A DNA stretch of 64,000 nt from Spirochaetaceae bacterium (GTDB lineage Bacteria > Spirochaetota > Spirochaetia > DSM-2461): NCBI GenBank assembly GCA_965224705.1, contig OZ245056.1, forward strand, positions 529,736-593,735. Direction: 5' to 3'. Below, one piece after another: positions 1 through 64,000 of this stretch. Numbering within the stretch: the first letter of the stretch is position 1; each line of letters starts with the position of its first letter. The notes beneath the pieces were generated by a model that was not told the origin of the DNA, made no database searches, and was given only the letters and a program-made list of their open reading frames with translations. The translations under genes were made by a program, and so were the position numbers.

Positions 1-1
1 A

Positions 2-1378
2 CAAAGTGCCCGGCAGGCCGAAGTGGACCGTATTCAGGAACAGTACAGACAGGATGTGGAGGCACGTAACGCCCAGGTACTGGCACTGCAGCAATTGCAG
101 GGGCGGCGCAGAGCAGTGCTGCCGCAGATGCGGGCGGCCTACATACAAACAGTCATGGATGAATTTTTAACCCAGGCCACTGCCGCGGACGCCAAGCTGG
201 ATCAGACCAGCAATGAACTCTTTATTACCATGCAGGCCCCCGGCAATACCGTACAGGCATTGGGTACCTATGTCCTGCAGGGAGCCAGTGCCGCTCTGCG
301 CAAACAGGCCCTTAGCAACCCCTCCAGTCTGGCCGTGGAGATTGAACCCTTTGCCAGAGAAGATGGAAACTACGGTCTGGACAGTGCCAGTCTTCACTAC
401 GAAGGCCAGGAGTACGCCATGACGCTCACCGCTGAGAGTGTCCAAAACTCCGGTTCCCGCACAATCACCATAGGTGCCGACGACAGCATAGCCGATTTGG
501 CCCAGACCGCCCTGCAGGATGCCGTTCTGGTGGACCGCAATGCGATGGGCAGTATAACCTACAAGGACGGCACACAGGCATTCATCGATTTTGATGATGA
601 TCTGGGAAGCATAATCCGTCAGATTGCCAAGGTTCCCCAGGACAACAGCAAATGGGCCCTGGTAATCGGCGCCGAAACATACAGGAATACCGACAACATC
701 CTCTACGCCCGCCGCAGTGCGGAAGTATTTGCCCAGGCCATACAGGCCTCCCAGGGCATACCCAAGGGCCATGTCTACACAATCTACGACGAAGAAGCCA
801 CCAGCGGGAACCTGAAAACCCAAATACAGACCCTTCTTGAAAAAGGCATAAGCCAGGGTGATACCGTCTATTTTTACTACAACGGACACGGCATTCCCGC
901 TGCCAATCAGGGCAATGCCCCCTACCTGCTGCCCACCGATATGAGCCCCGATTTTGTAACCAATGAACCATTCTTCCAGATGCAGAACATCCTGGAACAG
1001 TTCCAGAACTCCAAAGCAGGTAAGGTACTGGTCTTTATGGATAGCTGCTTCACCGGCAAGGTGGACGGGCTCTCCGTGTTCAAAAATGTCGCCGCCGCCA
1101 GCCTGGCACCCCGCAAGGTAAACCTGTCCGAACAGGGCAAGGTGGCCGTAATAGCCGCCGGTACCAACACCCAGTATTCCAACGCCTACAGCGAAAAGGG
1201 CCACCGTCTGTTCACCTATTACCTTGTCCGTGCCATAGCCTCGCCCGATGCGCCCATACGCAGTACCAACCAGCTGCACATCGCCGTAAAAAAGGAAGTC
1301 AGTGCCGTTTCCCGCCTTATGGGGCCCCTGAAGTATCAGGACCCAACCATACAGGGCAATGGGGACTTAAGCCTGTAA
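2..1378 (+). CDS. Caspase-like (peptidase C14) domain protein, 5' end probably outside the window
   Basis: The frame is open from base 2, with no stop before the GTG at 23. The C-terminal half shows caspase His/Cys dyad contexts YFYYNGHGIP and VFMDSCFTGK. The N-terminal part is Gln/Ala-rich and looks like a coiled coil. Confidence 0.7.
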   Translation, partial: QSARQAEVDRIQEQYRQDVEARNAQVLALQQLQGRRRAVLPQMRAAYIQTVMDEFLTQATAADAKLDQTSNELFITMQAPGNTVQALGTYVLQGASAALRKQALSNPSSLAVEIEPFAREDGNYGLDSASLHYEGQEYAMTLTAESVQNSGSRTITIGADDSIADLAQTALQDAVLVDRNAMGSITYKDGTQAFIDFDDDLGSIIRQIAKVPQDNSKWALVIGAETYRNTDNILYARRSAEVFAQAIQASQGIPKGHVYTIYDEEATSGNLKTQIQTLLEKGISQGDTVYFYYNGHGIPAANQGNAPYLLPTDMSPDFVTNEPFFQMQNILEQFQNSKAGKVLVFMDSCFTGKVDGLSVFKNVAAASLAPRKVNLSEQGKVAVIAAGTNTQYSNAYSEKGHRLFTYYLVRAIASPDAPIRSTNQLHIAVKKEVSAVSRLMGPLKYQDPTIQGNGDLSL

Positions 1379-1490
1379 GGGGAATATAACCCCTATTTCT
1401 CACCAACATAAAACTGCATAAAAAATCCTGAAAAATTTCTGTTCTCTCCGCTAATATATCAAACAAAAAGTCTCCAGTTAACTGATCCTT

Positions 1491-1523
1491 GTTATTTTCG
1501 TGTTATTTTCGTGTTATTTCCGT
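1491..1523. repeat. 11-bp tandem repeat x3
   Basis: gttattttcgt gttattttcgt gttatttccgt, read directly in the intergenic DNA. Confidence 0.6.
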
Positions 1524-1932
1524 CCAATTTAAGTCGATTTCTTCTGGTTTTCTTCCGTTTTTTCAACCCTCGGGGTACAACTTTCCCAGAGAATCCAGAT
1601 GAGAACTCTCAACTATTTTTATTACCCCTCAGATGACCCGGGATATTCGTATCCAGATGTCCCACCAGGGAAAACTCTCCGGCAGACTGATCCAGATTCG
1701 GCGAACCGTAATCTTTACAGCGGCCGAAACTTTAAGCATCCTTAATCGGATCGTAGAGGACAGGCTTCGGGTTTCATCACCGCTGACCTGCAGAATTGTT
1801 CTTCGAAGATGGACAAAGTGTCCGAAGACGGAACTGTGGGAAGTAATACTGAGTGTCAGAAAGCCTGTAGATGTCTGTTTGCGCTGTACCTGGGTAAGGT
1901 AATATTATACAAATTAAGGAGTTATTTCTGGC

Positions 1933-2994
1933 TTAGTTACCCTTAAGCAGGGCTATTATCTCCTGGTCACTGTTTTTTATAGCTACCTCTAAAGCAGTTC
2001 CAAAGTCAGTTTTATACTGGGTGTCGGCACCGTTGTCAATTAAGAATTCAACCATTTTAGGGTTACTTGTATAGACCGCATAATATAGAGCTGATGCTTT
2101 CATTTTATCGTCGTCTATTACTATGTAGTTAATATCCGCACCATTATCTAATAAATCTCTTGCAAAGCTTATATACTCTTCACCCTTAACTACAGAACAT
2201 GCAACAAGGGGAGGTAGAGGTGTAACCTCTTTATTAAGTTCAGGTGCATATTTAGGATTTACTTCTGCACCTAACTCTAATAGAAGTTTAGCAGCTTCAA
2301 GATTATTAGATATAATTGCAGCGGATATAGGTGTAACTCCATCATTGGGAATATTATTCATATTAGCACCACTGTCTATTAAGAATTTGGTAGTCTCCAA
2401 GTCTTCCAGTGCGTAACGTAAAGAACTACGGCCTTTACCTTCAAGTTCCTTTACATCTCCACCCTTCTCTACAATTAGAGGAATTAGATCCCACATCTGA
2501 TTCATGGAAGCAGTTATAACCGGGTACTTCTCCTTGGAAAGATCAACAACATTCCTCTCTTCTAGCAGGTATTTTACAGCATCACTGTTTTTAGAAGATA
2601 GGGCACCAAAAAATACTGAATAGGTTCCAACAGGTCTAAGGCTAGCTCCATTATCAAGTAGAAGATTAGAGCACTCTTTCTGGTTATTTAATACTGCGTA
2701 GTGAAGCGGGGTTAACTTATTAAGATCAATGCTACTGATGTTATCAGAACCGTAGGATAAGATAAGATCTATCATCTCTATATTACCCGCTTTAGATGCT
2801 ATATGGAGTATTGATGAACCATAACTGTCTACACTGTATGGATCAACTCCTTCGTTTAAGTAGTTTTGTACTGCGAGAGTATCACCAGCCACAACAGCTT
2901 TAATTAATGCATCCTCTTTTGATCTTCCTGCTGTTAAACAGCTACTAAGCAACAGTAGGGCTACAACCAGGTTTTTTGTTTTCATCAATTTCAT
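1933..2994 (-). CDS. Secreted/lipoprotein ankyrin-repeat protein
   Basis: Signal peptide with a lipobox-like LLLSSC. Several ~33-aa ANK units are present (TPLHYAVLNNQKECSNLLLDNGA, SALYYAVYTSNPKMVEFLIDNGAD and others). Confidence 0.8.
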   Translation of the reverse strand: MKLMKTKNLVVALLLLSSCLTAGRSKEDALIKAVVAGDTLAVQNYLNEGVDPYSVDSYGSSILHIASKAGNIEMIDLILSYGSDNISSIDLNKLTPLHYAVLNNQKECSNLLLDNGASLRPVGTYSVFFGALSSKNSDAVKYLLEERNVVDLSKEKYPVITASMNQMWDLIPLIVEKGGDVKELEGKGRSSLRYALEDLETTKFLIDSGANMNNIPNDGVTPISAAIISNNLEAAKLLLELGAEVNPKYAPELNKEVTPLPPLVACSVVKGEEYISFARDLLDNGADINYIVIDDDKMKASALYYAVYTSNPKMVEFLIDNGADTQYKTDFGTALEVAIKNSDQEIIALLKGN

Positions 2995-3146
2995 ATATAA
3001 TCTCCTTCTATTTAAAAAGTGCCTGAACCCGTATAAAAATAAAGGCTAAATCTTATGATGTCCGTGAATGTATAAACGCACCCATATTTTTGGGGCGAAA
3101 TGCCTCGAAAATGCAGAAAAAGCCGGATTCATTCTGGGTTTTTCTT

Positions 3147-3178
3147 CTCTAAAAAATCCACGGATGGATTTTTTAGAG
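3147..3178. other. Perfect 14-bp-stem inverted repeat (hairpin), function unknown
   Basis: ctctaaaaaatcca-cgga-tggattttttagag. A half-copy (ggatgggtgttttttagaggtgccc) recurs near 3990-4014. Confidence 0.5.
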
Positions 3179-3330
3179 GTACCCATTATATTAAAACCCA
3201 CTTAATCCAGCAAGTGAGCCTTATGAAAATAGATACTACTACTGAAACCTGAACCCGTACAGGGGGAATCGCACTGACAGAAAAACATTTAAAGAAATTG
3301 GCTTGGATTTCACATCCGACACCATACAAG

Positions 3331-3616
3331 GAGTCTGTCGGATTTTAAGGCTTCGAGGTGATTTTTGATGATTTTTTCCTGATGCAAGGCGACAAAAACG
3401 GAGCGTAGCTGGGCTACGTGAGTATTTTGGCAACGCAGCAGCAGGGTATGCGAGTCTATGGACTCGCATCCTGAGAAAGTGCCGAGCGATAGCGAGGAAA
3501 AGCCGCCACGGATGGCGGCGAAAACGAACGAAGGCGGCTCTCCAGAAGCAAGCAGGAGGCTTGCTTCTGGAGAGAAGGGCAAAAATCGAGCCGTGAGACG
3601 TAAATCCGACAGGCTC
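3331..3616 (-). mobile_element. Structured MITE-like element, full-length copy (286 bp)
   Basis: Terminal inverted repeats GAGTCTGTCGGATTT...AAATCCGACAGGCTC. The element is flanked by the direct 4-bp duplication CAAG (3327-3330 and 3617-3620). There are four internal hairpins. Related copies lie at 9559, 20293, 42165 and 44533. Confidence 0.65.
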
Positions 3617-4132
3617 CAAGCATAAAGGTACCCGAAAGCGACCTAAGGAAAGTGATAGATGATCTCATTTGCATTCCGGGTAAATTTGTCTGCCATGCAA
3701 ACCAATGGATTCTTCGCTTATGAGAACATGATCCCTGGTATCCGATATTCAAGGAAATCTTTCAGTCGTCGTAGAGCACAACTAAAACAACAGCTCTCAA
3801 TCTATTTCAGGGAAGAGTTCTGTCCGGGGAATCTCGCAAACCCACAAATAGGAGGTAAATCTCCAGCGATTTTGCCCGCATTCGTCATGTTTTGATGTCT
3901 TCATGACAATGTTGGGGCTATACCCACGAAATTTTTGAATAGAAATCAGGTGGCTTGACTTTTTAGGGAGTAAAGATCAAGCCAGAAACGGGATGGGTGT
4001 TTTTTAGAGGTGCCCTCTGCATTTCAAAAAAAGCTCACTCTCATTAAGCTGCATAGCAAGGGCCTTCTCATACACCGACTCAAGTACCCCCTACTCCGTG
4101 CTTTCCGTGAGAAATTCCCCCAAAAAAACTCA

Positions 4133-4161
4133 TTGACAACACTCCCTGCCACTGATATACT
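4133..4161 (+). promoter_or_regulatory. Sigma70-like promoter of the Rpn-family gene
   Basis: TTGACA (4133-4138), 17-nt spacer, TATACT (4156-4161), with the ATG 10 nt downstream. The same arrangement (TTGACA-17-TATCCT) is found in the paralogous copy at about 7944-7972. Confidence 0.45.
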
Positions 4162-4171
4162 TACTCTGGTC

Positions 4172-5059
4172 ATGAGCAAGTATATCAATCCAATGAACGA
4201 CTTTTTCATGCGCTATCTGCTGGGAAGCAAGGGCAGCGAAAACAATTGCCGCGGCTTCGTCAACGCCGTTCTTAAGGACATTGATTTCCCGGCGGTGAGC
4301 AGCCTGGTCATTCTCAATCCTTTCAACCTGAAGGATTATCACGGATACAAGGAAAGTGTTATAGACTGCCGGGCGCAATCCGACGACGGCAGGGTGTTCA
4401 ACATAGAGATTCAGACGAGCCAGTTAAGAGATTTCGATAAAAAAACACTGTTTTACTGGGCCAAGGCCTACACCTCCCCTCTGGAGGAGGGCCATGGATA
4501 CGGTGAACTTTCGCCGGTGATTAGTATTAACCTGTTGGACTTTGTTTTGTGGCCAGAGTTGGAGCAGGTGCACAGTTGTTTCATGCTCAAGGATCTGAGA
4601 AACCCGGACTGTGTTTTTTCAAATGACATCATTGTTCATTGTCTGGAAGCTCCCAAGTTGGAAGGCCACCTGCAGGGTTTAGGCGCGAGTCTGCGTGGAT
4701 GGCTGGCCTACTTGAAATCGGAAGGCAAAGTGCCGGAGACGGAACTGTGGGAAATAATAAAGGAGGATCCCGTGTTACAGGAAGCCCATAAAAAATACAA
4801 TAAATTCTTAAGCGATCCTGAATTGATGGAGGCCTACGAGGGCAGGCAGAAATGGCTGCATGATCAGGCGACAATCAGGGACGAAGGCTTTGAAGACGGC
4901 AGAGAAGAAGGCAAAAAAGAAGGCAAAAAAGAAGGCAAAAAAGAAGGCAAAAAAGAAGGCATAGCACAAACAGTCAAAGGCTTCAAGGCCGCCGGAGTCG
5001 GCATAGAACTCATCATCAAGGCCACAGGACTGAGCGAAGAAGAGATCCGGAAGCTCTAA
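4172..5059 (+). CDS. Rpn-family (YhgA-like, PD-(D/E)XK) recombination-promoting nuclease / putative transposase
   Basis: I start at MSKYINPMNDFFMRYLLGS, the typical N-terminus of this family; the longer tracked ORF from 4010 lacks support. VIDCRAQSDDGRVFNIEIQ is a nuclease-core-like block. Confidence 0.7.
   Translation: MSKYINPMNDFFMRYLLGSKGSENNCRGFVNAVLKDIDFPAVSSLVILNPFNLKDYHGYKESVIDCRAQSDDGRVFNIEIQTSQLRDFDKKTLFYWAKAYTSPLEEGHGYGELSPVISINLLDFVLWPELEQVHSCFMLKDLRNPDCVFSNDIIVHCLEAPKLEGHLQGLGASLRGWLAYLKSEGKVPETELWEIIKEDPVLQEAHKKYNKFLSDPELMEAYEGRQKWLHDQATIRDEGFEDGREEGKKEGKKEGKKEGKKEGIAQTVKGFKAAGVGIELIIKATGLSEEEIRKL
4907..4954 (+). repeat. In-frame 12-bp microsatellite (GAAGGCAAAAAA)x4 encoding EGKK x4
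   Basis: Four perfect units here, against one unit at the equivalent site of the paralogous remnant (about 8104-8115). Confidence 0.8.
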
Positions 5060-5176
5060 CAGAAGCAAGCATCCCTTAAACCCCCTGTGCGAAAGCTCTC
5101 CTGTATTTGAGTTCCCCCCTCAGCCCCCATACGAAGGGTAGTTCAACTGGATTCTATTTTAAGGAAACCACCATGG

Positions 5177-5212
5177 TTCAAGTCGATTGATTATGAGGCA
5201 ACTCGTATTGAT
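5177..5212 (+). mobile_element. Solo terminal-repeat remnant of the rve-type IS
   Basis: ttcaagtcgattgattatgaggcaactcgtattgat closely matches the right end of the IS at 11137-11174 (ttcgagtagattaattatgaggcaattcgagctattgac). Confidence 0.5.
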
Positions 5213-5228
5213 ACTTCAAACAAAGCTG

Positions 5229-5430
5229 GTATAATTGGGTATGGATTGGTACATGAATCTCCCTCAGGAGGAAGGCTACGGCTACGGCAGCGGTCAGAGC
5301 CAGAAAGAAGCTGCCACCCGTGCACTGAAAGACATGGCTATCCAGAACAGCATAAAATCCCGCTTGCCCCTGTCGGTCTTGCGATGCCCTACGGAAAAGA
5401 GTAATTTCCCCACCGTGCGAACCTAAGAAT
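5229..5430 (+). pseudogene. Internally deleted remnant of an LPP20-like lipoprotein gene (paralog of 8437..9558)
   Basis: The DNA is colinear with 8437-8452, 8583-8685 and 8945-8985 of the intact paralog, and the segments between are missing. The first deletion joint sits at a shared GATTGG microhomology. Confidence 0.6.
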
Positions 5431-5556
5431 ATGTTTTCACATCGTTGTTTTTGATTGACCTTTTTTCTCGCGGCCGGGAAATTAAAATTCTCGCTACCCG
5501 AATGAATCGTTACAGAGCCAAATCTTTCTCGGCCAGGCCCTCTATGAGATAAGCTC

Positions 5557-6648
5557 TCAATCGCCCCCGAATTCATCTATCATCGCCCCTCCCAGGCACA
5601 GTTCGTCATCGTAAAAAACGGCAAACTGTCCCGGCGCGATTCCCCGGTCGCTTTCATCCATCTGAACGCGAAGCCGCGTCTTGCCGTCCGCCGCCGGAGA
5701 GAGGGGAGCGATGCGTCCGCTAATGAGCCTGGGGCCGTGACGAAGCTTCATTGTCACCTCAGCGGGAAGATCCGGCTCACCGGAAATCCAGTTTGGGTTA
5801 ACCACGATGAACTGATTAACCGCCGCTTCAATCGCGCCCAGAGTATGAGCAACGGTCACAACGTTATCCTCCCTGTTTCGACTGACCACGTACCAGGGCC
5901 CCCCGGAGAGGCCCAGGCCGGTTCGCTGACCCGTGGTGTAAAACCAGGTGCCCCGATGGGAGCCAAGAACACGACCCGTCCGGGCCTCGACGATGGGTCC
6001 TTTTTTTTCGCCGAGATAGTGCCTGATAAATTCCGTGTACTTGATTTTTCCCAGAAAACAGATGCCTTGACTGTCTTTTCGGGACTTGTTGGGCAAGTTC
6101 CATTCCTCGGCAAGCGCCCGAACCTCCACCTTGGTCATTTGGCCAATGGGAAAAAGGGCGATAGCGGCCTGGGCCTGGGTGAGGTGAGAGAGGAAATAGG
6201 TTTGATCTTTGACCGGGTCGGGTGAGCGCCTAATCCAATACAGACCGCCGGGATCCTGACCACCGAGGGCATAGTGTCCGGAGGCCACCTTGTCCAGCGA
6301 ATCCCCTACCCTGTAGAGAAAGGCCCCGAACTTGATCCGCCGGTTACAGTATATATCAGGACTGGGGGTTCGTCCGGCTTTCAGCTCCGACACGGTCAGG
6401 GCCGCCACCTGGTCCCAGTACTCCCGCTGAAGGCTGATGATTTTCAGTGGAACCTGGGCGAGCGCGCACACCTTTTCGGCATACCGCAAATCCTCGTCCC
6501 AGGGGCAGGAACTCAAGGCCGCCAATTCATCTTCCAACCAGATTTTCAGATAGTACGCGGTAATGTCCGCATCCGGATGCTCGGTTTTCAGCGACACGAG
6601 AGCCGCCGAACTATCAACTCCCCCAGACAAAAGAACCCCAATTTTCAC
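5557..6648 (-). CDS. mnmA: tRNA 2-thiouridine(34) synthase MnmA
   Basis: N-terminal PP-loop MKIGVLLSGGVDSSAAL, 363 aa, with typical internal blocks (CNRRIKFG, SQGICFLG, YTTGQRTGLG). Confidence 0.9.
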   Translation of the reverse strand: MKIGVLLSGGVDSSAALVSLKTEHPDADITAYYLKIWLEDELAALSSCPWDEDLRYAEKVCALAQVPLKIISLQREYWDQVAALTVSELKAGRTPSPDIYCNRRIKFGAFLYRVGDSLDKVASGHYALGGQDPGGLYWIRRSPDPVKDQTYFLSHLTQAQAAIALFPIGQMTKVEVRALAEEWNLPNKSRKDSQGICFLGKIKYTEFIRHYLGEKKGPIVEARTGRVLGSHRGTWFYTTGQRTGLGLSGGPWYVVSRNREDNVVTVAHTLGAIEAAVNQFIVVNPNWISGEPDLPAEVTMKLRHGPRLISGRIAPLSPAADGKTRLRVQMDESDRGIAPGQFAVFYDDELCLGGAMIDEFGGD

Positions 6649-6714
6649 AAAGACATCATCACGCCGGAAAAAAAGATTTGCAAGCCCCGGTCAATTGTGT
6701 GATGATGCAAAAAC

Positions 6715-7092
6715 ATGGCTGGAGCAAGTGAACGAATTGACCGCTTTTCCACCGCCGCCGAAAGCTGGCGCATTATTGCCGGAGATCCCGACCCTCGGGT
6801 GAGTGCCAGAGAGCTATGCCGCTTGTTCGCCAGGGTTCTTGACGACCCAAAAGAAAGCGGAACCCAGGTAGCGGAAGAATCTTTCGCAAAACGTTTGATT
6901 ATGCTGGAGGAAGAACTCCGGCGGCAAAACGGCAATATCACGCACGGCCCGGGCCATGGGTCTTACACCCCGGCAGGTATCATGGCGTCTGAAGAAATAC
7001 GGTATCAACTCACGGGAGTTCAAGCCCAGGAAACCGGCAGGGTGTTCATTGAAGAGAATTACCCCTATCGATACCCCTTAGGATATCCGTAG
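6715..7092 (+). CDS. Hypothetical protein
   Basis: Only an ORF of plausible composition. There is no recognisable domain or clear RBS. It competes with the antisense ORF 6645..6941. Confidence 0.3.
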   Translation: MAGASERIDRFSTAAESWRIIAGDPDPRVSARELCRLFARVLDDPKESGTQVAEESFAKRLIMLEEELRRQNGNITHGPGHGSYTPAGIMASEEIRYQLTGVQAQETGRVFIEENYPYRYPLGYP

Positions 7093-7550
7093 AAGTCCAG
7101 CTTACCTGTACCCTGACCGCTCAATTCCCCCTCAAGGAGTATGGAAATAACCGCCATGGTGGGGACATCATGCGTTAATTCCAGGCAAAGCCAGGAAGCC
7201 AGTTTTCCGATTCCTGGCTGATGGGCGCAAATCATTATATGCGTTTCCCCCTCTCCATGATCCTGGACACATTGGCACAATTCGTCCCGCCCCGCGAGAT
7301 AGAGTCCTTCGTCGTGAATGATGGAAGGTTTCGCCGATGGCCAATGATTCAAGAAGATATCCACCGTTTGCAAAGCTCTATCAGCCATCGAAACGAGCAG
7401 AATTTCCGGCGGCGGGATATTCTCGGAACACACCGTTCCCATGAGGGCCGCATCCTGCCGTCCTTGATCGTTTAACGGGCGCTGCATGTCCAAACCTGAA
7501 TCACTAACTGGTGAGCTTTTAGCGTGTCTAAGAAGTGTGAGACGAAGCAT
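7065..7550 (-). CDS. Histidine phosphatase family protein (SixA-like)
   Basis: N-terminal LLRHAKS (RHG-type catalytic His context), second His in MICAHQPG, about 160 aa. Confidence 0.7.
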   Translation of the reverse strand: MLRLTLLRHAKSSPVSDSGLDMQRPLNDQGRQDAALMGTVCSENIPPPEILLVSMADRALQTVDIFLNHWPSAKPSIIHDEGLYLAGRDELCQCVQDHGEGETHIMICAHQPGIGKLASWLCLELTHDVPTMAVISILLEGELSGQGTGKLDFYGYPKGYR

Positions 7551-7569
7551 AATAGATTGTAAGGTTTGC

Positions 7570-7818
7570 TTAAAAGACTTTCAAGCCGCCGGCTAGCCCT
7601 CCAGGTTGCCTTTTGGGTGGTTTCGCAGGTACTGTGCCCTGCTGTTCGACCGGAGCTGTGCCTTCATCCATATTCAGAATTTTCGTGCTGATCAAAATCT
7701 TTGTGACCGCAGGGATCACCCGGTAACCTTCTGGCGAATGGATGAACCACTTGTTCACGGTGCAGATCGGATGGCCGGTGGCTTCTGAAACCACGCAAAG
7801 AGCGTCTTGCTTATACAT
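7570..7818 (-). CDS. Hypothetical small protein
   Basis: ORF only. I prefer the ATG (MYKQDAL...) preceded by AGGGG over the GTG at 7845. Confidence 0.3.
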   Translation of the reverse strand: MYKQDALCVVSEATGHPICTVNKWFIHSPEGYRVIPAVTKILISTKILNMDEGTAPVEQQGTVPAKPPKRQPGGLAGGLKVF

Positions 7819-7982
7819 GACCCCTGGAGCCTGCAATACCTCCACAGGTTACCATACCAGGCTAAAAACCTATGTCTTGACCCTTCCTCTCTCATATACC
7901 GACTCACCCCCCCCCCACTCCTTGCCTCCGTGAGAGACACTCATTGACAACACTCCCCGTCAATGATATCCTTACTCTGGTC

Positions 7983-8225
7983 ATGAGCAAGTATATCAAT
8001 CCAATGAAAGACTTTAAATTCTTAAGCGATCCTGAATTGATGGAGGCCTACGAGGGCAGGCAGAAGTGGCTCCATGATCAGGCGACAATCAGGGACGAAG
8101 GCTTTGAAGAAGGCAAAAAAGAAGGCATAACGCAAACAGTCAAAGACTTCAAGGCCGCCGGAGCCGACATGGAACTCATCATCAAGGCCACCGGCTTGAG
8201 CGAAGAAGAAATCCGAAAGCTCTAA
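7983..8225 (+). pseudogene. Internally deleted Rpn-family gene (paralog of 4172..5059)
   Basis: The first 11 codons (MSKYINPMKDF) are fused directly to the last ~70 codons (KFLSDPELMEAYEGRQKWLHDQ...). About 600 bp of nuclease core is missing relative to the copy at 4172. Confidence 0.65.
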
Positions 8226-8378
8226 CAGAAACAAATCTCCCTTACCCCCCCTGTGCGAAAGTTCCCTGTATTTGAGTTCTCCCCTCCTGCCGAAGCCTCG
8301 GCCTGGTGCCTCCGTGAGGGACATCCCCCCATGCGAAAGGTAGTTCAACTGGATTTTATTCTGAGGAAACCGCCATGG

Positions 8379-8414
8379 TTCAAGTCGATTGATTATGAGG
8401 CAATTCGTATTGAT
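8379..8414 (+). mobile_element. Solo terminal-repeat remnant of the rve-type IS
   Basis: ttcaagtcgattgattatgaggcaattcgtattgat, the same element as at 5177-5212. Confidence 0.5.
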
Positions 8415-8436
8415 ACTCCAAACAAAGCTGGTATAA

Positions 8437-9558
8437 TTGGGTATGGATTGGAAGGCATGTGAAATACGACACGCTTATTGGTCAATAAAGCATAGCCTGT
8501 TTCTGCTTACGATCATTGTATTCACATCCTGTGCTTCTACCCCAGAATCGGAGAGCAGCGGCAGCACGGGAGCACCCGATTGGTACATGAATCTCCCCCA
8601 GGAGGAAGGCTATACCTACGGCTACGGCAGCGGTCAGAGTCAGAAAGAAGCTGCCGCCCGTGCACTGGAAGACATGGCCATACAGATGCAAACCCGTATT
8701 CAGTCCAAACTGGAAAGCCAGATCAGCATAACTGGTGCCGAACAGGAATTCAGCCTGAACAATCAGCTCAGCCAGAGCACCGACGTGGAAATTCTGGGTG
8801 CGGAGCCGCTGCGCTCTGCTCAACAGGGCAATCAGCACTTTGCCGCCTGGCGTTACAACAACAAGCCGCTGCGCGTGCGTACCCTGGATGCGGCTTCATC
8901 GAAATCTATCCGGGATGCAGCCGGTAGTCCCGAAGTCAGTCAGAGCAGCATAAAATCCCGCTTGCCCCTGTCGGTCTTTTTGAGTAACAAGGGCAAATCC
9001 GCCGACTTCATACTGGACTACCGGAACGGTATGTACCGGCTGAGCATAAATGGACAGAACATACCGGTAAGCCGTAGTGAATTTGCCGAGAACTTCATGG
9101 TCAATCTGGAGCCCGAACGGTTCATCATTGTTCCCGGTCTTAAAAATGGATTGAGCCTCCCCAATCTGCCGCCGGACACCCTTAAAGACGGCCAACATTA
9201 TCTTGTGCAGTACACTCCCCTCGCCAACGGCTACCTGAGTACTGTTACTATGGATGCCGCCGGAATCGTTCTGGCCCTGCTTAAAAATCATCCTGTCCAG
9301 GCCGGGGAAACTGTGGAATATCCAGACACAAGTCTTTACGATGGACTGATTGCCTCCAGAATCGGAAAGGGGATATCATCTACCGACATGATTCTGGCCA
9401 TTGAATCCGCCAAGCCGCTGGACTTTATCAACGCAGTACAAAATGTCACCGAATCGACCGTCAATCCCGACGATGCTGCCAACTACACTTATGGTGAACT
9501 ACTGGAACTCCTGTCGGGCCATAGCTACAGTGCAAAAATACTGCGGATTACGGACTAA
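8437..9558 (+). CDS. LPP20-like lipoprotein
   Basis: Signal peptide with lipobox IVFTSC. APDWYMNLPQEEGYTYGYGSGQSQKEAAARALEDMAIQ matches the LPP20 lipoprotein domain pattern as I recall it. Confidence 0.6.
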   Translation: MGMDWKACEIRHAYWSIKHSLFLLTIIVFTSCASTPESESSGSTGAPDWYMNLPQEEGYTYGYGSGQSQKEAAARALEDMAIQMQTRIQSKLESQISITGAEQEFSLNNQLSQSTDVEILGAEPLRSAQQGNQHFAAWRYNNKPLRVRTLDAASSKSIRDAAGSPEVSQSSIKSRLPLSVFLSNKGKSADFILDYRNGMYRLSINGQNIPVSRSEFAENFMVNLEPERFIIVPGLKNGLSLPNLPPDTLKDGQHYLVQYTPLANGYLSTVTMDAAGIVLALLKNHPVQAGETVEYPDTSLYDGLIASRIGKGISSTDMILAIESAKPLDFINAVQNVTESTVNPDDAANYTYGELLELLSGHSYSAKILRITD

Positions 9559-9640
9559 GAGTCTGTCAGACTTTAAGACTTCGAGGCGATTTTTGATGAT
9601 TTTTTTCGATACAAGGCGTCTACAGGTTCAGAGCTCGCCA
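9559..9640 (-). mobile_element. Truncated, degenerate MITE copy
   Basis: It begins immediately after the TAA stop with GAGTCTGTCAGACTTTAAGACTTCGAGGCGATTTTTGATGATTTTTTT, which is one end of the MITE. The far end decays and there is no second TIR. Confidence 0.45.
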
Positions 9641-9654
9641 GTATTTCCATTTTG

Positions 9655-9758
9655 ACGAGAAAAACATTATATCAGAACTTGAGTTTCCGTAAGAAAATTC
9701 ATGGTTACCCAATCAGTGGATTCCAGCCCTTTATCAATGAGTTTCTGGAAGGTATTAG
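9655..9758 (+). repeat. Dispersed repeat X, copy A (left flank of the CRISPR-cas module)
   Basis: ...tcatggttacccaatcagtggattccagccctttatcaatgagtttctggaaggtatt aligns in direct orientation with 20070-20169. The core is roughly 80 percent identical by eye, less in the left third. Partial copies lie at 5145-5178 and 8345-8380. Confidence 0.5.
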
Positions 9759-9762
9759 TTGC

Positions 9763-11174
9763 GTCAATATAAAATCTACTCGAACAGGAATAGTTGCCTC
9801 ATAATTAAATTCTACTCCTGGCAGAGGCCATCATCATTGGACTCTCTCCTTCACTTTAGGGTATGGCTGATCCAGTCTGTCAGCATTTTTTATTAGCTTC
9901 TTCTGAAGATTTGCCACTTCCAGAGCCAGAGCAACCGGGTCGATTCTTTCACGCTGCTCCCTGATGGCCGCTTTTATACTCTCTCCAACAGCGGGACTCT
10001 CCAGCAGCCGCACAGCGGCACACTTCGGCTGATCATACTTCTTGCTGCACCTTGCCCCCCGCCGTTTCTTCTCCACCAGCTTATAGGTCGGGTAAATGTA
10101 ATTCTGAAGCAGTCCTTGAATCCGATAGATTTCATTGAGCAGGAAGAGGGCTTCAGGAGTTGTATAGCGGGCATAGCCGATGAGTTTACGCACCGCGTCA
10201 AAATTCTTCTGCTCCACATAGCAGTTATCATTCTTCTTTCCCGGTCGACCGCGCGTAAAGTCTAAATGACTGTTTCCACAATAGGCGATAAGAGCATGGT
10301 TAATGAATTCAGAACCATTATCAGGATGAATCTGAGTGAAGGGTAGAGGACACTCCTCTCTCATCTCTTTAAGAGCTTCAATCACCCATTTATGAGCTCT
10401 ATTGAGCAGAGCCCTACGCTCACACCAACTAAGAGTATACATCGGTGGCGGTCAGCGTAAAGCAGCATTGCCCTCTCACAAGACCTCCATCGTGACCGAC
10501 GCAATCCAGCTGAAATTCTCCGGGAAGAACATTTTGCCACTCCCCAAAGGTTCTGATGGGAATCTGACTGATCAGCGATGAGTTGGAACGGGTATAGCTT
10601 GTCCCCTTGATTTGCTGTTTATCGGGATGCCCTTGGAGCATCCGATCCACCGTTGCCGGACTGATTTGGCGCAATAAGCGGCATTCTTCCCCGCTGAGTT
10701 TACTAATCGGAAGTCTGTTTTCCAGACTCTTGAAGTTCTCTCTGATGAGGGGAACCAGCAGTTTGCCGCATTTATGCCCGAATAGACTCCATAGCCACTC
10801 GACAGTTTCTTTAATAACCAAAGGGTACTTTGGAGGGCGTCCGCCGCCTTTACGCCTCTTTTTGGCTGTTGTGTACTGCTTCGGCTGGTTAGGACTGTCA
10901 TCCCTTACTCTCGTGCCATACCAGCGAAGAAGAGTCGCGGCATAAGAGCGATTATAGCTGGTTATCCGTACAAAATGAGTCAGAATCACACTTTTCTCCT
11001 TCCGTGAGGCTTTTCTATACCGTACAGCCTCATCTCTTGCTAATTCCCGTCTGGTTTTCATTGTCAACCTCATAACTCGACCTCTTACCTCAAAGGTCGT
11101 TCAAGTAGATTTTAGTTATGAGGCAACCACGTGCTTTCGAGTAGATTAATTATGAGGCAATTCGAGCTATTGAC
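9763..11174 (-). mobile_element. IS element with rve-type DDE transposase (family not assigned), about 1.41 kb
   Basis: Termini are GTCAATA...TATTGAC. Each end carries two copies of a ~26-bp subterminal motif (TTGCCTCATAAYTAAWWTCTACT). No target-site duplication is visible. Confidence 0.6.
9834..11073 (-). pseudogene. rve-type DDE transposase, frameshifted
   Basis: Two ORFs in different frames (10429..11073 and 9834..10442) join as ...TLTATDVY/TLSWCERRALLN. The DDE residues are visible (DCVGHDG, HPDNGSEF, YVEQKN). The shift maps to about 20 nt around 10430-10450, where there is no slippery heptamer. Confidence 0.7.
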
Positions 11175-11396
11175 TACCTGGTTTCAGTAATCATGTAATT
11201 GGTGTATGATGCTGTAAGTTTCATCGCCAAAGAAGTCAAAAAATCTAAATGTGTTTCAGTAATCATGTAATTGGTGTATGATGCTGTAAGCTTGATCACG
11301 GCGGCAAAAAGAAAGCTGATGGCAACGTTTCAGTAATCATGTAATTGGTGTATGATGCTGTAAGTCTGAATTCTTTTGCGTAGTACCGGGGTAACC

Positions 11397-12575
11397 TGTC
11401 AAGTTAACTGTCCACTTTTTTCATGAAACTCATGATGGCCTGTCTTTCAAGCCGTCAAATGAATCCCTATGGCCTCATTGGCCGATCGTCCACCCAGTAT
11501 CCGCCGTGGGTAGTTGTTGACCCAATCCTGTATCTCCCTGATCTCCTTCTTGCTGTAGCACCCTATATCACTACCTTTAGGTATGAATCGCCGTACCACG
11601 CCATTGGCATTTTCATTGCTTCCCCGCTCCCACGATGAGTATGGGTGCGCGTCGTAAATAGTTGATCTCTTGCCCCGGGTTAGGCAGGAGCGTTCCATCT
11701 TCTGGCTGTCCATAAATTCACTGCCGTTGTCGCATGTGATTGACTTAAACACCTTCCGAAACTGCCGACTGCCCAGTTTTTTCTCTAACTTATCCAACGT
11801 TTTTACCAGGCTATTTTATGTTCCGTATCGCTCAAGGAGAGTCATCAGAGTTTGTTTGCCCTTGCCTTCAGCTCCGACAATGCTATCTATTTCCCAATGA
11901 CCAAATTCTTCCCGTTTTTCAATATAATCCGGTCGGGTTGAAATACTCTTCATGGCTGACTTTGCTCTGTTGTGCCTCTTATAGCCTTTTGAGCCCTTCT
12001 TATGCCTTCTTTTGCCCCGGAGCAGGTACTTCCTGGCATCCCCCAGCAGACCTTCATGAATATACCGGTAGAGGGTTCTTGTGCTGATTCTTGTGTCCGT
12101 TGGCCATGAGAGCTTCTTATAGTGCATGATGACCGCGTCAGGGCTGTATTTCTTTGCAAGGAGCTTTCTGATTTCCTTGACAAGTTTGTAATCGGCTCCA
12201 GGCTTCAATTCGGGCCCCTTTGCTTCAAGCTCCCTACGAGCCTTCCCCTGGGCAATATCTGCGCTATAGGTCTGATATTCAGATAAGTCACTATTGCGAA
12301 GCCTGACGGCCCCTCGGTTGAGTTCTCTTCGTATGCTTCTTTCACAGCGATCCAGGATGCTCGCCATCTGTTTGATTCTTATCCTGTTTTTCCCTTTTTT
12401 GCGAATCATTCTTTCCAGAATAAGCCGTTCTTCCCAGTTGAAGTGTTTCCCCCTTCTACTGCTCGTGTTATTGTACTCTTGCCCCATATTAACTCCTGTT
12501 TTGTTTGTTTTAAGTAGTATACATGAGTTTCATGGGGCTTTTTTACCCTCCTTATTGCGGACAGTTAATGTTACA
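11397..12575 (-). mobile_element. IS30-family insertion sequence (1179 bp) inside the array
   Basis: Inverted repeats TGTCAAGTTAACTGTCCAC and TGTAACATTAACTGTCCGC (15/19 match), both starting with TGT. It carries an IS30-type transposase ORF. No flanking duplication is visible. Confidence 0.8.
11447..12487 (-). pseudogene. IS30-family transposase with a single in-frame TAA stop
   Basis: ORFs 11816..12487 and 11447..11797 are in the same frame, separated by TAA at 11816-11818 (...TLLERYGT*NSLVKTLDKLEK...). There is an N-terminal HTH region and the DDE block ITCDNGSEF. Confidence 0.8.
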
Positions 12576-13219
12576 ATTCACCCTACACACGTTTCAGTAA
12601 TCATGTAATTGGTGTATGATGCTGTAAGTTGATGGCGGCGGCAAAAAGAAAGCCGACGGCAATGTTTCAGTAATCATGTAATTGGTGTATGATGCTGTAA
12701 GGCAGACCCCCAGGACCAGAACCCCGCCTGGAAATACGTTTCAGTAATCATGTAATTGGTGTATGATGCTGTAAGTCAAGAAGGAAATAATGAAGGGGTT
12801 CTATTATCAGTTTCAGTAATCATGTAATTGGTGTATGATGCTGTAAGCTCAATGCTCTATGAGATTATTGCTCACACGGTCTAGTTTCAGTAATCATGTA
12901 ATTGGTGTATGATGCTGTAAGTTCAGACAATCTTCAAATTACGTTGAAGGGGATATCGTTTCAGTAATCATGTAATTGGTGTATGATGCTGTAAGCTTTA
13001 AAGGGGGGACATTGACTTAATTTGCCATTTTTGCGTTTCAGTAATCATGTAATTGGTGTATGATGCTGTAAGGATACCGGAGGGGGATAATGAAGTGCTG
13101 GTCAGTAGTTTCAGTAATCATGTAATTGGTGTATGATGCTGTAAGAGATATGCGGGGCAGGTCAGTTCCAGGAAAGTTTACGTTTCAGTAATCATGTAAT
13201 TGGTGTATGATGCTGTAAG

Positions 13220-13258
13220 CCCGCCGCAACTCTTTTTACAGAAAAAGGTTGCGGCGGG
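13220..13258 (+). terminator. Strong hairpin directly after the last repeat (putative pre-crRNA terminator)
   Basis: cccgccgcaactcttttt-acag-aaaaaggttgcggcggg, with an 11-bp GC-rich outer stem. The downstream T-tract is weak (gatttta), so terminator function is tentative. Confidence 0.4.
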
Positions 13259-13303
13259 ACTTGCCTCTGATTTTATCGAAAAGCTGATATTTACGTAAAA
13301 TAG

Positions 13304-13332
13304 TTGACTTTTTGCGAAAAAAAGATTATTTT
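13304..13332 (+). promoter_or_regulatory. Sigma70-like promoter of the predicted tracrRNA
   Basis: TTGACT (13304-13309), exactly 17 nt, TATTTT (13327-13332). The anti-repeat starts about 7 nt downstream. Confidence 0.5.
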
Positions 13333-13338
13333 TGAGAA

Positions 13339-13420
13339 ACCAATTACGTGATTCTGTAATCACCCAAAAGTATTTTGATCGGCACCTCTGCCAGGCTCTG
13401 CCTGGCACGTCTGTGTTTTA
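13339..13420 (+). ncRNA. Predicted tracrRNA
   Basis: The anti-repeat ACCAATTACGTGATTCTGTAATC is imperfectly complementary to repeat positions 1-23 (GTTTCAGTAATCATGTAATTGGT). The tail CTGTAATCACCCAAAAGTATTTTGATCGGCACCTCTGCCAGG..CCTGGCACGTCTG strongly resembles the F. novicida tracrRNA/sgRNA scaffold as I remember it. It ends in the hairpin gccagg/cctggc followed by GTGTTTTA. Confidence 0.75.
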
Positions 13421-14035
13421 TTCCCTGTCATTACAGCGGTTAAGGTATTCACAATTCGTACACTGATTGATTGAAGCGGGAGAATCCGGTTTAATTCCTT
13501 TTCTTACCATGGTTTGAATCTCTCTAATACTGCTAAGTACATCATTTTTCATACTCTGTGTAAACACTATTTTATGTAATGATTTTTTGCCCTCCGCCAG
13601 AAAACCATAGGGACAATTCTTGCGGAAAACCTCTTCCGCCATCAAACCATAGGCGGCCAGCTGCAGAATTCCTCCCTTTTTTCGGTAAGTTGAAGCCAGC
13701 TTGAACTCCACAGGATACACCTGCTCCTCTGTTTCCACAAGCATATCGGCAATGCCGTGGAGATTGAATCTTTTGGAAGTCAGATGGTAATCAAAGTAAA
13801 CCTTCCCCTGCTCCAGGCCAAAGCGGGATAGATTTCTGCGCTGCCATAGTTTTATTTCATCCTGATGAAACCTCTCTCCCTGATTCACCCATATCGGATA
13901 GACCGGAGTAAAGGATGTCAGCTCCATGTAGTAGACAATTCTGGGGCAGTAATGCCATTGGCGGATATAATTGGCGGGAATGCTAGATAACACAGTTCTC
14001 CTTCCAGTCCTCGAAATCCTTCTTCTTATGCCCAA
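13418..14035 (-). CDS. cas4: CRISPR-associated exonuclease Cas4
   Basis: N-terminal Cys (HYCPRIVYY) plus the C-terminal CTNCEYLNRC Fe-S cluster cysteines. RecB-like motif DMLV..PVEFKLAS. It follows cas2, as in II-B loci. Confidence 0.9.
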   Translation of the reverse strand: MGIRRRISRTGRRTVLSSIPANYIRQWHYCPRIVYYMELTSFTPVYPIWVNQGERFHQDEIKLWQRRNLSRFGLEQGKVYFDYHLTSKRFNLHGIADMLVETEEQVYPVEFKLASTYRKKGGILQLAAYGLMAEEVFRKNCPYGFLAEGKKSLHKIVFTQSMKNDVLSSIREIQTMVRKGIKPDSPASINQCTNCEYLNRCNDRE

Positions 14036-14282
14036 TCAAATAGCTGAAGCCGCGGCCGTTAAAATTCGTCCGGGTAATCAGGGTTTTATCCTCTTTTTTG
14101 ACCAGGTGACTGATGAAACGGCGTATTCCATTGAGTTCCGCCTGTGTCAGATATCCCCAGAACACCGATTTCTGCATGGGTTTAAGCCCATTTTTCGCCA
14201 GTTCATTGTAAACCTTCTTCCGTATCTTGTTATCTTCTATATCGTAGCAGACAAGGTATTCCTGTCTGAGAATCAATCCCAT
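13983..14282 (-). CDS. cas2: CRISPR-associated endoribonuclease Cas2
   Basis: 99 aa, with N-terminus YLVCYDIEDNKIRKKV typical of Cas2. It lies between cas1 and cas4. Confidence 0.9.
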   Translation of the reverse strand: MGLILRQEYLVCYDIEDNKIRKKVYNELAKNGLKPMQKSVFWGYLTQAELNGIRRFISHLVKKEDKTLITRTNFNGRGFSYLIGHKKKDFEDWKENCVI

Positions 14283-14286
14283 ACCA

Positions 14287-15246
14287 TCACCATTTGAACA
14301 GATAGGGCCGGTATTTTTTGTCCCCGCAGAAATGGCCGCTTAGACGGTAAACCTGCCGCTGGATAATGTGCTCCAGCTTTACCTGTTTTTTTCTGTAGGG
14401 ATATTTCTTGCTGCAGGTACGCTGTATCTCCTGAATAAGAGTCTGCTTCAGCCTGGGGGTCAAACTCCCAGCCCCTTCGCTTTGAGAACGCAGCTTTATC
14501 ACCGCCCGATCCACCACCCAGGCCCGGTATTCCTCCATAATATCCAGCACCAAAGACATTTTTCCGGGCCGGACCGCATGGAGTATGCCCAGATAGGGTT
14601 CCAGGCCGGCGTTTTCAACCGCCCCCAGAATAGTACTGCTTAAAACAGCGTACCCCAGATTGAGCATACTGTTGTTGATTTCCTGACTGCCCCGCCCCTC
14701 CCGGCAGCGAAATGACGATGAAAACAACCCGGCTTTGTTCAAGGCTTCAAAATAGCTTCGGGCACTGCTTCCCTCCAGGCCAAGAAGGGCTTCGGGAGTT
14801 GGACAATTTCCGGCTTTCAGGATGCACTCCTTCAAGCCCTCCGAGGCGTTGAGCAGTTCGGGGTTTTTGTGGTACTTGGACAGATAGTTCAACACCGCCC
14901 GCTGGTTTTTGATTTTGGCCGTTATGATAGTTCGGGCAAGGGGCAGCCTGTCACCATCGCAGTATCTGTACTGGTGAAGACGGGCGGCCGCAACGCCATG
15001 ACGGTTATTTCCAATCAGTACCGCCTGGGATGTTCCCTTAAAATCCAGGAAAAAAAGCTTAATCCCTCGGGCGCTAAAGACCTCTATCAGATCGGATGAA
15101 AAGCTTATTCCCCGGCGGGCGATGCTTAGGGTGCTCAGCCGATTGAGGGGATAGTGTTTTTCCTGCCTGTCCGCGTTCCGTACCGAGAGCAGCCCGTTTC
15201 TTACGCCGACGAAGGAGCCGTATTCACTGATCACCAGATGTTTCAT
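14287..15246 (-). CDS. cas1: CRISPR-associated endonuclease Cas1
   Basis: 319 aa with Cas1 blocks (GSFVGVRNGLLSV, EPYLGILH, SLVLDIMEEYR). It overlaps the cas9 stop by 23 nt. Confidence 0.95.
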   Translation of the reverse strand: MKHLVISEYGSFVGVRNGLLSVRNADRQEKHYPLNRLSTLSIARRGISFSSDLIEVFSARGIKLFFLDFKGTSQAVLIGNNRHGVAAARLHQYRYCDGDRLPLARTIITAKIKNQRAVLNYLSKYHKNPELLNASEGLKECILKAGNCPTPEALLGLEGSSARSYFEALNKAGLFSSSFRCREGRGSQEINNSMLNLGYAVLSSTILGAVENAGLEPYLGILHAVRPGKMSLVLDIMEEYRAWVVDRAVIKLRSQSEGAGSLTPRLKQTLIQEIQRTCSKKYPYRKKQVKLEHIIQRQVYRLSGHFCGDKKYRPYLFKW

Positions 15247-18200
15247 CGGGCATAATCCGGTTGTGAAAGAGTTCCTTCAATTGACTTCCACCAGCCCCTT
15301 TGTAGGGAGGCAGGGTTTGTCCGGCCAGATATTCTTTGGTTTCCTTTTGCCAGGCATCCTCATTTTTCTTTTTATCCCCGTCAAACCGTCTCTTACACAA
15401 GGGGTCTTCCCTGAAAAGTTTGATCAAATCAAATTCCGTGTTATCTTTGGCAAGTTCGAGTTTTATCATCGGACGGGTATTGTTGGGAATTAGAAAAAAG
15501 ATTCTCGCTATGCCCTCGGGAAGTGGTTTTTTGGCGGCATCAAGTTCATACCATTTTTCAGGGTCAATAGCTTCCCCTGCCTGAAATTTATCATCGGAAA
15601 GTTTGACAAAACTACCGGATATGCCCCAGGAAGACATTTGCGTACCCAATTTACCATCGGCAGTGAAGACGGGTATTCCAATCTTGTTATCAACAGAACG
15701 GGAGTCCGAATCGTTGACAATCTGAAAGATGGTTTTTCCCTCCCAGGTCTGCCGTCGAAGCATGTACTTACCTTCGGATGTCAAAATCGGCAGGGAAAAC
15801 ACCTTGCGGACCTTCTGATGGGGGTGTTTTTTACTATTTACGCGGAAGTAGCTTCGCAGAAAGGTGCCAAAGTCTTTATCGTCACGATGTTTTTCCCATT
15901 CTTTTTTAAGATTTATCCAGCTTTGACGCTGGGGGATGGTGATGGCTGTTCCATTGGATGGAAATTTAGTCTGGAAGTTTTTTTTATTGGCTATTGTAGC
16001 AAAGAGGTTTTTTTTCTTTTCCTTTTTTTCTTCTTGCAGAGTAAGTTTACGCTTCTCTGTGCGATAACCCAGGCCGGAATAGCAGAATTTAGCAAAGCCA
16101 TCAAAGGGGACTCCCGTTTTTGTATTGTGTTTTTCCATCCAGTACTTATGCAGCTTCAGTTTATCGATGGTCAGGGTTATACAGCCGCCGGTTTTGATTT
16201 TGGGGATATTGACCAGCCAGTCATATAGCTCACCCAGCGACTTGAATGGAGGGGGTGTTTCCGGATAGTGTACGCGCTGTTTCAAAAGGGGCAGCAGCCG
16301 GTTGAGGAAATCTATCTTGGGAGATTTCCACTGACCGGAATTTGTCCAGTCGAAACCGGCCTTGACGCTAATCTTTCCATCTTTTTCCTTTTTCATCAGA
16401 ACAGGCAGGTAATGGTCGCCGTACATGGTGTCTCTGGTGTAGGCCCTGTGTCGGGTGAACTCTTCCCTCGGCTTTCTTCGACTTAGAGCGATGACTGAAA
16501 AATCAGCAGAATCCGCACGAACCAGAGTATCGGTAAACAGGTTTTCGCGGGAGACTTCGCCGGTTTTCCTGTTGACGGGAAAAAGGCCTCTGTCTTCAGA
16601 AAAAACAAGTTGAAGACTGCCCTCCCTCTTGTGGCGGTCCGCTGTCAGCAGAAAGGCCATCTGGGCATCCAGAAGATGGGAGTAGGATTCTTGTTTCTGC
16701 TCCGGTGCCTTGGCATACTTCTCTATTTCATCGTCCATGAATTCATATAGTTTTCTAAGGTCCTTTATGCCGTCTCCCTTGGAGTTGCTCACCGCCTCCA
16801 CGCCAAAGTAGTCAAAATCAATCAGTTCTTGCCTGCCCAGGGAAAGGGCTTTTTTATAAAACGCATTGGCCAAAATCTCGGCGAAGTAGCGCTGGGTGCC
16901 GTTTACCAATGCCCGGCTTCTGTTGTCTATGGCCTGGAGTACCGCCTTCTTGAGAGGATGCTCATTGCCCAGAAACAGGGCATGGCGAAAGGCCTTTTGC
17001 TGCTCCTCCTCCAAATTGACAAAGTTCTTATATCGTCCAAACTTAAACTGCCCTCTGTCCGCATCCCAGATTGTTTCGACAATCTTTTTTTCTATCACCC
17101 CATCGTCGGCGGTGTCAAAGATTTTCTGCTTGTAATGAGTATGAAGGTTTGAAAGGGTGTAGAATCGCTCCAGCTTGTCGTTGTTTCCCTTCTTGCTGGC
17201 ATAGATGAGATTGGCCTCATCATTGAGGGTGCCGTATCTGGATGATCGGGGAATAATGTGGTCCAGTTCGCCATCGTTTCCAGCGAGGCTCCCCGTGTAG
17301 GGGCATATTCCCCCTCCCGCAGCCTGGATTCTTTTTTCCTTGTCTTCTATCGTGGGTGCTTTTCCTGCGTCTTTTTTGCTAGATTTTTTTTTGGCTTTAT
17401 CCCCCTTAATCGTTCGCAGGGATGGTTCAAATTCAAAGCGGTTGGATTCGGTGATAATGGGAACCCGAACACGGGTTCCCTGTGCCAGAGACTTTTGGAT
17501 GCGGGGCCATTGATCTTCGGCTATCTGTTTGGTCAGGATTCTGGTCATCCGCATAACGCCCCCATCTATCAAGCGGGTGGGAATGGCCGGAAGACGCTGA
17601 GCTTTGGCTCCCATGTCGTCCTGCTGCTCGATGCTCTCCATTCTATAGCTGTTATCCATGCTGCAAACCGGGCAGGTATTGGAGTTTCCCGTTCGGCCCG
17701 TAAAAACAATGTTGTATATCTGGGCAAAGGAAAAAACCGATTCAAACTTTTTTACTCTGGCTTCGGTTTCTTCCGACTTTCCAAACAGTTTTTCTCCAAT
17801 TTTTTTACTGAATTTGATTGAGTTATCGCGGAGGGCCGTTAGCTTCTTATCCTTACCCATGGCAATACGAACTCCCAGATACCCCTTGTGATCCTTTTGA
17901 GCCTCGGCGCATTTTTTGCAATGGTCTTTCATTTTGAAATCCTTGATCCACTCCAGCAGCTCATCATCGCTGCTGGATCCGATTTTATCTTTCAGGAAAT
18001 CCGGGTTCACCTGCAGAACACCGGCCAAGTCATGAAACATCTGGTAGCGTTTTTGCCGGGGTTTGTGGTTGCAGTAGATCAGCAGTTTGCCAGTGTTATC
18101 GAAGCGGGTGGTTCTTTCATAACCCCTTTTACCGTTGTGTTTGTATTCGGGATGGATAAAAATCCGCCCATCCCTGGCCCGCTGCCGCATTTTGTAATAC

Positions 18201-20053
18201 CGGCAGACAAAGTGGAGAAATTCGCCGTTGGGAAAAATATCATCGCGGTTAAAGTCAGGCTTGGTTTTCAGTAAATCCGGGAGGCGGCTTTCTTCTATGG
18301 CTTCGGCCAGTTCTTTCCGTACATCTTTAGCTGATTTTTCCTGGCGTATTTTCTTTGTGCGGCTGTAGATTTCATTGAGCTTCAGGGGGTCGGAGGCCTT
18401 GCTCCGATCCAATATAAAGTGTAGCACTCTGGCATCCAGGTCAGCCATATTTCTTTTCTGGGAGTCCGTGCGCAACTCGCCGGAAAATTCTCCGGTATAA
18501 TATGGCTTGCCCTTGCTGCTTTGCAGCTTTTCCAGTCTATCCCGGAAGTTTCCCAGATACTCCACTGCCGCCTCTTCCAAAAGGGAGAGCCACTCTTTCC
18601 ACCGGGGGTATTTTTGGTCAAGAAACCCGGAATGGAGTATCAGGCTTTGACAGCGCGGCGGGCGGCGGTTGTTGTTATCCTGATAGGGGGGAATTGTGCT
18701 GATGGGCGCTTCGGTCATCCAGAAATCGACAATCCCGCCGCTGTGCTTCGTCCAGCGTTCTTTGAGGGCCTTGTAATCCTGCGGCTTTCCGGGCTGTTTT
18801 TCCCGGTCGGTATCCGGATTAACCCTCCATTCCCGCAGCAGCCACTTGTCAAAGCAGTTTGTCAGTCTGGCTTCATCCCAGAAATCACCGCCTCGGTGTG
18901 CTTTGTTATCGAAATACTTCCTCAGCGGCTTTAGTTCCAAATTGCTTATGTGGCCAATCAAGTTGGTCAGTTTTTCCGGGCTTGTTCCCGAGTACTTTCC
19001 CCCTTGCAGGCTGCTGCAAAACCGCTTGAGATACCCATGGGTATGATCCTTGCGGCTAAGAACTTCCAGCACCTCATCAAAGTACTTTTTGCGGTGCCGT
19101 CCGCCCGATACCAGCTCACCATGAACCTTATAGAGTGCGTAGGTCAGGTGGTGGATGTGCGACTTGTCGTACTCCTTTTCGTCGGGGTCGCTCAGATTGA
19201 GTTTGTCCATATCGCACGAAGATTCATCGAAATCCCACATTGAATCCTTGCGGGACTTTGTTTTGGCCGTGTAGTCCGGCACTGTGTCCCGTATCCGCTG
19301 TATCCGGTCCTGGTTTTCGGCTGCGTACTCGGTCATATTCATTGATTTGGCATCATTCGGTACTCCCTCCAGTCCCTGAACACCGGATTCAATCCACCTG
19401 TCGATAATCCAGCGGGAAAGCTGCTGCAGAGTTTTGCCTTTTTTATTCAGATCAACTCCGGAGGCATTATCCAATACCAGTTGGCAATACTCTTTAAGGA
19501 GCTTTGTTCTGCCGTAATACTGCAAGTCATCTTTACCCTCTTTGGCCTTTTTGACCTCTTTGCATAGTGCTTCCAGGGCTTCGCCGCATTTTTCCTGGTT
19601 GCCCGCAAGTTCTTGCAATACCCGGTCCAAATCTATGCGTCCCCCTTCTTCGGCATCCACCATGTTCTTGAAGTCACTGGGGAGTTTCGACCACACTTCC
19701 GCAGGAAAGCAGGAGAGCACGGACTTGTCGTATTCCTCGGTAAGAACACTGAATCCCCGGCGGTTCAGCAGAAATCCGATGCTTTGGGAAACATCCGCAT
19801 TCCAGGGAAGGCAAAGGTGCTTCTCCCAGATAAGCCGGAAGAGCCGTTTGGCCATTTGCCGCCGGTCCATTCCCCGGCGCTGATGCCGTGTGGCGGTACG
19901 GCCCACCATAAGCAGGGTGTAAGCATTTTTTTCCAGATTGTACACGGTTCCTGATCTTTCAATATTCCTGGCATCACTTCCGGCGGGGTAGTGCGCACTG
20001 TACACGCCGGTATGGGCGGCACCTAAGTCAATGGCTATGGGATTTATATTCAT
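15224..20053 (-). CDS. cas9: Type II-B Cas9 (1609 aa), FnCas9-like
   Basis: RuvC-I PIAIDLGAAHTGV, RuvC-II PIITESNRFEFEP, HNH ELDHIIPRS..NDEANLIYASKKGNNDK and RuvC-III SYSHLLDAQMAF. Many long blocks are colinear with F. novicida Cas9 as recalled (NLELKPLRKYF, TIPPYQDNNNRRPPRCQSLIL, YCNHKPRQKRYQ, AQRLPAIPTRL, VNGTQRYFAEILAN, IVNDSDSR). Confidence 0.97.
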   Translation of the reverse strand: MNINPIAIDLGAAHTGVYSAHYPAGSDARNIERSGTVYNLEKNAYTLLMVGRTATRHQRRGMDRRQMAKRLFRLIWEKHLCLPWNADVSQSIGFLLNRRGFSVLTEEYDKSVLSCFPAEVWSKLPSDFKNMVDAEEGGRIDLDRVLQELAGNQEKCGEALEALCKEVKKAKEGKDDLQYYGRTKLLKEYCQLVLDNASGVDLNKKGKTLQQLSRWIIDRWIESGVQGLEGVPNDAKSMNMTEYAAENQDRIQRIRDTVPDYTAKTKSRKDSMWDFDESSCDMDKLNLSDPDEKEYDKSHIHHLTYALYKVHGELVSGGRHRKKYFDEVLEVLSRKDHTHGYLKRFCSSLQGGKYSGTSPEKLTNLIGHISNLELKPLRKYFDNKAHRGGDFWDEARLTNCFDKWLLREWRVNPDTDREKQPGKPQDYKALKERWTKHSGGIVDFWMTEAPISTIPPYQDNNNRRPPRCQSLILHSGFLDQKYPRWKEWLSLLEEAAVEYLGNFRDRLEKLQSSKGKPYYTGEFSGELRTDSQKRNMADLDARVLHFILDRSKASDPLKLNEIYSRTKKIRQEKSAKDVRKELAEAIEESRLPDLLKTKPDFNRDDIFPNGEFLHFVCRYYKMRQRARDGRIFIHPEYKHNGKRGYERTTRFDNTGKLLIYCNHKPRQKRYQMFHDLAGVLQVNPDFLKDKIGSSSDDELLEWIKDFKMKDHCKKCAEAQKDHKGYLGVRIAMGKDKKLTALRDNSIKFSKKIGEKLFGKSEETEARVKKFESVFSFAQIYNIVFTGRTGNSNTCPVCSMDNSYRMESIEQQDDMGAKAQRLPAIPTRLIDGGVMRMTRILTKQIAEDQWPRIQKSLAQGTRVRVPIITESNRFEFEPSLRTIKGDKAKKKSSKKDAGKAPTIEDKEKRIQAAGGGICPYTGSLAGNDGELDHIIPRSSRYGTLNDEANLIYASKKGNNDKLERFYTLSNLHTHYKQKIFDTADDGVIEKKIVETIWDADRGQFKFGRYKNFVNLEEEQQKAFRHALFLGNEHPLKKAVLQAIDNRSRALVNGTQRYFAEILANAFYKKALSLGRQELIDFDYFGVEAVSNSKGDGIKDLRKLYEFMDDEIEKYAKAPEQKQESYSHLLDAQMAFLLTADRHKREGSLQLVFSEDRGLFPVNRKTGEVSRENLFTDTLVRADSADFSVIALSRRKPREEFTRHRAYTRDTMYGDHYLPVLMKKEKDGKISVKAGFDWTNSGQWKSPKIDFLNRLLPLLKQRVHYPETPPPFKSLGELYDWLVNIPKIKTGGCITLTIDKLKLHKYWMEKHNTKTGVPFDGFAKFCYSGLGYRTEKRKLTLQEEKKEKKKNLFATIANKKNFQTKFPSNGTAITIPQRQSWINLKKEWEKHRDDKDFGTFLRSYFRVNSKKHPHQKVRKVFSLPILTSEGKYMLRRQTWEGKTIFQIVNDSDSRSVDNKIGIPVFTADGKLGTQMSSWGISGSFVKLSDDKFQAGEAIDPEKWYELDAAKKPLPEGIARIFFLIPNNTRPMIKLELAKDNTEFDLIKLFREDPLCKRRFDGDKKKNEDAWQKETKEYLAGQTLPPYKGAGGSQLKELFHNRIMPDETSGDQ

Positions 20054-20059
20054 GGACTG

Positions 20060-20088
20060 AATATACTAAACGAAAAATACTATATCAA
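20060..20088 (-). promoter_or_regulatory. Candidate cas9 promoter (possibly giving a leaderless mRNA)
   Basis: On the minus strand: TTGATA (20088-20083), 17 nt, TATATT (20065-20060). The A of the cas9 ATG (20053) is the 7th nt after the -10. No Shine-Dalgarno is visible. Confidence 0.35.
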
Positions 20089-20169
20089 GGAATTCGATTT
20101 TCCCCAAACCACCATGGCTGCCCAATCAGCCAATTCCAGCCTTTTATCAACTAGTTTCCAGAAGGTATT
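20070..20169 (+). repeat. Dispersed repeat X, copy B (right flank of the CRISPR-cas module)
   Basis: ...ccatggctgcccaatcagccaattccagccttttatcaactagtttccagaaggtatt is a direct repeat of 9655-9758. Its left part overlaps the candidate cas9 promoter. Confidence 0.5.
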
Positions 20170-20201
20170 GCAAGTATTCGGAGTATAAGCTAATATGGGG
20201 C

Positions 20202-20781
20202 GTGGCTAGGATTACCATTCAGACTAAAGTCAGAGCACCTGTTGAAAAAGGTGTGGGACTTTTACACCGAGCCGAAGCATGTCAAGCACTGGGAGCCTGT
20301 CGAACTTACGTCTCACGGCTCGATTTTTGCCCTTTTTTCCCGCTACCGCGTTGCCAAAATGCTCACGTAGCCCAGCTACGCTCCGCTTTTGCCGCCTTGT
20401 ATCGGAAAAAAATCATCAAAAATCGCCTCGAAGCCTTAAAGTCCGACAGACTCCTGGAACAATGCAAGCGAAGACTGGCACACGCCGCAGGCCGAAAACG
20501 AGCTTGGACCCGGCGGAACATTTTCATACCGGATGGAAGCAAAGGACGAGAGCAGGGGCTTTGATTATACCGGGACCTTTGAAGATGTCGTCGCCTGCAA
20601 GTCGCTCAAATCAAGCCTCGCAGACGGGCGAAAGGTGGAGGCTTCTTTCTCCGGCGTTGGAGCCGAAACAACAGTCGTCGTCAGATTTGATCCCGACAAA
20701 CAGGTATCGGAAGACATGCAAAAAGCTGGCTGGCAGGCGATCCTGGACAACTTCAAAAAATATACGGAACAAGGAGTCTGA
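20202..20781 (+). pseudogene. SRPBCC/AHSA1-family gene disrupted by a MITE and an apparent 1-nt frameshift
   Basis: The N-terminus RITIQTKVRAPVEK continues in the +1 frame as VWDFYTEPKHVKHW (extra G near 20250). After the MITE it resumes as NNASEDWHTPQAENELGPGGTFSYRMEAKDESRGFDYTGTFEDV... Confidence 0.7.
20293..20453 (+). mobile_element. MITE, internally deleted variant (161 bp) with 4-bp TSD CTGG
   Basis: GAGCCTGTCGAACTT...AAGTCCGACAGACTC, flanked by CTGG (20289-20292 and 20454-20457). Removing it restores the codons K-H-W-N-N of the host gene. Confidence 0.7.
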
Positions 20782-20784
20782 TTT

Positions 20785-21210
20785 ATGAAGGTTAATCCCT
20801 ATCTCAATTTCCCCGGCAGCGCCGAAGAGGCTTTTACTTTTTATAAGTCCATCTTTGGGGGCGAGCCATCTGTGTTAAAGTTTAAGGATATGCCGCCCAT
20901 GGAAGGTGTTGAGATATCGAAGGAAGATGCGGAAAAAGTCATGCATATTTCCCTGCCATTGGGCAAGGACATTCTGCTGATGGCCTCCGACGTCCTGGAA
21001 TCGCTGGGACAGAGCTACAAAGAGGGCAATAATATCTCTGTTTCTTTGCACCCGGATTCAAAGGAAGAGGCCGACCGAATCTTTCAGAAGCTCTCTGAAG
21101 GAGCCGAGATTGAGATGCCTATAGAGGACCAGTTCTGGGGCGATTACTTCGGCTCCCTGAAGGACAAATTCGGTGTTCAATGGATGGTCAATTATAACGC
21201 CGAGTTTTAG
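20785..21210 (+). CDS. VOC (glyoxalase/PhnB-like) family protein
   Basis: 141 aa. MKVNPYLNFPGSAEEAFTFYKSIFGGE and the C-terminal FWGDYFGSLKDKFGVQWMVNY are typical of the PhnB/YjdN-like family. Confidence 0.8.
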   Translation: MKVNPYLNFPGSAEEAFTFYKSIFGGEPSVLKFKDMPPMEGVEISKEDAEKVMHISLPLGKDILLMASDVLESLGQSYKEGNNISVSLHPDSKEEADRIFQKLSEGAEIEMPIEDQFWGDYFGSLKDKFGVQWMVNYNAEF

Positions 21211-21391
21211 GGAACAAAAAGAATAAACTTGTAGATATTCTGTTATTGCGTCAGTAATAGCCGGAGCTGCTGAAAGCATACCTTTTTTATATACCATCTC
21301 TTCGCCCGCCATTCGGAGGTCTGGACATTTTCCTTACCATTCAGAGAATTGCGGAACGGGTAGATAGTCTTACCCTGATGATGCTTCCTTT

Positions 21392-24300
21392 TTAACTGAA
21401 CCCGTTATTTCCAGTTCCCCCCGTCAGGCAATGCCGTGACGGTACAAACTGGAACCCTTTAACGGCATCCAGGGAAGCGGCACCGTCTTTATGCCGCAGC
21501 CACACCCGCTGCCAGGCCAGTTCGGTACCCCGTAACCGGGTGTAACGGCCGTTTTCATCTATTTCCAGCGACCACCACTGCCCGTCAGGATTTGTGCTCA
21601 TAATACAGGAGGGAAGGGACCGGTCCAGGGCCCAGATAATCTGCGTACCATCATCGGAGCCGGAGGCCAGGAGGCGGCCATCAGGGCTGAATGCCACACT
21701 CCCAACCCAGTCGGCATACCCTTCCAGGACGCCTTCGCATTCACCTCTCGCACTCCACAGTCTCACCGTTCCGTCAGCGGAGCCGGAAGCCAGTCGACGG
21801 CCATCAGGGCTGAATGCCACACTCCAAACCCAACTGGCATGCCCTTCCAGGACGGCTTCGCAATCTCCTTCCGCGCTCCACAGTCTCAGCGTTTTGTCAG
21901 AGGAGCCCGAGGCCAGGCGGCGGCCATCAGGGCTGAATGCCACACTCAAAACACTAGAGGCATGCCCTTCCAGGACGGCCAGGCAATCTCCTTCCGCGCT
22001 CCACAGTCTCAGCGTTTTGTCAGAGGAGCCGGAGGCCAGGCGGCGGCCATCGGGGCTGAATGCCACACTAAAAACCAAAACAGAATGTCCTTCCAGGACG
22101 GCTTCGCATTCTCCTTCTACGCTCCATAGTCTCAGCGTACCGTCAAAGGAGCCGGAGACCAGGCGGCGACCATCAGGGCTGAATGCCACACTATTGACTT
22201 TATTGGAATGTCCTTCCAGGACGGCTTTGCATTCACCTTCTGCGCTCCACAGTCTCAGTGTACAGTCATTGGAACCGGAGGCCAGGAGGCGGCCATCGGG
22301 ACTGAATCCCACACTCAAAACCCTGGCGGAATGCCCTTCCAGGACGGTTTTGCATTCGCCTTCTGAGTTCCACAGTCTCACCGTTCCATCATCGGAGCCG
22401 GAAGCCAGGCGTCCATCGGGGCTGAATCCCACACTCCAAACACTAGCGGAAGTCCCTTCCAGGACGGCTTTGCATTCTCCTTCCACGCTCCACAGTCTCA
22501 CCGTTCCATCATCGGAGCCGGAGGCCAGACGGCGGCCATCGGGGCTGAATCCCACACTAGAGACTCCACCTCTATGCCCTTCCAGGACACCTTCGCATTC
22601 TCCTTCCGCGCTCCACAGTCTCACCGAAGCGTCATCGGAGCCGGAGACCATGAGGCGTCCATCGGGGCTGAATCCCACACTAGAGACTCCACCTCTATGC
22701 CCTTCCAGGACACCTTCGCATTCTCCTTCCGCGCTCCACAGTCTCACCGTTCCGTCAGAGGTACCGGAGGCCAGGAGGCGGCCATCGGGGCTGAATGCCA
22801 CACTCATAACCCAGTCGGAATGCCCTTCCAGGACGGCTTCGCATTCTCCTTCCGCGCTCCACAGTCTCACCGTTCCGTCAGAGGAGCCGGAGGCTAGGCG
22901 GTGGCCATCAGGGCTGAATCCCACACTCCATACCCAATTGGAATGCCCTTCCAGGACGACTTCGCATTCGCCTTCCGCACTCCACAGTCGCAGCGTACCG
23001 TCAAAGGAGCCGGAGGCCAGGCGGCGGCCATCGGGGCTGAATGCCACATTACAAACCCTATCGGAATGCCCTTTCAGGACGGCTTCGCATTCTCCTTGCG
23101 CGCTCCACAGTCTCAGCGTTTTGTCATCGGAGCCGGAGGCCAGGCGGTGTCCATCTGGGCTGAATGCCACACTTCTAACCCTATCGGAATGCCCTTTCAG
23201 GACGGCTTCGCATTCTCCTTGCGCGCTCCACAGTCTCAGCGTTTTGTCATCGGAGCCGGAGGCCAGGCGGCGGCCATCGGGGCTGAATGCTATACTATAA
23301 ATTCTACCTCTATGGCCCCATGTTATATGATTCTTCGCGTAGGGCAGGGGCGAGACAGGTGCCATAGGGCGACCCGGATATATCCGGCTTCCCCTTTTTG
23401 CAAAAAGTCCGGGAATCGGCCCCTTCGCATTGACACAGGTCAGCCTTTGAGCATCCTGCTTCCCTTCTGTTCTCGTAACCCGGCATTCTTCCCATACCGA
23501 TTGATTGATGTTCGTTTCGTTCAACTCCAGCTCATCAATGCGGCATTCCTGCCAGCGGCAGAGAAGCATTTGACAGCGGGTTAGTACCAGTTTCCGGGCA
23601 CCGATGCCCCGAAGCTTTTCGCCGGACATATCGGCACCGAAGACATGAACCTTTTCAAATGCTTCAAAAGGCTGGCCCTCCTCCGCCGCGGATCGGATAA
23701 TTCGGAGCAGCAGGGCATCCTGATGCGGTGAATGGGCACTCTTTTCCGGCCGGGCGGCATAGGCCGCAAGCTGTGCATGCAGTTTTTTCCGCTCGCCGTC
23801 CTTCAGTAGAACAAGGGCCTCTCCAATGAACTTTTCCGTCAGGCGGGAAACGGGTTTGGCCAGGGAATAACCATCCTGTATCCACTGTGAGAGCAGTTTC
23901 CGGGCCAGGAAATACTCCTGCATGGAGCTGTGGGTAAAACCGAATTCATCCTCGCCGAATCGGAGCAGCAGGGTGGAATTGCGCAGATCCTTTTCGAGCT
24001 GTTCGCTGCCCTCCGTCTCATACTGGGCAAACATATTCCTGTCTCTGCGCAGCCATGTCTGGTACCAGTCGTTCAAATTGTCTATGTTCATGCGCTGTTC
24101 ACTGTTCTTCCAAAAATACAGGGCCATATCCTGGAGCAAACGGTGCTTATGGCGGGGCTTAAGAACATGTTTACGATCGCGATCCATTACATCAGCGATA
24201 AGGGCTTCATAGAACACGGCGGCATTGACGGGAATACCCTCCGACTGTATGGACTGGATGGACGGAAGCAAATCGGGCAGTTTACTCAGCAGGAGGGGAC

Positions 24301-26143
24301 GGCGTCCCAGGGCGGCCAGGTATTCCTCGCCGTCTATGTAATTCCACACCCGTAATGCCCCCTCCTTCCCCAGTTTCTTCTCCAGGAGCTGCCGCATCTT
24401 TCCATCCGAAAGGAGCAGTATTTCCATGGCCCGGTAGTCCCCCTGTTCAGCATCGGAGCGATAAAGGCCTCGCAGGAAACCGGCCTGCTTGTAAATCGTT
24501 TCAAAGTGATGACTCCGGCAGGAAATTACCGTCTTTACCTTTGACTCATCCCGCGTTTTCTCGGACGGAAACACCTTCATCAGTTCGCCTAGAAAACGGT
24601 CCTGCCTGTCGTCGGTATAGTAGACTAGCTTTTCATCCAGGCCGTCAAATATGGGAAGAACCCGTCCCTGTCTGACATCTTCAATAACCTTTTTCGGCAC
24701 GGCCCGAACCTCATGCTTTCGCAGCACCATTGCAATCATTTCGTTTAGAAGGGGAAGGCGTTTCGTGACTATGCCGTCTTTTATCTCTTCAACAAAGGTC
24801 TGTACCTCGCGTAAATCCATGTACAGGGGAATCGGCAGGGAAGAATCGTTTTTGCGTGCTTCCACCAGATGCTGGGCAAAAATACGGCAATTGAAGGTTT
24901 TGCCCATGCCGTAGTCGCCCAGTATTGTGTAAACGGGTTCCTTGCCATCTTTTGCCCAGCTCAGCATGTCGGGAACCAGTTCCCTGGATGGCCTTGACTG
25001 CCTTTCCTCATTGCCATCCTCTCTGTGGCGTCGTTTTTGTTCTGCCAGAAAGACTTTTTCCGTTGGGCTTAACATCAAAGTGCGTTGTGCCTCGGAACTT
25101 ACAAATTTTTCGGGAGAGTAATCTGGGTTGTTCTTATCTTTGCATTTTTCTAATTCTTTGTTCCGGGTTTTTTCACGCTCTTCTCTCTGTACCATGACTT
25201 CCTGAATATTCTTAATCAAACCATCGACAAATCGTTCCTGGAAATTGTCGGATTCGCATTTTCCCCAAAAAGCATCGGGATCAAGTCCCTGCTGATAGTA
25301 CGTGTGGATCGTCACTATTTTTCTGGTATTTTTTTTCCAGCCGGGAATCTTTCCTTTGAACCCCCTTTTCATAAGAGCAAAAAATTCTGAAGGTGTTTTT
25401 ACGCGACCATCCCACTTGGAATCCAGTCCGGCCACAAGGAGCTTGTCGTTCTGAAGCAGATAAGGGAATTCCTCTTCTGCAATGAATCGGCTGTCGAGGA
25501 AGGCCTGGGATAGGCAGGCCAGGCCAAAATCGGCTTCAGCCATCTTCTCCCTAATCTGTACCGCAAAATCCCGGCCCGGCAGCAGATGAGGCATTCGCCA
25601 AATACGGATGGGCCTTTTGGTACCCTTGCTTCGCTCCTCCAGTATCCGAGTAAGATCCCTGACTAATCTGTTGTCCTCATAGGCATAGCTGAGAAACAAT
25701 TTCAAGTCATTCTTGCCCAGGGGTTTGTCGTCCACATTCGAAACGTCATTGAAAACGAATTGTTCGCTGTTATACTGCCGGTTGGCATCCAGTAAGTTGC
25801 CAATCGGTTCGGAAGGGGCCTCAATGCTTATGCATCCGGGATTGGAAGCGGTTTTCTGATGGGTGATTATCTTTAGGGATTCCAGCACATCCTTCAAACC
25901 TCTGTCTTCCTGATTACCGGCGGCCGTTTTAATGGCTTCTCTAACCCGCCTGAGAAAGTTCCGGAAACTGCCGCCGGGGTTCTTCGCGTTGGCATAGATT
26001 TCCTGCACAGCCCGTTCGGTTTCCACCTTTCCGTCTTCAAGCAGGCGGACCAGCTTGTTCAGATTTTTAGAATCGGTCTTTCCCAACTCGTTAAGGCTAA
26101 GGAATTCGTCTATCACTTTTTCTATGGAAGTCATAAAAACCAT
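21392..26143 (-). CDS. TIR-NACHT-WD40 STAND NTPase (bacterial NLR-like, putative defence sensor/effector)
   Basis: TIR-like block KLFLSYAYEDNRLVRDL...ACLSQAFLDSRFIAEEEF. NACHT Walker A ILGDYGMGKTF and Walker B LPIFDGLDE. Fourteen C-terminal WD40 units (GHSxxVxSVAFSPDGxxLASGSxDxTxRLW). Confidence 0.85.
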   Translation of the reverse strand: MVFMTSIEKVIDEFLSLNELGKTDSKNLNKLVRLLEDGKVETERAVQEIYANAKNPGGSFRNFLRRVREAIKTAAGNQEDRGLKDVLESLKIITHQKTASNPGCISIEAPSEPIGNLLDANRQYNSEQFVFNDVSNVDDKPLGKNDLKLFLSYAYEDNRLVRDLTRILEERSKGTKRPIRIWRMPHLLPGRDFAVQIREKMAEADFGLACLSQAFLDSRFIAEEEFPYLLQNDKLLVAGLDSKWDGRVKTPSEFFALMKRGFKGKIPGWKKNTRKIVTIHTYYQQGLDPDAFWGKCESDNFQERFVDGLIKNIQEVMVQREEREKTRNKELEKCKDKNNPDYSPEKFVSSEAQRTLMLSPTEKVFLAEQKRRHREDGNEERQSRPSRELVPDMLSWAKDGKEPVYTILGDYGMGKTFNCRIFAQHLVEARKNDSSLPIPLYMDLREVQTFVEEIKDGIVTKRLPLLNEMIAMVLRKHEVRAVPKKVIEDVRQGRVLPIFDGLDEKLVYYTDDRQDRFLGELMKVFPSEKTRDESKVKTVISCRSHHFETIYKQAGFLRGLYRSDAEQGDYRAMEILLLSDGKMRQLLEKKLGKEGALRVWNYIDGEEYLAALGRRPLLLSKLPDLLPSIQSIQSEGIPVNAAVFYEALIADVMDRDRKHVLKPRHKHRLLQDMALYFWKNSEQRMNIDNLNDWYQTWLRRDRNMFAQYETEGSEQLEKDLRNSTLLLRFGEDEFGFTHSSMQEYFLARKLLSQWIQDGYSLAKPVSRLTEKFIGEALVLLKDGERKKLHAQLAAYAARPEKSAHSPHQDALLLRIIRSAAEEGQPFEAFEKVHVFGADMSGEKLRGIGARKLVLTRCQMLLCRWQECRIDELELNETNINQSVWEECRVTRTEGKQDAQRLTCVNAKGPIPGLFAKRGSRIYPGRPMAPVSPLPYAKNHITWGHRGRIYSIAFSPDGRRLASGSDDKTLRLWSAQGECEAVLKGHSDRVRSVAFSPDGHRLASGSDDKTLRLWSAQGECEAVLKGHSDRVCNVAFSPDGRRLASGSFDGTLRLWSAEGECEVVLEGHSNWVWSVGFSPDGHRLASGSSDGTVRLWSAEGECEAVLEGHSDWVMSVAFSPDGRLLASGTSDGTVRLWSAEGECEGVLEGHRGGVSSVGFSPDGRLMVSGSDDASVRLWSAEGECEGVLEGHRGGVSSVGFSPDGRRLASGSDDGTVRLWSVEGECKAVLEGTSASVWSVGFSPDGRLASGSDDGTVRLWNSEGECKTVLEGHSARVLSVGFSPDGRLLASGSNDCTLRLWSAEGECKAVLEGHSNKVNSVAFSPDGRRLVSGSFDGTLRLWSVEGECEAVLEGHSVLVFSVAFSPDGRRLASGSSDKTLRLWSAEGDCLAVLEGHASSVLSVAFSPDGRRLASGSSDKTLRLWSAEGDCEAVLEGHASWVWSVAFSPDGRRLASGSADGTVRLWSARGECEGVLEGYADWVGSVAFSPDGRLLASGSDDGTQIIWALDRSLPSCIMSTNPDGQWWSLEIDENGRYTRLRGTELAWQRVWLRHKDGAASLDAVKGFQFVPSRHCLTGGTGNNGFS
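21630..23325 (-). repeat. 14 tandem 123-bp WD40-coding units with very high DNA identity
   Basis: Adjacent units are nearly identical at the DNA level, for example 23041-23163 vs 23164-23286, and 22561-22680 vs 22681-22800. One unit is 120 bp. Confidence 0.85.
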
Positions 26144-26443
26144 CCTCGTAAGTCTAATCTAACCAGGGAGACAAGAAAACGTCAAGGAAATTTTTACAAA
26201 TATTTCTAAATTTTTACATTTCTGCCCTTCGGATGGAGCGGTATCCAATGAGGTGGGATATGTATAGCCGATTTTCCTTCCGATTTATCAAATGAGCGGC
26301 GAATCAATCTCTCAAAACGACTGTTTTTCATTCTTGTTGGAATAGAATTAGATACGATTGTCCGACCCTATCTCCCCAATTTATGAAAGACGACACGCAT
26401 TTTGTGGCAAGATAAGAGGACAGCCTGATAGGGATAAGCTAAG

Positions 26444-26484
26444 CTGTCAAGTTAATTGTCCATTTTTCTTATGAAATCTTGATC
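26444..26484 (+). mobile_element. Solo IS30-family end remnant
   Basis: ctgtcaagttaattgtccatttttcttatgaaatcttgatc closely matches the left end of the IS30 copy at 11395-11437 (ctgtcaagttaactgtccacttttttcatgaaactcatgat). Confidence 0.5.
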
Positions 26485-26753
26485 TTTTTATTTCATCTAT
26501 GTAGCTTTAACCATGTTTAACCTAATGTAGCTGGATTTGTTTAAATTATGAATGATGAAGTATAACTGAAAATACGGACGAAAGTATTTGCTTTGGGCAT
26601 GGTCAGAATGTTTGCCTAATTATATACAACTATTGAATCACAGGTGAGTGAAATTGTATCATTGCATGATATGACCAAATTGCTGGATGAAACCAAGCAG
26701 CTTCCGGCAATTTTTACAAGAGTTTCCAAGCACCCAAAAAAGAGATTGAAACA

Positions 26754-27005
26754 ATGACAGATAAGAACACCAAAGACTCAAGCTTCATCCCTCAGACTTC
26801 ATCCTTTACTGATCGCTGGTTGTCTGTAGATGAAATTGGAGACTATCTCGGGATCAAGAGGGATACCGTTTATAAGTGGATAAACGAAAAAGATATGCCC
26901 GCTCATAAGATTGGCCGTCTTTGGAAATGCAAAAAAGACGCAGTTGATCAATGGGTGCGCAATGGCGGCGCTGATTCTTCAGATGAATCCGGCAAGGGAA
27001 AGTAA
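26754..27005 (+). CDS. Excisionase-family helix-turn-helix DNA-binding protein
   Basis: WLSVDEIGDYLGIKRDTVYKWINEKDMPAHKIGRLWKCKKDAVDQWV is the HTH_17/excisionase-type pattern. It is the first gene of the co-directional block. Confidence 0.7.
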   Translation: MTDKNTKDSSFIPQTSSFTDRWLSVDEIGDYLGIKRDTVYKWINEKDMPAHKIGRLWKCKKDAVDQWVRNGGADSSDESGKGK

Positions 27006-27038
27006 AGCGATATGATGGAAGGATAAACGGGCGACAAG

Positions 27039-30000
27039 ATGAAAATCCTGGACAATATAAATAACCTTTGGGGAAATGACCTGAAGGAGACTCTTAAGCC
27101 AGGTGCAAAACTGAAAATTGCAGCCTCATGCTTTTCTATCTATGCATTTGAAGCCCTTAAAAAAGAGCTCGAAAAAATTGATTCGCTTGAGTTTATCTTT
27201 ACGGCTCCGACGTTTGTTCCTAATGAAGTGACCGACAAGGTATCCAAAGAGCGTCGGGAATTTCATATTCCGAAGCAGCAGCGTGAGCGAAATCTCTATG
27301 GCAGCGAGTTTGAAATACAGCTTAAAAACAAACTGACGCAACGTGCCATTGCCAAAGAATGCGCTGGCTGGATTAGACGCAAAGCCTGCTTTCGATCAAA
27401 TTCCATAAAAGCACCGATGCAGCAATTTGCATGTTTAAATAAAGGCGATGCTGCTGCTGTATATATGCCGCTTCATGGCTTTACAGCAGTCGATCTTGGC
27501 TACCAGCAAGGTAATGCCGTCTCGAATTTTATAAGCAAATTTGACGATGCTCCTTCAACGCAGACATGGCTGAATCTTTTTAATCAGATATGGAAAGATT
27601 CTTCAAAACTAAAAGATGTGACAGATGCCATTTGCACACATATCGAATCCGTTTATCAGGAGAATCCTCCCGAAAAAATCTATTTTCTAATGCTCTATAA
27701 CATCTTCAACGAGTTCCTTGAGGACCTGAATGAAGATCTCCTTCCAAATGATTTGACTGGATACAAAAACAGTGTTGTCTGGAATAAGCTGTTTAACTTC
27801 CAAAAGGATGCAGTAACCGGGATTATAAATAAGCTTGAGAACTTTAACGGATGCATTCTTGCAGACAGTGTCGGGCTCGGTAAAACCTTTACTGCACTTG
27901 CAGTGATTAAATACTACGAACTACGCAATCGCTCAGTACTGGTTTTATCCCCGAAAAAACTTGCTGACAACTGGTTGAACTATAACCAAAACCTAAAAAC
28001 AAATATTCTGGTTAAAGACCGTTTGAATTATGAGGTTCTTTGCCACACGGATTTACAGCGCACAAGTGGGGAATCTTTTGGAACACCGCTGGACAGAATT
28101 AACTGGGGCAATTATGATCTCGTGGTCATTGATGAGTCACACAATTTCAGAAACAACGATGCTTACAAGGATAAGGAAACCCGATACCAAAAACTGATGA
28201 ATTCTGTCATTAGAGATGGGGTTAAAACAAAAGTCTTAATGCTTTCTGCAACACCGGTCAATAACAGATTCAATGACCTTAGAAACCAATTGGCATTGAC
28301 ATACGAGGGCGAGTCAGAAAAACTGAGTAGTAAATTAAGGACCGGAAAAAAAGTTGAAGAAATTTTCCGGCACGCACAGACTGTATTTAATTCATGGGCA
28401 AAGCTGCCAGCAGATAAACGCACAGCCAGAGCAATACTGGATGCTCTTGATTTTGATTTTTTTGAGCTGCTTGATAGCGTAACCATTGCCCGGTCCAGAA
28501 AACACATAGAAACTTTCTATGATACTGCGTATATCGGCAAGTTTCCTGTAAGACGCAAACCCATATCTTTCCGCTGCCCACTGACTTCCCGTAAGGACGT
28601 CATGAGTTTTAATGAAATTTATGAACATCTAATGGAAATAAAGCAATCTGTTTATATTCCTATGTTATATGTTTTTGAAAGTAGAAAATCAAAATATGAA
28701 AACCTTAACGAAGGTAAAAAATATGATAGTCAGTTTTTGCAAGCTCAAGCAAACGGTATAAAAAAACTCATGGCTACTAATCTACTCAAAAGATTAGAAA
28801 GCTCAGTAAATTCTTTCCGTATAACACTTAATACAATGAAAGAAAAAATTAAAGAAAAACTATCTGAAATTGATGAACTCAATAAGATTCAATTATCTTC
28901 TGTGATTAGTGACGATTGGGAAGATGAAGACACGGATGGTGTTTTGGAAACACAAGCAAATTCTAAAATCGAAATAGACCTTGCTGACATTGATTTAGAA
29001 TCATGGAAAAGAGACTTAGAAGAAGACCAGACTCTGGTTGAATTACTCCATGAGGAAATGGAAAAAATATCTCCTGAAGATGACACCAAGCTCCAACACC
29101 TTAAATCTCACATTAAAAACAAAATCAAACAACCCATAAACTCTGGAAATAAAAAGATCATTATCTTTACGGCTTTCGCAGATACTGCGAGCTACCTTTA
29201 CGACAACCTCTGTGATGAACTATTAAAAATTGGAATACACGCTGGAAAAATTACCGGAAAAGATATTCCTAAAACCACACTGAGCCAATTGAACAAAAAA
29301 CGGGGATATGGCTTTCAGTCTATCCTCACCCTTTTCTCCCCGATATCGAAAGAAAAAGCACTGACTCTTCCTGAAGAGCACAGTGAAATTGACTTACTTA
29401 TAGGTACGGACTGTATTTCTGAAGGGCAGAATCTACAGGATTGCGATTATCTAATCAACTACGACATTCACTGGAACCCTGTCCGTATTATTCAACGATT
29501 TGGGCGTATCGACCGTATCGGCTCCCCAAACGAATCCATCCAACTGGTTAACTACTGGCCTGATATTTCTCTGGATGAATACATCAATCTGAAAGAGCGG
29601 GTGGAGAACAGGATGGTCATTGACGATGTTACGGCCACCGGAGACGACAATGTACTTTCGGGCCAGTCCAATGATGTCAGCTATCGAAAAGAACAGCTCC
29701 GCCGTCTTCAGGATGAAGTGATCGATCTTGAAGACCTGAAAACTGGTGTAAACATAACTGACCTCGGACTCAATGACTTCCGCATGGACCTAATCAACTA
29801 TATCAAGAGCAACAGTGACTTAGATCATTTACCTAATGGACTCCACGCTATCGTCGCAGCCAATGAGAATATAGGGTTACAACCGGGAGTGATATTTACA
29901 CTCCGGAATAGAAATTCGGGCGTCAACATCAATCAGCATAACCGGCTGCATCCGTATTATCTCATCTACATCAACGACGATGGTCAGGTCATTACTGACC

Positions 30001-30293
30001 ACACACAGGTCAAACAACTTTTGGACTTGGTACGAACAAGCTGCAAGGGGAAGGAAGTGCCTTTTACTGATTTATGCTCTACCTTTAATCGTGAGACCAA
30101 CGACGGAAGAAATATGCTGAAATATTCAGAACTTCTCGGCCAGGCAATCCGAACGATGATTGAGATCAAAGAAGACAAGGATATCGACAGTCTGTTTTTA
30201 GGAACGAATACAACGGCATTGGTAGACACTATTCATGGACTGGATGATTTTGAACTGATTTCCTTCTTGGTCGTCAAGGAGGATACAACATGA
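27039..30293 (+). CDS. SNF2-family helicase with an extra ~250-aa N-terminal domain (PLD-like fold suspected, no HKD motif)
   Basis: Motif I LADSVGLGKTF, II VVIDESHNFRN, III MLSATPVNN, V/VI LIGTDCISEGQNLQ...WNPVRIIQRFGRIDRIGS. The N-terminus LKIAASCFSIYAFEALKKELEKIDSLEFIFTAPTF is typical of the helicase-related proteins found next to DUF4391. Confidence 0.85.
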   Translation: MKILDNINNLWGNDLKETLKPGAKLKIAASCFSIYAFEALKKELEKIDSLEFIFTAPTFVPNEVTDKVSKERREFHIPKQQRERNLYGSEFEIQLKNKLTQRAIAKECAGWIRRKACFRSNSIKAPMQQFACLNKGDAAAVYMPLHGFTAVDLGYQQGNAVSNFISKFDDAPSTQTWLNLFNQIWKDSSKLKDVTDAICTHIESVYQENPPEKIYFLMLYNIFNEFLEDLNEDLLPNDLTGYKNSVVWNKLFNFQKDAVTGIINKLENFNGCILADSVGLGKTFTALAVIKYYELRNRSVLVLSPKKLADNWLNYNQNLKTNILVKDRLNYEVLCHTDLQRTSGESFGTPLDRINWGNYDLVVIDESHNFRNNDAYKDKETRYQKLMNSVIRDGVKTKVLMLSATPVNNRFNDLRNQLALTYEGESEKLSSKLRTGKKVEEIFRHAQTVFNSWAKLPADKRTARAILDALDFDFFELLDSVTIARSRKHIETFYDTAYIGKFPVRRKPISFRCPLTSRKDVMSFNEIYEHLMEIKQSVYIPMLYVFESRKSKYENLNEGKKYDSQFLQAQANGIKKLMATNLLKRLESSVNSFRITLNTMKEKIKEKLSEIDELNKIQLSSVISDDWEDEDTDGVLETQANSKIEIDLADIDLESWKRDLEEDQTLVELLHEEMEKISPEDDTKLQHLKSHIKNKIKQPINSGNKKIIIFTAFADTASYLYDNLCDELLKIGIHAGKITGKDIPKTTLSQLNKKRGYGFQSILTLFSPISKEKALTLPEEHSEIDLLIGTDCISEGQNLQDCDYLINYDIHWNPVRIIQRFGRIDRIGSPNESIQLVNYWPDISLDEYINLKERVENRMVIDDVTATGDDNVLSGQSNDVSYRKEQLRRLQDEVIDLEDLKTGVNITDLGLNDFRMDLINYIKSNSDLDHLPNGLHAIVAANENIGLQPGVIFTLRNRNSGVNINQHNRLHPYYLIYINDDGQVITDHTQVKQLLDLVRTSCKGKEVPFTDLCSTFNRETNDGRNMLKYSELLGQAIRTMIEIKEDKDIDSLFLGTNTTALVDTIHGLDDFELISFLVVKEDTT

Positions 30294-30952
30294 GTTCGCT
30301 ATACAACTTCCCAAAGGCAGCTGCATTGGGAAGGATGCTTGCCAAAAGTAAAATCTACGATCACGCCGCGCCGAGCAGCAAGGTAAAGGAGCTGTTCGTC
30401 AAGGAGGTTGAAAAGATCATCTGGTCACACAAACTCTCTCCGACAACGATTAACCTTCCAGCCAGTGATGGCGTCCAGGAGATTCAGGTTTTCTCCATAC
30501 TATTAAGGACCGGGGAACTGTCGCAGGAAGTTCTGCACACAATAGACAAGGCAATACCTTCTCCCATTCTGTTTGAATTGAAATATGGCGGTAAAACCAA
30601 ATATGCCGCCAGTTACAAACGGCCCAGCGAGGTTGACAAAAAAAAGCGGGTGGTCAGCAGTTATTTCCTCTCCGACTGGATGAAGGAAGATGGTCCGGCA
30701 TCCGAACTTCCGGTGCTGCTCAATATGGGCGCTCTTTATCAGTCGTTTTTGACAAGTCTCAGTCCTCTTTCTTTCCGGCAAGGGGAGAAGCTGGGCGACT
30801 TGGCCGCAAGAGTTGACCTGCTGCGTATCAAAGAACGCGAAGCTGAAAAGGTGGAGAGCCGGATAAAGAGGGAGAAGCAGTTTAATCGACGAGTGGAACT
30901 GAACCGCACATTGAATGTGTTGAAGGCTGAGATAGAAGAAATGAGAAGATGA
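30290..30952 (+). CDS. DUF4391-like protein
   Basis: 220 aa. The start overlaps the SNF2 stop (ATGA). The N-terminal FPKAAALGRMLAKSKIYDH pattern, the size and the position next to an SNF2 gene match my recollection of DUF4391. This was not verified by search. Confidence 0.6.
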   Translation: MSSLYNFPKAAALGRMLAKSKIYDHAAPSSKVKELFVKEVEKIIWSHKLSPTTINLPASDGVQEIQVFSILLRTGELSQEVLHTIDKAIPSPILFELKYGGKTKYAASYKRPSEVDKKKRVVSSYFLSDWMKEDGPASELPVLLNMGALYQSFLTSLSPLSFRQGEKLGDLAARVDLLRIKEREAEKVESRIKREKQFNRRVELNRTLNVLKAEIEEMRR

Positions 30953-31204
30953 ACCGCGAAAAGCGCGAAATACGCGAAAAGGTTTTGTTTTTTGATGAAT
31001 GCTGTGTTATTCAGGGGGATGTTTTTTTTGTATAAAGAGATGGGGTGTGGCTTCCTGATAGAAGGATTGAGAAGATGAACCGCGAAAAGCGCGAAATACG
31101 CGAAAAGGTTTTGTTTTTTGATGAATGCTGTGTTATTCAGGGGGATGTCTTTGATGTGTATAAAGAGAGATGGGGTGTGGCTTCCTGATAGAAGGAATGA
31201 GAAG
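30949..31204 (+). repeat. Two decayed tandem copies (126 and 130 bp) of the 5' end of the GxxExxY gene
   Basis: ATGAACCGCGAAAAGCGCGAAA... recurs at 30949, 31075 and 31205. Copies 1 and 2 encode MNREKREIREKVLFFDECCVIQGD... and terminate after 28 and 37 codons. Confidence 0.85.
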
Positions 31205-31639
31205 ATGAACCGCGAAAAGCGCGAAACACACGGAAAGGTTTTGTTTCCTGAGGAATCCTATGCCATTCAGGGAGCTATCTTTGATGTGTATAAAGAGATG
31301 GGTTGTGGCTTCCTGGAGGCTGTCTATCAAGAATGTCTGGATAAGGAGTTGTCTAAACGAGACATTCCGTTTCAACCGCAAGTAGAGCTTCAGCTTAATT
31401 ATAAAGGTGAAAAGCTGAATCAGACCTATAAACCGGATTTTATCTGCTACGACAAAATCGTTGTTGAGATAAAAGCAGTAAAAGAACTGACATCTGAACA
31501 TAAGGCGCAACTCTTAAACTACCTCAAAGCCACCGGGCTTGAATTAGGACTGCTCGTCAACTTTGGCAGCCACCCAAAAATTGAAATTATACGAATTGCT
31601 AATACAAACTTTCGCGATTTTCGCGCATTTCGCGGTTAA
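31205..31639 (+). CDS. GxxExxY protein (PD-(D/E)XK-superfamily small protein common in R-M loci)
   Basis: MNREKRETHGKVLFPEESYAIQGAIFDVYKEMGCGFLEAVYQECL contains the signature GFLEAVY. I start at 31205 rather than the tracked 31118, which runs through a decayed repeat copy. Confidence 0.8.
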   Translation: MNREKRETHGKVLFPEESYAIQGAIFDVYKEMGCGFLEAVYQECLDKELSKRDIPFQPQVELQLNYKGEKLNQTYKPDFICYDKIVVEIKAVKELTSEHKAQLLNYLKATGLELGLLVNFGSHPKIEIIRIANTNFRDFRAFRG

Positions 31640-31651
31640 GGAGACACAAAA

Positions 31652-33688
31652 ATGGAAAAATTAAAAATGCACAGCCCTAACTTTGCAGAAGAAAATATCG
31701 CAAAGCTGGCGGAGCTGTTCCCAAACTGCGTTACTGAAAAAGAAGAAACCGCGAAAGACGCGAATGAACGCGAAAAGATGGTTTTGAAAAGAACCATTGA
31801 TTGGGATTTGCTCAAACAAGAGTTGTCCAACGACATTGTTGAAGGGCCACAGGAGCGCTACCACCTGAACTGGCCCGGCAAACGGAAAGCACTGCTTACG
31901 GCCAATGCGCCCATTGCCAAGACGCTCCGCCCTTGCCGCGAAAAGAGTGTGGATTTCGACACCACCGAAAACCTCTTTATTGAAGGGGATAATCTCGATG
32001 CCCTGAAACTTCTACAGGAAACCTATCTCGGCAAAGTAAAGATGATCTATATCGATCCGCCGTATAACACTGGTAAGGATTTTATCTACGCTGACAACTT
32101 TGCAAAATCCACGGAAGAATACTTGCTGGATTCCAGGCAAAAAGATGAAGAAGGTAACCGTCTCATTGCCAATACTGACTCCAATGGCCGCTTCCATTCA
32201 GACTGGCTGAGCATGATGTATCCACGGCTTAAATTGGCCAGAAACCTGCTCAAAGATGATGGAGTGATTTTTATTAGTATTGATGAAAATGAAATTGGGA
32301 ATATTGAAAAAGTTGTCACAGAAATCTTTGGCTCCGAAAATTTTCTTGGAAGTTTTCCTGTAGTAATGAACTTAAAAGGAAACCAAGATTCCTTTGGTTT
32401 CGCTGAGACTCATGAATATGTTGTTATCGCCTCAAAAAACAAAATACTCTGTAGTTTTAATCATTTTCCGATTGATGATGAGGAATTTAACAAAGCATGG
32501 TTTTCTGATGAATATGGGCCTTATAAAGAAGCGGATAATTTAAGGGCTACCGGTGTAAATGCACCGAGAGAAAAGAGACCAAACTTATGGTACCCAATTT
32601 TCTTAGATGAGAGTAAATTGGAATACTATGCAACAGATGACGATAAGCCTAAAGATAGTGCTCATACAAAAGTTTTGCCAATCAGCCCCAATGGTGAGGA
32701 ACTAAGTTGGTACTGGAGTAAAAACAATTTGAATCAAAACAAACACAATCTTATCTTAAAGAAGACATCAAACGGTTGGCAGTTTTACAAAAAACAACGA
32801 CCTCAAATTGGTGATTTACCAAGCAAAAAACCAAAATCATTTTTTTACAAACCTGAGTATAGTACAAGTACGGCAACAACCCACCTTAAAGTATTGCTTG
32901 AGTGCAAATTGTTTAATGGCCCTAAACCAGTACCATTCCTTAAAGACTTGGCTATTATTGGAACAAATGATAAAGACATCATCCTAGACTTCTTCGCTGG
33001 CTCCGCCACAACCACCCATGCAGTGATGCAGCTCAATGCCGAAGACGGAGGCAAGCGTAAGTTCATCATGGTTCAGCTCGCCGAAGCCTGTGATGAAAAA
33101 TCCGAGGCATTCAAAGCAGGCTATAAAACCATCGCCGAAATCAGCAAGGAACGTATCCGCCGTGCCGGGAAACAATTGACAATGAAAGGTGAAAACCATT
33201 CTCAATTATCAACTGTCAATTCTCCATTGGATATTGGTTTCCGCATCCTCAAGGTCGACTCCTCCAATATGGCCGATGTGTACTATACACCGGATGCCGT
33301 TGAACAAAAAGAACTCCCATTTTCTACCGATAACATCAAAGACGACCGCAGTTCCGAAGACCTGCTCTTCCAGGTATTATTGGACTGGGGAGTTGATTTA
33401 ACTTTGCCGATTTCTCGCGAAATCATCAAAGTTAAGAAGGATGAAAAAGACGAAAGCAAAGATTCATCCTTTCAAAAATACGAAGTATTCTTCGTGGATG
33501 GCAATGCACTGGCGGCCTGTTTCGAAAAAAGCGGCAGGATCACCGAGAATTTTTGCAAAGAACTCGCCGGGCGGCAGCCGTTGCGTGTTGTCTTCCGGGA
33601 CTCCGGCTTTAAGGACGACAGTGCCAAAATAAATGTAGAGCAGATATTCAAACTAATGAGTCCGCATACGGATGTGAAAACAATTTGA
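31652..33688 (+). CDS. mod: Type III-like (beta-class) N6-adenine/N4-cytosine DNA methyltransferase, Mod
   Basis: Motif IV MIYIDPPYNTGKDF precedes motif I ILDFFAGSATTTHAV. Typical Mod N-terminus SPNFAEENIAKLAELFPNCVTE. AGGAG RBS. Confidence 0.9.
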   Translation: MEKLKMHSPNFAEENIAKLAELFPNCVTEKEETAKDANEREKMVLKRTIDWDLLKQELSNDIVEGPQERYHLNWPGKRKALLTANAPIAKTLRPCREKSVDFDTTENLFIEGDNLDALKLLQETYLGKVKMIYIDPPYNTGKDFIYADNFAKSTEEYLLDSRQKDEEGNRLIANTDSNGRFHSDWLSMMYPRLKLARNLLKDDGVIFISIDENEIGNIEKVVTEIFGSENFLGSFPVVMNLKGNQDSFGFAETHEYVVIASKNKILCSFNHFPIDDEEFNKAWFSDEYGPYKEADNLRATGVNAPREKRPNLWYPIFLDESKLEYYATDDDKPKDSAHTKVLPISPNGEELSWYWSKNNLNQNKHNLILKKTSNGWQFYKKQRPQIGDLPSKKPKSFFYKPEYSTSTATTHLKVLLECKLFNGPKPVPFLKDLAIIGTNDKDIILDFFAGSATTTHAVMQLNAEDGGKRKFIMVQLAEACDEKSEAFKAGYKTIAEISKERIRRAGKQLTMKGENHSQLSTVNSPLDIGFRILKVDSSNMADVYYTPDAVEQKELPFSTDNIKDDRSSEDLLFQVLLDWGVDLTLPISREIIKVKKDEKDESKDSSFQKYEVFFVDGNALAACFEKSGRITENFCKELAGRQPLRVVFRDSGFKDDSAKINVEQIFKLMSPHTDVKTI

Positions 33689-33702
33689 GGAAAGCTTTTA
33701 AA

Positions 33703-35163
33703 ATGAAGGATAAAAACACCCTAATCGATTTACTAAAAGAGTTGCGCAGTTTGCCGAATGAGTGCGAATGGGCTGAGTTCAAACAGAATAATGCCAAACC
33801 TGAACAAATTGGTGAATATATTTCAGCTTTGGCAAATGGTGCGGCGCTTAACGGCAAAGCCAATGCCTATATGCTTTGGGGTGTAGAAGACAGCAATCAC
33901 GATGTGGTTGGGACTACATTTTCTCCAGCATCAGAAGAAATTGGCGGTGAGGAGTTGGAAAGCTGGTTACTGCGCCTCTTAACTCCAAAAATCAATTTCA
34001 GATTTTACACAATTCCTTTCGATGATAATGTCGTAGTTTTACTAGAGATCGGAGCAGCTTTTCAACACCCTGTTCAATTCAAGAATATCGAATATCTTCG
34101 TATAGGGTCCTATAAGAAAAAGTTAAAAGACTACCCAGAAAAAGAGCGGGAACTTTGGCGGATATTTGATCGTGTTCCTTTCGAAAAAGAGATCGCTTTA
34201 GAAAATATTTCTTCGGAACAGGTTCTGAAGTTATTAGATTATCCCGCCTATTTTGACTTGCTTTCACTTCCTTTGCCCGAAAAGCATCAGGGTATTTTGG
34301 ATGCTCTTGAGTCTGAAGCGATGATTTGTAAAGGATTGGCTGGTAAATGGAACATCAATAATCTGGGAGCCGTTCTTTTTGCACGCAAACTCAGTGATTT
34401 CAATAGTCTTCGTCGTAAAGCCATTCGTGTTATCCTATATAAAGGTGAAACTCGAGTTGAAACGATTCGAGAACAAGAAGGTGTTAAAGGGTTAGCTGTT
34501 GGTTTTGAAGGTTTGATTGAATATATACAGAATCTGCTTCCAAGTAACGAAGTAATCGGCCAATCGCTGCGCAAAGAAGTTTCCATGTTTCCTGAACTGG
34601 CAATCCGTGAGTTGCTTGCCAATGCTATTATTCACCAAGACTTCCACATCACAGGCACTGCCCCTATGGTGGAAATATTTTCAAGCCGAATGGAAATTAC
34701 CAATCCTGGGTTGCCCTTGGTTAACACAGAACGATTCCTGGATAGTCCACCGAGATCCCGCAATGAAGCCATAGCCTCTTTTATGCGACGTGTCGGTGTG
34801 TGTGAAGAACGTGGCAGTGGTATCGATAAAGTTGTTTCCGAAACAGAACGCTACCAATTGCCAGCACCTATTTTTGAACAGACACAAGAACATATACGCG
34901 TTGTGTTATTTGCTCATAGAGAATTCAGAAATATGGACAAGCAGGATAGAATTCGAGCCTGCTACCTTCATGCTTGTTTGCGATATGTACAACGAGATTA
35001 CATGACGAATAGTACACTGCGTGAGCGTTTTGGCATTGAAGAAAAAAACAGCTCAATGGCTTCCAGGGTTATTAAAGATGCAATAGATGCTAATGCTATC
35101 GTGCCCTATGGCAGCCAAGCTTCGCGGAAATTTATGAAATACGTACCATGGTGGACTCAATGA
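33703..35163 (+). CDS. AlbA_2 (Schlafen-like) plus HATPase_c_4 plus C-terminal wHTH protein (putative ATP-binding regulator)
   Basis: ECEWAEFKQNNAKPEQIGEYISALANGAALNG..YMLWGVED (AlbA_2), ELAIRELLANAIIHQDF (HATPase_c_4-like) and the C-terminal LRERFGIEEKNSSMASRVIKDAIDANAIVPY. I start at the ATG at 33703, which has a GAGGAA RBS. Confidence 0.7.
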   Translation: MKDKNTLIDLLKELRSLPNECEWAEFKQNNAKPEQIGEYISALANGAALNGKANAYMLWGVEDSNHDVVGTTFSPASEEIGGEELESWLLRLLTPKINFRFYTIPFDDNVVVLLEIGAAFQHPVQFKNIEYLRIGSYKKKLKDYPEKERELWRIFDRVPFEKEIALENISSEQVLKLLDYPAYFDLLSLPLPEKHQGILDALESEAMICKGLAGKWNINNLGAVLFARKLSDFNSLRRKAIRVILYKGETRVETIREQEGVKGLAVGFEGLIEYIQNLLPSNEVIGQSLRKEVSMFPELAIRELLANAIIHQDFHITGTAPMVEIFSSRMEITNPGLPLVNTERFLDSPPRSRNEAIASFMRRVGVCEERGSGIDKVVSETERYQLPAPIFEQTQEHIRVVLFAHREFRNMDKQDRIRACYLHACLRYVQRDYMTNSTLRERFGIEEKNSSMASRVIKDAIDANAIVPYGSQASRKFMKYVPWWTQ

Positions 35164-35171
35164 TACTTTTA

Positions 35172-35370
35172 TTTGACGGCTATTTGACTGAGAATGAGTA
35201 CTCAAGGACCTCATCTCCATGTAAAGCATTGTTTATGAGATATTTAAGTATTGTGGCTTTCTTTGACTGTTGTTTGACTGAAGCAACGAAACTCCTCCTG
35301 TTATTAAAATTTAACTCTTTGAATAGTAGATATTTATCCTTTGATTTTTTATTTGACCGTTGTTTGACTG
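35172..35370 (+). promoter_or_regulatory. Three phased iteron-like sites (TTTGACnGYTRTTTGACTG) spaced exactly 90 bp apart
   Basis: tttgacggctatttgactg (35172), tttgactgttgtttgactg (35262) and tttgaccgttgtttgactg (35352). Within each site the two TTTGAC hexamers are 11 bp apart. Confidence 0.5.
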
Positions 35371-35491
35371 GAATCAGTTTAATTCAAAGGCGACCTTCGT
35401 TGATTTCGGCCAAGACACGCTCATGTTTTTCGTACCTTCCGTGGTTAAAAAATCATTCTGTTTGTTCAGTGGTTATAAATGGTGGCATTGT

Positions 35492-38400
35492 ATGAAGTTA
35501 AAATTTAAAAAACAGCCCTACCAGACACGAGCCGTTGAATCGGTAGTCGATTGCTTTAAGGGCCAGCCAAATACACCCGATATCAGTTATCGGATTGACC
35601 CGGGTGTATCAAAGACGGAGAAAACTTATTTGGCTGAAGATCAACTGAGTATGGGATATGATTTTCATGAATCCGGCTTTAGAAATGGCGATATTTTTCT
35701 CACCGAACAGCAACTTCTTGAAAATATTCAGAAAGCCCAGCGTCTTCAGAATCTGCCGCAATCAGCCAGCCTTATCAAAACCAAGGTGTCATCGTTAAAC
35801 CTTGACGTGGAGATGGAGACCGGAACCGGAAAGACTTACTGCTACATAAAAACCATCTTTGAGATGAACAAGCGCTTCGGCTGGACAAAGTTTATTATCG
35901 TGGTGCCCAGTATCGCCATCCGGGAAGGTGTTTATAAATCATTGGAGATTACAGCAGAACACTTTCAGGAAACTTACGCCAAGAAAGCCAGGTTTTTCAT
36001 CTATAACTCCAAACAGCTTCACAACCTTGAGAGCTTTTCTTCAGATGCCGGAATCAACGTTATGGTTATCAACGTTCAGGCGTTTAATGCCCGGGGCAAA
36101 GATAACCGTCGAATCTATGAAGAGTTGGATGACTTCCAAAGCCGCCGCCCCATTGATGTGATTAAGGCGAATCGCCCGATTCTGATTCTCGACGAACCGC
36201 AGAAGATGGAAGGCGCAAAGACGCTGGACTCACTCAAGGAATTTAATCCGCTATTTATCCTGCGTTATTCGGCTACACATAAAACCCAGCATAACAAGGT
36301 TCACAGGCTGGATGCACTGGATGCCTACAATCAGAAGCTGGTTAAAAAGATAGCTGTCCGGGGTATCTCCGTAAAAGGGCTCTCCGGCACCAACGCCTAT
36401 CTCTATCTTGAATCCATTGAAGTGTCGAAGCAGATGCCGGTGGCCCGAATAGAAATTGAGGTCAAGCAGAACAGCGGAATCAAGAGAATAATCCGCAAGC
36501 TGAAAAAAGGCGACAATCTCTACGACCTATCCGACGATCTGGATCAATACAAGGGCTTTGTGATTGCGGATATCAATGCCATTACTGATACCGTTGAATT
36601 CACCAATGGCCTCGGGCTGCAGGCCGGAGAAGCAACCGGTGATGTGAATGAAACAGCTCTCCGGCGCATCCAGATACGCGAAGCCATAAAAGCCCATTTT
36701 GAAAAGGAACAGGTCCTCTATTATCAGGGCATTAAAGTACTGACTCTTTTCTTTATCGATGAAGTCGCCAGGTATCGGATTTATACCGATGCCGGAGAAG
36801 AAGGCGGCGAATATGCCCAAATATTTGAAGAGGAATACAAGGATGCCTGGAATGAGCTGAAGCAGGATATGTTTATGCACGAAGGCTACAAAAAGCATCT
36901 GGACAGCATTCCTGTAGATCAAACTCACAACGGTTATTTTTCCATAGACAAGAAAAGCAAACGCATGGTCGATCCGGCCACCGGCAAAAAATCGACTGAA
37001 GCGGATGATGCCGATGCCTACGACCTGATTCTTAAAGACAAAGAGCGTCTTCTCTCATTCGATGAACCAACCCGCTTTATCTTCTCCCACTCTGCTCTCC
37101 GTGAAGGTTGGGACAACCCGAATGTGTTCGTTATCTGCACCTTGAAACACAGTGATAGTACCATTTCACGCCGACAGGAAGTCGGTCGTGGGTTGCGTAT
37201 CGCCGTTAATCAGTTTGGGGATCGTCAGGATGATCCGGCAACTGTTCATCAGACAAATGTACTGACAGTCGTGGCCAGTGAAAGCTACAAGGACTTTGTG
37301 ACCGCTTTGCAACGCGATATCAGTGAATCACTCTCTGAGCGTCCACGAGTTGCGGATGTAAAATACTTCACGGGAAAGGTTCTGCAGACAGCCGACGGCA
37401 CAATTGAAGTGACGGAGGACATGGCAGAAGGAATTGAATTCTATCTGATACAAAATGGTTATGTTGATCGTGAGAGAAACATTGTTCAGAAGTACCATGA
37501 TGAGCTTAAAAATGGAGAACTTTCTGATTTGCCGGAAGATTTATTACCGTTCAAGGAACAGGTCTTCCAACTGATTGATAGCGTCTACAGTGATGCCAAG
37601 CTACCGGAGGTTGAAAATGATCGCGGAGCAAAGACAAATCCTCTAAACGTCAATTTTGAAAAGAAAGAGTTCAAAGAACTCTGGAATCGGATCAATCGAA
37701 AAGCGGCTTACAGTGTGCATTTTGATAGTACTGAGCTGGTAGGGAAATGCATTCAGACGTTCAATAAGGAACTGCGGGTTATGCCGCTTCAATACACCGT
37801 GCAGCGAGGTGAGCAAGCTGATGGCATTAGCTATGATCTGATGAAGTCAGGGGATAGTTTTGATATAAAGGAAACCTCTACCGAATACACTGCCCACTCA
37901 ATTCACTCAGCAGTGAAATACGACCTGATCGGCAAGATAGCTGAAAACGTGCAGTTAACCAGACGAACTGTTACTGAGATTTTATTAGGACTGGGAAAGC
38001 CGGTATTTGCCCAGTTTAATACCAACCCGGAGAGCTTCATCTCTGAAGCCGCGCGCCTAATTCAGGAACAGAAAGCCGCATGTATCACCGAGCACCTGAG
38101 TTACGATGCTGTATCCGAAACTCATGACATTGATATCTTCACCAACGGGCAAAGCAAACAGGATTTCAGCAAAGCCGGAGACCCGCTTAAACGTCACATT
38201 TATGATTACGTCGTAACCGATTCAGATACTGAACGCACCTTTGTTCAGGAGCTTGATACCAGTTCGGAAGTGGTTGTGTACGCCAAGTTACCTAAAGGAT
38301 TTTCCATACCCACGCCGGTTGGAAACTACAATCCCGACTGGGCTATCTCCTTTAAAGAAGCTTCCATTAAGCATGTTTACTTTGTTGCCGAAACCAAAGG

Positions 38401-38584
38401 TTCCATGTCCAGCTTGGAATTCCGGGAAATCGAAAAAACAAAGATTGAATGCGCCCGCAAGTTCTTTGATGAAATCAACCGCAAGATAAATCCGGACAAT
38501 GTGAGATACGATGTGGTGAGCAGCTTTGGAAAACTCATGGAGATTGTCGGACCCGGAACATCCGCATTTCATTGGGGTGGATGA
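35492..38584 (+). CDS. res: Type III restriction enzyme Res subunit (helicase plus PD-ExK nuclease)
   Basis: N-terminus [18 protein letters not shown]. Helicase motifs [18 protein letters not shown] and RYSATHK. C-terminal nuclease motif YNPDW...YFVAETKGS. The start at 35492 is preferred over the tracked TTG at 35360. Confidence 0.9.
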
Positions 38585-38712
38585 TTTTTTAGCTTGGAGA
38601 ATTTCTAAAAATTTCCATTGACTCTATCTGTTTCATGAGACACAGTATAATCGTGGCATTGTTTTTGTAAGAAGCTGCGATGATTATGAAATTTTAAAAT
38701 GAGGAGTGTTCT

Positions 38713-39663
38713 ATGAATATCAAAGGAAGTATTGATAAGATTCCTGGTGGCATGATGGTTGTTCCTCTTCTAATTGGGGCGTTAATTAATACGTTTTTCC
38801 CTGAAGCACTGGAAATTGGAGGCTTTACAACCGCACTTTTTAAAAAGGGTGCAGGAGCTTTAATAGGAGCCTTCCTGCTCTGTATGGGTGCAGGACTAAG
38901 CTTCAGGGCTGCACCAAAGGCTTTAGTGCGCGGCGGAGCCATTACCTTCACCAAGTTTTTAATAGGTTTTCTTATCGGCATATTGATAGCCAAAGTTACA
39001 AAAAATGGGCTGTTCGGTTTATCAGCTCTTGCTATTATCGCTGCAATGACCAATACCAACGGCGGACTATATGCTGCTCTGGTTGGAGAATTTGGTGATG
39101 AAACAGATATCGGAGCAATCTCAGTTATTTCGATTAATGACGGTCCTTTCTTAACAATGATAGCCCTGGGATCGGCAGGTCTGGCATCAATCCCCTTTAT
39201 GACTCTTGTTGCTGTAATCGTTCCTATTCTGGTGGGGATGCTGCTTGGTAATCTTGATGACAAAATGAAAGATTTCCTGACAAAAGGTGGTCCGGTACTG
39301 ATTCCTTTTTTTGCCTTTGCTCTTGGAGCCGGTCTTGATTTTGCAACTATATTAAAAGCTGGTGTTCCAGGGATTATCCTGGGCTTAATGACTACCTTTA
39401 TTGGAGGTTTCTTTAACGTCCTGGCAGATAAGGTAACAGGAGGAACAGGTGTTGCCGGAGCTTCAGCGTCCAGTACTGCCGGTAATGCGGTGGGGACACC
39501 TGCGGCAGTCGCATTGGCAGATCCAACCATGTCGGCAATTGCTTCTGTTGCAACAGCTCAAGTTGCAGCTGCAACCATTACAACAGCAATCTGTACTCCA
39601 ATTTTGACAACGATTGTCCGAAAACGGCAGGCCAAAAAATCTTTAAACGGCATAGCTGAATGA
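38713..39663 (+). CDS. 2-keto-3-deoxygluconate permease family transporter (KdgT-like)
   Basis: [33 protein letters not shown] matches the KdgT family N-terminus. The protein is polytopic and hydrophobic. Confidence 0.8.
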
Positions 39664-40940
39664 AGCTTGCTCTGGTTGCTGATGATTTTACTGGCGCAAA
39701 TGATACAGGTGCCAAGTTAGGAAAATTGGGAATTAAAACACTGGTTACTACTAACTTGCATCTTGCTGACGAATTGATTGACTATCAGGCACTGGTGTTT
39801 GATTCAGAAAGCCGCTTTATCGCTCAAAATGAAGCATATGACAGGGTATATAAACTGTGCAGGAGCATCAGACAGAAATCTGATACTCCTGTCTATAAAA
39901 AGGTGGACTCAACTTTCAGGGGAAATCCGGGCCCGGAAATTCTGGGATGCCTGGATGGCCTGAATCTAAAAACAGCCATTGTTGCAGCAGCTCTGCCCTC
40001 ACAGGGCAGGGTTACCAGACAGGGTACGGTCTATGTTAATGGAGTAAGGCTGGAAGAGACGGAGGTCAGAAATGACCCTGTGACTCCAGTAAAGGATTCC
40101 CATATCCCAAAAATTCTGAATAAAGACAATACAAAAACAAGCTGTGTTATTGATAAATCATCACATGAAGAAAGCTTCAGGGATCCGCACAAATTAAAAA
40201 AGATACTTGAGCAGGAAGTTCAGAAAGAAACAACCTTTGTGGTTGTTGACGGAGAGTCAGAGGAAGACTTGATCGTAACGGCCAAAGCCATAGAACTGCT
40301 GGATTCACCCGTCATGGCAGCAGGAACTGCTGGATTAGCGGAGTACTTCAGCCTGCTTTACGGTTGGTTTGAAAAAAAACAGCATATATCTATTATTGCA
40401 AGTGCCAGCCAGGTAACCAGGAAACAGGTGGAATATGCAAAAAACACTATGTCTCTGGTAGACGCAGCCGTTTATATTCCAGATTTACTATCTGATGATG
40501 GTTTAAAAATGTGTTTCTCACATGTAGAAGAAGCAAAAAAGTTGAATCAGCCTGTCATAATCAGAACCATGAGTAATCATGATGAAAGGGGATCTGCAGA
40601 TGATTATGGCAGGAAAATAGGTCTAAGCTCACTTGAACTGAGCAATGCGATAACGAGACGGCTTGGAGAATTTTTCGTCGCTTATCTGGAGAAGCATATT
40701 ACTGACATCGGTAGTCTTCTCTTATCCGGCGGTGATACGGTAATCAAAATGGTAGAAGCAATTTCAGCAAGCGGAATGGAACTAAAAGGGGAAGTATTAC
40801 CCGGGATCCCATATGGTTTTTTCCATCACAAAAAGTATGATGGTTTCCCGGTAATTACGAAAGCCGGTGGGTTTGGATCAGAAAAAGATGTTGCGACTGT
40901 TCTAAAACTATTGAATATGGGTCTGCTTCAAAAAGTATGA
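39660..40940 (+). CDS. Four-carbon acid-sugar kinase (DUF1537 family)
   Basis: [18 protein letters not shown]-terminus, and the C-terminal LLSGGDT...ITKAGGFG nucleotide-binding domain. Confidence 0.85.
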
Positions 40941-41923
40941 ATTTAATCGCCGTTACTCAAGGGGATCCTTCCGGTGTTGGCCCGGAAGTCATCTTAAAAA
41001 GCTTCCTGAAAGATAGTATTCGCTCATTACCGTTGATTGTTATTGGCGATCTGACCGTAATGGAGTATTACAAAAAACTCACAAAAATATCGGGTTTCAA
41101 TATAAAAGGAATATCTTTTCCTGATGAGTATAAGTTTGACAAAGAGACATTGACAGTGTTAGACTTGGGAATTGTATCCAGGGATAGTATTAAACCTGGT
41201 AAGGGCAGCGGAGAGTCAGGAAAATCAGCTTTTCAATATATCAGCAAGGCAATTGATTCAGCTGCGCAAAAAAAGATATCTGCAATTGTTACTGCACCCA
41301 TAAACAAAGAGGCTTTACAGGATGCTGGTTATAAATACTCCGGCCACACAGAGATATTTGCCCATAAAACCAGTTCTTCAAATTATGCCATGCTTCTCTA
41401 TTCGCCAGATCTTTCGGTCATTCATGCAACCACTCATGTTTCACTATCACAGGCCGTTAAGAACATCAGCAAGGAAAGGATTGAGTGTTGCATTCAACTG
41501 GCTCATGACAGTATGGCAAAAATATCCGGGAAAGAAAATCCTCGTATAGCCGTAGCAGGCTTAAATCCTCATGCAGGAGAGAATGGACTGTTTGGTGACG
41601 AAGAGGTTCGTATAATAAAACCTGCTGTACTGAATTTTCAGGATAAAGGTATTAATGTGTCTGGACCGATTCCACCAGATACGGTGTTCCTTAAGGCATT
41701 GAACGGAGATTATGATATTGTTGTGGCCATGTATCATGACCAGGGACATATCCCGTTTAAAATGGTTGCCTTTGATAATGGAGTGAATATTACTGTTGGG
41801 ATGCCGGTAATTAGAACATCTGTTGATCATGGAACAGCTTTTGATATCGCAGGAAAAGGAATCGCTAAGGAGCAAAGTATGGTAGAGGCCATACTTCTTG
41901 CTTCCAGATTGAGTCAGTCATAA
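40937..41923 (+). CDS. PdxA-family 4-hydroxythreonine-4-phosphate dehydrogenase (PdxA2-type)
   Basis: AVTQGDPSGVGPEV, GHTEIFA, NPHAGENGLFG, MYHDQGHIPFK and RTSVDHGTAFDIAG are all PdxA hallmarks. Confidence 0.9.
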   Translation: MNLIAVTQGDPSGVGPEVILKSFLKDSIRSLPLIVIGDLTVMEYYKKLTKISGFNIKGISFPDEYKFDKETLTVLDLGIVSRDSIKPGKGSGESGKSAFQYISKAIDSAAQKKISAIVTAPINKEALQDAGYKYSGHTEIFAHKTSSSNYAMLLYSPDLSVIHATTHVSLSQAVKNISKERIECCIQLAHDSMAKISGKENPRIAVAGLNPHAGENGLFGDEEVRIIKPAVLNFQDKGINVSGPIPPDTVFLKALNGDYDIVVAMYHDQGHIPFKMVAFDNGVNITVGMPVIRTSVDHGTAFDIAGKGIAKEQSMVEAILLASRLSQS

Positions 41924-42164
41924 TGCTGTTTTCTACCTGAAAAAATCCTGAGTGACTTTTATCAAATCATAACTGCGAACAGTATAAGAACAACTATACC
42001 AGATGGAAGACTTCACCTTACCCAGGTACAATGCAAGCAGACATCTACAAGCTTTCTGACACTGCATGAACCATAACGAATGTCTGAAATTTTTGCTTCC
42101 TGCACAGATATTCAATCCATTCATTTCACTTGATGAAGTTCAGCAATAAATGATCTAATACCAG

Positions 42165-42217
42165 GAGCCTGTCGGATTCACGCCTCACGCCTCAAAGCCT
42201 TAAAATCCGACAGACTC
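42165..42217 (+). mobile_element. Mini-MITE (53 bp: the two TIRs with almost no interior)
   Basis: gagcctgtcggattcacgcctcacgcctcaaagccttaaaatccgacagactc. The flanks are CCAG and CTGG, which are not a direct duplication. Confidence 0.5.
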
Positions 42218-42240
42218 CTGGACTGAAAAAGGAATACCGA

Positions 42241-43209
42241 ATGTTTACTGATATTGAAGAGCTGAAAGCCATTCAGAGACGACTTGCACCCTTTGTCCAC
42301 AACACGCCTGTTCTCACCTCTTCATCTTTTGATGAAGCGGCAGGCTGCAGGGCCTATTTCAAGTGTGAGAACTTCCAGCGAATGGGCGCTTTTAAGATGA
42401 GGGGGGCCATGAATGCTGTTCTTTCTCTCACAGATGACGAAAAAAGAAGAGGCGTCATTACCCATTCTTCCGGAAACTTTGCCCAGGCCGTTGCTCTGTC
42501 TTCCCGGAATATGGGAATTCCTGCCACTGTGGTAATGCCAGGCAATGCCCCGGCCACAAAGAAATCTGCTGTAGTCAGTTACGGAGCCACAATCATTAAG
42601 TGTGAACCAACGATGGAGTCTCGAATTTCAACTACAGAAAAGGAACAGAAAGAAACAGGAATGGTATTCCTTCATCCTTCAGATCAAAAAGATGTAATTG
42701 ATGGAAACAGTACCGCCTGCCTGGAACTGCTTCAGGAGAATCCAGCACTGGAAGCTGTCATAGCTCCTGTGGGCGGTGGAGGTTTACTGGCCGGAACAGC
42801 CCTGGCAGCCAGAGGTATAAATCCTCAAATTACTGTATTCGCCGGGGAACCATCCGGAGCCGACGATGCTTTCAGGTCATTGAAGGCTGGCAGAATTCTC
42901 CCATCAATCAACCCTGTGACTATTGCTGATGGACTTAAAACCCAGCTTGGCAAATCAAATTTCCCAATTATTCAAAACCTGGTGGAAGAGATCATTCTTG
43001 TTGAAGAAGAGGAAATAATTGCTGCCATGAGATTTATCTGGGAAAGGATGAAAATTGTTGTTGAACCTTCTTCGGCTGTAGCTCCGGCAGCAGTATTAAA
43101 AAGTCCACAACTTTTTCATGGTAAAAAGGTTGGAATAATCATCTCCGGTGGTAATGTTGATCTGGAGAATCTCCCCTTTCAGGGATCTGACCCGGCCCGC
43201 TCTGCGTGA
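42241..43209 (+). CDS. PLP-dependent threonine/serine dehydratase family enzyme (serine racemase-like)
   Basis: KCENFQRMGAFKMRGA (PLP-lysine motif), HSSGNFAQAVA and the glycine loop APVGGGGLLAG. Confidence 0.85.
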   Translation: MFTDIEELKAIQRRLAPFVHNTPVLTSSSFDEAAGCRAYFKCENFQRMGAFKMRGAMNAVLSLTDDEKRRGVITHSSGNFAQAVALSSRNMGIPATVVMPGNAPATKKSAVVSYGATIIKCEPTMESRISTTEKEQKETGMVFLHPSDQKDVIDGNSTACLELLQENPALEAVIAPVGGGGLLAGTALAARGINPQITVFAGEPSGADDAFRSLKAGRILPSINPVTIADGLKTQLGKSNFPIIQNLVEEIILVEEEEIIAAMRFIWERMKIVVEPSSAVAPAAVLKSPQLFHGKKVGIIISGGNVDLENLPFQGSDPARSA

Positions 43210-43314
43210 GTTTTCTTATTACCTCTCCTTCCTATTCAACCCGTCGAGTATTCAAATAATTGTGCTGTGAGTCATCTTCAAGCTTCCTGACACCGCAATG
43301 CCGTAATCTAAACA

Positions 43315-43869
43315 TCACATGCGGGTCCATTTTTCCATCATTTGCAGTATTTCATTTGAACTCCATTCCAGCGCACCAACAACAGATGCAATGCCCTGAC
43401 CATTTCGGTCAATAAGTACTGTAGTCGGCAGATTTACAACACCCATCGTCTGAGCGATCTCACTACTTTCGTCCAGAAAAACAGGGAATTCTACATCATA
43501 TAATTTCATAAAGGATGTAACAGTCTGAGAATCTTCACCGACATTGACTGCTATCATGGAGAATTCATTCCCCTGCAACTTGCCTGCCAGAATATTGAAG
43601 TCGGGAATTTCTGCACGACAGGGTGGACACCAACTCGCCCAGAAATTGAGAAGGATGACTCGACCCTGATGTTCACTCATTAATTGGGTATTACCACCAA
43701 TATCCGTCAGTAGAATATCCGGAACCTGAGAGTTGTTCTCAATGGGACGAAAGCCCAGATCTATCAGTTCCTCCTCTCCGGGGACAACTGAGCCCTTAGT
43801 AAAGCAGGCAGCAAGCAAGAGAACAGATATGAACCCTTTCAATTGATTTTTCACAGCTCTAACCATCAC
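43315..43869 (-). CDS. TlpA/ResA-like thiol-disulfide oxidoreductase
   Basis: Signal/anchor sequence plus the thioredoxin motif NFWASWCPPCRAEIP. Confidence 0.85.
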   Translation of the reverse strand: MMVRAVKNQLKGFISVLLLAACFTKGSVVPGEEELIDLGFRPIENNSQVPDILLTDIGGNTQLMSEHQGRVILLNFWASWCPPCRAEIPDFNILAGKLQGNEFSMIAVNVGEDSQTVTSFMKLYDVEFPVFLDESSEIAQTMGVVNLPTTVLIDRNGQGIASVVGALEWSSNEILQMMEKWTRM

Positions 43870-44468
43870 ATGATATACCAGACAAGTATTAATGAAAGAG
43901 TATTATGCATCACATGAGACATTATCACTGTTGCAATACAACGTCTATGATAGAAGTAAAAAGAATAAAGAGCACCTGCAATACAGGCGAATAACACAGA
44001 CCACCATCCCTGCCACAAATGGAAAGAAGCAAATAGAAGAACTGAAAAAACACCCGAATATACTTTGTTCAATCCAGACTCAATAAGTGTTGCAATGAGC
44101 CATGAACGAAAATAGAGTTCCTCAATCACAGCAGAAAGGATGGAGAGAAGTATCATCAGCACAAAGCTGTTCGAGATGAAATCTGATGGATCACTACTTT
44201 CCAGCCCGGGGAATAGAGCTCCAAGAGACAGTGTCAGCAAGGTGAACACTGGTATAGCAATAACATCCTGCAATTCTGGGACTCGCCAGCCCATATTCCG
44301 GCGGCTGCTCCGATCTCCGGTCAAAGTCATCCAGACAAGAAGTCCAAGAGCAGGCAATAAGATGAGTATTCTTGTGTTAATTATAGTGAGTTGCCACAGG
44401 CTGAAATTTGGTGAAGCCAGAATCAGTGGAATAAACAATCCGGGAAGTAACAGTTTTCGCTCAGCCAT
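43866..44468 (-). CDS. CPBP (CAAX) family intramembrane glutamic endopeptidase
   Basis: EELYFRSWL, FASFHLWQ and the HVMHN motif trio in a polytopic membrane protein. Confidence 0.8.
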   Translation of the reverse strand: MAERKLLLPGLFIPLILASPNFSLWQLTIINTRILILLPALGLLVWMTLTGDRSSRRNMGWRVPELQDVIAIPVFTLLTLSLGALFPGLESSDPSDFISNSFVLMILLSILSAVIEELYFRSWLIATLIESGLNKVYSGVFSVLLFASFHLWQGWWSVLFACIAGALYSFYFYHRRCIATVIMSHVMHNTLSLILVWYIM

Positions 44469-44532
44469 TCAATACCCTGTGTCAGAAAGCTTGTCAATGC
44501 AGCAACAATCCGTATTAAGCTCACCATAGTAA

Positions 44533-44790
44533 AATTTTTGTCCTTTCTCTCCAGGAGCAAGCCTCCTGCTTGCTCCTGGAGAGCCGCCTTCGTTCGCTTT
44601 CGCCGCCCTCCATGGCGGCTTTTCTTCGCTATCGCTCAGCGCTCTCTTCGGGAGCCGAGTCTACGACTCGCCTCCCCTGCGGCTGCGTTGCCAAAATACT
44701 CACGTAGCCCAGCTACGCTCCGTTTTCGTCGCCTTGCATCAGGAAAAAATCATCAAAAATCGCCTCGAAGCCTTAAAGTCCGACAGACTC
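44533..44790 (+). mobile_element. MITE copy lacking its left TIR
   Basis: It is colinear with the full copy at 3331-3616 (reverse orientation) from the first internal hairpin to the right TIR AAGTCCGACAGACTC, followed by CTGG. It overlaps the alr stop region. Confidence 0.6.
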
Positions 44791-45897
44791 CTGGACGCTC
44801 ATTGTTGGTAAACGGGGCAGAAAATCACAGAGAATTTCGTAAGAAATAGTTCCTGCTGCATCAGCATAATCATCCGCCGTTATTTGCAGATTGCGGTCTG
44901 AGTTTAGAACTAAAACCCTATCACCTGCCCTGACAGTATCCTCCAGACTGAAAACCATCAACTGATCCATGCAAACCCTCCCACATATCGGGTAACTTCG
45001 CCCTCCAATAATCATTTTTCCACCGCCATTAGACAGCAGGCGTGGATAACCATCTCCATACCCTATGGGTATAACGATTACATAACCATCCTCCGGGGCA
45101 TTCCACGTCGAGCCATAGCTCACCCCCTCACCTTTTTTAACAGGTTTGACAAGACTTACCTTTCCGTCGATTTCCATAACAGGTTTGAATCGGCTGTCAA
45201 ATTCTGTATCCGAACCGGGAGTGTATCCGTAGAGAGAAATTCCAATCCGTACCATGTTGTAATGAGCCTCAGGAAAATTCAGAACACCGGCTGAATTGCA
45301 CATGTGCTGGTATTTGAATGTGATTCCATTCTGCTTGAATACGTCAAGACATTTCTTGAAACGCTGAATCTGCAAAGCATTAAGAGGATGCTCTGGAGAA
45401 TCTGCACAGGCAAAATGAGTCATGATACCTTCAAACTGAACCTGCTGCACACGGAGACATTTTTCAGCTATTTCCTGACAAAGCTCATACCGAAATCCAA
45501 GGCGAATCATTCCTGTATCGATTTTCAAATGGATCTTTGGACTCATGTTGAGTTGTCTGGACATTTCAACTATCAATTCCAATGTTTGCCAGTCGCTCAC
45601 AGCCATTGTTATTCCGGCCTGAATTAATTTCTTGATGTGAAATATCTCAGGGATTCCCATCATCAGTATTCGAATGTGCGGAAACTCCTCTCCAAGCATG
45701 AGAGCTTCACCTGAATAAGCGACTGCAAAGTAATCAACACCTTCATCCACCAGTGCCTGTACCACAATTGTTGTGGAATGACCATAGGCATCGGCTTTCA
45801 CAACCGGTACGGTCAGGACTCCACCAGCCTTTTCTTTCAATAGGTTGTAATTATGAACAAGATTCCGGGTAATAATGCGTTTTGTGAATGATCGCAT
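44773..45897 (-). CDS. alr: Alanine racemase
   Basis: PVVKADAYGHS (PLP lysine), and the C-terminal domain GYGDGYPR and CMDQLMV. The last 5 codons and the stop lie inside the MITE end. Confidence 0.9.
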   Translation of the reverse strand: MRSFTKRIITRNLVHNYNLLKEKAGGVLTVPVVKADAYGHSTTIVVQALVDEGVDYFAVAYSGEALMLGEEFPHIRILMMGIPEIFHIKKLIQAGITMAVSDWQTLELIVEMSRQLNMSPKIHLKIDTGMIRLGFRYELCQEIAEKCLRVQQVQFEGIMTHFACADSPEHPLNALQIQRFKKCLDVFKQNGITFKYQHMCNSAGVLNFPEAHYNMVRIGISLYGYTPGSDTEFDSRFKPVMEIDGKVSLVKPVKKGEGVSYGSTWNAPEDGYVIVIPIGYGDGYPRLLSNGGGKMIIGGRSYPICGRVCMDQLMVFSLEDTVRAGDRVLVLNSDRNLQITADDYADAAGTISYEILCDFLPRLPTMSVQESVGL

Positions 45898-45918
45898 GAT
45901 TTTTCCTGAATTGTGTGG

Positions 45919-45954
45919 AAGAAGAAGCCCCTGTATCAGGGCTTCTTCTTTTTC
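45919..45954. terminator. GC-rich hairpin between the AGCS gene and alr
   Basis: gaagaagccc-ctgtatca-gggcttcttc followed by TTTTT on the plus strand. On the minus strand, which is the coding strand of both neighbours, the U-tract is weak. Confidence 0.45.
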
Positions 45955-45999
45955 AAGTAGTTATAATACCGGTACTATAACTATTTGTATCCTGTTGAA

Positions 46000-47343
46000 T
46001 TAAAGTTCATTCTGGTTGTCCAGATATACTTTCGTTTCCTTGACAATAACTGGCGTCAGAAAAATCAGAGCTATGAGATTTGGAACTGCCATCAACCCGT
46101 TGAGAGTATCAGAAATACTCCATACAAAGCTGAGTTTTGCGACAGCACCAATACCAACGAAGAGGATGAAAACGACTCTGTAGGGTACAACAGCTTTGAT
46201 GCCAAAGAGATAGCCTATTGATTTCTCACCATAATAGCACCAGCCGATTAAAGTGGAAGAGGCAAAAAGAGTCATACCAATAGTAACAATATATCCACCA
46301 CCTTTCATTCCCAGATTGAAGGCAGTTGTTGTAAGCTCCGCACCATTCTGACCATTGGACCAGGCCCCTGTAAGAATAAGGACCAGACCTGTCATGGTAC
46401 AGACAATCAGGGTATCAATAAAAGTTTGAGTCATGGATACCATTGCCTGAGTGAAGGGTAATTTCGTCTTAGCTGCTGCTGCTGCAATAGGAGAACTGCC
46501 AAGACCTGACTCGTTGGAGAAAACACCACGAGCGACACCCATGCGGATGGTCAGCATCACTGCGGCACCCGTAAAACCACCTGCAGCCGATGTGGGAGTA
46601 AATGCACTTTTAAATATAAGACCAAATGCGGCAGGTATTCCACCAATATTGCTCAGTATAATAAAAAGAGATGCACCCATGTAGAAAACTATCATGATTG
46701 GTACAAAGAATGCGGTCACTCTTCCGATGGATTTGATACCACCCACAATGACCAGAGCAGTAAAAATCGTTAAAACAATGCCTGTAATATATGGAGGGAC
46801 ATTGAACGTTGCTTCAATGGCATCTGCAACTGAATTAGACTGAACCATATTGCCAATTCCAAATGCAGCCACTGCAGCAAACACTGCAAAGACAGTCCCC
46901 AGCCACGGCATGTTAAGACCCTTTGAGATGTAATACATAGGGCCGCCACTCATTTCACCGTGCTCATCAGTCTCCCGGTATTTAACAGCAAGAACTGCTT
47001 CCCCATACTTTGTAGCCATACCAACAAGACCGGTCATCCACATCCAGAACATGGCTCCTGGTCCCCCTATGGCTACTGCCGTAGCAACACCGGCTATGTT
47101 ACCAGTACCAACTGTTGCTGCAAGAGCTGTCATCAATGCCTGAAAGTGAGTAATATCACCCTCTTTGTCACTGTCTTTTTTTCGCTTGAAAAGAGCAAGA
47201 TTCAGTGCATACCCCAGCTTTGTGAACTGCAGGCCTCGTAGAGCGAAAGTGAGCCAAAAACCAGTTCCAACCAGTAAAATCAACATGGGCGGCCCCCATG
47301 CGAAGGAACCAATCTTCCCGATAATCGCATCCAATCTATCCAT
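46000..47343 (-). CDS. Alanine/glycine:cation symporter (AGCS family)
   Basis: 447 aa and polytopic. [24 protein letters not shown] and SNESGLGS blocks are typical of AGCS. Confidence 0.9.
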
Positions 47344-47430
47344 ACTTAATCCTCCATTTGTAAGCTGTAAGCTTACTTAAAATCTAATAATATATAAAAC
47401 GCAATGTTTGCACAACGATATAGAAACACA

Positions 47431-48543
47431 CTATATCAGCTCGACAGCTGGTGTGTATTCGAGTCCGAATGCATCTGCGACACCTGAATACGTCACTTTC
47501 CCCTGTATCACATTGAGACCCTCAAGAACACCAGGATCATCTTTAGCACATTGTTTCCAGCCCTTGTTGGCCAATGCAACTGCATACGGCAATGTCGCAT
47601 TGGTAAGTGCCATGGTCGATGTGAGCGGAACGGCACCAGGCATGTTGGCGACACAGTAGTGGATAACTCCTTCTTCTTCAAAAACTGGATCAAGGTGGGT
47701 GGTTGGCCGGGATGTTTCAAAACACCCCCCCTGGTCAATAGCAACATCGACAATCACCGCTCCGGGTTTCATTGTTCGCAGAATTGGCCGGGTAATGAGT
47801 TTCGGTGCCCTGGCTCCGTGAAGCAGAACAGCTCCGATAACCGCATCAGCTTTCTCCGCCAGTTCCCTCACCTTTGATGGAGAAGACATCACAGGGAAAC
47901 AATTCTTCGGCATTGTATCGGACAGAGATCTCAGTCTTGGTAACGATGTGTCCAGCAAATAGACTTTTGCCCCTAAACCACAAGCCATTTGAGCGGCATG
48001 TGAGCCAACGACACCACCTCCAAGCACGAGAACTGTAGCACTGTCCACTCCCGGTACTCCTCCAAGAAGCAGACCTCGCCCGCCTTGAGCTCTTTCCAGA
48101 TACTTAGCTGCCTGTTGGACAGCCATTCTACCTGCGACTTCACTCATGGGAGTCAGTAACGGCAAAGTCCCTTCTTTGTCCACAATGGTTTCGTAGGCAA
48201 TGCAAACAGCTTTGCGATCCATCATAGCTCTGGTTAACTTCTCAGCGGCAGCAAAGTGAAAGTAAGTAAACACCATTTGATTTTCACGGATCCATTCATA
48301 TTCCCCAGGCTGCGGCTCTTTCACATGCATAACCATATCGGACTTTGCATAAATCTCTGCAGGAGTATCAATGATTTCTGCTCCTGTAGCAGTGTACATC
48401 TCATCGGGGAATCCACTGCCCTTACCGGCAGATTTCTCGACCAGTACTTGATGACCATTATGCGCCATTATCTCAGTGCCGATCGGGGTCATACTGACTC
48501 TGTTCTCTTCAGATTTGATTTCCTTCAAAATGCCAACGATCAT
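47431..48543 (-). CDS. ald: Alanine dehydrogenase
   Basis: MIVGILKEIKSEENRVSMTP N-terminus, Rossmann loop VLGGGVVGSHAA, 370 aa. Confidence 0.95.
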   Translation of the reverse strand: MIVGILKEIKSEENRVSMTPIGTEIMAHNGHQVLVEKSAGKGSGFPDEMYTATGAEIIDTPAEIYAKSDMVMHVKEPQPGEYEWIRENQMVFTYFHFAAAEKLTRAMMDRKAVCIAYETIVDKEGTLPLLTPMSEVAGRMAVQQAAKYLERAQGGRGLLLGGVPGVDSATVLVLGGGVVGSHAAQMACGLGAKVYLLDTSLPRLRSLSDTMPKNCFPVMSSPSKVRELAEKADAVIGAVLLHGARAPKLITRPILRTMKPGAVIVDVAIDQGGCFETSRPTTHLDPVFEEEGVIHYCVANMPGAVPLTSTMALTNATLPYAVALANKGWKQCAKDDPGVLEGLNVIQGKVTYSGVADAFGLEYTPAVELI

Positions 48544-48686
48544 GGACCAACCTCTCTTTGTGGTCTCTAACTACCACTGATGCCATTTATACCATAAATC
48601 TAACCTTTTTTATATGAAATAATATTGCATCTTTTAGCAGGAAAAACTATCATTTTGAAAGATGATTTCTGTCTCCAGGGAAATGC

Positions 48687-49175
48687 ATGCAGAAAACACA
48701 TAAGTATCATTTGGATGAAATCGATAAGGCCATATTATCGGCACTTCAACAGAATTGTCACTTATCAAATGTTGAACTTGCCCGAAAAGTACACCTGTCA
48801 GAATCAGCATGTCTTCGAAGGGTAAAACTCATTGAGGCAAGTGGTATAATCGACCAGTTTGCTCTACTGCTTAAACCTGCTGTGGCCGGTATTCATGACA
48901 CAGTTTTCGTGCGCATAACACTGGAAAGCCAGCAGCAGGAAAGACTCCAGGCCTTTGAGGATGCTGTTAAAAAAATAGAAGAAGTGATGGAATGCTATTT
49001 AATGTCTGGTCAATACGATTATATGCTGAAAATCCTGTGCACAGACAATGACGATTATAAACGAATACACCATCGACTAACCGGTCTGCCTGGAGTTAAC
49101 AGGATTCTTTCTTCATTTGTCCTGCACAAAGTCATAAAAAAAACTGAGATTCCAGTACATGCTGATTCCATATGA
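48687..49175 (+). CDS. Lrp/AsnC-family transcriptional regulator
   Basis: LDEIDKAILSALQQNCHLSNVELARKVHLSESACLRRVKLIE HTH plus a RAM domain. It is divergent from ald. Confidence 0.9.
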   Translation: MQKTHKYHLDEIDKAILSALQQNCHLSNVELARKVHLSESACLRRVKLIEASGIIDQFALLLKPAVAGIHDTVFVRITLESQQQERLQAFEDAVKKIEEVMECYLMSGQYDYMLKILCTDNDDYKRIHHRLTGLPGVNRILSSFVLHKVIKKTEIPVHADSI

Positions 49176-49189
49176 AGACAGATTTGATC

Positions 49190-49984
49190 CTAACGCTTGA
49201 TAATCAAGGTAATTCCAAGAACCAGAGCTCCCGCCAGGGCAGTTGTTGCTCCTGCCGGTAGATCAGTTGCCAGTGAAGTGACAAACCCTGTCAGTCCTAA
49301 ACCGATCCCTGTGAAAACAGAACGTTTATAGAGTCCTGCCAGGCTCCGTGTTCCTATGGAACCGATAATCACTGGAACTAAAAGAAGGGCATCCAGGAGC
49401 AGCGCACCAATAATCTTCATAGCAAGGGCTATGATTAAGCCAATTAGAACAAGAAGAATCCTCATCATCCATGTGTCATTAACCCCGGCGGTGAAGGCGG
49501 CATCCCTGTCAAAGATAACGGCCTGTATCTGCAGGTGAAAAACACGAGAAAAAACAGCCAGTCCAGTGCAGAACAAAATGATGGAAACAGCCTCAATTGA
49601 AGAAATCGCAAAGAGACTACCCCATAGAAGGCTCAGGGTATTCTGAGCGGATACCTTTGCACCGTAGATGAGGGCCATGGCTCCTCCCAGACTGGCGGTC
49701 ATCAGGAAAATGGTAACCTGGCCTGCATCCAGACGACCTTGATTTGCCATTAAATCGGCAAGAGCGATGAGGATGAAAACAGTAATTATCAATACCGGGA
49801 GTTGTGACAGACTGAAGGCAAGGGCAATGGCTCCGCCCAGAAGACTGCCATGCATGAGCATGAACCTGTACGGCAGAAGATTCAAACGTAAAACCCAGAC
49901 CCCTGTGACAGGAAGAAGGGCTGACAGGGTTAATAAAACGATAAAACCCCTGATAATTGGCGGATAGCTCAGCAGGTACAGCAC
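49190..49984 (-). CDS. Metal (Zn/Mn) ABC transporter permease (ABC-3 family)
   Basis: 264-aa polytopic protein downstream of, and overlapping, the ATPase gene. Family assignment is by overall pattern only. Confidence 0.75.
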   Translation of the reverse strand: MLYLLSYPPIIRGFIVLLTLSALLPVTGVWVLRLNLLPYRFMLMHGSLLGGAIALAFSLSQLPVLIITVFILIALADLMANQGRLDAGQVTIFLMTASLGGAMALIYGAKVSAQNTLSLLWGSLFAISSIEAVSIILFCTGLAVFSRVFHLQIQAVIFDRDAAFTAGVNDTWMMRILLVLIGLIIALAMKIIGALLLDALLLVPVIIGSIGTRSLAGLYKRSVFTGIGLGLTGFVTSLATDLPAGATTALAGALVLGITLIIKR

Positions 49985-50679
49985 AGTCTTCCTCCCTCGA
50001 GGTGGTATTCTCTCCAGTCCGGGAACATATTTCCGGTATGAGTAACAATGATGATGGAAAGACCCGATTTCACCAAACTCTGTAACAGATCCACAAAATG
50101 GATTCGGGATTCTTTATCCAGAAAAGCTGTCGGCTCATCCAGAAGAAGCAGGCTTGCTCCCTGTACCAGGCATCTGGCTAAGAGAACTTTTTGCCTCTGC
50201 CCAGCCGAGAGGTGGTGAAAACAATGTGTGTCGAGGTGGGCTGTACCGGATATAGACAGGGCCTGTTCAATGGTTCTCTTCTTCTGTTGGCAGCTCATGC
50301 GGCGGCTGGCCAATCCTGTCGCAACGACTTCCTGCGCAGAAATTGGAAATCGATGAAGTACTCCCTCCTGTGGCACCCATGCAGCAGTTCTACGGATTTT
50401 TCGCCAGTCCGAGCTGCCAACCCTGTATCCGTTAATCTCAATGCTGCCGGATGCAATGGGTAAAAGACCAAGAACAGCCAGGAGGAGAGAGGATTTACCT
50501 GTACCGTTCGCACCGTGTATCTCCACCAGTTCCTGTTCTGCTACAGTAAGACTGAGTTTGTTGAGAATTGTTTGACCGCTCCGAACCAGAGAGATTTGAT
50601 CTATGTTCAGCAATGTGGTTTGCACAATTTCCATCCTTATGATCTTCTTATGCATAATAGCTGACGATTCAACCTGCAC
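49969..50679 (-). CDS. Metal ABC transporter ATP-binding protein
   Basis: Walker A GANGTGKSSLL, signature LSAGQRQK and Walker B LLLLDEP. The true start may be the internal MEIVQTT. Confidence 0.9.
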   Translation of the reverse strand: MQVESSAIMHKKIIRMEIVQTTLLNIDQISLVRSGQTILNKLSLTVAEQELVEIHGANGTGKSSLLLAVLGLLPIASGSIEINGYRVGSSDWRKIRRTAAWVPQEGVLHRFPISAQEVVATGLASRRMSCQQKKRTIEQALSISGTAHLDTHCFHHLSAGQRQKVLLARCLVQGASLLLLDEPTAFLDKESRIHFVDLLQSLVKSGLSIIIVTHTGNMFPDWREYHLEGGRLCCTC

Positions 50680-50814
50680 TCCAGAGTATCATAACTATTG
50701 AAACTACCACACTGAAAACTGGACTGTGGAGAGATTTATCACCAGAGTTCTGATTTAAGATGGAACTGTACAGGCATTCTCTTTTTTCAGCCCATTCTGC
50801 TACTGGAAAGAGGC

Positions 50815-51894
50815 ATGAATATTGTGGACAATATCTGCATGATTACGGCAACAGGGAAATGGCTCCGATACAGCCGTATCAATTTACTGATCTGGATTTG
50901 CATCTCTGCTTCAGCGGCTGTCAATGCACAAACCCCTGCAGTATCGCCTGTACCAAAAGAAGTGTTGGGAGCAGCCAGTACCGGCCTGCACCTGTATCCT
51001 CTGGGATGGTCTTCGGAAGGCCGCTGGGGAGCTCTTATTGGCCGAGAAGAAAAAATCCAGGTCGTAATAATTGATACCGTAACAGATGATATCCTTTTTG
51101 AATCCCGATCAGTATCATGGTCAGGGCCGAAAACCATCAACCAATTCTGGAAAGCTCGTTCGTCCGAGATTCGGACAATTTTGAAATCTTACGGAATTGA
51201 GTCCAGCCGGATAACAGATACCAGGGAAGCAGAGTTCATTACCGGCGGTGTGAAGTACGCATTCAAAATGAATCCGCCATCTCCAGCCAGCGGTCATTAT
51301 GCTGTGGAGATTTCTTCTTCAAGAGGAGATAAAAAGACAGTCTACTCCAGCCGGGATAAATCCCCACCAGACCGCACCAGACTTGCTGCAGCGGTTTTAA
51401 GTCCCTTTGAGGAACGGGCCCTGGCCGTACTTATCGAGCAAAATGAATCTGAAAAGAAACTCAGTTACCGCTTCATCGGTGCTCACCTTACTCTGGGATT
51501 TGCCAGTACACAGAACAAAACCACCCCTGTCTCAAAAACTCCCCCCGGTAATTTGCTCACTGCTGTTTTTAACGGCCAGGCATATCTTGTCAAATCACGG
51601 TTAAAATCCGGAGCTGATCCAGACATCAAGGATAATCGAGGGTATTCGGTAGTTTTAATAGCCGCACGATTGGGCTATTGGCCGATTCTTGTTGACCTTC
51701 TTCAAGCTGGAGCATATCCTGATGCTATCGATAACACAGGGCGAAGTGCTCTTCATTATGCGGCTTTTGCTGGCAGTATTGAGGCTGTTCAGGCTTTACT
51801 TCATGCCAAAGCAAATACAAATCGGCGGGACAAGGCCGGGCAAACACCTGGCAGCCTTGCTGCCGACAAGACAGTACAACAGATTTTACGTTAG
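50815..51894 (+). CDS. Secreted protein with C-terminal ankyrin repeats
   Basis: Signal-like INLLIWICISASAAVNAQ. The C-terminal ANK units are GYSVVLIAARLGYWPILVDLLQAGAYPD and GRSALHYAAFAGSIEAVQALLHAKAN. The start codon is uncertain. Confidence 0.7.
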   Translation: MNIVDNICMITATGKWLRYSRINLLIWICISASAAVNAQTPAVSPVPKEVLGAASTGLHLYPLGWSSEGRWGALIGREEKIQVVIIDTVTDDILFESRSVSWSGPKTINQFWKARSSEIRTILKSYGIESSRITDTREAEFITGGVKYAFKMNPPSPASGHYAVEISSSRGDKKTVYSSRDKSPPDRTRLAAAVLSPFEERALAVLIEQNESEKKLSYRFIGAHLTLGFASTQNKTTPVSKTPPGNLLTAVFNGQAYLVKSRLKSGADPDIKDNRGYSVVLIAARLGYWPILVDLLQAGAYPDAIDNTGRSALHYAAFAGSIEAVQALLHAKANTNRRDKAGQTPGSLAADKTVQQILR

Positions 51895-51902
51895 TATGTT
51901 AT

Positions 51903-52442
51903 ATGATTTATACTTTTAACAACCATACTCCAGAATTTGACAGCGAAAAAATTTTTGTTGCTCCAAGTGCCGATATCATCGGGCATGTGAGTTTGGCCGA
52001 GAACACAAGCGTATGGTTCAATGCCACCTTGAGAGGTGACCTGGAACCTGTTAGAGTGGGAAAAGGAAGCAATGTGCAGGACTGCTGTACTGTACATACT
52101 GATGAAGGATTTCCTGTCATCATTGGGGAAAACGTGACAATAGGTCATAACTCTGTGATTCATGGCTGTGAAATTGGCAGCGGAACCATGATTGGCATGG
52201 GTACTGTTATCCTCACAGGGGCAAAGATAGGCCGTAACTGTCTGATTGGAGCGGGATCCCTGGTAACCGGCTCAATGAGTGTTCCCGATGGAATGCTTTT
52301 GCTGGGTTCACCAGCAAAGGTGATAAAACCTCTGGGAAAAAGAGACACCGCCAGCATCCTTGAAAACTCCATGCATTATCTGCGTAGAAAAGATGAATAC
52401 CTTAAACAGGGTATTGGACATGTTGATTCTACCTACTTATGA
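51903..52442 (+). CDS. Gamma-carbonic-anhydrase-like left-handed beta-helix protein
   Basis: FVAPSADIIGHVSLAENTSVWFNATLRGD..IGENVTIGHNSVIHGCEIG, the hexapeptide repeat pattern of the YrdA/PaaY family. Confidence 0.85.
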   Translation: MIYTFNNHTPEFDSEKIFVAPSADIIGHVSLAENTSVWFNATLRGDLEPVRVGKGSNVQDCCTVHTDEGFPVIIGENVTIGHNSVIHGCEIGSGTMIGMGTVILTGAKIGRNCLIGAGSLVTGSMSVPDGMLLLGSPAKVIKPLGKRDTASILENSMHYLRRKDEYLKQGIGHVDSTYL

Positions 52443-52681
52443 CAGGTGATGAATCGTATCATTAACTGCCCGTTATTCTACTCGCCATATTTCTCTTATC
52501 TACTGAATATCTTAATGAGAATGATTTGGTTTTATTGACTATAACGGTCCGCTGTTATGCGACGTTCCCATGCCGTAGGCCTGGCGTAGATTTTACCGAT
52601 TGATCAGCATTTTTTGTTTGCATACAACACTATACCTCAGCCGCAAGAATCCGCAAGATCTATGACAGAGGCGAATGTGCC

Positions 52682-54271
52682 CTAAAATAGCTCCGTCTGG
52701 GTTTCATGTAAGGTAAGAAGTTTTTTAATCTTCCCTGGCTGAGCCCAATTCATCGTGCCTTCCATTCTCAAAGACAACAAGTAGTCTTCGACCCATTTCT
52801 CAGACAATTCACTATGGATCGCTGCAGCCTGCTCTTGTGACCGACATGGTATGAAAGCCTGCAAAGATTGGTTAGCCTGCCATTCTCCACTGAAGATAAC
52901 AGGATGGAATCTTTGCTTCCCATATGCCTGCCATACAATCTTTACCGAAAAGAAGTTATAGGGGCCGACACCAAGTAAAGCCCACCAGATTCCTTTGCGG
53001 ATTGATGAATTTATCATTGCCCCTTTTCGATTCGATAGTTTCTTCTTAAACCGAGATAAGTAATCAAATAGATCAGGTACCTGGCAGATTTCATTCTCAC
53101 TCAACGGTTTCCCATTTCTGTTGTATGGGAGCAAGACCCATTTTACTGGCTTGAAATCACCATCCTTGAAGTTCTCCTTGGTGATTAGAGGGTATACATA
53201 CTTCTCCGGCAATTTATATTCATCGTTTACGATACAAGTTGACTCATCAACCTTTGTGTACGATGAGAAAAAGAAGACGTCATTCGCACCGCACGTATTA
53301 ATACCCTGTCTAGGAGAAGACTCTTTAGCAGCACTGATCTTACGGATCTGATTTTGAAACCCTTTGGAATCAGATAGTATACTAAGAGGCGATTTGGGCC
53401 CAAGGAGAGGTTTCGAGAAGTAATCCTTCCAATTCTCGTCCTCAAGCACAGAGTATCTTATTGGAAAAACCGTTTTTTTGTTTCTCCTGAGGCCAAATAA
53501 ACCGTACCGCGTTGATACGTTCTGGAATATCTCAGATTTATTGAAGTCAATTATTTTCTTAATCTGGTAGTCGACTCCGGAAATCGAGTATGTACGAAAT
53601 TCTTCATTTGCTCCATCATTTAGGAATATTGATAAGGGTGTAAAGAATACTGCATCACCACCTTCTTCCAGACAATCCAGAACAGACTTGTTAATTACAA
53701 GTGCTGCAATGTCAATCCTCGCGCCACCAAGCAAGAGACTTTGTGCGTTATTTATCAAACCGTATCTATGATAGTAGTCCTTCAGTTCTTCTTTATAGTT
53801 TTCCGGCAGGTCTACAAAATTTTGCCAGGGAGGATTTCCAAGGATAATGTCATAACGACGATCTTCGTACAGCATGAGATCAGAAAGAGCGAAATTATCG
53901 CTAAGGTCTATTCCATAGCAATTCTTGAATTTCTGAATTGCAGATTGATGGTATTCTTTGTTTTTCTCGCATCCATACAGATTGTAAATGGGGAGATAAT
54001 TTATTTCGTATCCGCGTTCAAATCCTTCAGCAACAAATGATTCAAGAAGAGAGCCTTCTCCCATTGTAGGGTCGAAAACTGTCTTGCCGTTTAGCCAGGG
54101 TTCAAAAAGGTCGAACTCTCTTATTGCAAAGCGACCCCATTCAATAGGTGTAAAAACATCGCCAATTTTAAGAGTGTTATCTAATAAATCGGAAGTTAGT
54201 GCAGTCATTTTTTCTTGAAGATTCTCAGATATTTCCTGGAAGTTCATACATTTCTCCAGAACAGAACCCAA
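52682..54271 (-). CDS. Solitary gamma-class N6-adenine DNA methyltransferase
   Basis: Motif I FDPTMGEGSLL precedes motif IV ILGNPPWQNF. A long C-terminal region is presumably the target-recognition domain. There is no nuclease gene on either side. Confidence 0.8.
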   Translation of the reverse strand: MGSVLEKCMNFQEISENLQEKMTALTSDLLDNTLKIGDVFTPIEWGRFAIREFDLFEPWLNGKTVFDPTMGEGSLLESFVAEGFERGYEINYLPIYNLYGCEKNKEYHQSAIQKFKNCYGIDLSDNFALSDLMLYEDRRYDIILGNPPWQNFVDLPENYKEELKDYYHRYGLINNAQSLLLGGARIDIAALVINKSVLDCLEEGGDAVFFTPLSIFLNDGANEEFRTYSISGVDYQIKKIIDFNKSEIFQNVSTRYGLFGLRRNKKTVFPIRYSVLEDENWKDYFSKPLLGPKSPLSILSDSKGFQNQIRKISAAKESSPRQGINTCGANDVFFFSSYTKVDESTCIVNDEYKLPEKYVYPLITKENFKDGDFKPVKWVLLPYNRNGKPLSENEICQVPDLFDYLSRFKKKLSNRKGAMINSSIRKGIWWALLGVGPYNFFSVKIVWQAYGKQRFHPVIFSGEWQANQSLQAFIPCRSQEQAAAIHSELSEKWVEDYLLSLRMEGTMNWAQPGKIKKLLTLHETQTELF

Positions 54272-54727
54272 ATTATCTCATAGTTGACGTTTTATTGGCA
54301 GTCTTGCATTTAGCGATCAGCCGTTATGTGAAGTTTCATGTCCGGCGCAGCCGGTTGGCATGCGCTCTTGCTCTTCTTCAGCAACAACTCGTTCGCATTT
54401 GATAGTATCACAATCTGAACCAGGACGTATCTGCAAGAGCCATAGCAAAGAGAAATTTGAACGTCCCCCGGAGGCAATAAGCATTGCTTAACGCCGCAGC
54501 GCATCAACAACTGTTAAACAAAGAAGACCGTCGATAGAAAATATGGCTCTTCAGACTATTGTAAGAATCAAAAAATACCTGTGAATATCGCAATAAAGAA
54601 CGGTTCAAAACTGCTATTCTCCTCCATTTTGGGGAGGATGCCCTGTCCCACATGATACCCGGAAGAGTCAGAATGTCTTGACAAAAGGGCCCACTTCAGC
54701 GATCAGTTAAAAACAAGGAGGTACAAC

Positions 54728-55537
54728 ATGAAAAAAAGAAAATTCTCAGTATTGACGATGTCTGGCCTATTCGTATTTACCGGCATCGTTTTAACAAGCA
54801 TGGGCAAGCCGGAAGTTACGATAAAGTATGAAAATATAACCAAAAAGACACTGGATCTTTCGGATTTCGACACTGTGCTGGCGAATTCCTTATGGAATAT
54901 CGACATACAGCACTCTGAAGACTACAGTGTGGAACTTCAATATTCCTCGCATTTTGAGGAATACCTTGATATTCGTGTCACGCAGGGAAAGCTTATTTTT
55001 GAATTGAAGCCGCATAAAATTCGGAAATTGTTCAGCAATGATAAGCTCAAGGCCTATGTGACAATGCCAGGCCTTGGCTCCGCAGCATTGAATGGTTCGG
55101 GAAATATCGATATGGAAGGTTTCGATGAGAACAGGATGGAAATTCTTCTTAGCGGTTCTGGCAGCATATCGGCTGCTGACTGCCGGGTTCGGCAGCTAAA
55201 CATGGATTTGAATGGCTCCGGGGATCTCCGCCTGGAGGAATTTACAGCAGACAATATGGAAGTTCGTGTCGATGGGTCCGGCAGTGTAAGGGCTTCCAAT
55301 AGCCGGGTTCAGCAGATAGATGTGGGCATGAATGGCAGCGGAACGGTCAATTTTAAGGATCTTCTGGCGGTCAATGCGCGTGTTGATCTTGTCGGTTCCG
55401 GCGATATTTCATTAACAATGGACGGGGGCCGCCTGGAAGGAACGTTGAACGGAAGCGGAGAAATAGAATGGTACGGCACCGTGAGTGAGGAAAGTATTGA
55501 AAAAAGTGGTTCGGGCAGGGTCAAACGGGGAAATTGA
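54728..55537 (+). CDS. DUF2807 / head-GIN-domain protein
   Basis: Signal/anchor sequence followed by reiterated (L/V)xGSG(D/S/N)(I/L/V) beta-helix strands (NGSGNIDMEG, LSGSGSISAA, LNGSGDLRLE, VDGSGSVRAS...). Confidence 0.75.
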   Translation: MKKRKFSVLTMSGLFVFTGIVLTSMGKPEVTIKYENITKKTLDLSDFDTVLANSLWNIDIQHSEDYSVELQYSSHFEEYLDIRVTQGKLIFELKPHKIRKLFSNDKLKAYVTMPGLGSAALNGSGNIDMEGFDENRMEILLSGSGSISAADCRVRQLNMDLNGSGDLRLEEFTADNMEVRVDGSGSVRASNSRVQQIDVGMNGSGTVNFKDLLAVNARVDLVGSGDISLTMDGGRLEGTLNGSGEIEWYGTVSEESIEKSGSGRVKRGN

Positions 55538-55810
55538 TATGTTCCAGACTGACGTGTGTCCGCGTAGATACTGTATCTTTGCAGCTTAGCGGACACCTGT
55601 CCCCTAACCCAACGGTCAAACTACAAAATCAATAGTGAAAAAAAGACTCATGACTGTCTCAGAGGAAACTTAGAATACTGAATTTGGGTTAAGAATTGCT
55701 GTCTTTTCATCATTTTATGGTTTTTCACAGGCTGTGAGGGGATAGTGTTTTCTGTGTGAATGGTAGAGGGGAAACCTCCGAGAAGTGGACAGTTAACTCG
55801 ACAATTTACC

Positions 55811-56290
55811 CTACTTATGATAGGTTTCTCCAAACCTTATTTTTTCAGCTCTGTATAGCTGTTCCAGTAGAATAACCCTGAAGAGCTGATGGGGAAATGT
55901 TACGGATCCAAAAGAAACAATCTGATGGCACCGGTTATAAACCTCCGGGGAGAGTCCATTGGAACCACCAATGAAAAAGGTTATGTGATGTTGACCTTGA
56001 TTGGCTTTTCTATCCATGAAAGCAGCTAATTCTTCAGATTTCATGCATTCTCCATGTGGTGAAAGGGCAATACCCTGAGTTCTTTCAGGCCAATTCGCCA
56101 GAAGGCGATGTCCCTCCTTTACAAGAGCCTGATTGAGTTCCCCTGGAGAGTAGTTCGACGGAATTCTCTCCATGGATATCTCAATGATATCAACACGTCC
56201 AAAGCGTTGAAGTCGCTTTCTGTATTCATTGACACCTTCGATGAGCCATTTATCTTTGATCTTTCCAACGGCGAGAACGCTGATACGCAT
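55811..56290 (-). CDS. rlmH: 23S rRNA (pseudouridine1915-N3)-methyltransferase RlmH
   Basis: MRISVLAVGKIKDKWLIEGVNEYRKRL, FFIGGSNG and the C-terminal SFGSVTFPHQLFRVILLEQLYRA. Confidence 0.9.
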   Translation of the reverse strand: MRISVLAVGKIKDKWLIEGVNEYRKRLQRFGRVDIIEISMERIPSNYSPGELNQALVKEGHRLLANWPERTQGIALSPHGECMKSEELAAFMDRKANQGQHHITFFIGGSNGLSPEVYNRCHQIVSFGSVTFPHQLFRVILLEQLYRAEKIRFGETYHK

Positions 56291-56689
56291 GCAGCGATTC
56301 TATATTCAGGACATTATTTTGTCAGGCACACAGGATCTTTTTTGTAAACCAATACAGTGTCAGGAAGCCTGTTGAATGAAACAAGTGCTTTCATCAAAAG
56401 AATTAATACATTGTGGAACAGAATTTACAAAACATCCTGCCGGAGAGTCTTTTCATCATTCCAGATGAGTAATTCGCTGAATCACAGCTATCAATGAGTA
56501 TTGAACGACTATATTGGGCAAGGATCCTCATCTAACCGAATTCAAATGAAACCAGGCTATAACAAGCTTTCCGACACTATACAAATTGAATGAAAATCTC
56601 CCGGGTGAAAGATCAAATCAGGTAAAATTATGCCATTGCAATGTTGGATTCAGCTTGCATTCACAGCCTTCGAAGGTCATACTGAGAGG

Positions 56690-58009
56690 ATGAATAATCA
56701 CAGAAACGCTGTCGAAAAATTCCTCCAGGAAGTCCATATGCATCCTGATACGGTGAATATGGAGAATACTGTTGACCATATGCTGGAAGAGATGGCTCTT
56801 GGTCTCAATGGGAAACCATCTTCTCTGAAAATGCTCCCCACATACATTGAAACTGATACCGATATTCCCCTGGAAAAACCAACAGTAGTTCTGGATGCTG
56901 GTGGAACGAATCTGCGCGTAGCACTTGTAACATTCAAAGAAGGGAAAAAACCAGTTATCGATGATTATTCAAAGCATCCCATGCCTGGTTCCAGGGATTC
57001 CACAGTAGGTAGGGAGGAATTCTTTGATACTCTTGCAGCATTGGTAGAACCACTCATCTCAGGAGATTCAAGTATAGGATTCTGTTTTTCCTATTCTACA
57101 GAAATATTTCCAGACAGGGATGGCCGATTGCTTCATTGGTCAAAAGAAATCAAAGCTCCTGATGTTGTTGGCCGTATGATTGGCTCAGATCTCAAAGATG
57201 CCCTCCGCAACAGAGGAATACAGGATGTACCAGACATTGTTATTCTTAATGATACCGTAGCGACTCTACTCACCGGTAAACTCTCCAATCCAACCCGTCC
57301 CTGGGGAGGATATGCAGGATTCATCCTTGGAACAGGTACCAATACCTGCTATGTGGAATCAAACTCAGCCATAAGGAAAGTCCCTGGTCTTAATCCTTCC
57401 GGGAAACAGATTATCAACTGTGAAACTGGAAATTACGCATACCCAAACAGGGGTGAGGCCGATTTAATGCTGGGTAGAACAACATCTGATACCAATGCAT
57501 ATCTACTTGAAAAAATGCTATCAGGCGGCTACTTTGGAGCTCTTGCTACTCAAAGTGCAAAACTTGCTGGCAGTAAAGGGCTGTTTTCCACCAGGGCTGT
57601 TCATTCACTGACCGAAATCGGCATGTTTTCAACAAAGGACGCTGATAATTACTGCCATAATCCTGCTGATACCAGGGACAATGCCATTGCCAGAATAATG
57701 AAAACTCATGCCAATGAATCCGACCGACAACGGTTGTGGTTTCTTTTCGATGCTTTGCTGGAGCGTGCTGCAAAACTGTCAGCAGCAAATATAGCAGCGT
57801 CCATCCTGAAAGGCCCCAGCGGAAGTGGTCCGCTGGAAGCAAGTTGTCTCACCATTGATGGAACAACGTATTACTGGTATTACAGGTTTCAGCAGCGGGT
57901 GGAAAGTCATCTCCGGCCATGCCTCTCCAATAAGAACAAGTATTATGAAACAGTACGAGTTAATGATGCTCCCCTGATTGGAGCTGCAGTAGCAGCCCTG
58001 ACAAACTAA
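56690..58009 (+). CDS. Hexokinase-family sugar kinase
   Basis: VVLDAGGTNLRVALV phosphate-1 motif, ILNDTVATLL and FILGTGTN. The start at 56690 has a GAGAGGA RBS; the tracked start at 56630 lacks one. Confidence 0.8.
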   Translation: MNNHRNAVEKFLQEVHMHPDTVNMENTVDHMLEEMALGLNGKPSSLKMLPTYIETDTDIPLEKPTVVLDAGGTNLRVALVTFKEGKKPVIDDYSKHPMPGSRDSTVGREEFFDTLAALVEPLISGDSSIGFCFSYSTEIFPDRDGRLLHWSKEIKAPDVVGRMIGSDLKDALRNRGIQDVPDIVILNDTVATLLTGKLSNPTRPWGGYAGFILGTGTNTCYVESNSAIRKVPGLNPSGKQIINCETGNYAYPNRGEADLMLGRTTSDTNAYLLEKMLSGGYFGALATQSAKLAGSKGLFSTRAVHSLTEIGMFSTKDADNYCHNPADTRDNAIARIMKTHANESDRQRLWFLFDALLERAAKLSAANIAASILKGPSGSGPLEASCLTIDGTTYYWYYRFQQRVESHLRPCLSNKNKYYETVRVNDAPLIGAAVAALTN

Positions 58010-58019
58010 AACTCATTTC

Positions 58020-58092
58020 TCGGAATGAGAGGACTCGAACCTCCGATCTCCTGCTCCCAAAGCAGGTGCCCTGGCCGCTGGGCTACATTCCG
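58020..58092 (-). tRNA. tRNA-Pro (anticodon UGG)
   Basis: The manual fold of the reverse complement is CGGAATG-TA-GCCC..GGGC-A-CCTGC-TTTGGGA-GCAGG-AGATC-GGAGG-TTCGAGT-CCTCT-CATTCCG-A. Anticodon loop positions 34-36 read TGG. CCA is not encoded. Confidence 0.9.
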
Positions 58093-58285
58093 TAAAACCT
58101 ATCCTATACTCAACGGCATCCTGGGTCAACTATTCGAATTGCTTCATAATTGAAATCTGCTTGAATGAGCGATCCATTCACATTGACGACCGATCTTTCG
58201 TATAAAATCTGAAAATTCATCATATCCAGAATTCCAACCTACCTCGGGAGGTCTTACAGGCTTTCTGACACCGGGAATTGATTTC

Positions 58286-58891
58286 ATGATGAGCGGGCTC
58301 CAACCGATATTGTACTCAGGAGGAGTCATGCCCACACTTGAACACGCTGAACACCTGATGAGGGAAGGAGCCTTTCAATCGGCCAAAGCAATCCTTTCAG
58401 AAATAATTTCCGAATATCCTGATGACTTGCGGGCAATATGCGATATAGGGATTGCATATACTGAAACTGGGGAAAACCACAAAGCTATCAGAGCATTAGA
58501 GTTTTATATAAAGAATGATGAAACGAATACCTATGCCTGGGAAGCCCTGGGCTGTGCTCAGCTGAGGACCGGGAATCTGGATCAGGCTCGAAAAAGTCTG
58601 ATGAAGGCAATTGAAGTGAAGCCTGAAAATTTTTCGGCTTTCCGTAATCTGGGAATACTGAAGAGTATGGAGGGATCTCATGAAGAAGGACTTACCTTTC
58701 TTCAGAAATCCATGCGTATCAATCCAGGTGATTATAGAACACTTTTTGCATTGAACTACAGCTTCAAAGACTCAGGGAAAAATGAGGAACGAAACAAAAT
58801 TCTTGATCGCCTTGCAGAAATGGATCTGCCTGAAAATCTGCGGCAGGAAATTGCACTTATTCGGATCAGAATCTCTTTGGAGTGGGAGTAA
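58286..58891 (+). CDS. TPR-repeat protein
   Basis: Several 34-aa TPR-like units (AICDIGIAYTETGENHKAIRALEFYIKND, YAWEALGCAQLRTGNLDQARKSLMKAIEV...). The start codon is uncertain. Confidence 0.7.
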   Translation: MMSGLQPILYSGGVMPTLEHAEHLMREGAFQSAKAILSEIISEYPDDLRAICDIGIAYTETGENHKAIRALEFYIKNDETNTYAWEALGCAQLRTGNLDQARKSLMKAIEVKPENFSAFRNLGILKSMEGSHEEGLTFLQKSMRINPGDYRTLFALNYSFKDSGKNEERNKILDRLAEMDLPENLRQEIALIRIRISLEWE

Positions 58892-59305
58892 TAGAACAGA
58901 TTCGGTACCTTAGCGTAGATATCCACAAAGATTTCCCTGTTGGAATTGAGAAAATGGCGGCTTAATCATGAATAAACTGCACGAACTTATGAGGTCATCT
59001 GGAAAACAGTCTCAAGAAACTGACGGAGAGATTTTCACCTGCCTGCTGCAGGTCGATTGATACAGGGTAAGCATGTTGGCCATGCCGCAGCAGGAAAGAC
59101 CAGACCAGGAACTGGAGAGCGGGTGTTCTGCGGCATATTTTGAAAGAGTTCTGATACAGTATTACATTGAGAAATAATCCGGGACTGCCTGCCAATCCCG
59201 AATTATAGAATGATGGTTACTCCTGGAAGTATTCATTTCGGCTCCATCCTGAACTCTTCATTTCAGCAGATTCCGAAAACAAGTTTCCAGAAGAGGTACC
59301 ATGAA

Positions 59306-59491
59306 TTAGAAATCTTTGTCCTGTACAGTTTTCCGTTTTGCACTTTTTGCATTGTCAATCGCTTTGTCGCACATTTCACGAACCGCATTGGAGAGTGCTT
59401 CTATAACGGTTGCAGAGCACTTCATATCAGCTGTCGTCTTGATATAAGCTTTTACCTTGGAAGCAACAACCAGATTTTCGTTTTCAGCCAT
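59306..59491 (-). CDS. Bacterial histone-fold protein (DUF1931 / Bd0055-like singlet histone)
   Basis: The 61-aa MAENENLVVASKVKAYIKTTADMKCSATVIEALSNAVREMCDKAIDNAKSAKRKTVQDKDF aligns along its length with the Bdellovibrio Bd0055 sequence as I recall it (MAEVLVVTSKVKKLIKEKGQMNTSAETIDVLSKAIEQLC..AKADGRKTV). Confidence 0.65.
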   Translation of the reverse strand: MAENENLVVASKVKAYIKTTADMKCSATVIEALSNAVREMCDKAIDNAKSAKRKTVQDKDF

Positions 59492-59597
59492 AATGACTCC
59501 TTCTATTGTGTATATTGATTATAGTATACTTGCTGCAGTTGATTGTGTCCTCCTCATTGCACTGGAATTGGACTAACTTTACTGAAATTCAGGATGA

Positions 59598-60788
59598 TTG
59601 ATGAAAATACATGTACGAATAATGCTTTCAGCTGTTCTGCTTGGATCCTCCATCGCCTCAGGATGGGCAGGAAATATAAGTGCAAGAATGATCATTGCCG
59701 GGCCTGGCGATCCTCTATACACCTATTGGGGACACATAGGTTTAGCATTGAAGAACAACGATACAGGTGAAGATTTATTCTATGACTTTGGAAATTTTTC
59801 TTTTTATTCGGAAAATTTCTACGAAGACTTCATAAAAGGATACATGCCGTACCTGGCCGTTGTTTCACCAACGGACAGATTCATTGCCCAATCCATGTTG
59901 AAGAACATGGATTTAACAATGTATAACCTCAATCTGGGTCATGAAGAACTGGAAATGCTTGACAAAAAACTTCGGTGGTGGGTATTACCGGAAAACCGGG
60001 TATATCTCTATAATTATTTCACAAATAACTGTTCGACAATCATACGGGATATACTGAACGAAGTTCTTGACAATCAACTAAAAGATCAAACGATCTCTCT
60101 TAAAGACAAAAGTTTCCGATATTATGCACGAACTCTGTCCTATCAATCATTACCAGCAGAGATTATGTTTCATTATCTTCTTGGTCCTTATACCGACAAA
60201 ACTATCAATGGATGGGAATTGATGTTCCTGCCCTTTGCAGTCGCAGACTATGCAACCAGGTTGGAATACACAGGCCAGGATGGAGTAATCCGAACATTGT
60301 CCGATGAAAAAACAATTCTCAAAAAAGCAATCCGTCCGCCAGTACCTGATAAACCCACGAAACTATGGCCGTTGTTATTATGCGTAAGCTTGTTCATGTC
60401 AATCGTCTGGTTCCAGGCCTCAAACTTGAAATGGGGGGGGCTCATTCAACTGCCCATCGTGTTAATCGTTGGCTTGCCAGGAGCAGCGATCGGTTTTTTC
60501 ATGTTCTTCACCAATCATAATGCCGGCTATGGAAACATCAATTTCTGGTCAACCTTACCCACAGTCCTCTTATGCGTGATACCCCTCTTTGCCTCAAGGT
60601 GGAAATACCAGGAATCTGTTATAGCCTGGATCTGGACAATCAATGCAATTGGACTGATTTCATCCGTTTATTTGCGGTTAAGCGGTGAAGTTTATCAGGA
60701 TGTCAGTGCGTTCTGGGCACTGTATGGTCCCATCACTCTGGCCGCATCGTATCCCGGCCTTCTTCTTAAGAGGCGCTTAGGATGGTAA
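59598..60788 (+). CDS. DUF4105 (Lnb N-terminal periplasmic domain) membrane protein
   Basis: Signal peptide, an N-terminal soluble domain with GHIGLAL...YDFGNFSF and NNCST, then C-terminal transmembrane helices. Assignment is by recollection of the family pattern. Confidence 0.6.
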   Translation: MMKIHVRIMLSAVLLGSSIASGWAGNISARMIIAGPGDPLYTYWGHIGLALKNNDTGEDLFYDFGNFSFYSENFYEDFIKGYMPYLAVVSPTDRFIAQSMLKNMDLTMYNLNLGHEELEMLDKKLRWWVLPENRVYLYNYFTNNCSTIIRDILNEVLDNQLKDQTISLKDKSFRYYARTLSYQSLPAEIMFHYLLGPYTDKTINGWELMFLPFAVADYATRLEYTGQDGVIRTLSDEKTILKKAIRPPVPDKPTKLWPLLLCVSLFMSIVWFQASNLKWGGLIQLPIVLIVGLPGAAIGFFMFFTNHNAGYGNINFWSTLPTVLLCVIPLFASRWKYQESVIAWIWTINAIGLISSVYLRLSGEVYQDVSAFWALYGPITLAASYPGLLLKRRLGW

Positions 60789-63719
60789 GGGGATTTCCAG
60801 GGTGATTTTTGATTCGTTTAATGCCTGATTGACCTTACTGGCTTCCTGTAAATCCTCATCTCCAGCAATAACCGAAATTGAACGGCTGCCCCACGAATCA
60901 AGGAGGGCTTCTGCGGCTTTTCTCACATCCTCTGCCGTTGCGTTTAATTGTGTATCTCTGTTCAACTGCCTCAATTCATCCGTTATGCCATAGAGTTTAC
61001 GCTTAAAGGCTATCACCCCCCTCTCTTTTGGCTTAAAAGGTTTAAGTTCCCGGCCTGTTGAACCAATTATTGCCATTTTTACTGTATCATCGTCGAGGTT
61101 CCCGGCCGCCCATTCCAATGATTCACGGAAGGCTGTGAGACTGGGTATAATAAGGGGATCCCTGTAAGTTGAAAAAGTAAAGGTTCCTTCAAGTCCCGAT
61201 ACAGAAGCAGAAGTGCCATAGGCCCCGCCCTTCATCCGTATATTCTCCCAGAGGTAGCCAGTCTTTAAAACATGAGCCAGGAGAACGGCCATGGCATGTT
61301 CTGGAGATCCAGTGCGGGGAGCTGGCAGGCTCAGGGCTGAATAAGAAACTGCCGAGCTGGTTGATATCGATTCGGCAACAGTTTCATGGCGAAAAAGTGG
61401 CGGCATTCTGGAAGGTGCGAGTGATCCAACAGGCAGGGAGGATACTCTTTCCAATGTCCTGTTAAGAATTGTTGAATCGGCGTCAAAATCAGATGTAACA
61501 GCGAGGGAAAGATTGGTCTGCTGCAGGATGGATTCCCTAATCCTCTTCAAGGCCCTGGAAGCAATACTGGCTCGCTCCTTATTCTGAGCGATTGATTGAA
61601 GAAACTGATATTGACTGATGCCATACCATAAATCCTCCCATGAAGAGCTTATTGAATGCTTTGCACTTGCCCGCATTGACGCAAATGCATTGCCAGAGGG
61701 AATGATGGCAGAGCGATAATCATTACGGAGTTCTATTAACAGATCATCAACTCTCTTCAAATTATCAAAATCTGCAGAATGAAGGATTTCCATCGTGATA
61801 CCAAGGGCTTCATCCCACTGGCTGGAAAGGGCTTTCAGATGAAGAAACAATCGGAGGCTGATCCTGTTTCCGTTACTCTTGTGGATTGGTGAGGCCTCCA
61901 GCGAGCAATTCAGACCACCGATCCGCATTGCCAGTATGCGTGACACTTCGTTGTGCGGTAAACCCGGCAACCCTACATCAGTCAGAGCAAACCCGAATAA
62001 AGGCATCCAGGTTTGCAGTTCCGGGCTCAGGCCCTCAAGGTCAAAGGCCATTTCCAGGTAGGAAATACCACTGGTCAGAGTTTCATGACTGTACCAATCT
62101 ATCAAATCGTGTGTTCCAGATTCTAAAGGGATTTCAGCCACTTTTTTGGGGAGGTCTTCCGGAGAAAGAAAAGGGATTCGAGCAAGATCTTCAGGTTTGT
62201 CCGGAGTTTCCTGAAAAGATTTCAGGTTCTCACTGGATAGTTCCAGGGTCTTTAGATCTTCGGGGCTGAGTTTTCCATATACCTCTCTCAAGTGGATTCT
62301 ATCTTCCTCTTCACGGCGTTCATTCAAACCTGGAGATGGGCTGAGCACAACCGTTGTACGATGCGAGTTATCGATAAGAGATTTTCTTATCAATTCTTCA
62401 AAATAGCTTTTTCCCTGATTTTCCCGGAGATTCTTCATTGGCCGCTCAAAGGACATGCTTTCCCCAGGAGGCTTATCATGCAGCCAGCCTCTGACAGCCC
62501 GCTGCATTAAGCGAAGTCCGAAGGGCATACTGCCGCTGATTTCCCGAAAACGGAATTCGACGCTCCTCAAAGCTCCTTCGACAAGATCATCATCCAGTTT
62601 ACGAGAAGATTTCTCCAGGGAATCAAAGATGACTTTCTCTATCTCGACATCCTTTCCCGGATCGGTTCCCCTGAGAGCAACTGTGAAAATCATCTGTCGA
62701 AGACTGGTATCTAAACCGCTGATGGGAGAAAGATCTTCTCCCAGGGCACTGTCAATCAGGGCCTGTTGTAGAGGAGAACCGCTGTGACCCAGCAGGATAT
62801 ACGATAGAACCTGTGCGTCAAGAAACTGTTTCAAATCTGTCGTATCACCCCAGAGCCAATTCTGGCTGACTATGGATTTACCCTGAACTCTCTCATCGGG
62901 ACTACAGGGCCAATACCCGGTCATACGCTTCGGTTCAGGCCAGGGACTCTGCATGGAGATCTGTGATGCAATCTTCCGGTACTGGAATTTACTGAGGTAT
63001 TCGGAGTCCAATACGGTCAACACCTCTTCCAGATTGTGATTTCCATATAGAAATATTCGTGAATTTGAGGGTTGGTAATAAGTTTCATGGAAGTTAATAA
63101 AGCTTTCATAAGTGAGTTCAGGGATGTGTTTCGGAGCACCGCCGGAATCCCATCTATAAGGTGTATCAGGAAGAATCGACCTCACAGTTAAATCCTCCGC
63201 TACAGATTCAGGAGATGAGTAGCTGCCCTTCATTTCATTAAGAACAATGCCGGAACGTACCAACCAGCCATTTTTTTCAATTTCCAGTCTATGCCCCTCC
63301 TGCTCAAAGGCTTCCTTTTTAAGATTTGGAAAGAAAACAGCATCTCCATAGACACGTAAGAGATTGAAAAAATCAGCCTTGACAGTACTTGATGCGGGGT
63401 AAACCGTTTTATCCGGGTAAGTCATGGCATTGAGGAATGTGTGAGTACTGCCCTTGAGAAGAACCAGGAAGGGATCCTTTAGGGGGTATCGCTGCGATCC
63501 GCATAGAACGGCATGCTCCATTATATGAGGGACACCTGTATGGTCAAAAGGTGGAGTGCGGAAGATGAATGCGAAAAGATTTTCTTCATCGTCGACGTTG
63601 ACTTTGTATATTTCCGCACCTGTCTGGATATGCCGGAGATGAATACCGTCAGCCTGATATTCGGCGAGTGAATCTATGGAAATAGTTTCAAATCCCGGGA
63701 AACTGAAGTCTTTTTTCAT
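60777..63719 (-). CDS. M16C insulinase-family metallopeptidase (PreP-like)
   Basis: 980 aa with the inverted zinc motif HIMEH and a downstream E. The four-domain length is typical of presequence-protease-like enzymes. Confidence 0.9.
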   Translation of the reverse strand: MKKDFSFPGFETISIDSLAEYQADGIHLRHIQTGAEIYKVNVDDEENLFAFIFRTPPFDHTGVPHIMEHAVLCGSQRYPLKDPFLVLLKGSTHTFLNAMTYPDKTVYPASSTVKADFFNLLRVYGDAVFFPNLKKEAFEQEGHRLEIEKNGWLVRSGIVLNEMKGSYSSPESVAEDLTVRSILPDTPYRWDSGGAPKHIPELTYESFINFHETYYQPSNSRIFLYGNHNLEEVLTVLDSEYLSKFQYRKIASQISMQSPWPEPKRMTGYWPCSPDERVQGKSIVSQNWLWGDTTDLKQFLDAQVLSYILLGHSGSPLQQALIDSALGEDLSPISGLDTSLRQMIFTVALRGTDPGKDVEIEKVIFDSLEKSSRKLDDDLVEGALRSVEFRFREISGSMPFGLRLMQRAVRGWLHDKPPGESMSFERPMKNLRENQGKSYFEELIRKSLIDNSHRTTVVLSPSPGLNERREEEDRIHLREVYGKLSPEDLKTLELSSENLKSFQETPDKPEDLARIPFLSPEDLPKKVAEIPLESGTHDLIDWYSHETLTSGISYLEMAFDLEGLSPELQTWMPLFGFALTDVGLPGLPHNEVSRILAMRIGGLNCSLEASPIHKSNGNRISLRLFLHLKALSSQWDEALGITMEILHSADFDNLKRVDDLLIELRNDYRSAIIPSGNAFASMRASAKHSISSSWEDLWYGISQYQFLQSIAQNKERASIASRALKRIRESILQQTNLSLAVTSDFDADSTILNRTLERVSSLPVGSLAPSRMPPLFRHETVAESISTSSAVSYSALSLPAPRTGSPEHAMAVLLAHVLKTGYLWENIRMKGGAYGTSASVSGLEGTFTFSTYRDPLIIPSLTAFRESLEWAAGNLDDDTVKMAIIGSTGRELKPFKPKERGVIAFKRKLYGITDELRQLNRDTQLNATAEDVRKAAEALLDSWGSRSISVIAGDEDLQEASKVNQALNESKITLEIPLPS

Positions 63720-63999
63720 AGCGTATCCTTGATGATCGGACCTCTCCAGTGATGATAAGCACCGTAGTATGTTACATTATAATATCCATTTTCTCCCAGT
63801 TGTTTCGCAGATCTCTGCACTGTTCGCTGATTTGGACCAAATACAAAGATTTTTTCAAACAGGTTTTCGGCCGGAAAGAATCTCTGAGGAAGTGGGTAGG
63901 GATTGTTTAAGGAAGCTGGAACATGTTCAGTTTTGAAGTCAATTGGATCCCGGACATCAATAATTGTAAATTGATATTCGTTCTTTTCAAGAAGTCTTA
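63716..63999 (-). CDS. Rhodanese-like domain protein, 5' end outside the window
   Basis: The reverse-strand frame is open to the window edge: ...LLEKNEYQFTIIDVRDPIDFKTEHVPASLNNPYP...IFVFGPNQRTVQRSAKQLGENGYYNVTYYGAYHHW. The active-site Cys position reads FG, so it is likely catalytically inactive. Its stop overlaps the M16 start (ATGA). Confidence 0.55.
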   Translation of the reverse strand, partial: RLLEKNEYQFTIIDVRDPIDFKTEHVPASLNNPYPLPQRFFPAENLFEKIFVFGPNQRTVQRSAKQLGENGYYNVTYYGAYHHWRGPIIKDTL

Positions 64000-64000
64000 T

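Follow-up and report, generated by a model that had tools for sequence, protein, structure and literature searches.

What does a single large gene do when it lies between two defence systems? This question is raised by the minus-strand locus at positions 21392 to 26143 of the window, the 64,000-nucleotide stretch of Spirochaetaceae DNA analysed here. One intact reading frame spans these positions and encodes 1583 amino acids, exactly the position, strand and length claimed by an earlier reading of the letters and their translation (the sequence-only reading). It is flanked by a type II-B CRISPR-Cas locus and, at its opposite end, by a type III restriction-modification (R-M) operon that includes an SNF2 helicase, in agreement with the CRISPR-Cas and R-M-like flanks described in that reading; a glyoxalase-fold gene is also among the neighbours. 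The true translation start is probably M4, with its ATG at 26134, which would give a protein of 1580 residues. This start is preferred because a GAGG motif is found 9 nt upstream of the ATG and because the orthologue P0001, at 80% identity, begins there. A weak sigma-70-like promoter match (TTGACG-18-TAGATT, 26156..26185, minus strand) is located 13 nt upstream of the reading frame, and sigma-70-like sites in the upstream region are no commoner than in shuffled sequences.

Scans of the full protein against Pfam, NCBIfam and PADLOC were swamped by WD40 matches and were uninformative on the N-terminal 940 residues, so pieces of the protein were scanned separately. From N- to C-terminus the protein is composed of NNH6, TIR, NACHT, a pentapeptide-repeat-like region, 14 WD40 units and a tail, all coordinates below being on the minus strand. 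The NACHT module, consisting of nucleotide-binding domain, helical domain and winged helix, is delimited by profiles and model to residues 385-760 (23864..24991). Its Walker A motif, G409-DYGMG-K415-T416 (24896..24919), was located in the family alignment, and its Walker B motif, LPIF-D500-G-L-D-E504 (24632..24658), carries the NACHT signature D[GAS]hDE. G412, G414, K415 and T416 of Walker A are invariant across 66 family sequences, as are D500, E504, R543 and H738; the D, G, D and E of D500-G501-L502-D503-E504 do not vary in the family, and the sensor-1 Arg is conserved. The invariant H738 belongs to the winged-helix motif FGFT-H738-SSMQEYFL (23906..23944), and in FGFTHSSMQEYF it aligns with the NLRP winged-helix motif 'FxHxxxQEF'.

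Scanned alone against Pfam NACHT (PF05729), the protein scores 19.4-20.7 bits, below the cut-off of 26.7; all 66 family members scanned match the same model with E-values of 0.01 or less, the lowest being 1.9e-15. A single-sequence PDB search of the NTPase piece returned nothing meaningful and a family profile was required, which matches NLRP1/9/3. The top 34 Foldseek matches of the AF2 model (pLDDT 82.6) in the PDB are animal NACHT NLRs (NLRP14/9/3/1, NLRC4, NOD2, NAIP5; E to 7.5e-14), and Avs3 and plant NLRs come in at ~1e-6, against 1e-11 to 1e-14 for the NACHT NLRs. On the strength of the D-G-L-D-E signature and this ranking, we rejected an AP-ATPase or Avs-type identity of the NTPase. The NACHT domain, which had been called from its Walker A and an FDGLDE Walker B, is thus supported by family profiles, by signature and by predicted structure.

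The TIR domain, as defined by Pfam, profile and model, occupies residues 146-335 (25139..25708); its alpha-D region is extended and its alpha-E helix long. TIR_2 (PF13676) matches residues ~150-232, and its scores in two scans, 35.7 and 34.1 bits, exceed the gathering cut-off of 28. Here as well, a single-sequence PDB search gave nothing meaningful and a family profile was required; it matches the solved bacterial TIR NADases AbTIR, BtpA/TcpB and PdTIR, down to E=1.2e-8. The top Foldseek matches of the AF2 model (pLDDT 86.7) are exclusively TIR folds, among them RUN1, RPPT, TLR1/2/10, SpbK and BtpA (probability 0.99-1.00, TM (target) 0.48-0.66). PADLOC, by contrast, assigns the protein to none of its system models and yields only weak TIR matches (ThsB, SAVED_TIR, E 1e-4 to 4e-2) and a WD40-driven HEAT-ARM match. 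The sequence-only reading had staked its domain calls on profile searches, which recovered TIR as well as NACHT, and had proposed structure prediction of the N-terminal and TIR parts, which yielded a confident model with a TIR fold in place of what it had called TIR-like.

That reading had also pointed to an acidic residue in the segment AEEEF. Such a residue is present, and the conserved one is specifically the third Glu, E225 (25469..25471), which 173 of 179 relatives keep and which does not vary in A6. HMMER puts E225 on the Glu of AbTIR '...DWTNYELDG' with a one-residue gap, because E225 is one residue farther from the conserved aromatic than the Glu in canonical TIRs. We take the Glu of 'NYEL' to be the catalytic E208 of AbTIR. 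The remaining TIR core (F150, S152, Y153, W182, G190, G207, S212, S218 and I221) is retained. Where 145 of 181 family members have an Asp after beta-B, the window protein and those nearest to it have Met (M184), and the BB-loop Gly, retained here as G190, is lost in P0002. An active TIR can therefore not be taken for granted in this sub-clade.

The N-terminus, described earlier as an unknown helical region of ~140 residues, is in fact a named Pfam family, NNH6 (NACHT N-terminal helical domain 6; PF22737), assigned by Pfam match and model to residues 1-110 (25814..26143). Against a cut-off of 27, it scores 30.5 bits when a 145-residue piece is scanned and 28.3 when residues 1-384 are, and the match covers residues 18-74, N-terminal to NACHT. 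In the AF2 model the domain consists of helices and a beta-hairpin with pLDDT >90, and in species-representative genomes it is matched in 52 of 75 family N-termini (best 2.9e-27). The NNH6 profile found no match in the PDB, and no similarity to a solved structure, enzyme or pore family was detected. A disordered linker (residues 111-145, 25709..25813; pLDDT <50 for 115-137) separates NNH6 from TIR, and a charged low-complexity linker, recognized from sequence and model (residues 336-384, 24992..25138), separates TIR from NACHT. The segment between NACHT and the WD40 repeats, previously read as a linker, is not a plain one: a helical spacer seen in the AF2 model (residues 761-828, 23660..23863) is followed by a pentapeptide-repeat-like beta-helix at residues 829-904 (23432..23659), identified by Pfam scan and AF2 model.

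The C-terminal part contains 14 WD40 units of 41 residues (21605..23323). Pfam counts 14 repeats, in line with the 14 blades claimed earlier; parsing gives 14 units of 41 residues each, with one unit of 40 and a degenerate last one, and at the DNA level a tandem array of period 123 and 13.4 copies with 85% identity is found. Nucleotide identity between units 2-13 is 74-89%. The orthologue in L001, the one close orthologue compared at the DNA level, likewise has 14 units. The region matches Apaf-1 at E ~1e-79 and the 14-repeat protein Npun_R6612 of Nostoc punctiforme (PDB 2YMU) at E=3.8e-184 over ~517 residues. When the repeat region alone is compared, Npun_R6612 has the same kind of 14-unit, highly repetitive prokaryotic array, and it folds into two WD40 domains (PMC5587647). 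We infer that the 14 units of the window protein form two 7-bladed propellers. Behind the repeats is a conserved tail of 70 residues, GQWWS...GTELAWQRV...FxFVPS (residues 1514-1583 plus stop, 21392..21604), which has no Pfam match and is an addition to the earlier domain list.

Within the units, positions 5, 6, 7, 9, 25 and 27 are hypervariable, as seen from entropy peaks, and positions 8 and 26 are conserved. At codon positions 1+2, diversity reaches 0.53 in the hypervariable codons and 0.09 in the scaffold codons; at position 3 the values are 0.40 and 0.18. In the orthologues P0001 and P0002 the variability falls on these unit positions too. The array has the "highly internally conserved" (HIC) pattern of fungal HET-D/E, in which the top-face positions 7, 9, 25 and 27 are those under positive selection (PMC1805685); the top-face placement of our variable positions is adopted from that study of HET-D/E repeats. 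A diversity-generating retroelement was considered as the source of the WD40 variability, and no reverse transcriptase was found within the window. In L001, an RVT_1 gene and the orthologue are separated by ~5.5 kb.

The family is not a rare one. A word-indexed homologue search had returned 6 relatives, and the rarity that this suggested turned out to be a sensitivity artefact once an exhaustive profile search and a genome scan were carried out. The exhaustive search gave 686 clusters at E<=1e-30, and TIR_2 is present in 52 of the 75 N-terminal regions from species-representative genomes; most members of a large, widespread NACHT clade have the NNH6-TIR-NACHT-WD40-type architecture. The closest species-representative relative, with 44% identity, is from a Spirochaetaceae MAG, and others are found in cable bacteria, Myxococcota, Chlorobium consortia-type taxa, Planctomycetes and Verrucomicrobia. 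Cluster look-ups returned no public names for the family clusters. Compared with the 80% orthologue, dN/dS is 0.2-0.4 in NNH6, TIR and NACHT, and these domains are therefore maintained by selection.

Our preferred answer to the question raised by this locus, at a probability of roughly 0.6, is that the gene encodes a single-gene NLR-type (STAND/NACHT) sensor with a built-in TIR effector, which would act by ligand-triggered NAD+ cleavage and abortive infection. Bacterial NACHT proteins are anti-phage and require their Walker A motif (Kibby et al., bioRxiv 10.1101/2022.07.19.500537), and AbTIR is entered in the PDB as 'NAD(+) hydrolase AbTIR'. This reading draws on the domains and their conserved motifs, the variable repeat positions, the selective constraint, the flanking defence systems and the modular effector, as some relatives keep NNH6 and NACHT but have a PNP_UDP_1 phosphorylase at the TIR position (P0006 and 5 of the 75 N-termini). 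Against it stand the absence of a PADLOC model for the NTPase, M184, the Gly loss in P0002 and the shifted Glu of the TIR domain, and, among relatives, the scarcity of neighbouring defence genes and the many filamentous or multicellular lineages. For the ligand, the oligomerization, the NADase chemistry and the phenotype, we infer the following course of events. In the resting state the NACHT module would keep the protein ADP-bound, auto-inhibited and monomeric. A ligand, most probably a protein of the phage or else a change brought about by infection, would bind the variable top faces of both WD40 propellers, and the NACHT module, once freed, would undergo nucleotide exchange and oligomerization. 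The oligomer would gather the N-terminal TIR domains into composite active sites around E225, and this TIR assembly would cleave NAD+, with the infected cell dying or arresting before phage release.

An unlikely alternative is that sensor and switch work as above but the TIR domain, in place of depleting NAD+, makes a signalling nucleotide (a cyclic ADP-ribose isomer or another molecule derived from NAD) that activates an effector encoded by a different gene, in the manner of Thoeris or type II CBASS-like systems. Two observations are in line with it. AbTIR and BtpA/TcpB, to which the TIR profile is nearest among solved structures, produce cADPR isomers, and in the relatives with a swapped effector a PNP_UDP_1 nucleoside phosphorylase takes the place of TIR. 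The PNP domain has been discussed as a possible source of nucleotide derivatives (Kibby et al., bioRxiv 10.1101/2022.07.19.500537). However, the surroundings of the gene speak against a second component, as no candidate receptor or effector (SLOG, Macro, SAVED, STING or similar) is found among its neighbours, and the gene keeps no conserved partner: the DNA that it has in common with an 86%-identical contig is the gene and 117 bp upstream only.

We also find it improbable that the protein is a self/non-self or stress-triggered cell-death receptor of the HET-D/E kind, not primarily anti-phage, whose re-assortable WD40 units would recognize polymorphic bacterial or host proteins. The HIC organization, with variable positions 7, 9, 25 and 27 and conserved positions 8 and 26, matches HET-D/E, the dN/dS of the WD40 region against the orthologue is 0.78, and cable bacteria, Myxococcota and other filamentous or multicellular lineages account for many of the relatives, in which the protein may serve for something other than phage defence. 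Defence genes are also sparse around 15 other family members: in a PADLOC tally of 132 neighbour proteins the commonest families have 5-6 matches each and several are generic ATPase-type, and because the tally is sparse and partly generic we do not claim a defence-island enrichment for the whole family. In the window, however, defence systems are found on both flanks, the orthologue P0001 adjoins a NotI-like R-M pair and mobile-element genes, and those bacterial NACHT proteins for which tests exist act against phage.

A catalytically dead TIR in this sub-clade, or one serving as a scaffold or oligomerization module with the output elsewhere, for example in NNH6, is very improbable: M184, the Gly loss in P0002, the persistence of NNH6 in the cable-bacterium relatives L005 and L006, where it runs directly into NACHT without TIR, and the divergence of TIR from the orthologue, larger than that of any other non-repeat segment (64% amino acid identity; dS 0.55 vs 0.14-0.28 elsewhere), would fit it, but E225 and the remaining core are retained, the TIR dN/dS of 0.39 indicates purifying selection, and NNH6 resembles no solved structure, enzyme or pore family.

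Beyond the NAD+-cleaving sensor that we prefer, a broader and tentative idea is that the clade might be the bacterial counterpart of HET-D/E, with a recombining WD40 repertoire, an effector cassette swapped within a constant frame, and NNH6 as a functional module. Concerted evolution would then homogenize the scaffold while selection would diversify about five top-face residues per blade. The constant frame would be NNH6 ... NACHT-pentapeptide-WD40, into which TIR, PNP phosphorylase or nothing would be placed by recombination, and NNH6 would itself have an output or regulatory function. The dS of TIR against the 80% orthologue, 2-4 times that of the other non-repeat segments, is a hint of such effector exchange.

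Among characterized systems, the bNACHTs of Kibby et al. resemble the window protein in their NACHT module with a D[GAS]hDE Walker B, in being laid out in three parts as effector, NACHT and sensor, and in lying in defence islands. The well-studied bNACHT01 clade, however, bears just a short C-terminal domain, and the NTPase of the window protein is matched by no PADLOC (v2) model. HET-D and HET-E of the NWD family (PMC1805685) also have highly internally conserved WD40 repeats C-terminal to NACHT, the variable positions 7, 9, 25 and 27 flanking the conserved 8 and 26, and a repeat identity at the DNA level sufficient for unequal recombination. They differ in their effector, a HET domain instead of NNH6-TIR, in the absence of a pentapeptide beta-helix, in a repeat identity of up to 100% compared with 74-89% in the window array, and in their role in heterokaryon incompatibility. 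Apaf-1 and the bacterial Apaf-1-like STANDs (PMC13581612) likewise place a tandem WD40 propeller sensor C-terminal to a STAND NTPase, but theirs is of the AP-ATPase/NB-ARC type with a CARD or caspase as effector, whereas the window protein is structurally nearest to NACHT NLRs and carries TIR. In plant TIR-NLRs (RPP1, ROQ1, WRR4A) and in Avs/AVAST proteins, ligand-induced STAND oligomerization gathers TIR or other effectors, much as we propose here, and the TIR fold of the window protein resembles RUN1 and RPP1. The plant proteins, however, combine an NB-ARC NTPase with an LRR sensor, and Avs proteins have TPR-like sensors and non-NACHT STAND modules.

The sequence-only reading stated that this exact architecture has no characterized bacterial member, and nothing in our full-text literature searches contradicts this: the literature covered holds no tested bacterial NACHT that bears WD40 repeats. 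Kibby et al. (bioRxiv 10.1101/2022.07.19.500537) tested 27 bNACHT proteins, none of which has WD40, a term absent from that text, and a 2026 STAND survey goes no further than cataloguing WD40 sensors. The novelty implied by that reading was nevertheless overstated, as the N-terminus has a name, the architecture is common and its parts are already listed for bNACHTs, with NNH, TIR, PNPase, pentapeptide and beta-propeller modules all in the bNACHT survey (bioRxiv 10.1101/2022.07.19.500537). The protein is thus a well-supported further member of an already catalogued bacterial NACHT type.

This WD40-sensor branch, so far catalogued only, is architecturally the closest among bacterial NACHTs to fungal HET-D/E, TEP1 and Apaf-1-type receptors. 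Bacterial NACHT proteins are thought to be ancestral to animal and fungal NLRs. The gene is well suited to testing, being compact, intact, without a conserved partner and in a clear defence island; the control mutations are evident (K415A, D500A/E504A and E225A) and the variable repeat residues can be read from the sequence. At stake are what a bacterial propeller-type NLR recognizes and whether NACHT oligomerization activates TIR as in plant TIR-NLRs. If the predicted function is true, it would extend a known paradigm and not overturn it.

The gene under study (window 21392-26143, minus strand) is one uninterrupted ORF of 1583 aa, with the coordinates and length given in the sequence-only reading. 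A GAGG directly abuts its first ATG, and the same GAGG lies 9 nt upstream of the second ATG (M4, 26134). Because of this spacing, and because the 80% identical orthologue P0001 has its N-terminus at the position of M4, the real product is probably 1580 aa long and starts at M4. A sigma-70-like match (TTGACG-18-TAGATT) occurs at 26185-26156 on the minus strand, but such matches are no commoner around the gene than in shuffled sequence.

The protein was scanned piece by piece, since WD40 matches dominated the whole-protein scans. Residues 1-110 match PF22737, "NACHT N-terminal Helical domain 6" (NNH6), at 30.5 bits (cut-off 27), and form a well-ordered helix bundle with a β-hairpin in the AF2 model; the NNH6 family profile found no match in the PDB. 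The N-terminus described earlier as an unknown helical stretch of ~140 aa is thus indeed helical in part, yet belongs to a named family. A disordered linker (residues 111-145, pLDDT <50 for 115-137), the TIR domain (146-335), a charged linker (336-384), the NACHT module (385-760) and, in the AF2 model, a helical spacer (761-828) follow. Residues 829-904, previously counted as part of a plain linker between NACHT and WD40, are instead modeled as a pentapeptide-like β-helix (strands at 445-520 of the model), with weak Pentapeptide_4 and MfpA matches and in agreement with the PF00805/PF13599 domains precomputed for the relative P0006. The WD40 array (941-1513) is followed by a C-terminal tail (residues 1514-1583, window 21392-21604, minus strand; GQWWS…GTELAWQRV…FxFVPS) that has no Pfam match. 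The tail is conserved, with 94% identity to the orthologue and dN/dS of 0.32, and a related "EAWRWLGW" motif is found in distant relatives; the tail may be a small domain of its own or serve to close the second propeller.

A word-indexed homologue search returned six relatives, a number that reflects the sensitivity limit of that search. The non-WD40 profile, run against 1.84 billion representatives, gave 1820 clusters at E ≤ 1e-10, of which 686 reach E ≤ 1e-30, and a scan of species-representative genomes gave 128 relatives, from Spirochaetaceae, Desulfobacteraceae, Ca. Electronema, Campylobacterota, Chlorobium, Verrucomicrobia/Prosthecobacter, Gemmataceae and Myxococcota, among others. Most are ~1,590 aa long and combine a TIR with the same NTPase and 12-14 WD40 units. 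Among 75 N-terminal regions, NNH6 is present in 52 and TIR_2 likewise in 52, a PNP_UDP_1 phosphorylase replaces TIR_2 in five (P0006 reads NNH6-PNP-NACHT-pentapeptide-WD40), and about eight, from Chlorobium, carry an additional N-terminal ATPase. In two relatives from cable bacteria (Candidatus Electronema, L005 and L006), NNH6 leads directly into NACHT with neither a TIR nor another effector between. The architecture of the window protein is therefore the one shared by the majority of a large clade whose effector position is modular. Divergence from the orthologue is far stronger in the TIR segment (25139-25708; 64% aa identity, dS 0.55) than in the remaining non-repeat parts (84-94%, dS 0.08-0.28). 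At the NNH6/TIR border P0001 also has an internal duplication of 43 aa (residues ~115-157; ~10370-10500 of its contig, L001) that takes in the first TIR strand (…KLFFSYS / …KLFISYAN). Together with the alternation of TIR, PNP and no effector among relatives, this suggests the hypothesis of a mosaic history, in which the effector segment would be swapped by recombination within a constant frame.

The NACHT assignment holds for its motifs, its family and its fold, while the window sequence alone scores 19.4-20.7 bits, below the Pfam cut-off of 26.7. PF05729 is matched by 66 of 66 aligned relatives (best 1.9e-15). The set of invariant residues is as expected for a functional STAND switch and comprises Walker A G412/G414/K415/T416, Walker B D500-G-L-D503-E504, R543 in "SCR" (sensor-1 position), P616, and H738 in "FGFTHSSMQEYF". 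D-G-L-D-E fits exactly the signature D[GAS]hDE, diagnostic of NACHT (Kibby et al.). The family profile matches NLRP1, NLRP9 and NLRP3 collinearly across Walker A, Walker B and the winged-helix motif. For the AF2 model of residues 385-940 (pLDDT 82.6, pTM 0.76), the top 34 Foldseek matches are animal NACHT NLRs (7.5e-14 to 2e-7), with ORC/Cdc6, a wheat resistosome and Avs3 reaching only ~1e-6.

The 14 WD40 blades noted before were recovered as 14 units, 41 aa long (40 aa in unit 8), the last of which is degenerate; they are encoded by a DNA tandem array of period 123, 13.4 copies and 85% identity. The 14-repeat Nostoc protein 2YMU matches the array at 3.8e-184, and since that protein is described as having two WD40 domains (PMC5587647), an arrangement as two 7-bladed propellers is a well-founded inference. 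Units 2-13 share 74-89% nt identity with one another. With units numbered from "LEGH", most amino acid variability falls at positions 5, 6, 7, 9, 25 and 27, and positions 8 and 26 are fixed. Diversity at hypervariable codons is 0.53 at codon positions 1+2 and 0.40 at position 3, against 0.09 and 0.18 at scaffold codons. P0001 and a second orthologue, P0002, vary at these positions too, and dN/dS against the orthologue is 0.78 for the WD40 region versus 0.22-0.39 for NNH6, TIR and NACHT. In the Podospora NACHT-WD40 proteins HET-D/E, codons 7, 9, 25 and 27 are under positive selection and 8 and 26 under purifying selection, the selected residues mapping to the top face of the propeller, where ligands bind (Paoletti et al., PMC1805685). 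The window array resembles HET-D/E in varying at 7, 9, 25 and 27 and conserving 8 and 26, and by this pattern its repeats appear to bear a recognition-surface signature; variable "hotspot" sites have also been recorded in highly repetitive WD40 proteins of prokaryotes.

The proposed TIR-like domain is borne out by profile and model. PF13676 TIR_2 scores 35.7 bits (cut-off 28), and a profile of 52 family sequences matches solved bacterial TIR domains at E of 1.2e-8 to 3e-5, namely 7uxr, AbTIR (7uwg/8g83, deposited as "NAD(+) hydrolase AbTIR"), BtpA/TcpB and PdTIR. The best PDB matches of the AF2 model, built from a 27-sequence alignment (mean pLDDT 86.7), are TIR domains only, with probability 0.99-1.00, and include RUN1, RPPT, TLR1/2/10, SpbK and BtpA. 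F150, S152, Y153, W182, G190, G207, S212, S218, I221 and E225 are invariant or near-invariant in 181 aligned family TIR regions; E225, the third Glu of AEEEF, is the conserved acidic residue anticipated there. HMMER, allowing a gap of one residue, aligns it to the Glu in AbTIR "DWTNYELDG", which we take to be the catalytic E208 of AbTIR.

Standard NLR logic is the best-supported reading of the window protein: the propellers would sense a ligand, the NACHT module would switch and oligomerize, and the clustered TIR domains would cleave NAD+. The domain anatomy, the repeat pattern, the distribution of the family and the gene context are shown directly; we infer the ligand binding, oligomerization, chemistry and phenotype from the families, that is, the bNACHT proteins of Kibby et al. 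and AbTIR-type enzymes. Less well supported is a signaling nucleotide as the output of the TIR. A role in allorecognition or cell death, as in HET-D/E, is likewise less probable; the resemblance of the repeats speaks for it, and the position of the gene among defence genes against it. The least probable rival, an inactive TIR with the output coming from elsewhere, could draw on the caveat at position 184, where 145 of 181 relatives have Asp but the window protein and its nearest relatives Met, and has to accommodate the near-invariant E225.

The gene does lie between CRISPR-Cas and restriction-modification genes, as first described. Downstream are a glyoxalase-fold gene and a type II-B CRISPR-Cas locus (13418-20053; Csx12-type Cas9 of 1609 aa, Cas1, Cas4) with its array at 12589-13219 (~74-bp period, repeat about 36-37 nt); for three ORFs adjoining the locus (9834-12487), neither Pfam nor PADLOC gave a match. 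Upstream and divergent lie a type III R-M operon and its accessory genes (26754-38584), comprising a small mad1-like HTH gene (26754-27005), a DrmD-like SNF2-family helicase (PADLOC C3a139 'HKD+Snf2'), a DUF4391 gene, a PD-(D/E)XK gene (PDDEXK_3), the methyltransferase Mod (PADLOC 1.5e-216), a Schlafen/AlbA_2-HATPase_c_4 gene and the restriction enzyme Res (1123 bits, C-terminal RE_endonuc domain); housekeeping genes begin at ~38.7 kb. A 130-bp tandem repeat (30931-31315, three copies, 90% identity) runs from the end of the DUF4391 gene to the start of the PD-(D/E)XK gene. A repeated element of ~100-150 bp (91-99% identity), which looks MITE- or REP-like, occurs at window 3345-3446, 44675-44776, 20289-20439, 3575-3620 and 9573-9618 and, on the related metagenomic contig L001, at 18449-18599; one copy separates Cas9 from the glyoxalase gene, a short way downstream of the NLR gene.

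On L001, the neighbors of P0001 are a NotI-like R-M pair, a transposase and a reverse transcriptase; the last (20391-21191, 266 aa, RVT_1) lies with the DDE transposase ~4-6 kb downstream of the P0001 gene. The two contigs (~86% nt identity) are collinear only over the NLR gene and 117 bp upstream, and the DUF2807 gene directly 3′ of P0001 (L001 14914-15735) has its homologue (87% nt identity) at window 54710-55552, 29 kb from the NLR gene. The NLR gene therefore lies in rearranged neighborhoods in closely related genomes and moves without its neighbors, in keeping with a one-gene system. The family-wide defence signal is weaker, few PADLOC families recurring among 132 neighbor proteins of 15 relatives.

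The window protein has the tested defining features of NACHT, TIR, NNH6 and HIC-WD40 arrays, and is not recognized by PADLOC v2. Its parts are already catalogued and would not surprise a specialist: the legend of the bNACHT survey (Kibby et al.) names NNH, TIR, PNPase, pentapeptide and β-propeller parts, and WD40 sensors are recorded in a 2026 STAND survey. In a literature search of incomplete coverage, we found no WD40-bearing bacterial NACHT described as experimentally tested, which does not contradict the earlier statement that the architecture has no experimentally characterized bacterial member. The window gene is a good candidate for experiment.

Follow-up and report, generated by a model that had tools for sequence, protein, structure and literature searches.

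A bacterial NLR-like protein with a WD40 array whose blades appear to evolve in concert and whose top face diversifies

INTRODUCTION

Highly repetitive WD40 propellers, the WRAP proteins among them, are known from prokaryotes (Hu et al. 2017; Dunin-Horkawicz, Kopec and Lupas 2014). A propeller is called highly repetitive when at least six of eight contiguous repeats share pairwise identities that are all ≥0.7 (Hu et al. 2017). Their arrays lie C-terminal to a STAND ATPase, are associated with TIR domains, and combine high blade identity with diversity at the interaction hotspots. The locus described here shares these features. Its 14 blades of 41 residues match those of Npun_R6612 from Nostoc punctiforme (PDB 2YMU), which form two seven-bladed propellers, as is predicted here. 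However, 2YMU is only 49% identical to the new array, and blade identity, above 0.9 in Npun_R6612, is 0.74 here, in the lowest "highly repetitive" class. The TIR domain and the WD40 array occupy a single polypeptide here but two coupled genes in Nostoc, and the present family adds an NNH6-like N terminus and a conserved C-terminal tail.

A second precedent is fungal. The HET-D, HET-E and NWD family of Podospora anserina joins a NACHT module to near-identical WD40 repeats, as here. In fungal NLRs, the units group by genome, which reflects concerted evolution, and the selected codons lie on the interaction face of the propeller; both features recur at this locus. In HET-D/E, positive selection falls on four codons that form two pairs, with each pair flanking a conserved residue. 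The fungal effector is HET, whereas the protein described here is bacterial and its effector is a TIR domain. Repeat-induced point mutation (RIP) operates in fungi but not here. Unit number is highly variable in Podospora and apparently fixed at 14 in three orthologues here.

A third group comprises bNACHT, Avs and Apaf-1-like bacterial STAND proteins, which unite an effector, a STAND NTPase and a repeat sensor in one protein, as here. Bacterial antiviral STAND or NLR-like proteins are also located in defence islands, as is the present gene, and WD40 sensors have been reported in some of their clades. Apaf-1 itself has a STAND NTPase followed by two tandem, trigger-binding WD40 propellers, to which the new array has strong sequence and fold matches. 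Apaf-1 differs from the present protein in its NTPase (NB-ARC), its effector (CARD) and its blades (7 + 8), which have diverged and lack internal repeat homogeneity.

Here we analyze a WD40 array encoded in a 64,000-nucleotide stretch of DNA from a Spirochaetaceae bacterium (the window). The repeat pattern has already been described for bacterial and fungal proteins of like kind. Because the core phenomenon is published for prokaryotic WD40 proteins, the gain is incremental. A first-pass annotation of the window, which drew attention to the array, mentioned neither that precedent nor the bacterial TIR-NACHT identity of the protein.

RESULTS

A putative TIR-NACHT-WD40 protein. A single open reading frame on the minus strand (21392-26143) encodes a 1583-aa protein in which Pfam and motif searches delineate an NNH6-like domain, a TIR domain, a NACHT-type NTPase, 14 WD40 units and a C-terminal tail. 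The N-terminal helical domain (aa 18 to 74; 25922-26092, minus strand) is a borderline NNH6-like call, because PF22737 reaches 26.8 bits, just short of its cut-off of 27. The TIR domain (aa 150 to 231; 25451-25696, minus strand) matches TIR_2 (PF13676) at 32.5 bits, with a cut-off of 28. It contains Glu225, which is kept in 96% of the 113 TIR segments of the family and which, by motif, we take to be the equivalent of the catalytic Glu of TIR NADases.

The STAND NTPase module, with its helical arm, spans aa ~385 to 890 (23474-24991, minus strand) and was delimited by its Walker motifs and by the stretch common to 2004 representative proteins. Walker A (GDYGMGKT, aa 409 to 416) and Walker B (IFDGLDE, aa 498 to 504) fit the patterns GxxxxGK[ST] and hhhhD[GA]hDE. 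The D[GA]hDE form, which we assume marks NACHT, is present in 149 of 154 family proteins. The window protein scores 18.2 bits with the NACHT profile PF05729 and 18.9 bits with the NPHP3_N profile, below the curated cut-off of 26.7 and the cut-off of 24.8, respectively. An AlphaFold2 model of the N-terminal 939 aa had a pLDDT of 39 and was unusable for fold, and a PDB sequence search with the N terminus gave no meaningful match.

The C-terminal tail (aa 1517 to 1583 plus the stop codon; 21392-21595, minus strand) is modeled by AlphaFold2 with low confidence. It has no Pfam match but is conserved: it is kept in P0001, P0002, P0005 and L003, and an AWRWLGW-type motif extends across the wider family. 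Orthologue P0001 is alignable over window positions 26260 to 21424. By its domain content, the gene product can be classed as a bacterial NLR-like protein, with a TIR domain as effector, a STAND NTPase of NACHT type and WD40 blades as sensor.

The array contains 14 WD40 units. The array (aa 944 to 1516) consists of 14 units of 41 aa and occupies 21596-23314 of the minus strand; the 21630-23325 given earlier is slightly off. Tandem Repeats Finder (TRF), Pfam, in-frame division, the structural model and the fold match all delineate it. TRF found one array (21643-23290; period, 123; 13.4 copies; 85% matches), and Pfam WD40 (PF00400) gave 14 matches (E = 1.5e-184). The motif TTCAGCCCNGATGG occurs 14 times, only in the array and only on the minus strand, with 0.13 occurrences expected by chance. 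We dismissed a plus-strand ORF of 568 aa (21594-23300), a shadow of the repeat, since the WD40 units are read on the minus strand.

In-frame division gave 13 units of 123 bp and one of 120 bp, and together with TRF it bears out the unit number and lengths of the first-pass annotation. All units are on the minus strand. Unit 1 (HRGRIYSI...; 23192-23314) has a divergent start. It is followed by unit 2 (23069-23191), unit 3 (22946-23068), unit 4 (22823-22945), unit 5 (22700-22822), unit 6 (22577-22699) and unit 7 (22454-22576). Unit 8 (22334-22453) is the 120-bp unit: its A-B loop is one codon short, GT replaces GH, and the confidence of the AlphaFold2 model dips there. Next come unit 9 (22211-22333), unit 10 (22088-22210), unit 11 (21965-22087), unit 12 (21842-21964) and unit 13 (21719-21841). 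Unit 14 (21596-21718) is typical in its first half and degenerate in its second (QIIWALDRSLPSC).

Predicted fold and the top face. The AlphaFold2 model of the array has four strands per unit, with a pLDDT above 90 in most blades. With columns numbered along the 41-residue unit from the H of GH, strands A to D lie at columns 5 to 10, 16 to 21, 25 to 30 and 35 to 40. The D-H-S/T-W tetrad (H1, S19, D23 and W29) is invariant except that unit 8 has a T and unit 14 a Y. Profile matches of about 40 residues, four-stranded blades and the tetrad thus all point to a WD40 beta-propeller. The best PDB match, by sequence (E = 3.9e-184) and by fold, is 2YMU, and the 14 blades are predicted to adopt its fold of two seven-bladed propellers in tandem.

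The D-A loop and the B-C turn form the top face of a WD40 propeller by convention. From the modeled strand positions, columns 2 to 4 and 6 fall in the D-A loop or at the start of strand A, and columns 22 and 24 fall in the B-C turn. The bottom loops (SPDG and AEGE) are invariant or nearly so. Columns 4, 6 and 22 correspond exactly to the top-face hotspots that Wu et al. 2012 define as R1-2, R1 and D-1. The strand positions and these hotspots agree with the suggestion that the variable positions map to the top face, a predicted placement that uses strand positions and published hotspot rules.

Variation is clustered but not confined. Among units 1 to 13, DNA identity averages 82% over all pairs (range, 75 to 89%) and 83% between neighbors; unit 14 is only about 60% identical to the others. 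Neighboring units had been described as almost identical. This is true of two shifted tracts only, in units 1 to 3 and units 5 to 7; the example cited, 23041-23163 against 23164-23286, does differ at a handful of bases (6 of 123).

Amino acid variation peaks at columns 3, 4, 6, 22 and 24, which coincide with the three places where substitutions had been noted to cluster (after GH, after V and in SGSxDxT). The six hot columns hold 28 of the 51 extra residue types (multinomial P = 4e-5). They account for 50% of the amino acid entropy, with the other half lying outside them, and 62 of the 123 nucleotide positions vary, so variation is not confined to a few positions. The scaffold, first reported as invariant, is nearly so; as examples of exceptions, unit 8 has T instead of H, unit 1 has I instead of V, unit 6 has MV instead of LA, and the second half of unit 14 is degenerate. 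In short, the array, the unit lengths and the clustering stood up, whereas near-identity, invariance and confinement were overstated.

The blades appear to evolve in concert. Neither the window protein nor P0002 had an exact match among recorded sequences. Two genome-contig scans for orthologue DNA found none and returned only a 27%-identity relative; among metagenome contigs, one distant locus, L003, proved useful. The window gene and its orthologues P0001 and P0002 have 14 units each. Scaffold identity is 0.84, 0.95 and 0.96 within the three arrays and 0.79 to 0.82 between them. Between orthologue arrays, sharing a position does not make units more alike (0.82 for the same position versus 0.82 for other positions). 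The nearest neighbor lies inside the unit's own array for 38 of 39 units, and every array has private array-wide residues. These patterns indicate that the blades evolve in concert, with exchange spreading scaffold changes within an array and erasing positional orthology. The claim of concerted evolution thus came through a comparison with two 14-unit orthologues, but homogenization is weaker here than had been implied. Because the within-array scaffold dS of 0.27 equals the divergence from P0001 (N-terminal dS, 0.27; between-array dS, 0.24), homogenization of the window copy is old or weak, except for two recent tracts.

These tracts are exact and out of register with the blades. A 94-nt stretch, 23054-23147, is identical to 23177-23270 (together 23054-23270, minus strand) and runs from column 15 to column 5 of the next unit. 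A second stretch, of 91 nt (22536-22626), is identical to 22659-22749 (22536-22749, minus strand); it begins at column 25 and ends at column 14 of the following unit. By our estimate, units with 82% identity would be expected to share exact runs of at most about 16 nt. Both tracts mark recent exchange between repeats, which may proceed by unequal crossing-over or gene conversion. Because the window holds a single locus, exchange between paralogues was not seen.

An alternative is that each array recently arose anew by amplification of one blade, after which point mutation made the copies diverge, with no ongoing conversion. This model has been proposed for WRAP propellers, and the literature takes low blade dS as a sign of recent duplication. 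The dS between blades is 0.28 overall here, within the published range (<0.4), and 0.09 in P0001, whose scaffold dS is only 0.08. The clustering of units by array would likewise be expected. However, all three orthologues have exactly 14 units, the same C-terminal tail and the same degenerate last half of unit 14, which, being conserved, has escaped homogenization. P0002 retains ASGS in its last unit and has ASAS in units 1 to 13, which looks like a spread that halted at the edge. Only some neighbors share the identical tracts, whose length is one unit and whose registers differ, and the variable codons of P0001 differ by several bases despite a dS of ~0.1. We consider re-amplification rather unlikely and favor exchange between repeats.

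The array ranks among the highly repetitive (WRAP-type) WD40 propellers: units 2, 3, 4, 5, 7 and 9 form a set with all pairwise identities at 0.70 or above, a set that is lost at 0.75.

Repeat number and read support. Public short-read contigs shatter across the array, in line with the caution that its repeat number is easily mis-assembled, and short-read assemblies of this region are not to be trusted. The closest runs, all of which are short de Bruijn contigs, contain 45 to 48% of the array's words and 94% of those of the N-terminal part. One objection is that collapse, expansion or strain mixing during assembly could have given the window a wrong number or order of units. Window positions 22100-22339 are absent from the short-read contigs at 99% identity, in one contig unit 14 directly abuts a sequence similar to that immediately upstream of the array, and relatives on short contigs have 11, 7 or 1 units, as opposed to 14 in the three orthologues. 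Against this, the frame is intact across all 14 units into the conserved tail. The number 14 (2 × 7) is also that of 2YMU and of two orthologues assembled independently, of which one lies on a 3.0-Mb contig. Independent contigs at strain-level depth cover about two thirds of the array with matches of ≥99%. An artefact of assembly is therefore improbable in our judgment.

Contigs from related samples also carry alternative units. HSRGVNS, HSASVRS and HSARVWS replace window units between identical flanks, and these alternatives in metagenome contigs differ only in the hot columns.

Genomic context. The gene sits in a defence island that adjoins a type II-B CRISPR-Cas system. One flank has type II-B cas9, cas1 and cas4 with a CRISPR array, and the other has a helicase/DUF4391/methylase/Schlafen/restriction-endonuclease cluster. 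CRISPR-Cas, a tRNA gene and operon-like gene order mark the context as bacterial. Metatranscriptome contigs show low-level RNA across the gene.

The protein could instead be a signaling or host-interaction scaffold of a mollusc-associated bacterium. The runs that contain the sequence are mollusc metagenomes, and the predicted roles of prokaryotic WD40 proteins are varied. PADLOC matched no NLR or Avs model in the window; its only hits were one repeat region and two weak TIR matches. A non-immune role nevertheless seems unlikely, given the TIR, STAND NTPase and repeat-sensor architecture with its conserved catalytic-type Glu, the defence genes on both flanks, and the presence of an orthologue in an unrelated neighborhood where it adjoins a restriction-methylase pair. 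We favor an immune sensor.

An excess of non-synonymous change at the hot columns. The variable sites were fixed beforehand on the orthologues, without reference to the window. Their dN/dS was 2.57 in the window and 3.36 in P0001, compared with 0.30 and 0.26 for the scaffold; these values are Nei-Gojobori pairwise sums over non-independent pairs of a recombining array and come from a counting method, not a site model. Hotspot columns 4, 6 and 22 took at least 17 non-synonymous steps and 1 synonymous step, and the other columns took 34 and 31 (Fisher P = 8e-4). The entropies of the columns are correlated among four independent arrays (rho, 0.49 to 0.57). The same variable columns recur in about 20 further family arrays, whose automatic unit counts miss divergent and edge units and are good for trends only. 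Thus, the top-face positions (D-A loop, R1-2, R1, D-1 and D+1) keep or gain diversity with a non-synonymous excess. The diversification first proposed from the repeat pattern accords with the excess at predefined sites and with contig units that differ only there.

The analogy with fungal NLR/HET-type WD repeats also proved apt. The Podospora codon pairs have counterparts in columns 4 and 6 (x-V-x) and in columns 22 and 24 (x-D-x) of this array, so that paired hot columns flank a conserved residue in both.

Constraint could in principle produce such a pattern without exchange or positive selection, if purifying selection kept the fold alike and left the loops free. The scaffold dN/dS of 0.30 would fit, and the literature explains some highly repetitive WD40 proteins with high dS in this way. 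Yet synonymous sites are alike too (dS, 0.27), exact tracts of 91 to 94 nt are present, positional orthology between orthologues is absent, dN exceeds dS at the predefined sites, and ordinary WD40 blades are far less identical. Constraint as the sole cause is very improbable.

Targeted hypermutation, in which a diversity-generating retroelement (DGR) or similar system writes the variable codons, would have parallels in the retroelements that diversify related bacterial conflict proteins, and a reverse-transcriptase gene lies ~5.5 kb downstream at the P0001 locus, but the chance of it here is negligible: the window has no reverse-transcriptase-like ORF, no template copy of a unit outside the array and no adenine bias among the variable bases (G, 24; C, 20; A, 12; T, 6), and a DGR-diversified sensor was ruled out on these grounds.

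DISCUSSION

We consider it likely that the array serves a bacterial TIR-NACHT-WD40 NLR-like protein as its ligand-sensing end, with blades that evolve in concert and a top face that diversifies. In this scenario, the variable face would bind a foreign protein, most likely one derived from phage. Binding may release NTP-dependent oligomerization of the NACHT module, which would gather the TIR domains; NAD+ would then be consumed or converted through Glu225, and the infection would be stopped. Blade shuffling and selection on hotspot residues could renew the specificity. The first-pass annotation had interpreted the array as a rapidly diversifying sensor. That interpretation is supported, since all of its elements held when tested, although homogenization is weaker in the window copy.

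The comparison extends to a bacterial NLR-like family a fungal mode of receptor diversification, namely, repeat homogenization with selection on four codons of the propeller face. Orthologue comparison, predefined sites and contig-level variation back this extension. The family of 2004 representative proteins covers the full span from near-identical to diverged blades. Because it is large and spans that whole range, it could be used to study the origin of new binding specificities in bacterial immune sensors.

The alternative units in same-sample contigs are a first hint that the gene exists as an allele series in the mollusc-associated population, with faces re-dealt by blade shuffling and hotspot substitution. 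We put this forward tentatively, as a possibility that we would not bet on. If true, the series would resemble the fungal het-d and het-e loci and would amount to a population-level, fast-turnover bacterial repertoire of intracellular sensors that needs no retroelement. The analysis also marks the defence island beside the type II-B Cas9.

Fourteen WD40 units in one reading frame

The array is real, and the first-pass annotation had read it correctly as a WD40 array under concerted evolution with a hypervariable top face. Tandem Repeats Finder reported a single array at 21643-23290 (period 123, 13.4 copies, 85% matches). On the minus strand, which is the coding strand, one ORF (21392-26143, 1,583 residues) contains the entire array. 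In frame, there are 14 units of 41 residues, covering aa 944 to 1516 (21596-23314, minus strand). Unit 8 is 120 bp because one codon is missing. A conserved 14-mer derived from the units occurs 14 times in the window, always inside the array and on the minus strand, versus 0.13 occurrences expected by chance. A 568-aa plus-strand ORF that spans the array (21594-23300) is not a gene but a shadow of the repeat. At 59.6%, the G+C content of the array (21596-23314) exceeds that of the gene (54%) and of the window (46%); amino acid composition or biased conversion may be the cause.

Neighboring units had been described as almost identical. This is true of the pair cited for it, in which 6 of 123 bases differ, but it is not a general rule. 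Units 1 to 13 have a mean identity of 82% in DNA (75 to 89%) and 74% in protein, and adjacent units are 83% identical. Near-identity is restricted to an exact 94-nt tract (23054-23147 = 23177-23270) and an exact 91-nt tract (22536-22626 = 22659-22749), both out of register with the blade boundaries. Unit 14 is only about 60% like the other units because its second half is degenerate.

The blades evolve in concert

A word-indexed search found six relatives with enough exact words in common with the N-terminal part. The orthologues P0001 and P0002, whose N termini are 80% and 66% identical to that of the window protein, are full length and have exactly 14 units each. Comparison of the three arrays showed that the blades evolve in concert. 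Units group by array and not by position: 38 of 39 have their nearest neighbor in their own array, and same-position and other-position units are equally similar (0.82 versus 0.82). Scaffold identity is 0.84, 0.95, and 0.96 within the window, P0001, and P0002 arrays, respectively, and 0.79 to 0.82 between arrays. Each array also carries private substitutions throughout (E36 and L39 in the window; L36 and M39 in P0001; A20, V26, I28, and R37 in P0002). The scaffold dS within the window array (0.27) is on a par with the divergence from P0001 (0.24 to 0.27). Therefore, homogenization in the window copy is mostly old, except for the two recent tracts.

The degenerate last half-unit and the C-terminal tail are kept between orthologues, and the last unit of P0002 retains the ancestral ASGS. 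Reduced exchange at the array edges would produce both the conserved half-unit and the retained ASGS. L003, a distant relative's locus from metagenome contigs (38% identical, 40% GC DNA), carries a homogeneous array of its own (89% DNA identity) that varies in the same columns.

Variation clusters on the predicted top face

We numbered the columns of the 41-residue unit from the H of GH (column 1). Amino acid entropy is highest at column 6 (3.2 bits), followed by columns 3, 4, 22, 37, and 24. Variation had been said to be confined to a few positions. It is clustered, as the six most variable columns account for 28 of the 51 extra residue types (P = 4e-5), but it is not confined: variation affects 62 of 123 nucleotide positions, and columns 2, 3, 4, 6, 22, and 24 (6 of 41) hold 50% of the entropy.

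An AlphaFold2 model of aa 925 to 1583 had a mean pLDDT of 79.5, with values above 90 in most blades, a dip at unit 8, and low confidence over unit 14 and the tail. Strands A to D occupy columns 5-10, 16-21, 25-30, and 35-40. In this model, columns 2-4 are the D-A loop, column 6 is the start of strand A, and columns 22 and 24 are in the B-C turn. By topological mapping, these columns together form the predicted top face of the propeller, and the placement agrees with the top-face hotspots of Wu et al. (2012). The bottom loops, SPDG and AEGE, are invariant or almost so. The second propeller begins with unit 8 (22334-22453), in which the codon was lost from the A-B loop and Thr replaces the tetrad His. 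In the PDB, the closest entry is 2YMU from Nostoc punctiforme, a "highly repetitive propeller" with 14 blades like the window array; it ranks first in sequence comparison (E = 3.9e-184) as well as in fold comparison (E = 2.8e-60).

To avoid post hoc choice of sites, we set the variable columns (2, 3, 4, 6, 9, 22, and 24) from the two orthologues and not from the window. Nei-Gojobori dN/dS at these columns was 2.57 in the window array, versus 0.30 in the scaffold. In the P0001 array, the values were 3.36 and 0.26. A second definition made beforehand came from Wu et al. (2012), who placed WD40 hotspots at R1-2 and R1 in (V/L/I)-R1-R2-(V/L/I) and at D-1, before the tetrad Asp. The corresponding residues of the window units, V5-x6-S7-V8 and x22-D23, place the hotspots at columns 4, 6, and 22. 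These columns had at least 17 nonsynonymous steps and 1 synonymous step, versus 34 and 31 in the other columns (Fisher P = 8e-4). There is thus an excess of nonsynonymous change at the top-face hotspots, where variation clusters.

Alternative units and repeat number

The sequence is present in mollusc metagenomes and in runs from a coded organism. The run data are short de Bruijn contigs that shatter across the array; in the closest sample, 94% of the N-terminal words were present, as against only 45 to 48% of the array words, and 22100-22339 was unmatched at 99% identity in the run contigs. Metatranscriptome contigs revealed low-level RNA across the gene. Alternative units occur in related samples: GHSRGVNS, GHSASVRS, and HSARVWS, absent from the window, were found at contig ends. 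Their differences from the window units are limited to the variable columns, their flanks are identical, and they are either strain variants or paralogues. The count of 14 is supported indirectly by the intact frame, by the 14 units in two orthologues, and by the 14 blades of 2YMU.

At 21565-21678, a 423-nt contig of run X2 joins unit 14 directly to linker-like sequence from just upstream of the array (about 23358-23387). The contig represents a one-unit variant or else an assembly path that collapsed. P0005, a 999-aa relative, likewise has one unit and the tail.

The gene lies in a defense island

One flank (12589-20053) is a complete-looking type II-B CRISPR-Cas locus, with a CRISPR array of period about 74 bp (12589-13219), cas4 (13418-14035), cas1 (14287-15246), and a Csx12-type cas9 of 1,609 aa (15224-20053). 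The other flank (27039-38584) is a second defense-type cluster. It encodes a 1,084-aa SNF2/ResIII helicase, DUF4391, an N6/N4 DNA methylase, a Schlafen AlbA_2/HATPase_c_4 protein, and a ResIII protein with a C-terminal restriction endonuclease domain. The gene is within a defense island, and ordinary metabolic genes lie beyond the second cluster. A 130-bp tandem repeat (30931-31315, 3 copies, 90% matches) lies between the DUF4391 gene and the next ORF, and an Eco57I-type/N6 DNA methylase ORF (52682-54271) is distant from the main island.

Homology to L001, the P0001 locus, is limited to 26260-21424, and the flanks are unrelated. In other samples, DNA contigs break off at the 21424 end too (21420-21424), with divergence also at 21209-21213. 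Therefore, the gene lies in different neighborhoods in different strains. Its last ten codons differ between orthologues. Flank pieces of L001 match 54710-55552 (a DUF2807 gene) and 1387-1723. Beside P0001 (L001 16454-18253 and 20391-21191) are a NotI-like endonuclease and C5 methylase, a DDE transposase, and a reverse transcriptase gene. Just upstream of the cas9 start, 20234-20467 had a metatranscriptome word depth of 50 to 880, versus 2 to 7 over the NLR gene, and 20292-20457 has many loose contig ends into different flanks. This suggests a multicopy element or an abundant small RNA, possibly CRISPR related.

Relation to known systems and the protein family

The array pattern is already known for WD40 proteins. 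In the highly repetitive prokaryotic WD40 proteins that Hu et al. (2017) defined, hotspot sites remain diverse; the window array qualifies at their 0.7 level. WRAP propellers, described by the Lupas group, are carried by cyanobacterial STAND ATPases that are coupled to TIR proteins; the group proposed that they turn over rapidly and act in innate immunity. Podospora HET-D/E show the same pattern, namely concerted evolution with four selected codons paired around conserved residues (Paoletti et al., 2007). Bacterial defense STANDs with WD40 sensors have also been reported. We suggest that the variable top face may bind a foreign protein, that binding would release NACHT oligomerization, and that the TIR domains could then act on NAD+ via Glu225.

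Pfam placed TIR_2 (aa 150 to 231) above the cutoff and NNH6 (aa 18 to 74) at the borderline; NACHT and NPHP3_N scored below their cutoffs. The NTPase has Walker A (GDYGMGKT) and Walker B (IFDGLDE) motifs. None of the NLR or Avs models of PADLOC matched. With the N-terminal 939 aa as the query, we searched 1.84 billion representative proteins exhaustively with HMMER and obtained 2,004 relatives at E ≤1e-3 and 524 at ≤1e-30. We analyzed 154 proteins (152 fetched, plus the window protein and L003). TIR is present in 113, with a glutamate (Glu225 in the window protein) conserved in 96% of these, and the D[GA]hDE Walker B motif in 149. Mean blade identity across family arrays is 0.38 to 0.95, and in those with more homogeneous blades, columns 4, 6, and 22 again rank with the most variable. 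Many of the 154 are 1,550 to 1,620 aa long with a related tail at the end. This tail (21392-21595, about 65 residues after the propellers) had no Pfam match and a low-confidence model. It is conserved in P0001, P0002, P0005, L003, and the wider family, with the motif ELAWQRVW in the window protein and AWRWLGW in many relatives.

Follow-up and report, generated by a model that had tools for sequence, protein, structure and literature searches.

Which of the genes around the Type III restriction–modification (R-M) core of this spirochaete locus belong with it, and what might they contribute? An earlier note, made from the letters alone, had read the block as a multi-gene defence locus fitting no named system. 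The window, i.e. the whole 64-kb stretch of DNA that was analysed, holds seven co-directional genes here, all of which were recovered in an ORF check, together with two repeat arrays. Pfam assigns at least one domain to every ORF, and the features are as follows.

26754..27005, + strand: excisionase-type HTH protein, 83 aa (Pfam HTH_17, 7e-16); predicted optional upstream regulator
27039..30293, + strand: SNF2-family ATPase, 1084 aa (Pfam SNF2-rel_dom and Helicase_C)
30290..30952, + strand: DUF4391 protein, 220 aa (Pfam PF14335, 2.4e-56)
30905..31315, + strand: tandem repeat of 128–130 bp, three copies; 5' end of the GxxExxY gene, triplicated at the junction of DUF4391 and cargo
31205..31639, + strand: GxxExxY/PDDEXK_3 small nuclease-fold protein (Pfam PDDEXK_3, 3e-44; TIGR04256, 2.9e-43)
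31652..33688, + strand: Type III Mod, β-class N6-adenine DNA methyltransferase, 678 aa (Pfam N6_N4_Mtase, 2.6e-35)
33703..35163, + strand: prokaryotic Schlafen protein, AlbA_2 plus HATPase_c_4 (SLFN_AlbA_2, 3.4e-17; HATPase_c_4, 9.3e-23)
35172..35370, + strand: TTTGACN3TNTTTGACTG, three copies with an exact spacing of 90 bp in the gap upstream of res
35492..38584, + strand: Type III Res, 1030 aa (Pfam ResIII and RE_endonuc, 4e-34)

The SNF2 and DUF4391 reading frames do overlap in an ATGA at 30290–30293, by which DUF4391 is translationally coupled to SNF2. The description of the genes as tightly packed holds for this junction but not for the 252-nt gap after DUF4391, which is occupied by the triplicated 5' fragment of the GxxExxY gene, nor for the 328-nt gap before res. 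Some starts allow a choice: the longest GxxExxY ORF begins at TTG 31118, the AlbA_2/HATPase_c_4 gene has an alternative start at TTG 33685, and the Res start at 35492 is Met45 of an ORF that begins at TTG 35360, Met45 also being where the PADLOC REase_III model starts. The same 64-kb window also contains a type II-B CRISPR-Cas locus and a TIR-NACHT-WD40 gene.

The Type III core is intact, as had been suggested, with full-length Mod and Res and all catalytic motifs in place. In Mod, DPPYNTG (residue 135) precedes FAGSATT (448), and this order of DPPY ahead of FxGxG is that of the β class, as expected of a Type III Mod. Res carries ETGTGKT (109), LDEPQ (233), SAT (260), PDW (948) and AETK (966), and thus combines an SF2 ATPase with a C-terminal PD-(D/E)XK endonuclease in the manner of a Type III Res. 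Matches to PADLOC MTase_III (1.5e-216) and to EcoP15I Mod (4zcf_A, 4.2e-59), and over the full length to PADLOC REase_III (1122.8 bits) and to EcoP15I Res (4zcf_C, 2.9e-82), identify the two proteins at the sequence level as true EcoP15I homologues. The score of Res against the NCBIfam Type III equivalog PRK15483 (389.6 bits) lies under the cut-off of 564, and Res is therefore placed in a distinct subfamily.

The SNF2 protein consists of a PLD-fold domain (approximately residues 1–250), a motor (approximately 250–850) and a conserved C-terminal region without a Pfam match, and it aligns over its full length with PADLOC C3a139 'HKD+Snf2' (1.9e-113). The motifs previously pointed out are present (GLGKT 279, DESH 365, SAT 403, QRFGRIDRIGS 819) and the ATPase motifs are invariant across 48 homologues; the motor is intact. 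With Foldseek, the model of the N-terminal domain matches SauUSI (3e-5) and NgoAVII (3e-4). The HxK(x)4D signature that the earlier note had failed to see in this domain is indeed missing: alignments of 36 and 52 sequences, the structure-model alignments having been assembled from database proteins, contain neither an invariant histidine nor an HxK. The domain has the PLD fold but, because no histidine is conserved, probably lacks nuclease activity.

DUF4391 spans the entire PF14335 profile (residues 6–214; 191.7 bits against a gathering cut-off of 29.9). The AlphaFold2 model (pLDDT 94.8) shows an α/β domain (residues 1–160) followed by a C-terminal helical hairpin (residues 168–219). Foldseek searches of the full model against the PDB and BFVD returned nothing below an E value of 0.04, and a sequence-profile search against solved structures gave no match; the model thus suggests a small, well-folded protein with a fold unlike recognised ones. 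Any role given to it is a guess, because neither a recognisable fold nor a catalytic motif is present. The family is large (2392 clusters at 50% identity), and the median pairwise identity among related loci is 39% for DUF4391 versus 59–65% for Res and SNF2, which makes it, as judged from these alignments, the fastest-evolving of the four core components. In the literature DUF4391 occurs as a table entry and, once, as a slip for DUF7941. A PglZ::DUF4391 fusion at a foreign locus (P0208) was considered as a functional clue and rejected as a deletion chimera, since its DUF4391 begins at profile position 32 and Mod–Res come after it. Another fusion (P0242) is an SNF2 deletion derivative, and in a third (P0178) the C-terminal part is unrelated to Mod.

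The genes that belong together were delineated from 73 fetched loci, 58 from genomes and about 15 from plasmids; the sampled loci were gathered with two conserved peptide patterns, and the canonical arrangement is possibly over-represented among them. Four genes, SNF2, DUF4391, Mod and Res, are conserved in fixed order in this set, and recurrence in 58 independent genome loci places this order beyond chance. SNF2 adjoins DUF4391 in all 53 loci with upstream flank, and where at least 6.5 kb of downstream sequence is available Mod follows in 32 and Res in 31 of 34. The order survives at a DUF4391 identity of 24% (Weissella) and at an SNF2 identity of about 40% (Aeromonas, Paraburkholderia; Listeria, Lactococcus). 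Hosts are spread over many bacterial phyla and archaea, from Desulfobacterota to Methanosarcinales. The linkage of SNF2/DUF4391 to Mod/Res, for which a neighbourhood check had been proposed, is thus conserved across phyla, and the objection that the pair lacks such linkage in other genomes therefore falls. The earlier view is accordingly supported as far as a multi-gene defence locus around an intact Type III core is concerned; the idea that all seven genes make up one system is not, as the conserved unit comprises four genes, only 14 of 57 related loci have an HTH homologue immediately before SNF2, and the cargo slots are variable. The HTH gene is best read from this distribution as an optional regulator of the cassette.

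The four genes also evolve together. Pearson correlations between pairwise-identity matrices are 0.95 for SNF2–DUF4391, 0.94 for SNF2–Res and 0.93 for DUF4391–Res, while pairs that include Mod give lower values (0.77–0.79), likely due to variation of the target-recognition domain. In a reciprocal search starting from Res, DUF4391 is present on 38 of the 40 plasmids whose Res is most similar (at least 52% identity); at the search sensitivity used, none of the 246 more distant Res matches falls among the 41 DUF4391-positive plasmids. The cassette is mobile, being found on plasmids (in E. coli, Listeria, Enterococcus, Acinetobacter and Bacillus cereus) and in integrase-linked islands, and ten complete E. 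coli genomes hold a bare four-gene copy, for instance on plasmids without cargo. Megablast of our locus against E. coli genomes gave no match because these copies are too diverged as DNA; protein searches found them. Where DUF4391 lacks Mod as well as Res (L008 and L030) SNF2 is fragmented. In a Kaistella locus the SNF2–DUF4391 pair is intact with Mod while Res is missing, which hints that the pair may act by itself. Mod–Res of the same subfamily is found without the pair on pHX3, and Mod–Res also stands alone on pCt3; SNF2–DUF4391 is therefore not needed for basic R-M.

PADLOC and NCBIfam contain nothing that covers the block as a whole, in agreement with the earlier note, and literature searches combining SNF2, Type III and PLD or defence returned analogues alone. 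Makarova 2013 holds nothing relevant to the cassette. The four-gene cassette is widespread and apparently undescribed. Its closest relatives are Type III enzymes of the EcoP15I/EcoP1I kind, with the same motif order, an SF2 ATPase joined to a PD-(D/E)XK nuclease and mod upstream of res; classical Type III systems, however, consist of two genes, whereas SNF2 and DUF4391 are additional here and on 38 of the 40 plasmids nearest in Res. A single DISARM class 1 operon (SNF2 helicase DrmD, methylase DrmMI, DrmA/DrmB and the PLD protein DrmC) similarly encodes an N6-adenine methylase, a PLD-fold element and two SF2 helicases, one of them of the SNF2 family. Among NCBIfam models, DrmD (NF038317) is indeed the one that our SNF2 protein matches best, but the score of 147.6 bits falls far short of the cut-off of 610 and the alignment covers only residues 568–842. 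The hallmarks of DISARM and BREX are missing from the cassette, as had been stated: no cassette ORF matches DrmA/DrmB (DUF1998) in Pfam, phmmer with B. cereus DrmA and DrmB retrieved none of the ORFs of the window, and PglZ, BrxC and PglX are absent from the cassette ORFs in Pfam and PADLOC. Moreover, the cassette has its PLD element within the SNF2 protein and, in contrast to DrmC, without the HKD histidine; its methylase is of the Type III Mod kind, and it includes a Res nuclease. On B. cereus plasmids DrmA–DrmB directly adjoin the cassette; this linkage was discarded as a general feature, as it is seen in none of the 58 genome loci nor in the window.

Other systems share parts of the design. 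ARMADA type II (ArmA Snf2, ArmB PglX-like methylase, ArmC YprA helicase and ArmD) follows a common logic of Snf2 translocase, methylase and second SF2 helicase with nuclease, but its methylase is PglX-like, its helicase is of the YprA/DUF1998 type and it has no DUF4391; all four of its genes, including the Snf2 helicase, are essential and its defence is non-abortive (PMC12458937). The Hma/DUF499-centred BR type 2 systems have a helicase with N-terminal PLD(HKD)–Snf2 architecture, the small α+β protein DUF3780 and an N6-methylase (PMC12839542). The PLD–Snf2 layout, the small stand-alone protein and the N6-methylase are mirrored in the cassette, but the HKD of BR type 2 is regarded as an active effector while the histidine is lacking here. 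DUF499 ATPase and DUF3780 were not detected by Pfam in any cassette ORF, and PADLOC HmaA matches just the C-terminal helicase part (9.5e-23). In AbiR of Lactococcus lactis, an HTH-like protein and a small DNA-binding protein accompany a Snf2 ATPase whose N-terminal domain resembles restriction endonucleases; the system relies on a methylase, in whose absence it is toxic (PMC13064643). Its likeness to the cassette (HTH, small protein and Snf2, with a methylase) is taken from this description, and it differs in having a ParB-like partner instead of DUF4391 and in using the methylase of a separate Type II system. SauUSI, to which the N-terminal domain of the SNF2 protein is structurally closest, likewise places a PLD domain before an SF2 motor. 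It is, however, a single polypeptide with an active HKD and a target-recognition domain for methylated cytosine, whereas the cassette protein has no conserved catalytic histidine. For MADS, the HTH protein scores 73.2 bits against NCBIfam MAD1 (NF047737), under the cut-off of 80 (the 'excise' domain gives 63 bits), and no other MADS genes emerged in the PADLOC search.

We therefore favour, with a probability of about 0.7, the reading that this locus represents a horizontally mobile R-M cassette of four co-evolving genes in which SNF2–DUF4391 works with Mod/Res; for the working of the cassette we infer the following. Mod would methylate one strand of an asymmetric site as the mark of self, and Mod2Res would cut invading DNA that is unmodified once ATP has triggered communication over long distances, as EcoP15I does. 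SNF2–DUF4391 would form a second, non-nucleolytic dsDNA-translocase complex that acts with Mod/Res and not alone, and its most likely role would be to extend restriction or make it more secure. It could drive encounters of Res complexes or license them, remove DNA-bound obstacles, or sense phage interference via the fast-evolving DUF4391. By analogy, this would mirror SNF2 helicases elsewhere, which are required in ARMADA and typical in DISARM class 1 and Hma/BR. A further proposal, tentative and in our judgement somewhat improbable, is that the pair alters Type III action itself: a DUF4391-guided motor would restrict DNA that escapes classical enzymes (single-site genomes, genomes with all sites in one orientation, or protein-coated DNA), or DUF4391 would sense phage anti-restriction proteins and thereby switch on the motor.

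The pair might instead be a safety or regulatory module that guards the host against the Type III enzyme it carries. It might, for example, strip stalled Mod–Res from host sites that are unmodified following replication or DNA damage (restriction alleviation), or help to give Mod access to occluded sites on arrival of the cassette in a new host. Such a role would suit the distribution described above, where the intact pair occurs only with Mod, SNF2 is fragmented when DUF4391 lacks Mod and Res, and Mod–Res can stand alone. It would also suit a PLD domain without catalytic histidine, which points to a remodeller rather than a nuclease, and a cassette so mobile that establishment in naive hosts matters. 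SNF2 enzymes of the RapA type are protein–DNA remodellers and offer a precedent. We nevertheless consider it unlikely: the rapid divergence of DUF4391 better fits an arms-race interface than housekeeping, and ARMADA, the sole tested system of such gene logic, needs SNF2 for defence itself. Clearly doubtful is the possibility that two independent systems travel together, SNF2–DUF4391 being a separate two-gene system that maybe shares only the methylation mark. Random island neighbours would not keep an order and orientation that are fixed across bacterial phyla and archaea, nor so strong a co-phylogeny (r = 0.93–0.95), nor a Res subfamily nearly co-extensive with DUF4391, and no intact pair was found without at least Mod. 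What speaks for it is that defence genes cluster in islands, as in this window with its CRISPR-Cas II-B and TIR-NACHT-WD40 genes, that the Kaistella pair does without Res, that cargo can insert between the two halves, and that the SNF2 family was reported to adjoin type III CRISPR loci (Shah et al. 2018).

The same comparison bears on whether all seven genes form one obligate system, with a Schlafen-like sensor and PDDEXK_3 as an extra nuclease. The genes are co-directional and closely spaced here, and the AlbA_2–HATPase_c_4 architecture recurs between Mod and Res in one related locus (L004), with weaker AlbA_2-like matches in the same slot of two others (L017 and L055). Yet most loci lack both cargo genes and many are bare, like the E. 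coli plasmids; only 4 of the 58 related loci contain the GxxExxY/PDDEXK_3 gene, whose position there varies, and elsewhere the slots of the two genes are filled by RhuM, Fic, SIR2_2, AAA_21, 23S_rRNA_IVP or KilA-N genes. The 28-nt inverted repeats that flank the GxxExxY gene and its triplicated 5' end look like traces of insertion. The AlbA_2 protein, whose Ex4ExK motif is intact (ECEWAEFK at residue 20), is assigned by its domains to the prokaryotic Schlafens of the HisKinase-HTH class. Its winged HTH is proposed solely from the published architecture of this class, Pfam at E ≤ 1 having given nothing HTH-like in the C-terminal 87 residues. The Schlafen-like sensor that the earlier note saw attached to a Type III system belongs to a class already known as an auxiliary effector, with genes that are reported as stand-alone or embedded in BREX/BR loci. 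The functions put forward in that note, sensing of modified DNA or anti-anti-restriction, are speculative. One obligate seven-gene system is largely refuted by these data and very improbable. Judged by their distribution, the GxxExxY and AlbA_2 genes are variable, interchangeable cargo outside the core, and probably serve as back-up effectors in their own right.

Annotation pipelines and defence finders display such loci as just 'Type III R-M' plus two unexplained genes, and the association of SNF2–DUF4391 with Mod–Res is not discussed in the searchable literature. Should the pair be required for restriction or modify it, many 'plain Type III' systems would be four-component machines, and predictions of plasmid and phage host range would be affected. 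If it alters Type III action, a fifth architectural class of ATP-dependent R-M would be present in thousands of genomes, clinical plasmids included. If the pair is required for restriction or modifies it, the cassette, with its already well-understood Res, would also allow SNF2 translocases in methylation-based immunity to be studied more simply than in DISARM or BREX, and the ten complete E. coli genomes with a bare copy make the question directly testable.

As for the control of the locus, an Rfam search of 26–39 kb gave no match, and promoter-like sites in a scan are no commoner than in shuffled sequence. The same scan shows no coding-strand terminator-like sites between core genes, and its excess of such sites is due to the GxxExxY repeat. 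None of the 73 fetched loci carries the TTTGACN3TNTTTGACTG triplet. In the gap upstream of res, three copies are found versus 0.03 expected, and the 90-bp-spaced triplet is possibly an operator or promoter element.

Seven genes, all in one direction on the forward strand, occupy window positions 26754–38584, as an earlier note had reported; each motif quoted there is also present at its position, and the ATGA overlap between the SNF2 and DUF4391 genes (30290–30293) is real. The packing, described as tight, is mostly so; the exceptions are a 252-nt gap between DUF4391 and the next gene and one of 328 nt upstream of res.

Genes of the window locus
26754–27005 (+), HTH_17/excisionase-type HTH (Pfam, 7e-16)
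27039–30293 (+), SNF2-family ATPase, 1084 aa (Pfam SNF2-rel_dom and Helicase_C; PADLOC 'C3a139 HKD+Snf2', 1.9e-113, full length)
30290–30952 (+), DUF4391 (PF14335, 2.4e-56)
31205–31639 (+), GxxExxY/PDDEXK_3 (Pfam, 3e-44; NCBIfam TIGR04256)
31652–33688 (+), Type III Mod (PADLOC MTase_III, 1.5e-216)
33703–35163 (+), AlbA_2 and HATPase_c_4 (Pfam)
35492–38584 (+), Type III Res (PADLOC REase_III, 1122.8 bits; Pfam ResIII and RE_endonuc)

Mod and Res match the EcoP15I structure 4ZCF with E-values of 4.2e-59 and 2.9e-82, respectively. Both are true EcoP15I-subunit homologues, and the locus codes for a complete Type III enzyme.

The locus sits within a defence island, with a TIR-NACHT-WD40 gene and a type II-B CRISPR–Cas locus on its 5′ side and metabolic genes such as KdgT and PdxA (Pfam) on its 3′ side. 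The TIR-NACHT-WD40 protein (1583 aa, 21392–26143, −) is a STAND-type immune sensor, and its WD40 part is coded by 13.4 copies of a 123-bp DNA tandem repeat (85% matches, 21643–23290), an unusually high regularity at the DNA level. The CRISPR–Cas locus spans 12589–20053, with its genes on the reverse strand.

Elements of the CRISPR–Cas locus
15224–20053 (−), Csx12-type Cas9, 1609 aa
14287–15246 (−), Cas1
13418–14035 (−), Cas4
12589–13219, repeat array with a period of ∼74 bp

A search seeded with DUF4391 gave 58 loci from species-representative genomes, which were annotated using the window proteins. They come from Desulfobacterota, Spirochaetia, Gammaproteobacteria (Psychrobacter, Fluoribacter), Actinomycetota, Bacteroidota, Campylobacterota, Patescibacteria and archaea (Methanosarcinaceae, Thermoplasmatales). 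The linkage of SNF2 and DUF4391 to Mod and Res, for which a neighbourhood check had been proposed, holds in these genomes: SNF2 lies directly 5′ of DUF4391 at all 53 loci with sufficient flank, and among the 34 with at least 6.5 kb downstream Mod is found in 32 and Res in 31. The order SNF2–DUF4391–Mod–Res is constant among these 34 loci with three exceptions. Two (L008 and L030) are decayed, with SNF2 in fragments and only a transposase or cargo, while in the third, from a Kaistella MAG (L057), the SNF2–DUF4391 pair is intact, Res is absent and Mod lies upstream; no other intact pair lacking Res was seen among these genome loci. The rearranged gene order of this Kaistella locus reads AlbA_2–Mod–GIY-YIG–GmrSD–GmrSD–SNF2–DUF4391–OLD(AAA_15/TOPRIM)–UvrD.

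Pairwise-identity matrices were compared for the four core proteins of 31 complete loci. The Pearson correlation is 0.95 for SNF2–DUF4391, 0.94 for SNF2–Res, 0.93 for DUF4391–Res and 0.77–0.79 for the pairs that include Mod. With correlations this strong, the four genes co-evolve as one unit, a Type III restriction–modification core with an SNF2-based accessory module, and the window copy of this cassette is intact. In the nearest genome relative, a Spirochaetia MAG (L001, 10001–20659; DUF4391 identity 84%), the cassette is duplicated internally and the genes run Mod, AAA_21, another gene, a DUF4391 fragment, GxxExxY, a second Mod, RhuM, a Mod fragment and Res.

The same association is recovered starting from Res. 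A tblastn search with Res against 72 556 plasmids returned 286 records, and a DUF4391 search of plasmids returned 41. Of the 40 plasmids whose Res is closest (≥52% identity), 38 are on the DUF4391 list; of the 246 with a more distant Res, among them the many from E. coli, Klebsiella and Salmonella, none is on it at the tblastn sensitivity used. Aeromonas veronii pHX3, carrying Mod–AAA–DUF4276–Res without SNF2 or DUF4391, and a Clostridium plasmid with Mod–Res alone account for the remaining two of the 40. The full-length SNF2 family is present on 110 plasmids; the full cassette was seen at every SNF2-seeded locus of this family inspected, in Listeria, Lactococcus, B. cereus, Aeromonas hydrophila and Paraburkholderia, and in Weissella through the DUF4391-seeded search, with a Desulforapulum copy the only one without Res among the SNF2-family loci inspected. 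As the reciprocal plasmid searches and the locus inspection agree, this Res subfamily and the SNF2–DUF4391 pair form one evolutionary unit. That the pair is simply an independent neighbour of Mod–Res is improbable, being strongly opposed by the fixed synteny, the matrix correlations and the co-occurrence on closest-Res plasmids. The relation is asymmetric: Mod–Res can persist without the pair, and no intact pair without at least Mod was found among the loci examined.

We propose that Mod would label self DNA and that Mod2Res would restrict unmodified DNA in an EcoP15I-like manner, while SNF2–DUF4391 would act as a second, non-nucleolytic dsDNA translocase complex. Because Mod–Res occurs alone and no intact pair was found without Mod, this complex would rely on Mod and Res and alter their capability. 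The alternative that SNF2–DUF4391 shields the host against its own Type III enzyme is unlikely. The second-translocase model draws on known systems that share the same logic, namely DISARM class 1, Hma/BR type 2, AbiR and ARMADA. The Hma/BR type 2 helicase shares the PLD–Snf2 architecture and is likewise accompanied by a small orphan α+β protein (PMC12839542). AbiR is methylase-dependent and toxic without its methylase (PMC13064643), and in ARMADA the Snf2 helicase, the methylase and a second helicase are each essential (PMC12458937).

On the B. cereus plasmid pJ75_1 (NZ_AP022971.1, 50789–64531; L068/L071), DrmA–DrmB lie directly 5′ of SNF2–DUF4391–Mod–Res with a 33-bp gap, and a PDC-S68 gene and an integrase are found further 5′. 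DrmC and the DISARM methylase are absent from this fetched stretch. This may represent a hybrid of DISARM and Type III, with PLD-like, SNF2 and methylase functions provided by the cassette. Since DrmA–DrmB abut the cassette in B. cereus plasmids, combination of the module with components of DISARM is possible, a point in favour of the second-translocase model. Another comparison locus (L062) carries a 795-aa PglZ::DUF4391 fusion (1940–4327) followed by Mod and Res, with a second HTH and a partial gene downstream; the fusion probably arose by a deletion joining a BREX pglZ to the cassette.

The SNF2 motor motifs are invariant across 48 homologues and the motor is intact. The N-terminal 264 residues have no Pfam match and are unusually conserved (47–89% identity even where DUF4391 has merely 29–37%). 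Their AlphaFold2 model (mean pLDDT 72.9) retrieves only PLD-superfamily proteins in Foldseek, with SauUSI (3e-5) and NgoAVII R (3e-4) as best matches, followed by phosphatidylserine synthase, FAM83, PPK1 and Tdp1. No invariant His is seen in this domain in two alignments (36 and 52 sequences), and His76 is replaced by Phe, Tyr, Val, Glu or Leu in homologues. From model and alignments we conclude that the N-terminus adopts a PLD fold but lacks the catalytic nucleophile; it probably serves in binding or dimerisation and not as a nuclease. Within it, the conserved loop 60–88 (window 27216–27302; pLDDT < 50), with conserved residues Phe75, Ile77, Pro78, Glu83 and Gly88, is a candidate interface to DNA or a partner protein.

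DUF4391 is a small protein coupled to SNF2. Its AlphaFold2 model (pLDDT 94.8) consists of an α/β domain (residues 1–160) and a long helical hairpin (residues 168–219) that carries the conserved motif KQFNRRVELN. The sequence has no match among PDB sequences, the model has none in BFVD or in the PDB fold library, where the lowest E-value was 0.046, and no convincing nuclease motif was seen. The family comprises 2392 clusters (50% identity, E ≤ 1e-3). With median all-pairs identities of 39% for DUF4391, 53% for Mod, 59% for Res and 65% for SNF2, DUF4391 is the fastest-evolving core component, which suggests that it faces phage-derived partners and is in line with the second-translocase model.

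The interpretation as a defence locus with a Type III core stands; its extent as one seven-gene system does not, since four genes make up the conserved system. The HTH gene is optional: a copy is found immediately 5′ of SNF2 in only 14 of 57 loci (HMM of the HTH protein), scattered over several lineages. The SNF2|DUF4391, DUF4391|Mod and Mod|Res junctions are insertion slots that elsewhere hold RhuM, Fic/SoFic, SIR2_2, AAA_21, 23S-rRNA-IVP four-helix-bundle, KilA-N, GxxExxY or AlbA_2/HATPase_c_4 genes, and many copies, such as those of E. coli IncFIB plasmids, consist of the bare four genes. Because the slots vary and many copies are bare, the PDDEXK_3 and AlbA_2 genes of the window are cargo. 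The AlbA_2 gene, earlier counted as a component, belongs to a class of add-ons already known: it has the Schlafen catalytic motif Ex4ExK (ECEWAEFK) and the Schlafen-HisKinase(-HTH) architecture, the second commonest among 5930 prokaryotic Schlafens, of which some with other architectures provide phage defence (bioRxiv 10.1101/2025.07.24.666596). For at least 1017 taxa, genes of this architecture are reported to lie inside BREX and BR loci (PMC12839542).

The GxxExxY gene is flanked by 28-nt inverted repeats (AACCGCGAAAAGCGCGAAATACGCGAAA/TTTCGCGATTTTCGCGCATTTCGCGGTT), with one more copy of the motif within mod. Its 5′ end is present three times in tandem in units of 128–130 bp, beginning inside the final codons of DUF4391, and copies 1 and 2 are degenerate.

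GxxExxY-associated repeat elements
30905–31315 (the tandem repeat)
31610–31637
31747–31764

These repeats look like the trace of an insertion, suggesting either mobility of the gene itself or its insertion via recombination at CGCGAAA repeats. Between the Schlafen gene and res, TTTGACN3TNTTTGACTG occurs three times (35172–35370) at a spacing of exactly 90 bp, against 0.03 copies expected, with no further copy in the window and none in any of 73 loci fetched for comparison. The array may act as operator or promoter for res.

The claim that the locus fits no named system is borne out by PADLOC, which has no DUF4391 model, and by NCBIfam, where DrmD (147.6, cut-off 610), MAD1 (73.2, cut-off 80) and the Type III Res equivalog (389.6, cut-off 564) match below threshold only. 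The PADLOC name C3a139 stems from a 2018 survey of genes adjoining type III CRISPR loci, where it denotes a cluster of four members that bears the label 'HKD+Snf2' and has no assigned function (PMC6546367). PGAP names the E. coli proteins 'helicase-related protein' (SNF2), 'DUF4391 domain-containing protein', 'site-specific DNA-methyltransferase' (Mod) and 'type III restriction-modification system endonuclease' (Res). Searches of full-text literature, without subscription journals, supplementary tables or REBASE, revealed no paper on the SNF2–DUF4391–Mod–Res association. Within the limits of this literature, PADLOC and NCBIfam, the cassette is undescribed.

The cassette is widespread and testable in E. 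coli, for which its plasmid and genome copies provide natural hosts. The bare four genes are present on plasmid pLAO18 (L059) and in nine other E. coli genomes, adjoining repA on IncFIB plasmids of ∼110–180 kb; in strain GPEC996 the copy is chromosomal. The inspected plasmid, pLAO18, additionally codes for DnaE and a LAGLIDADG endonuclease.
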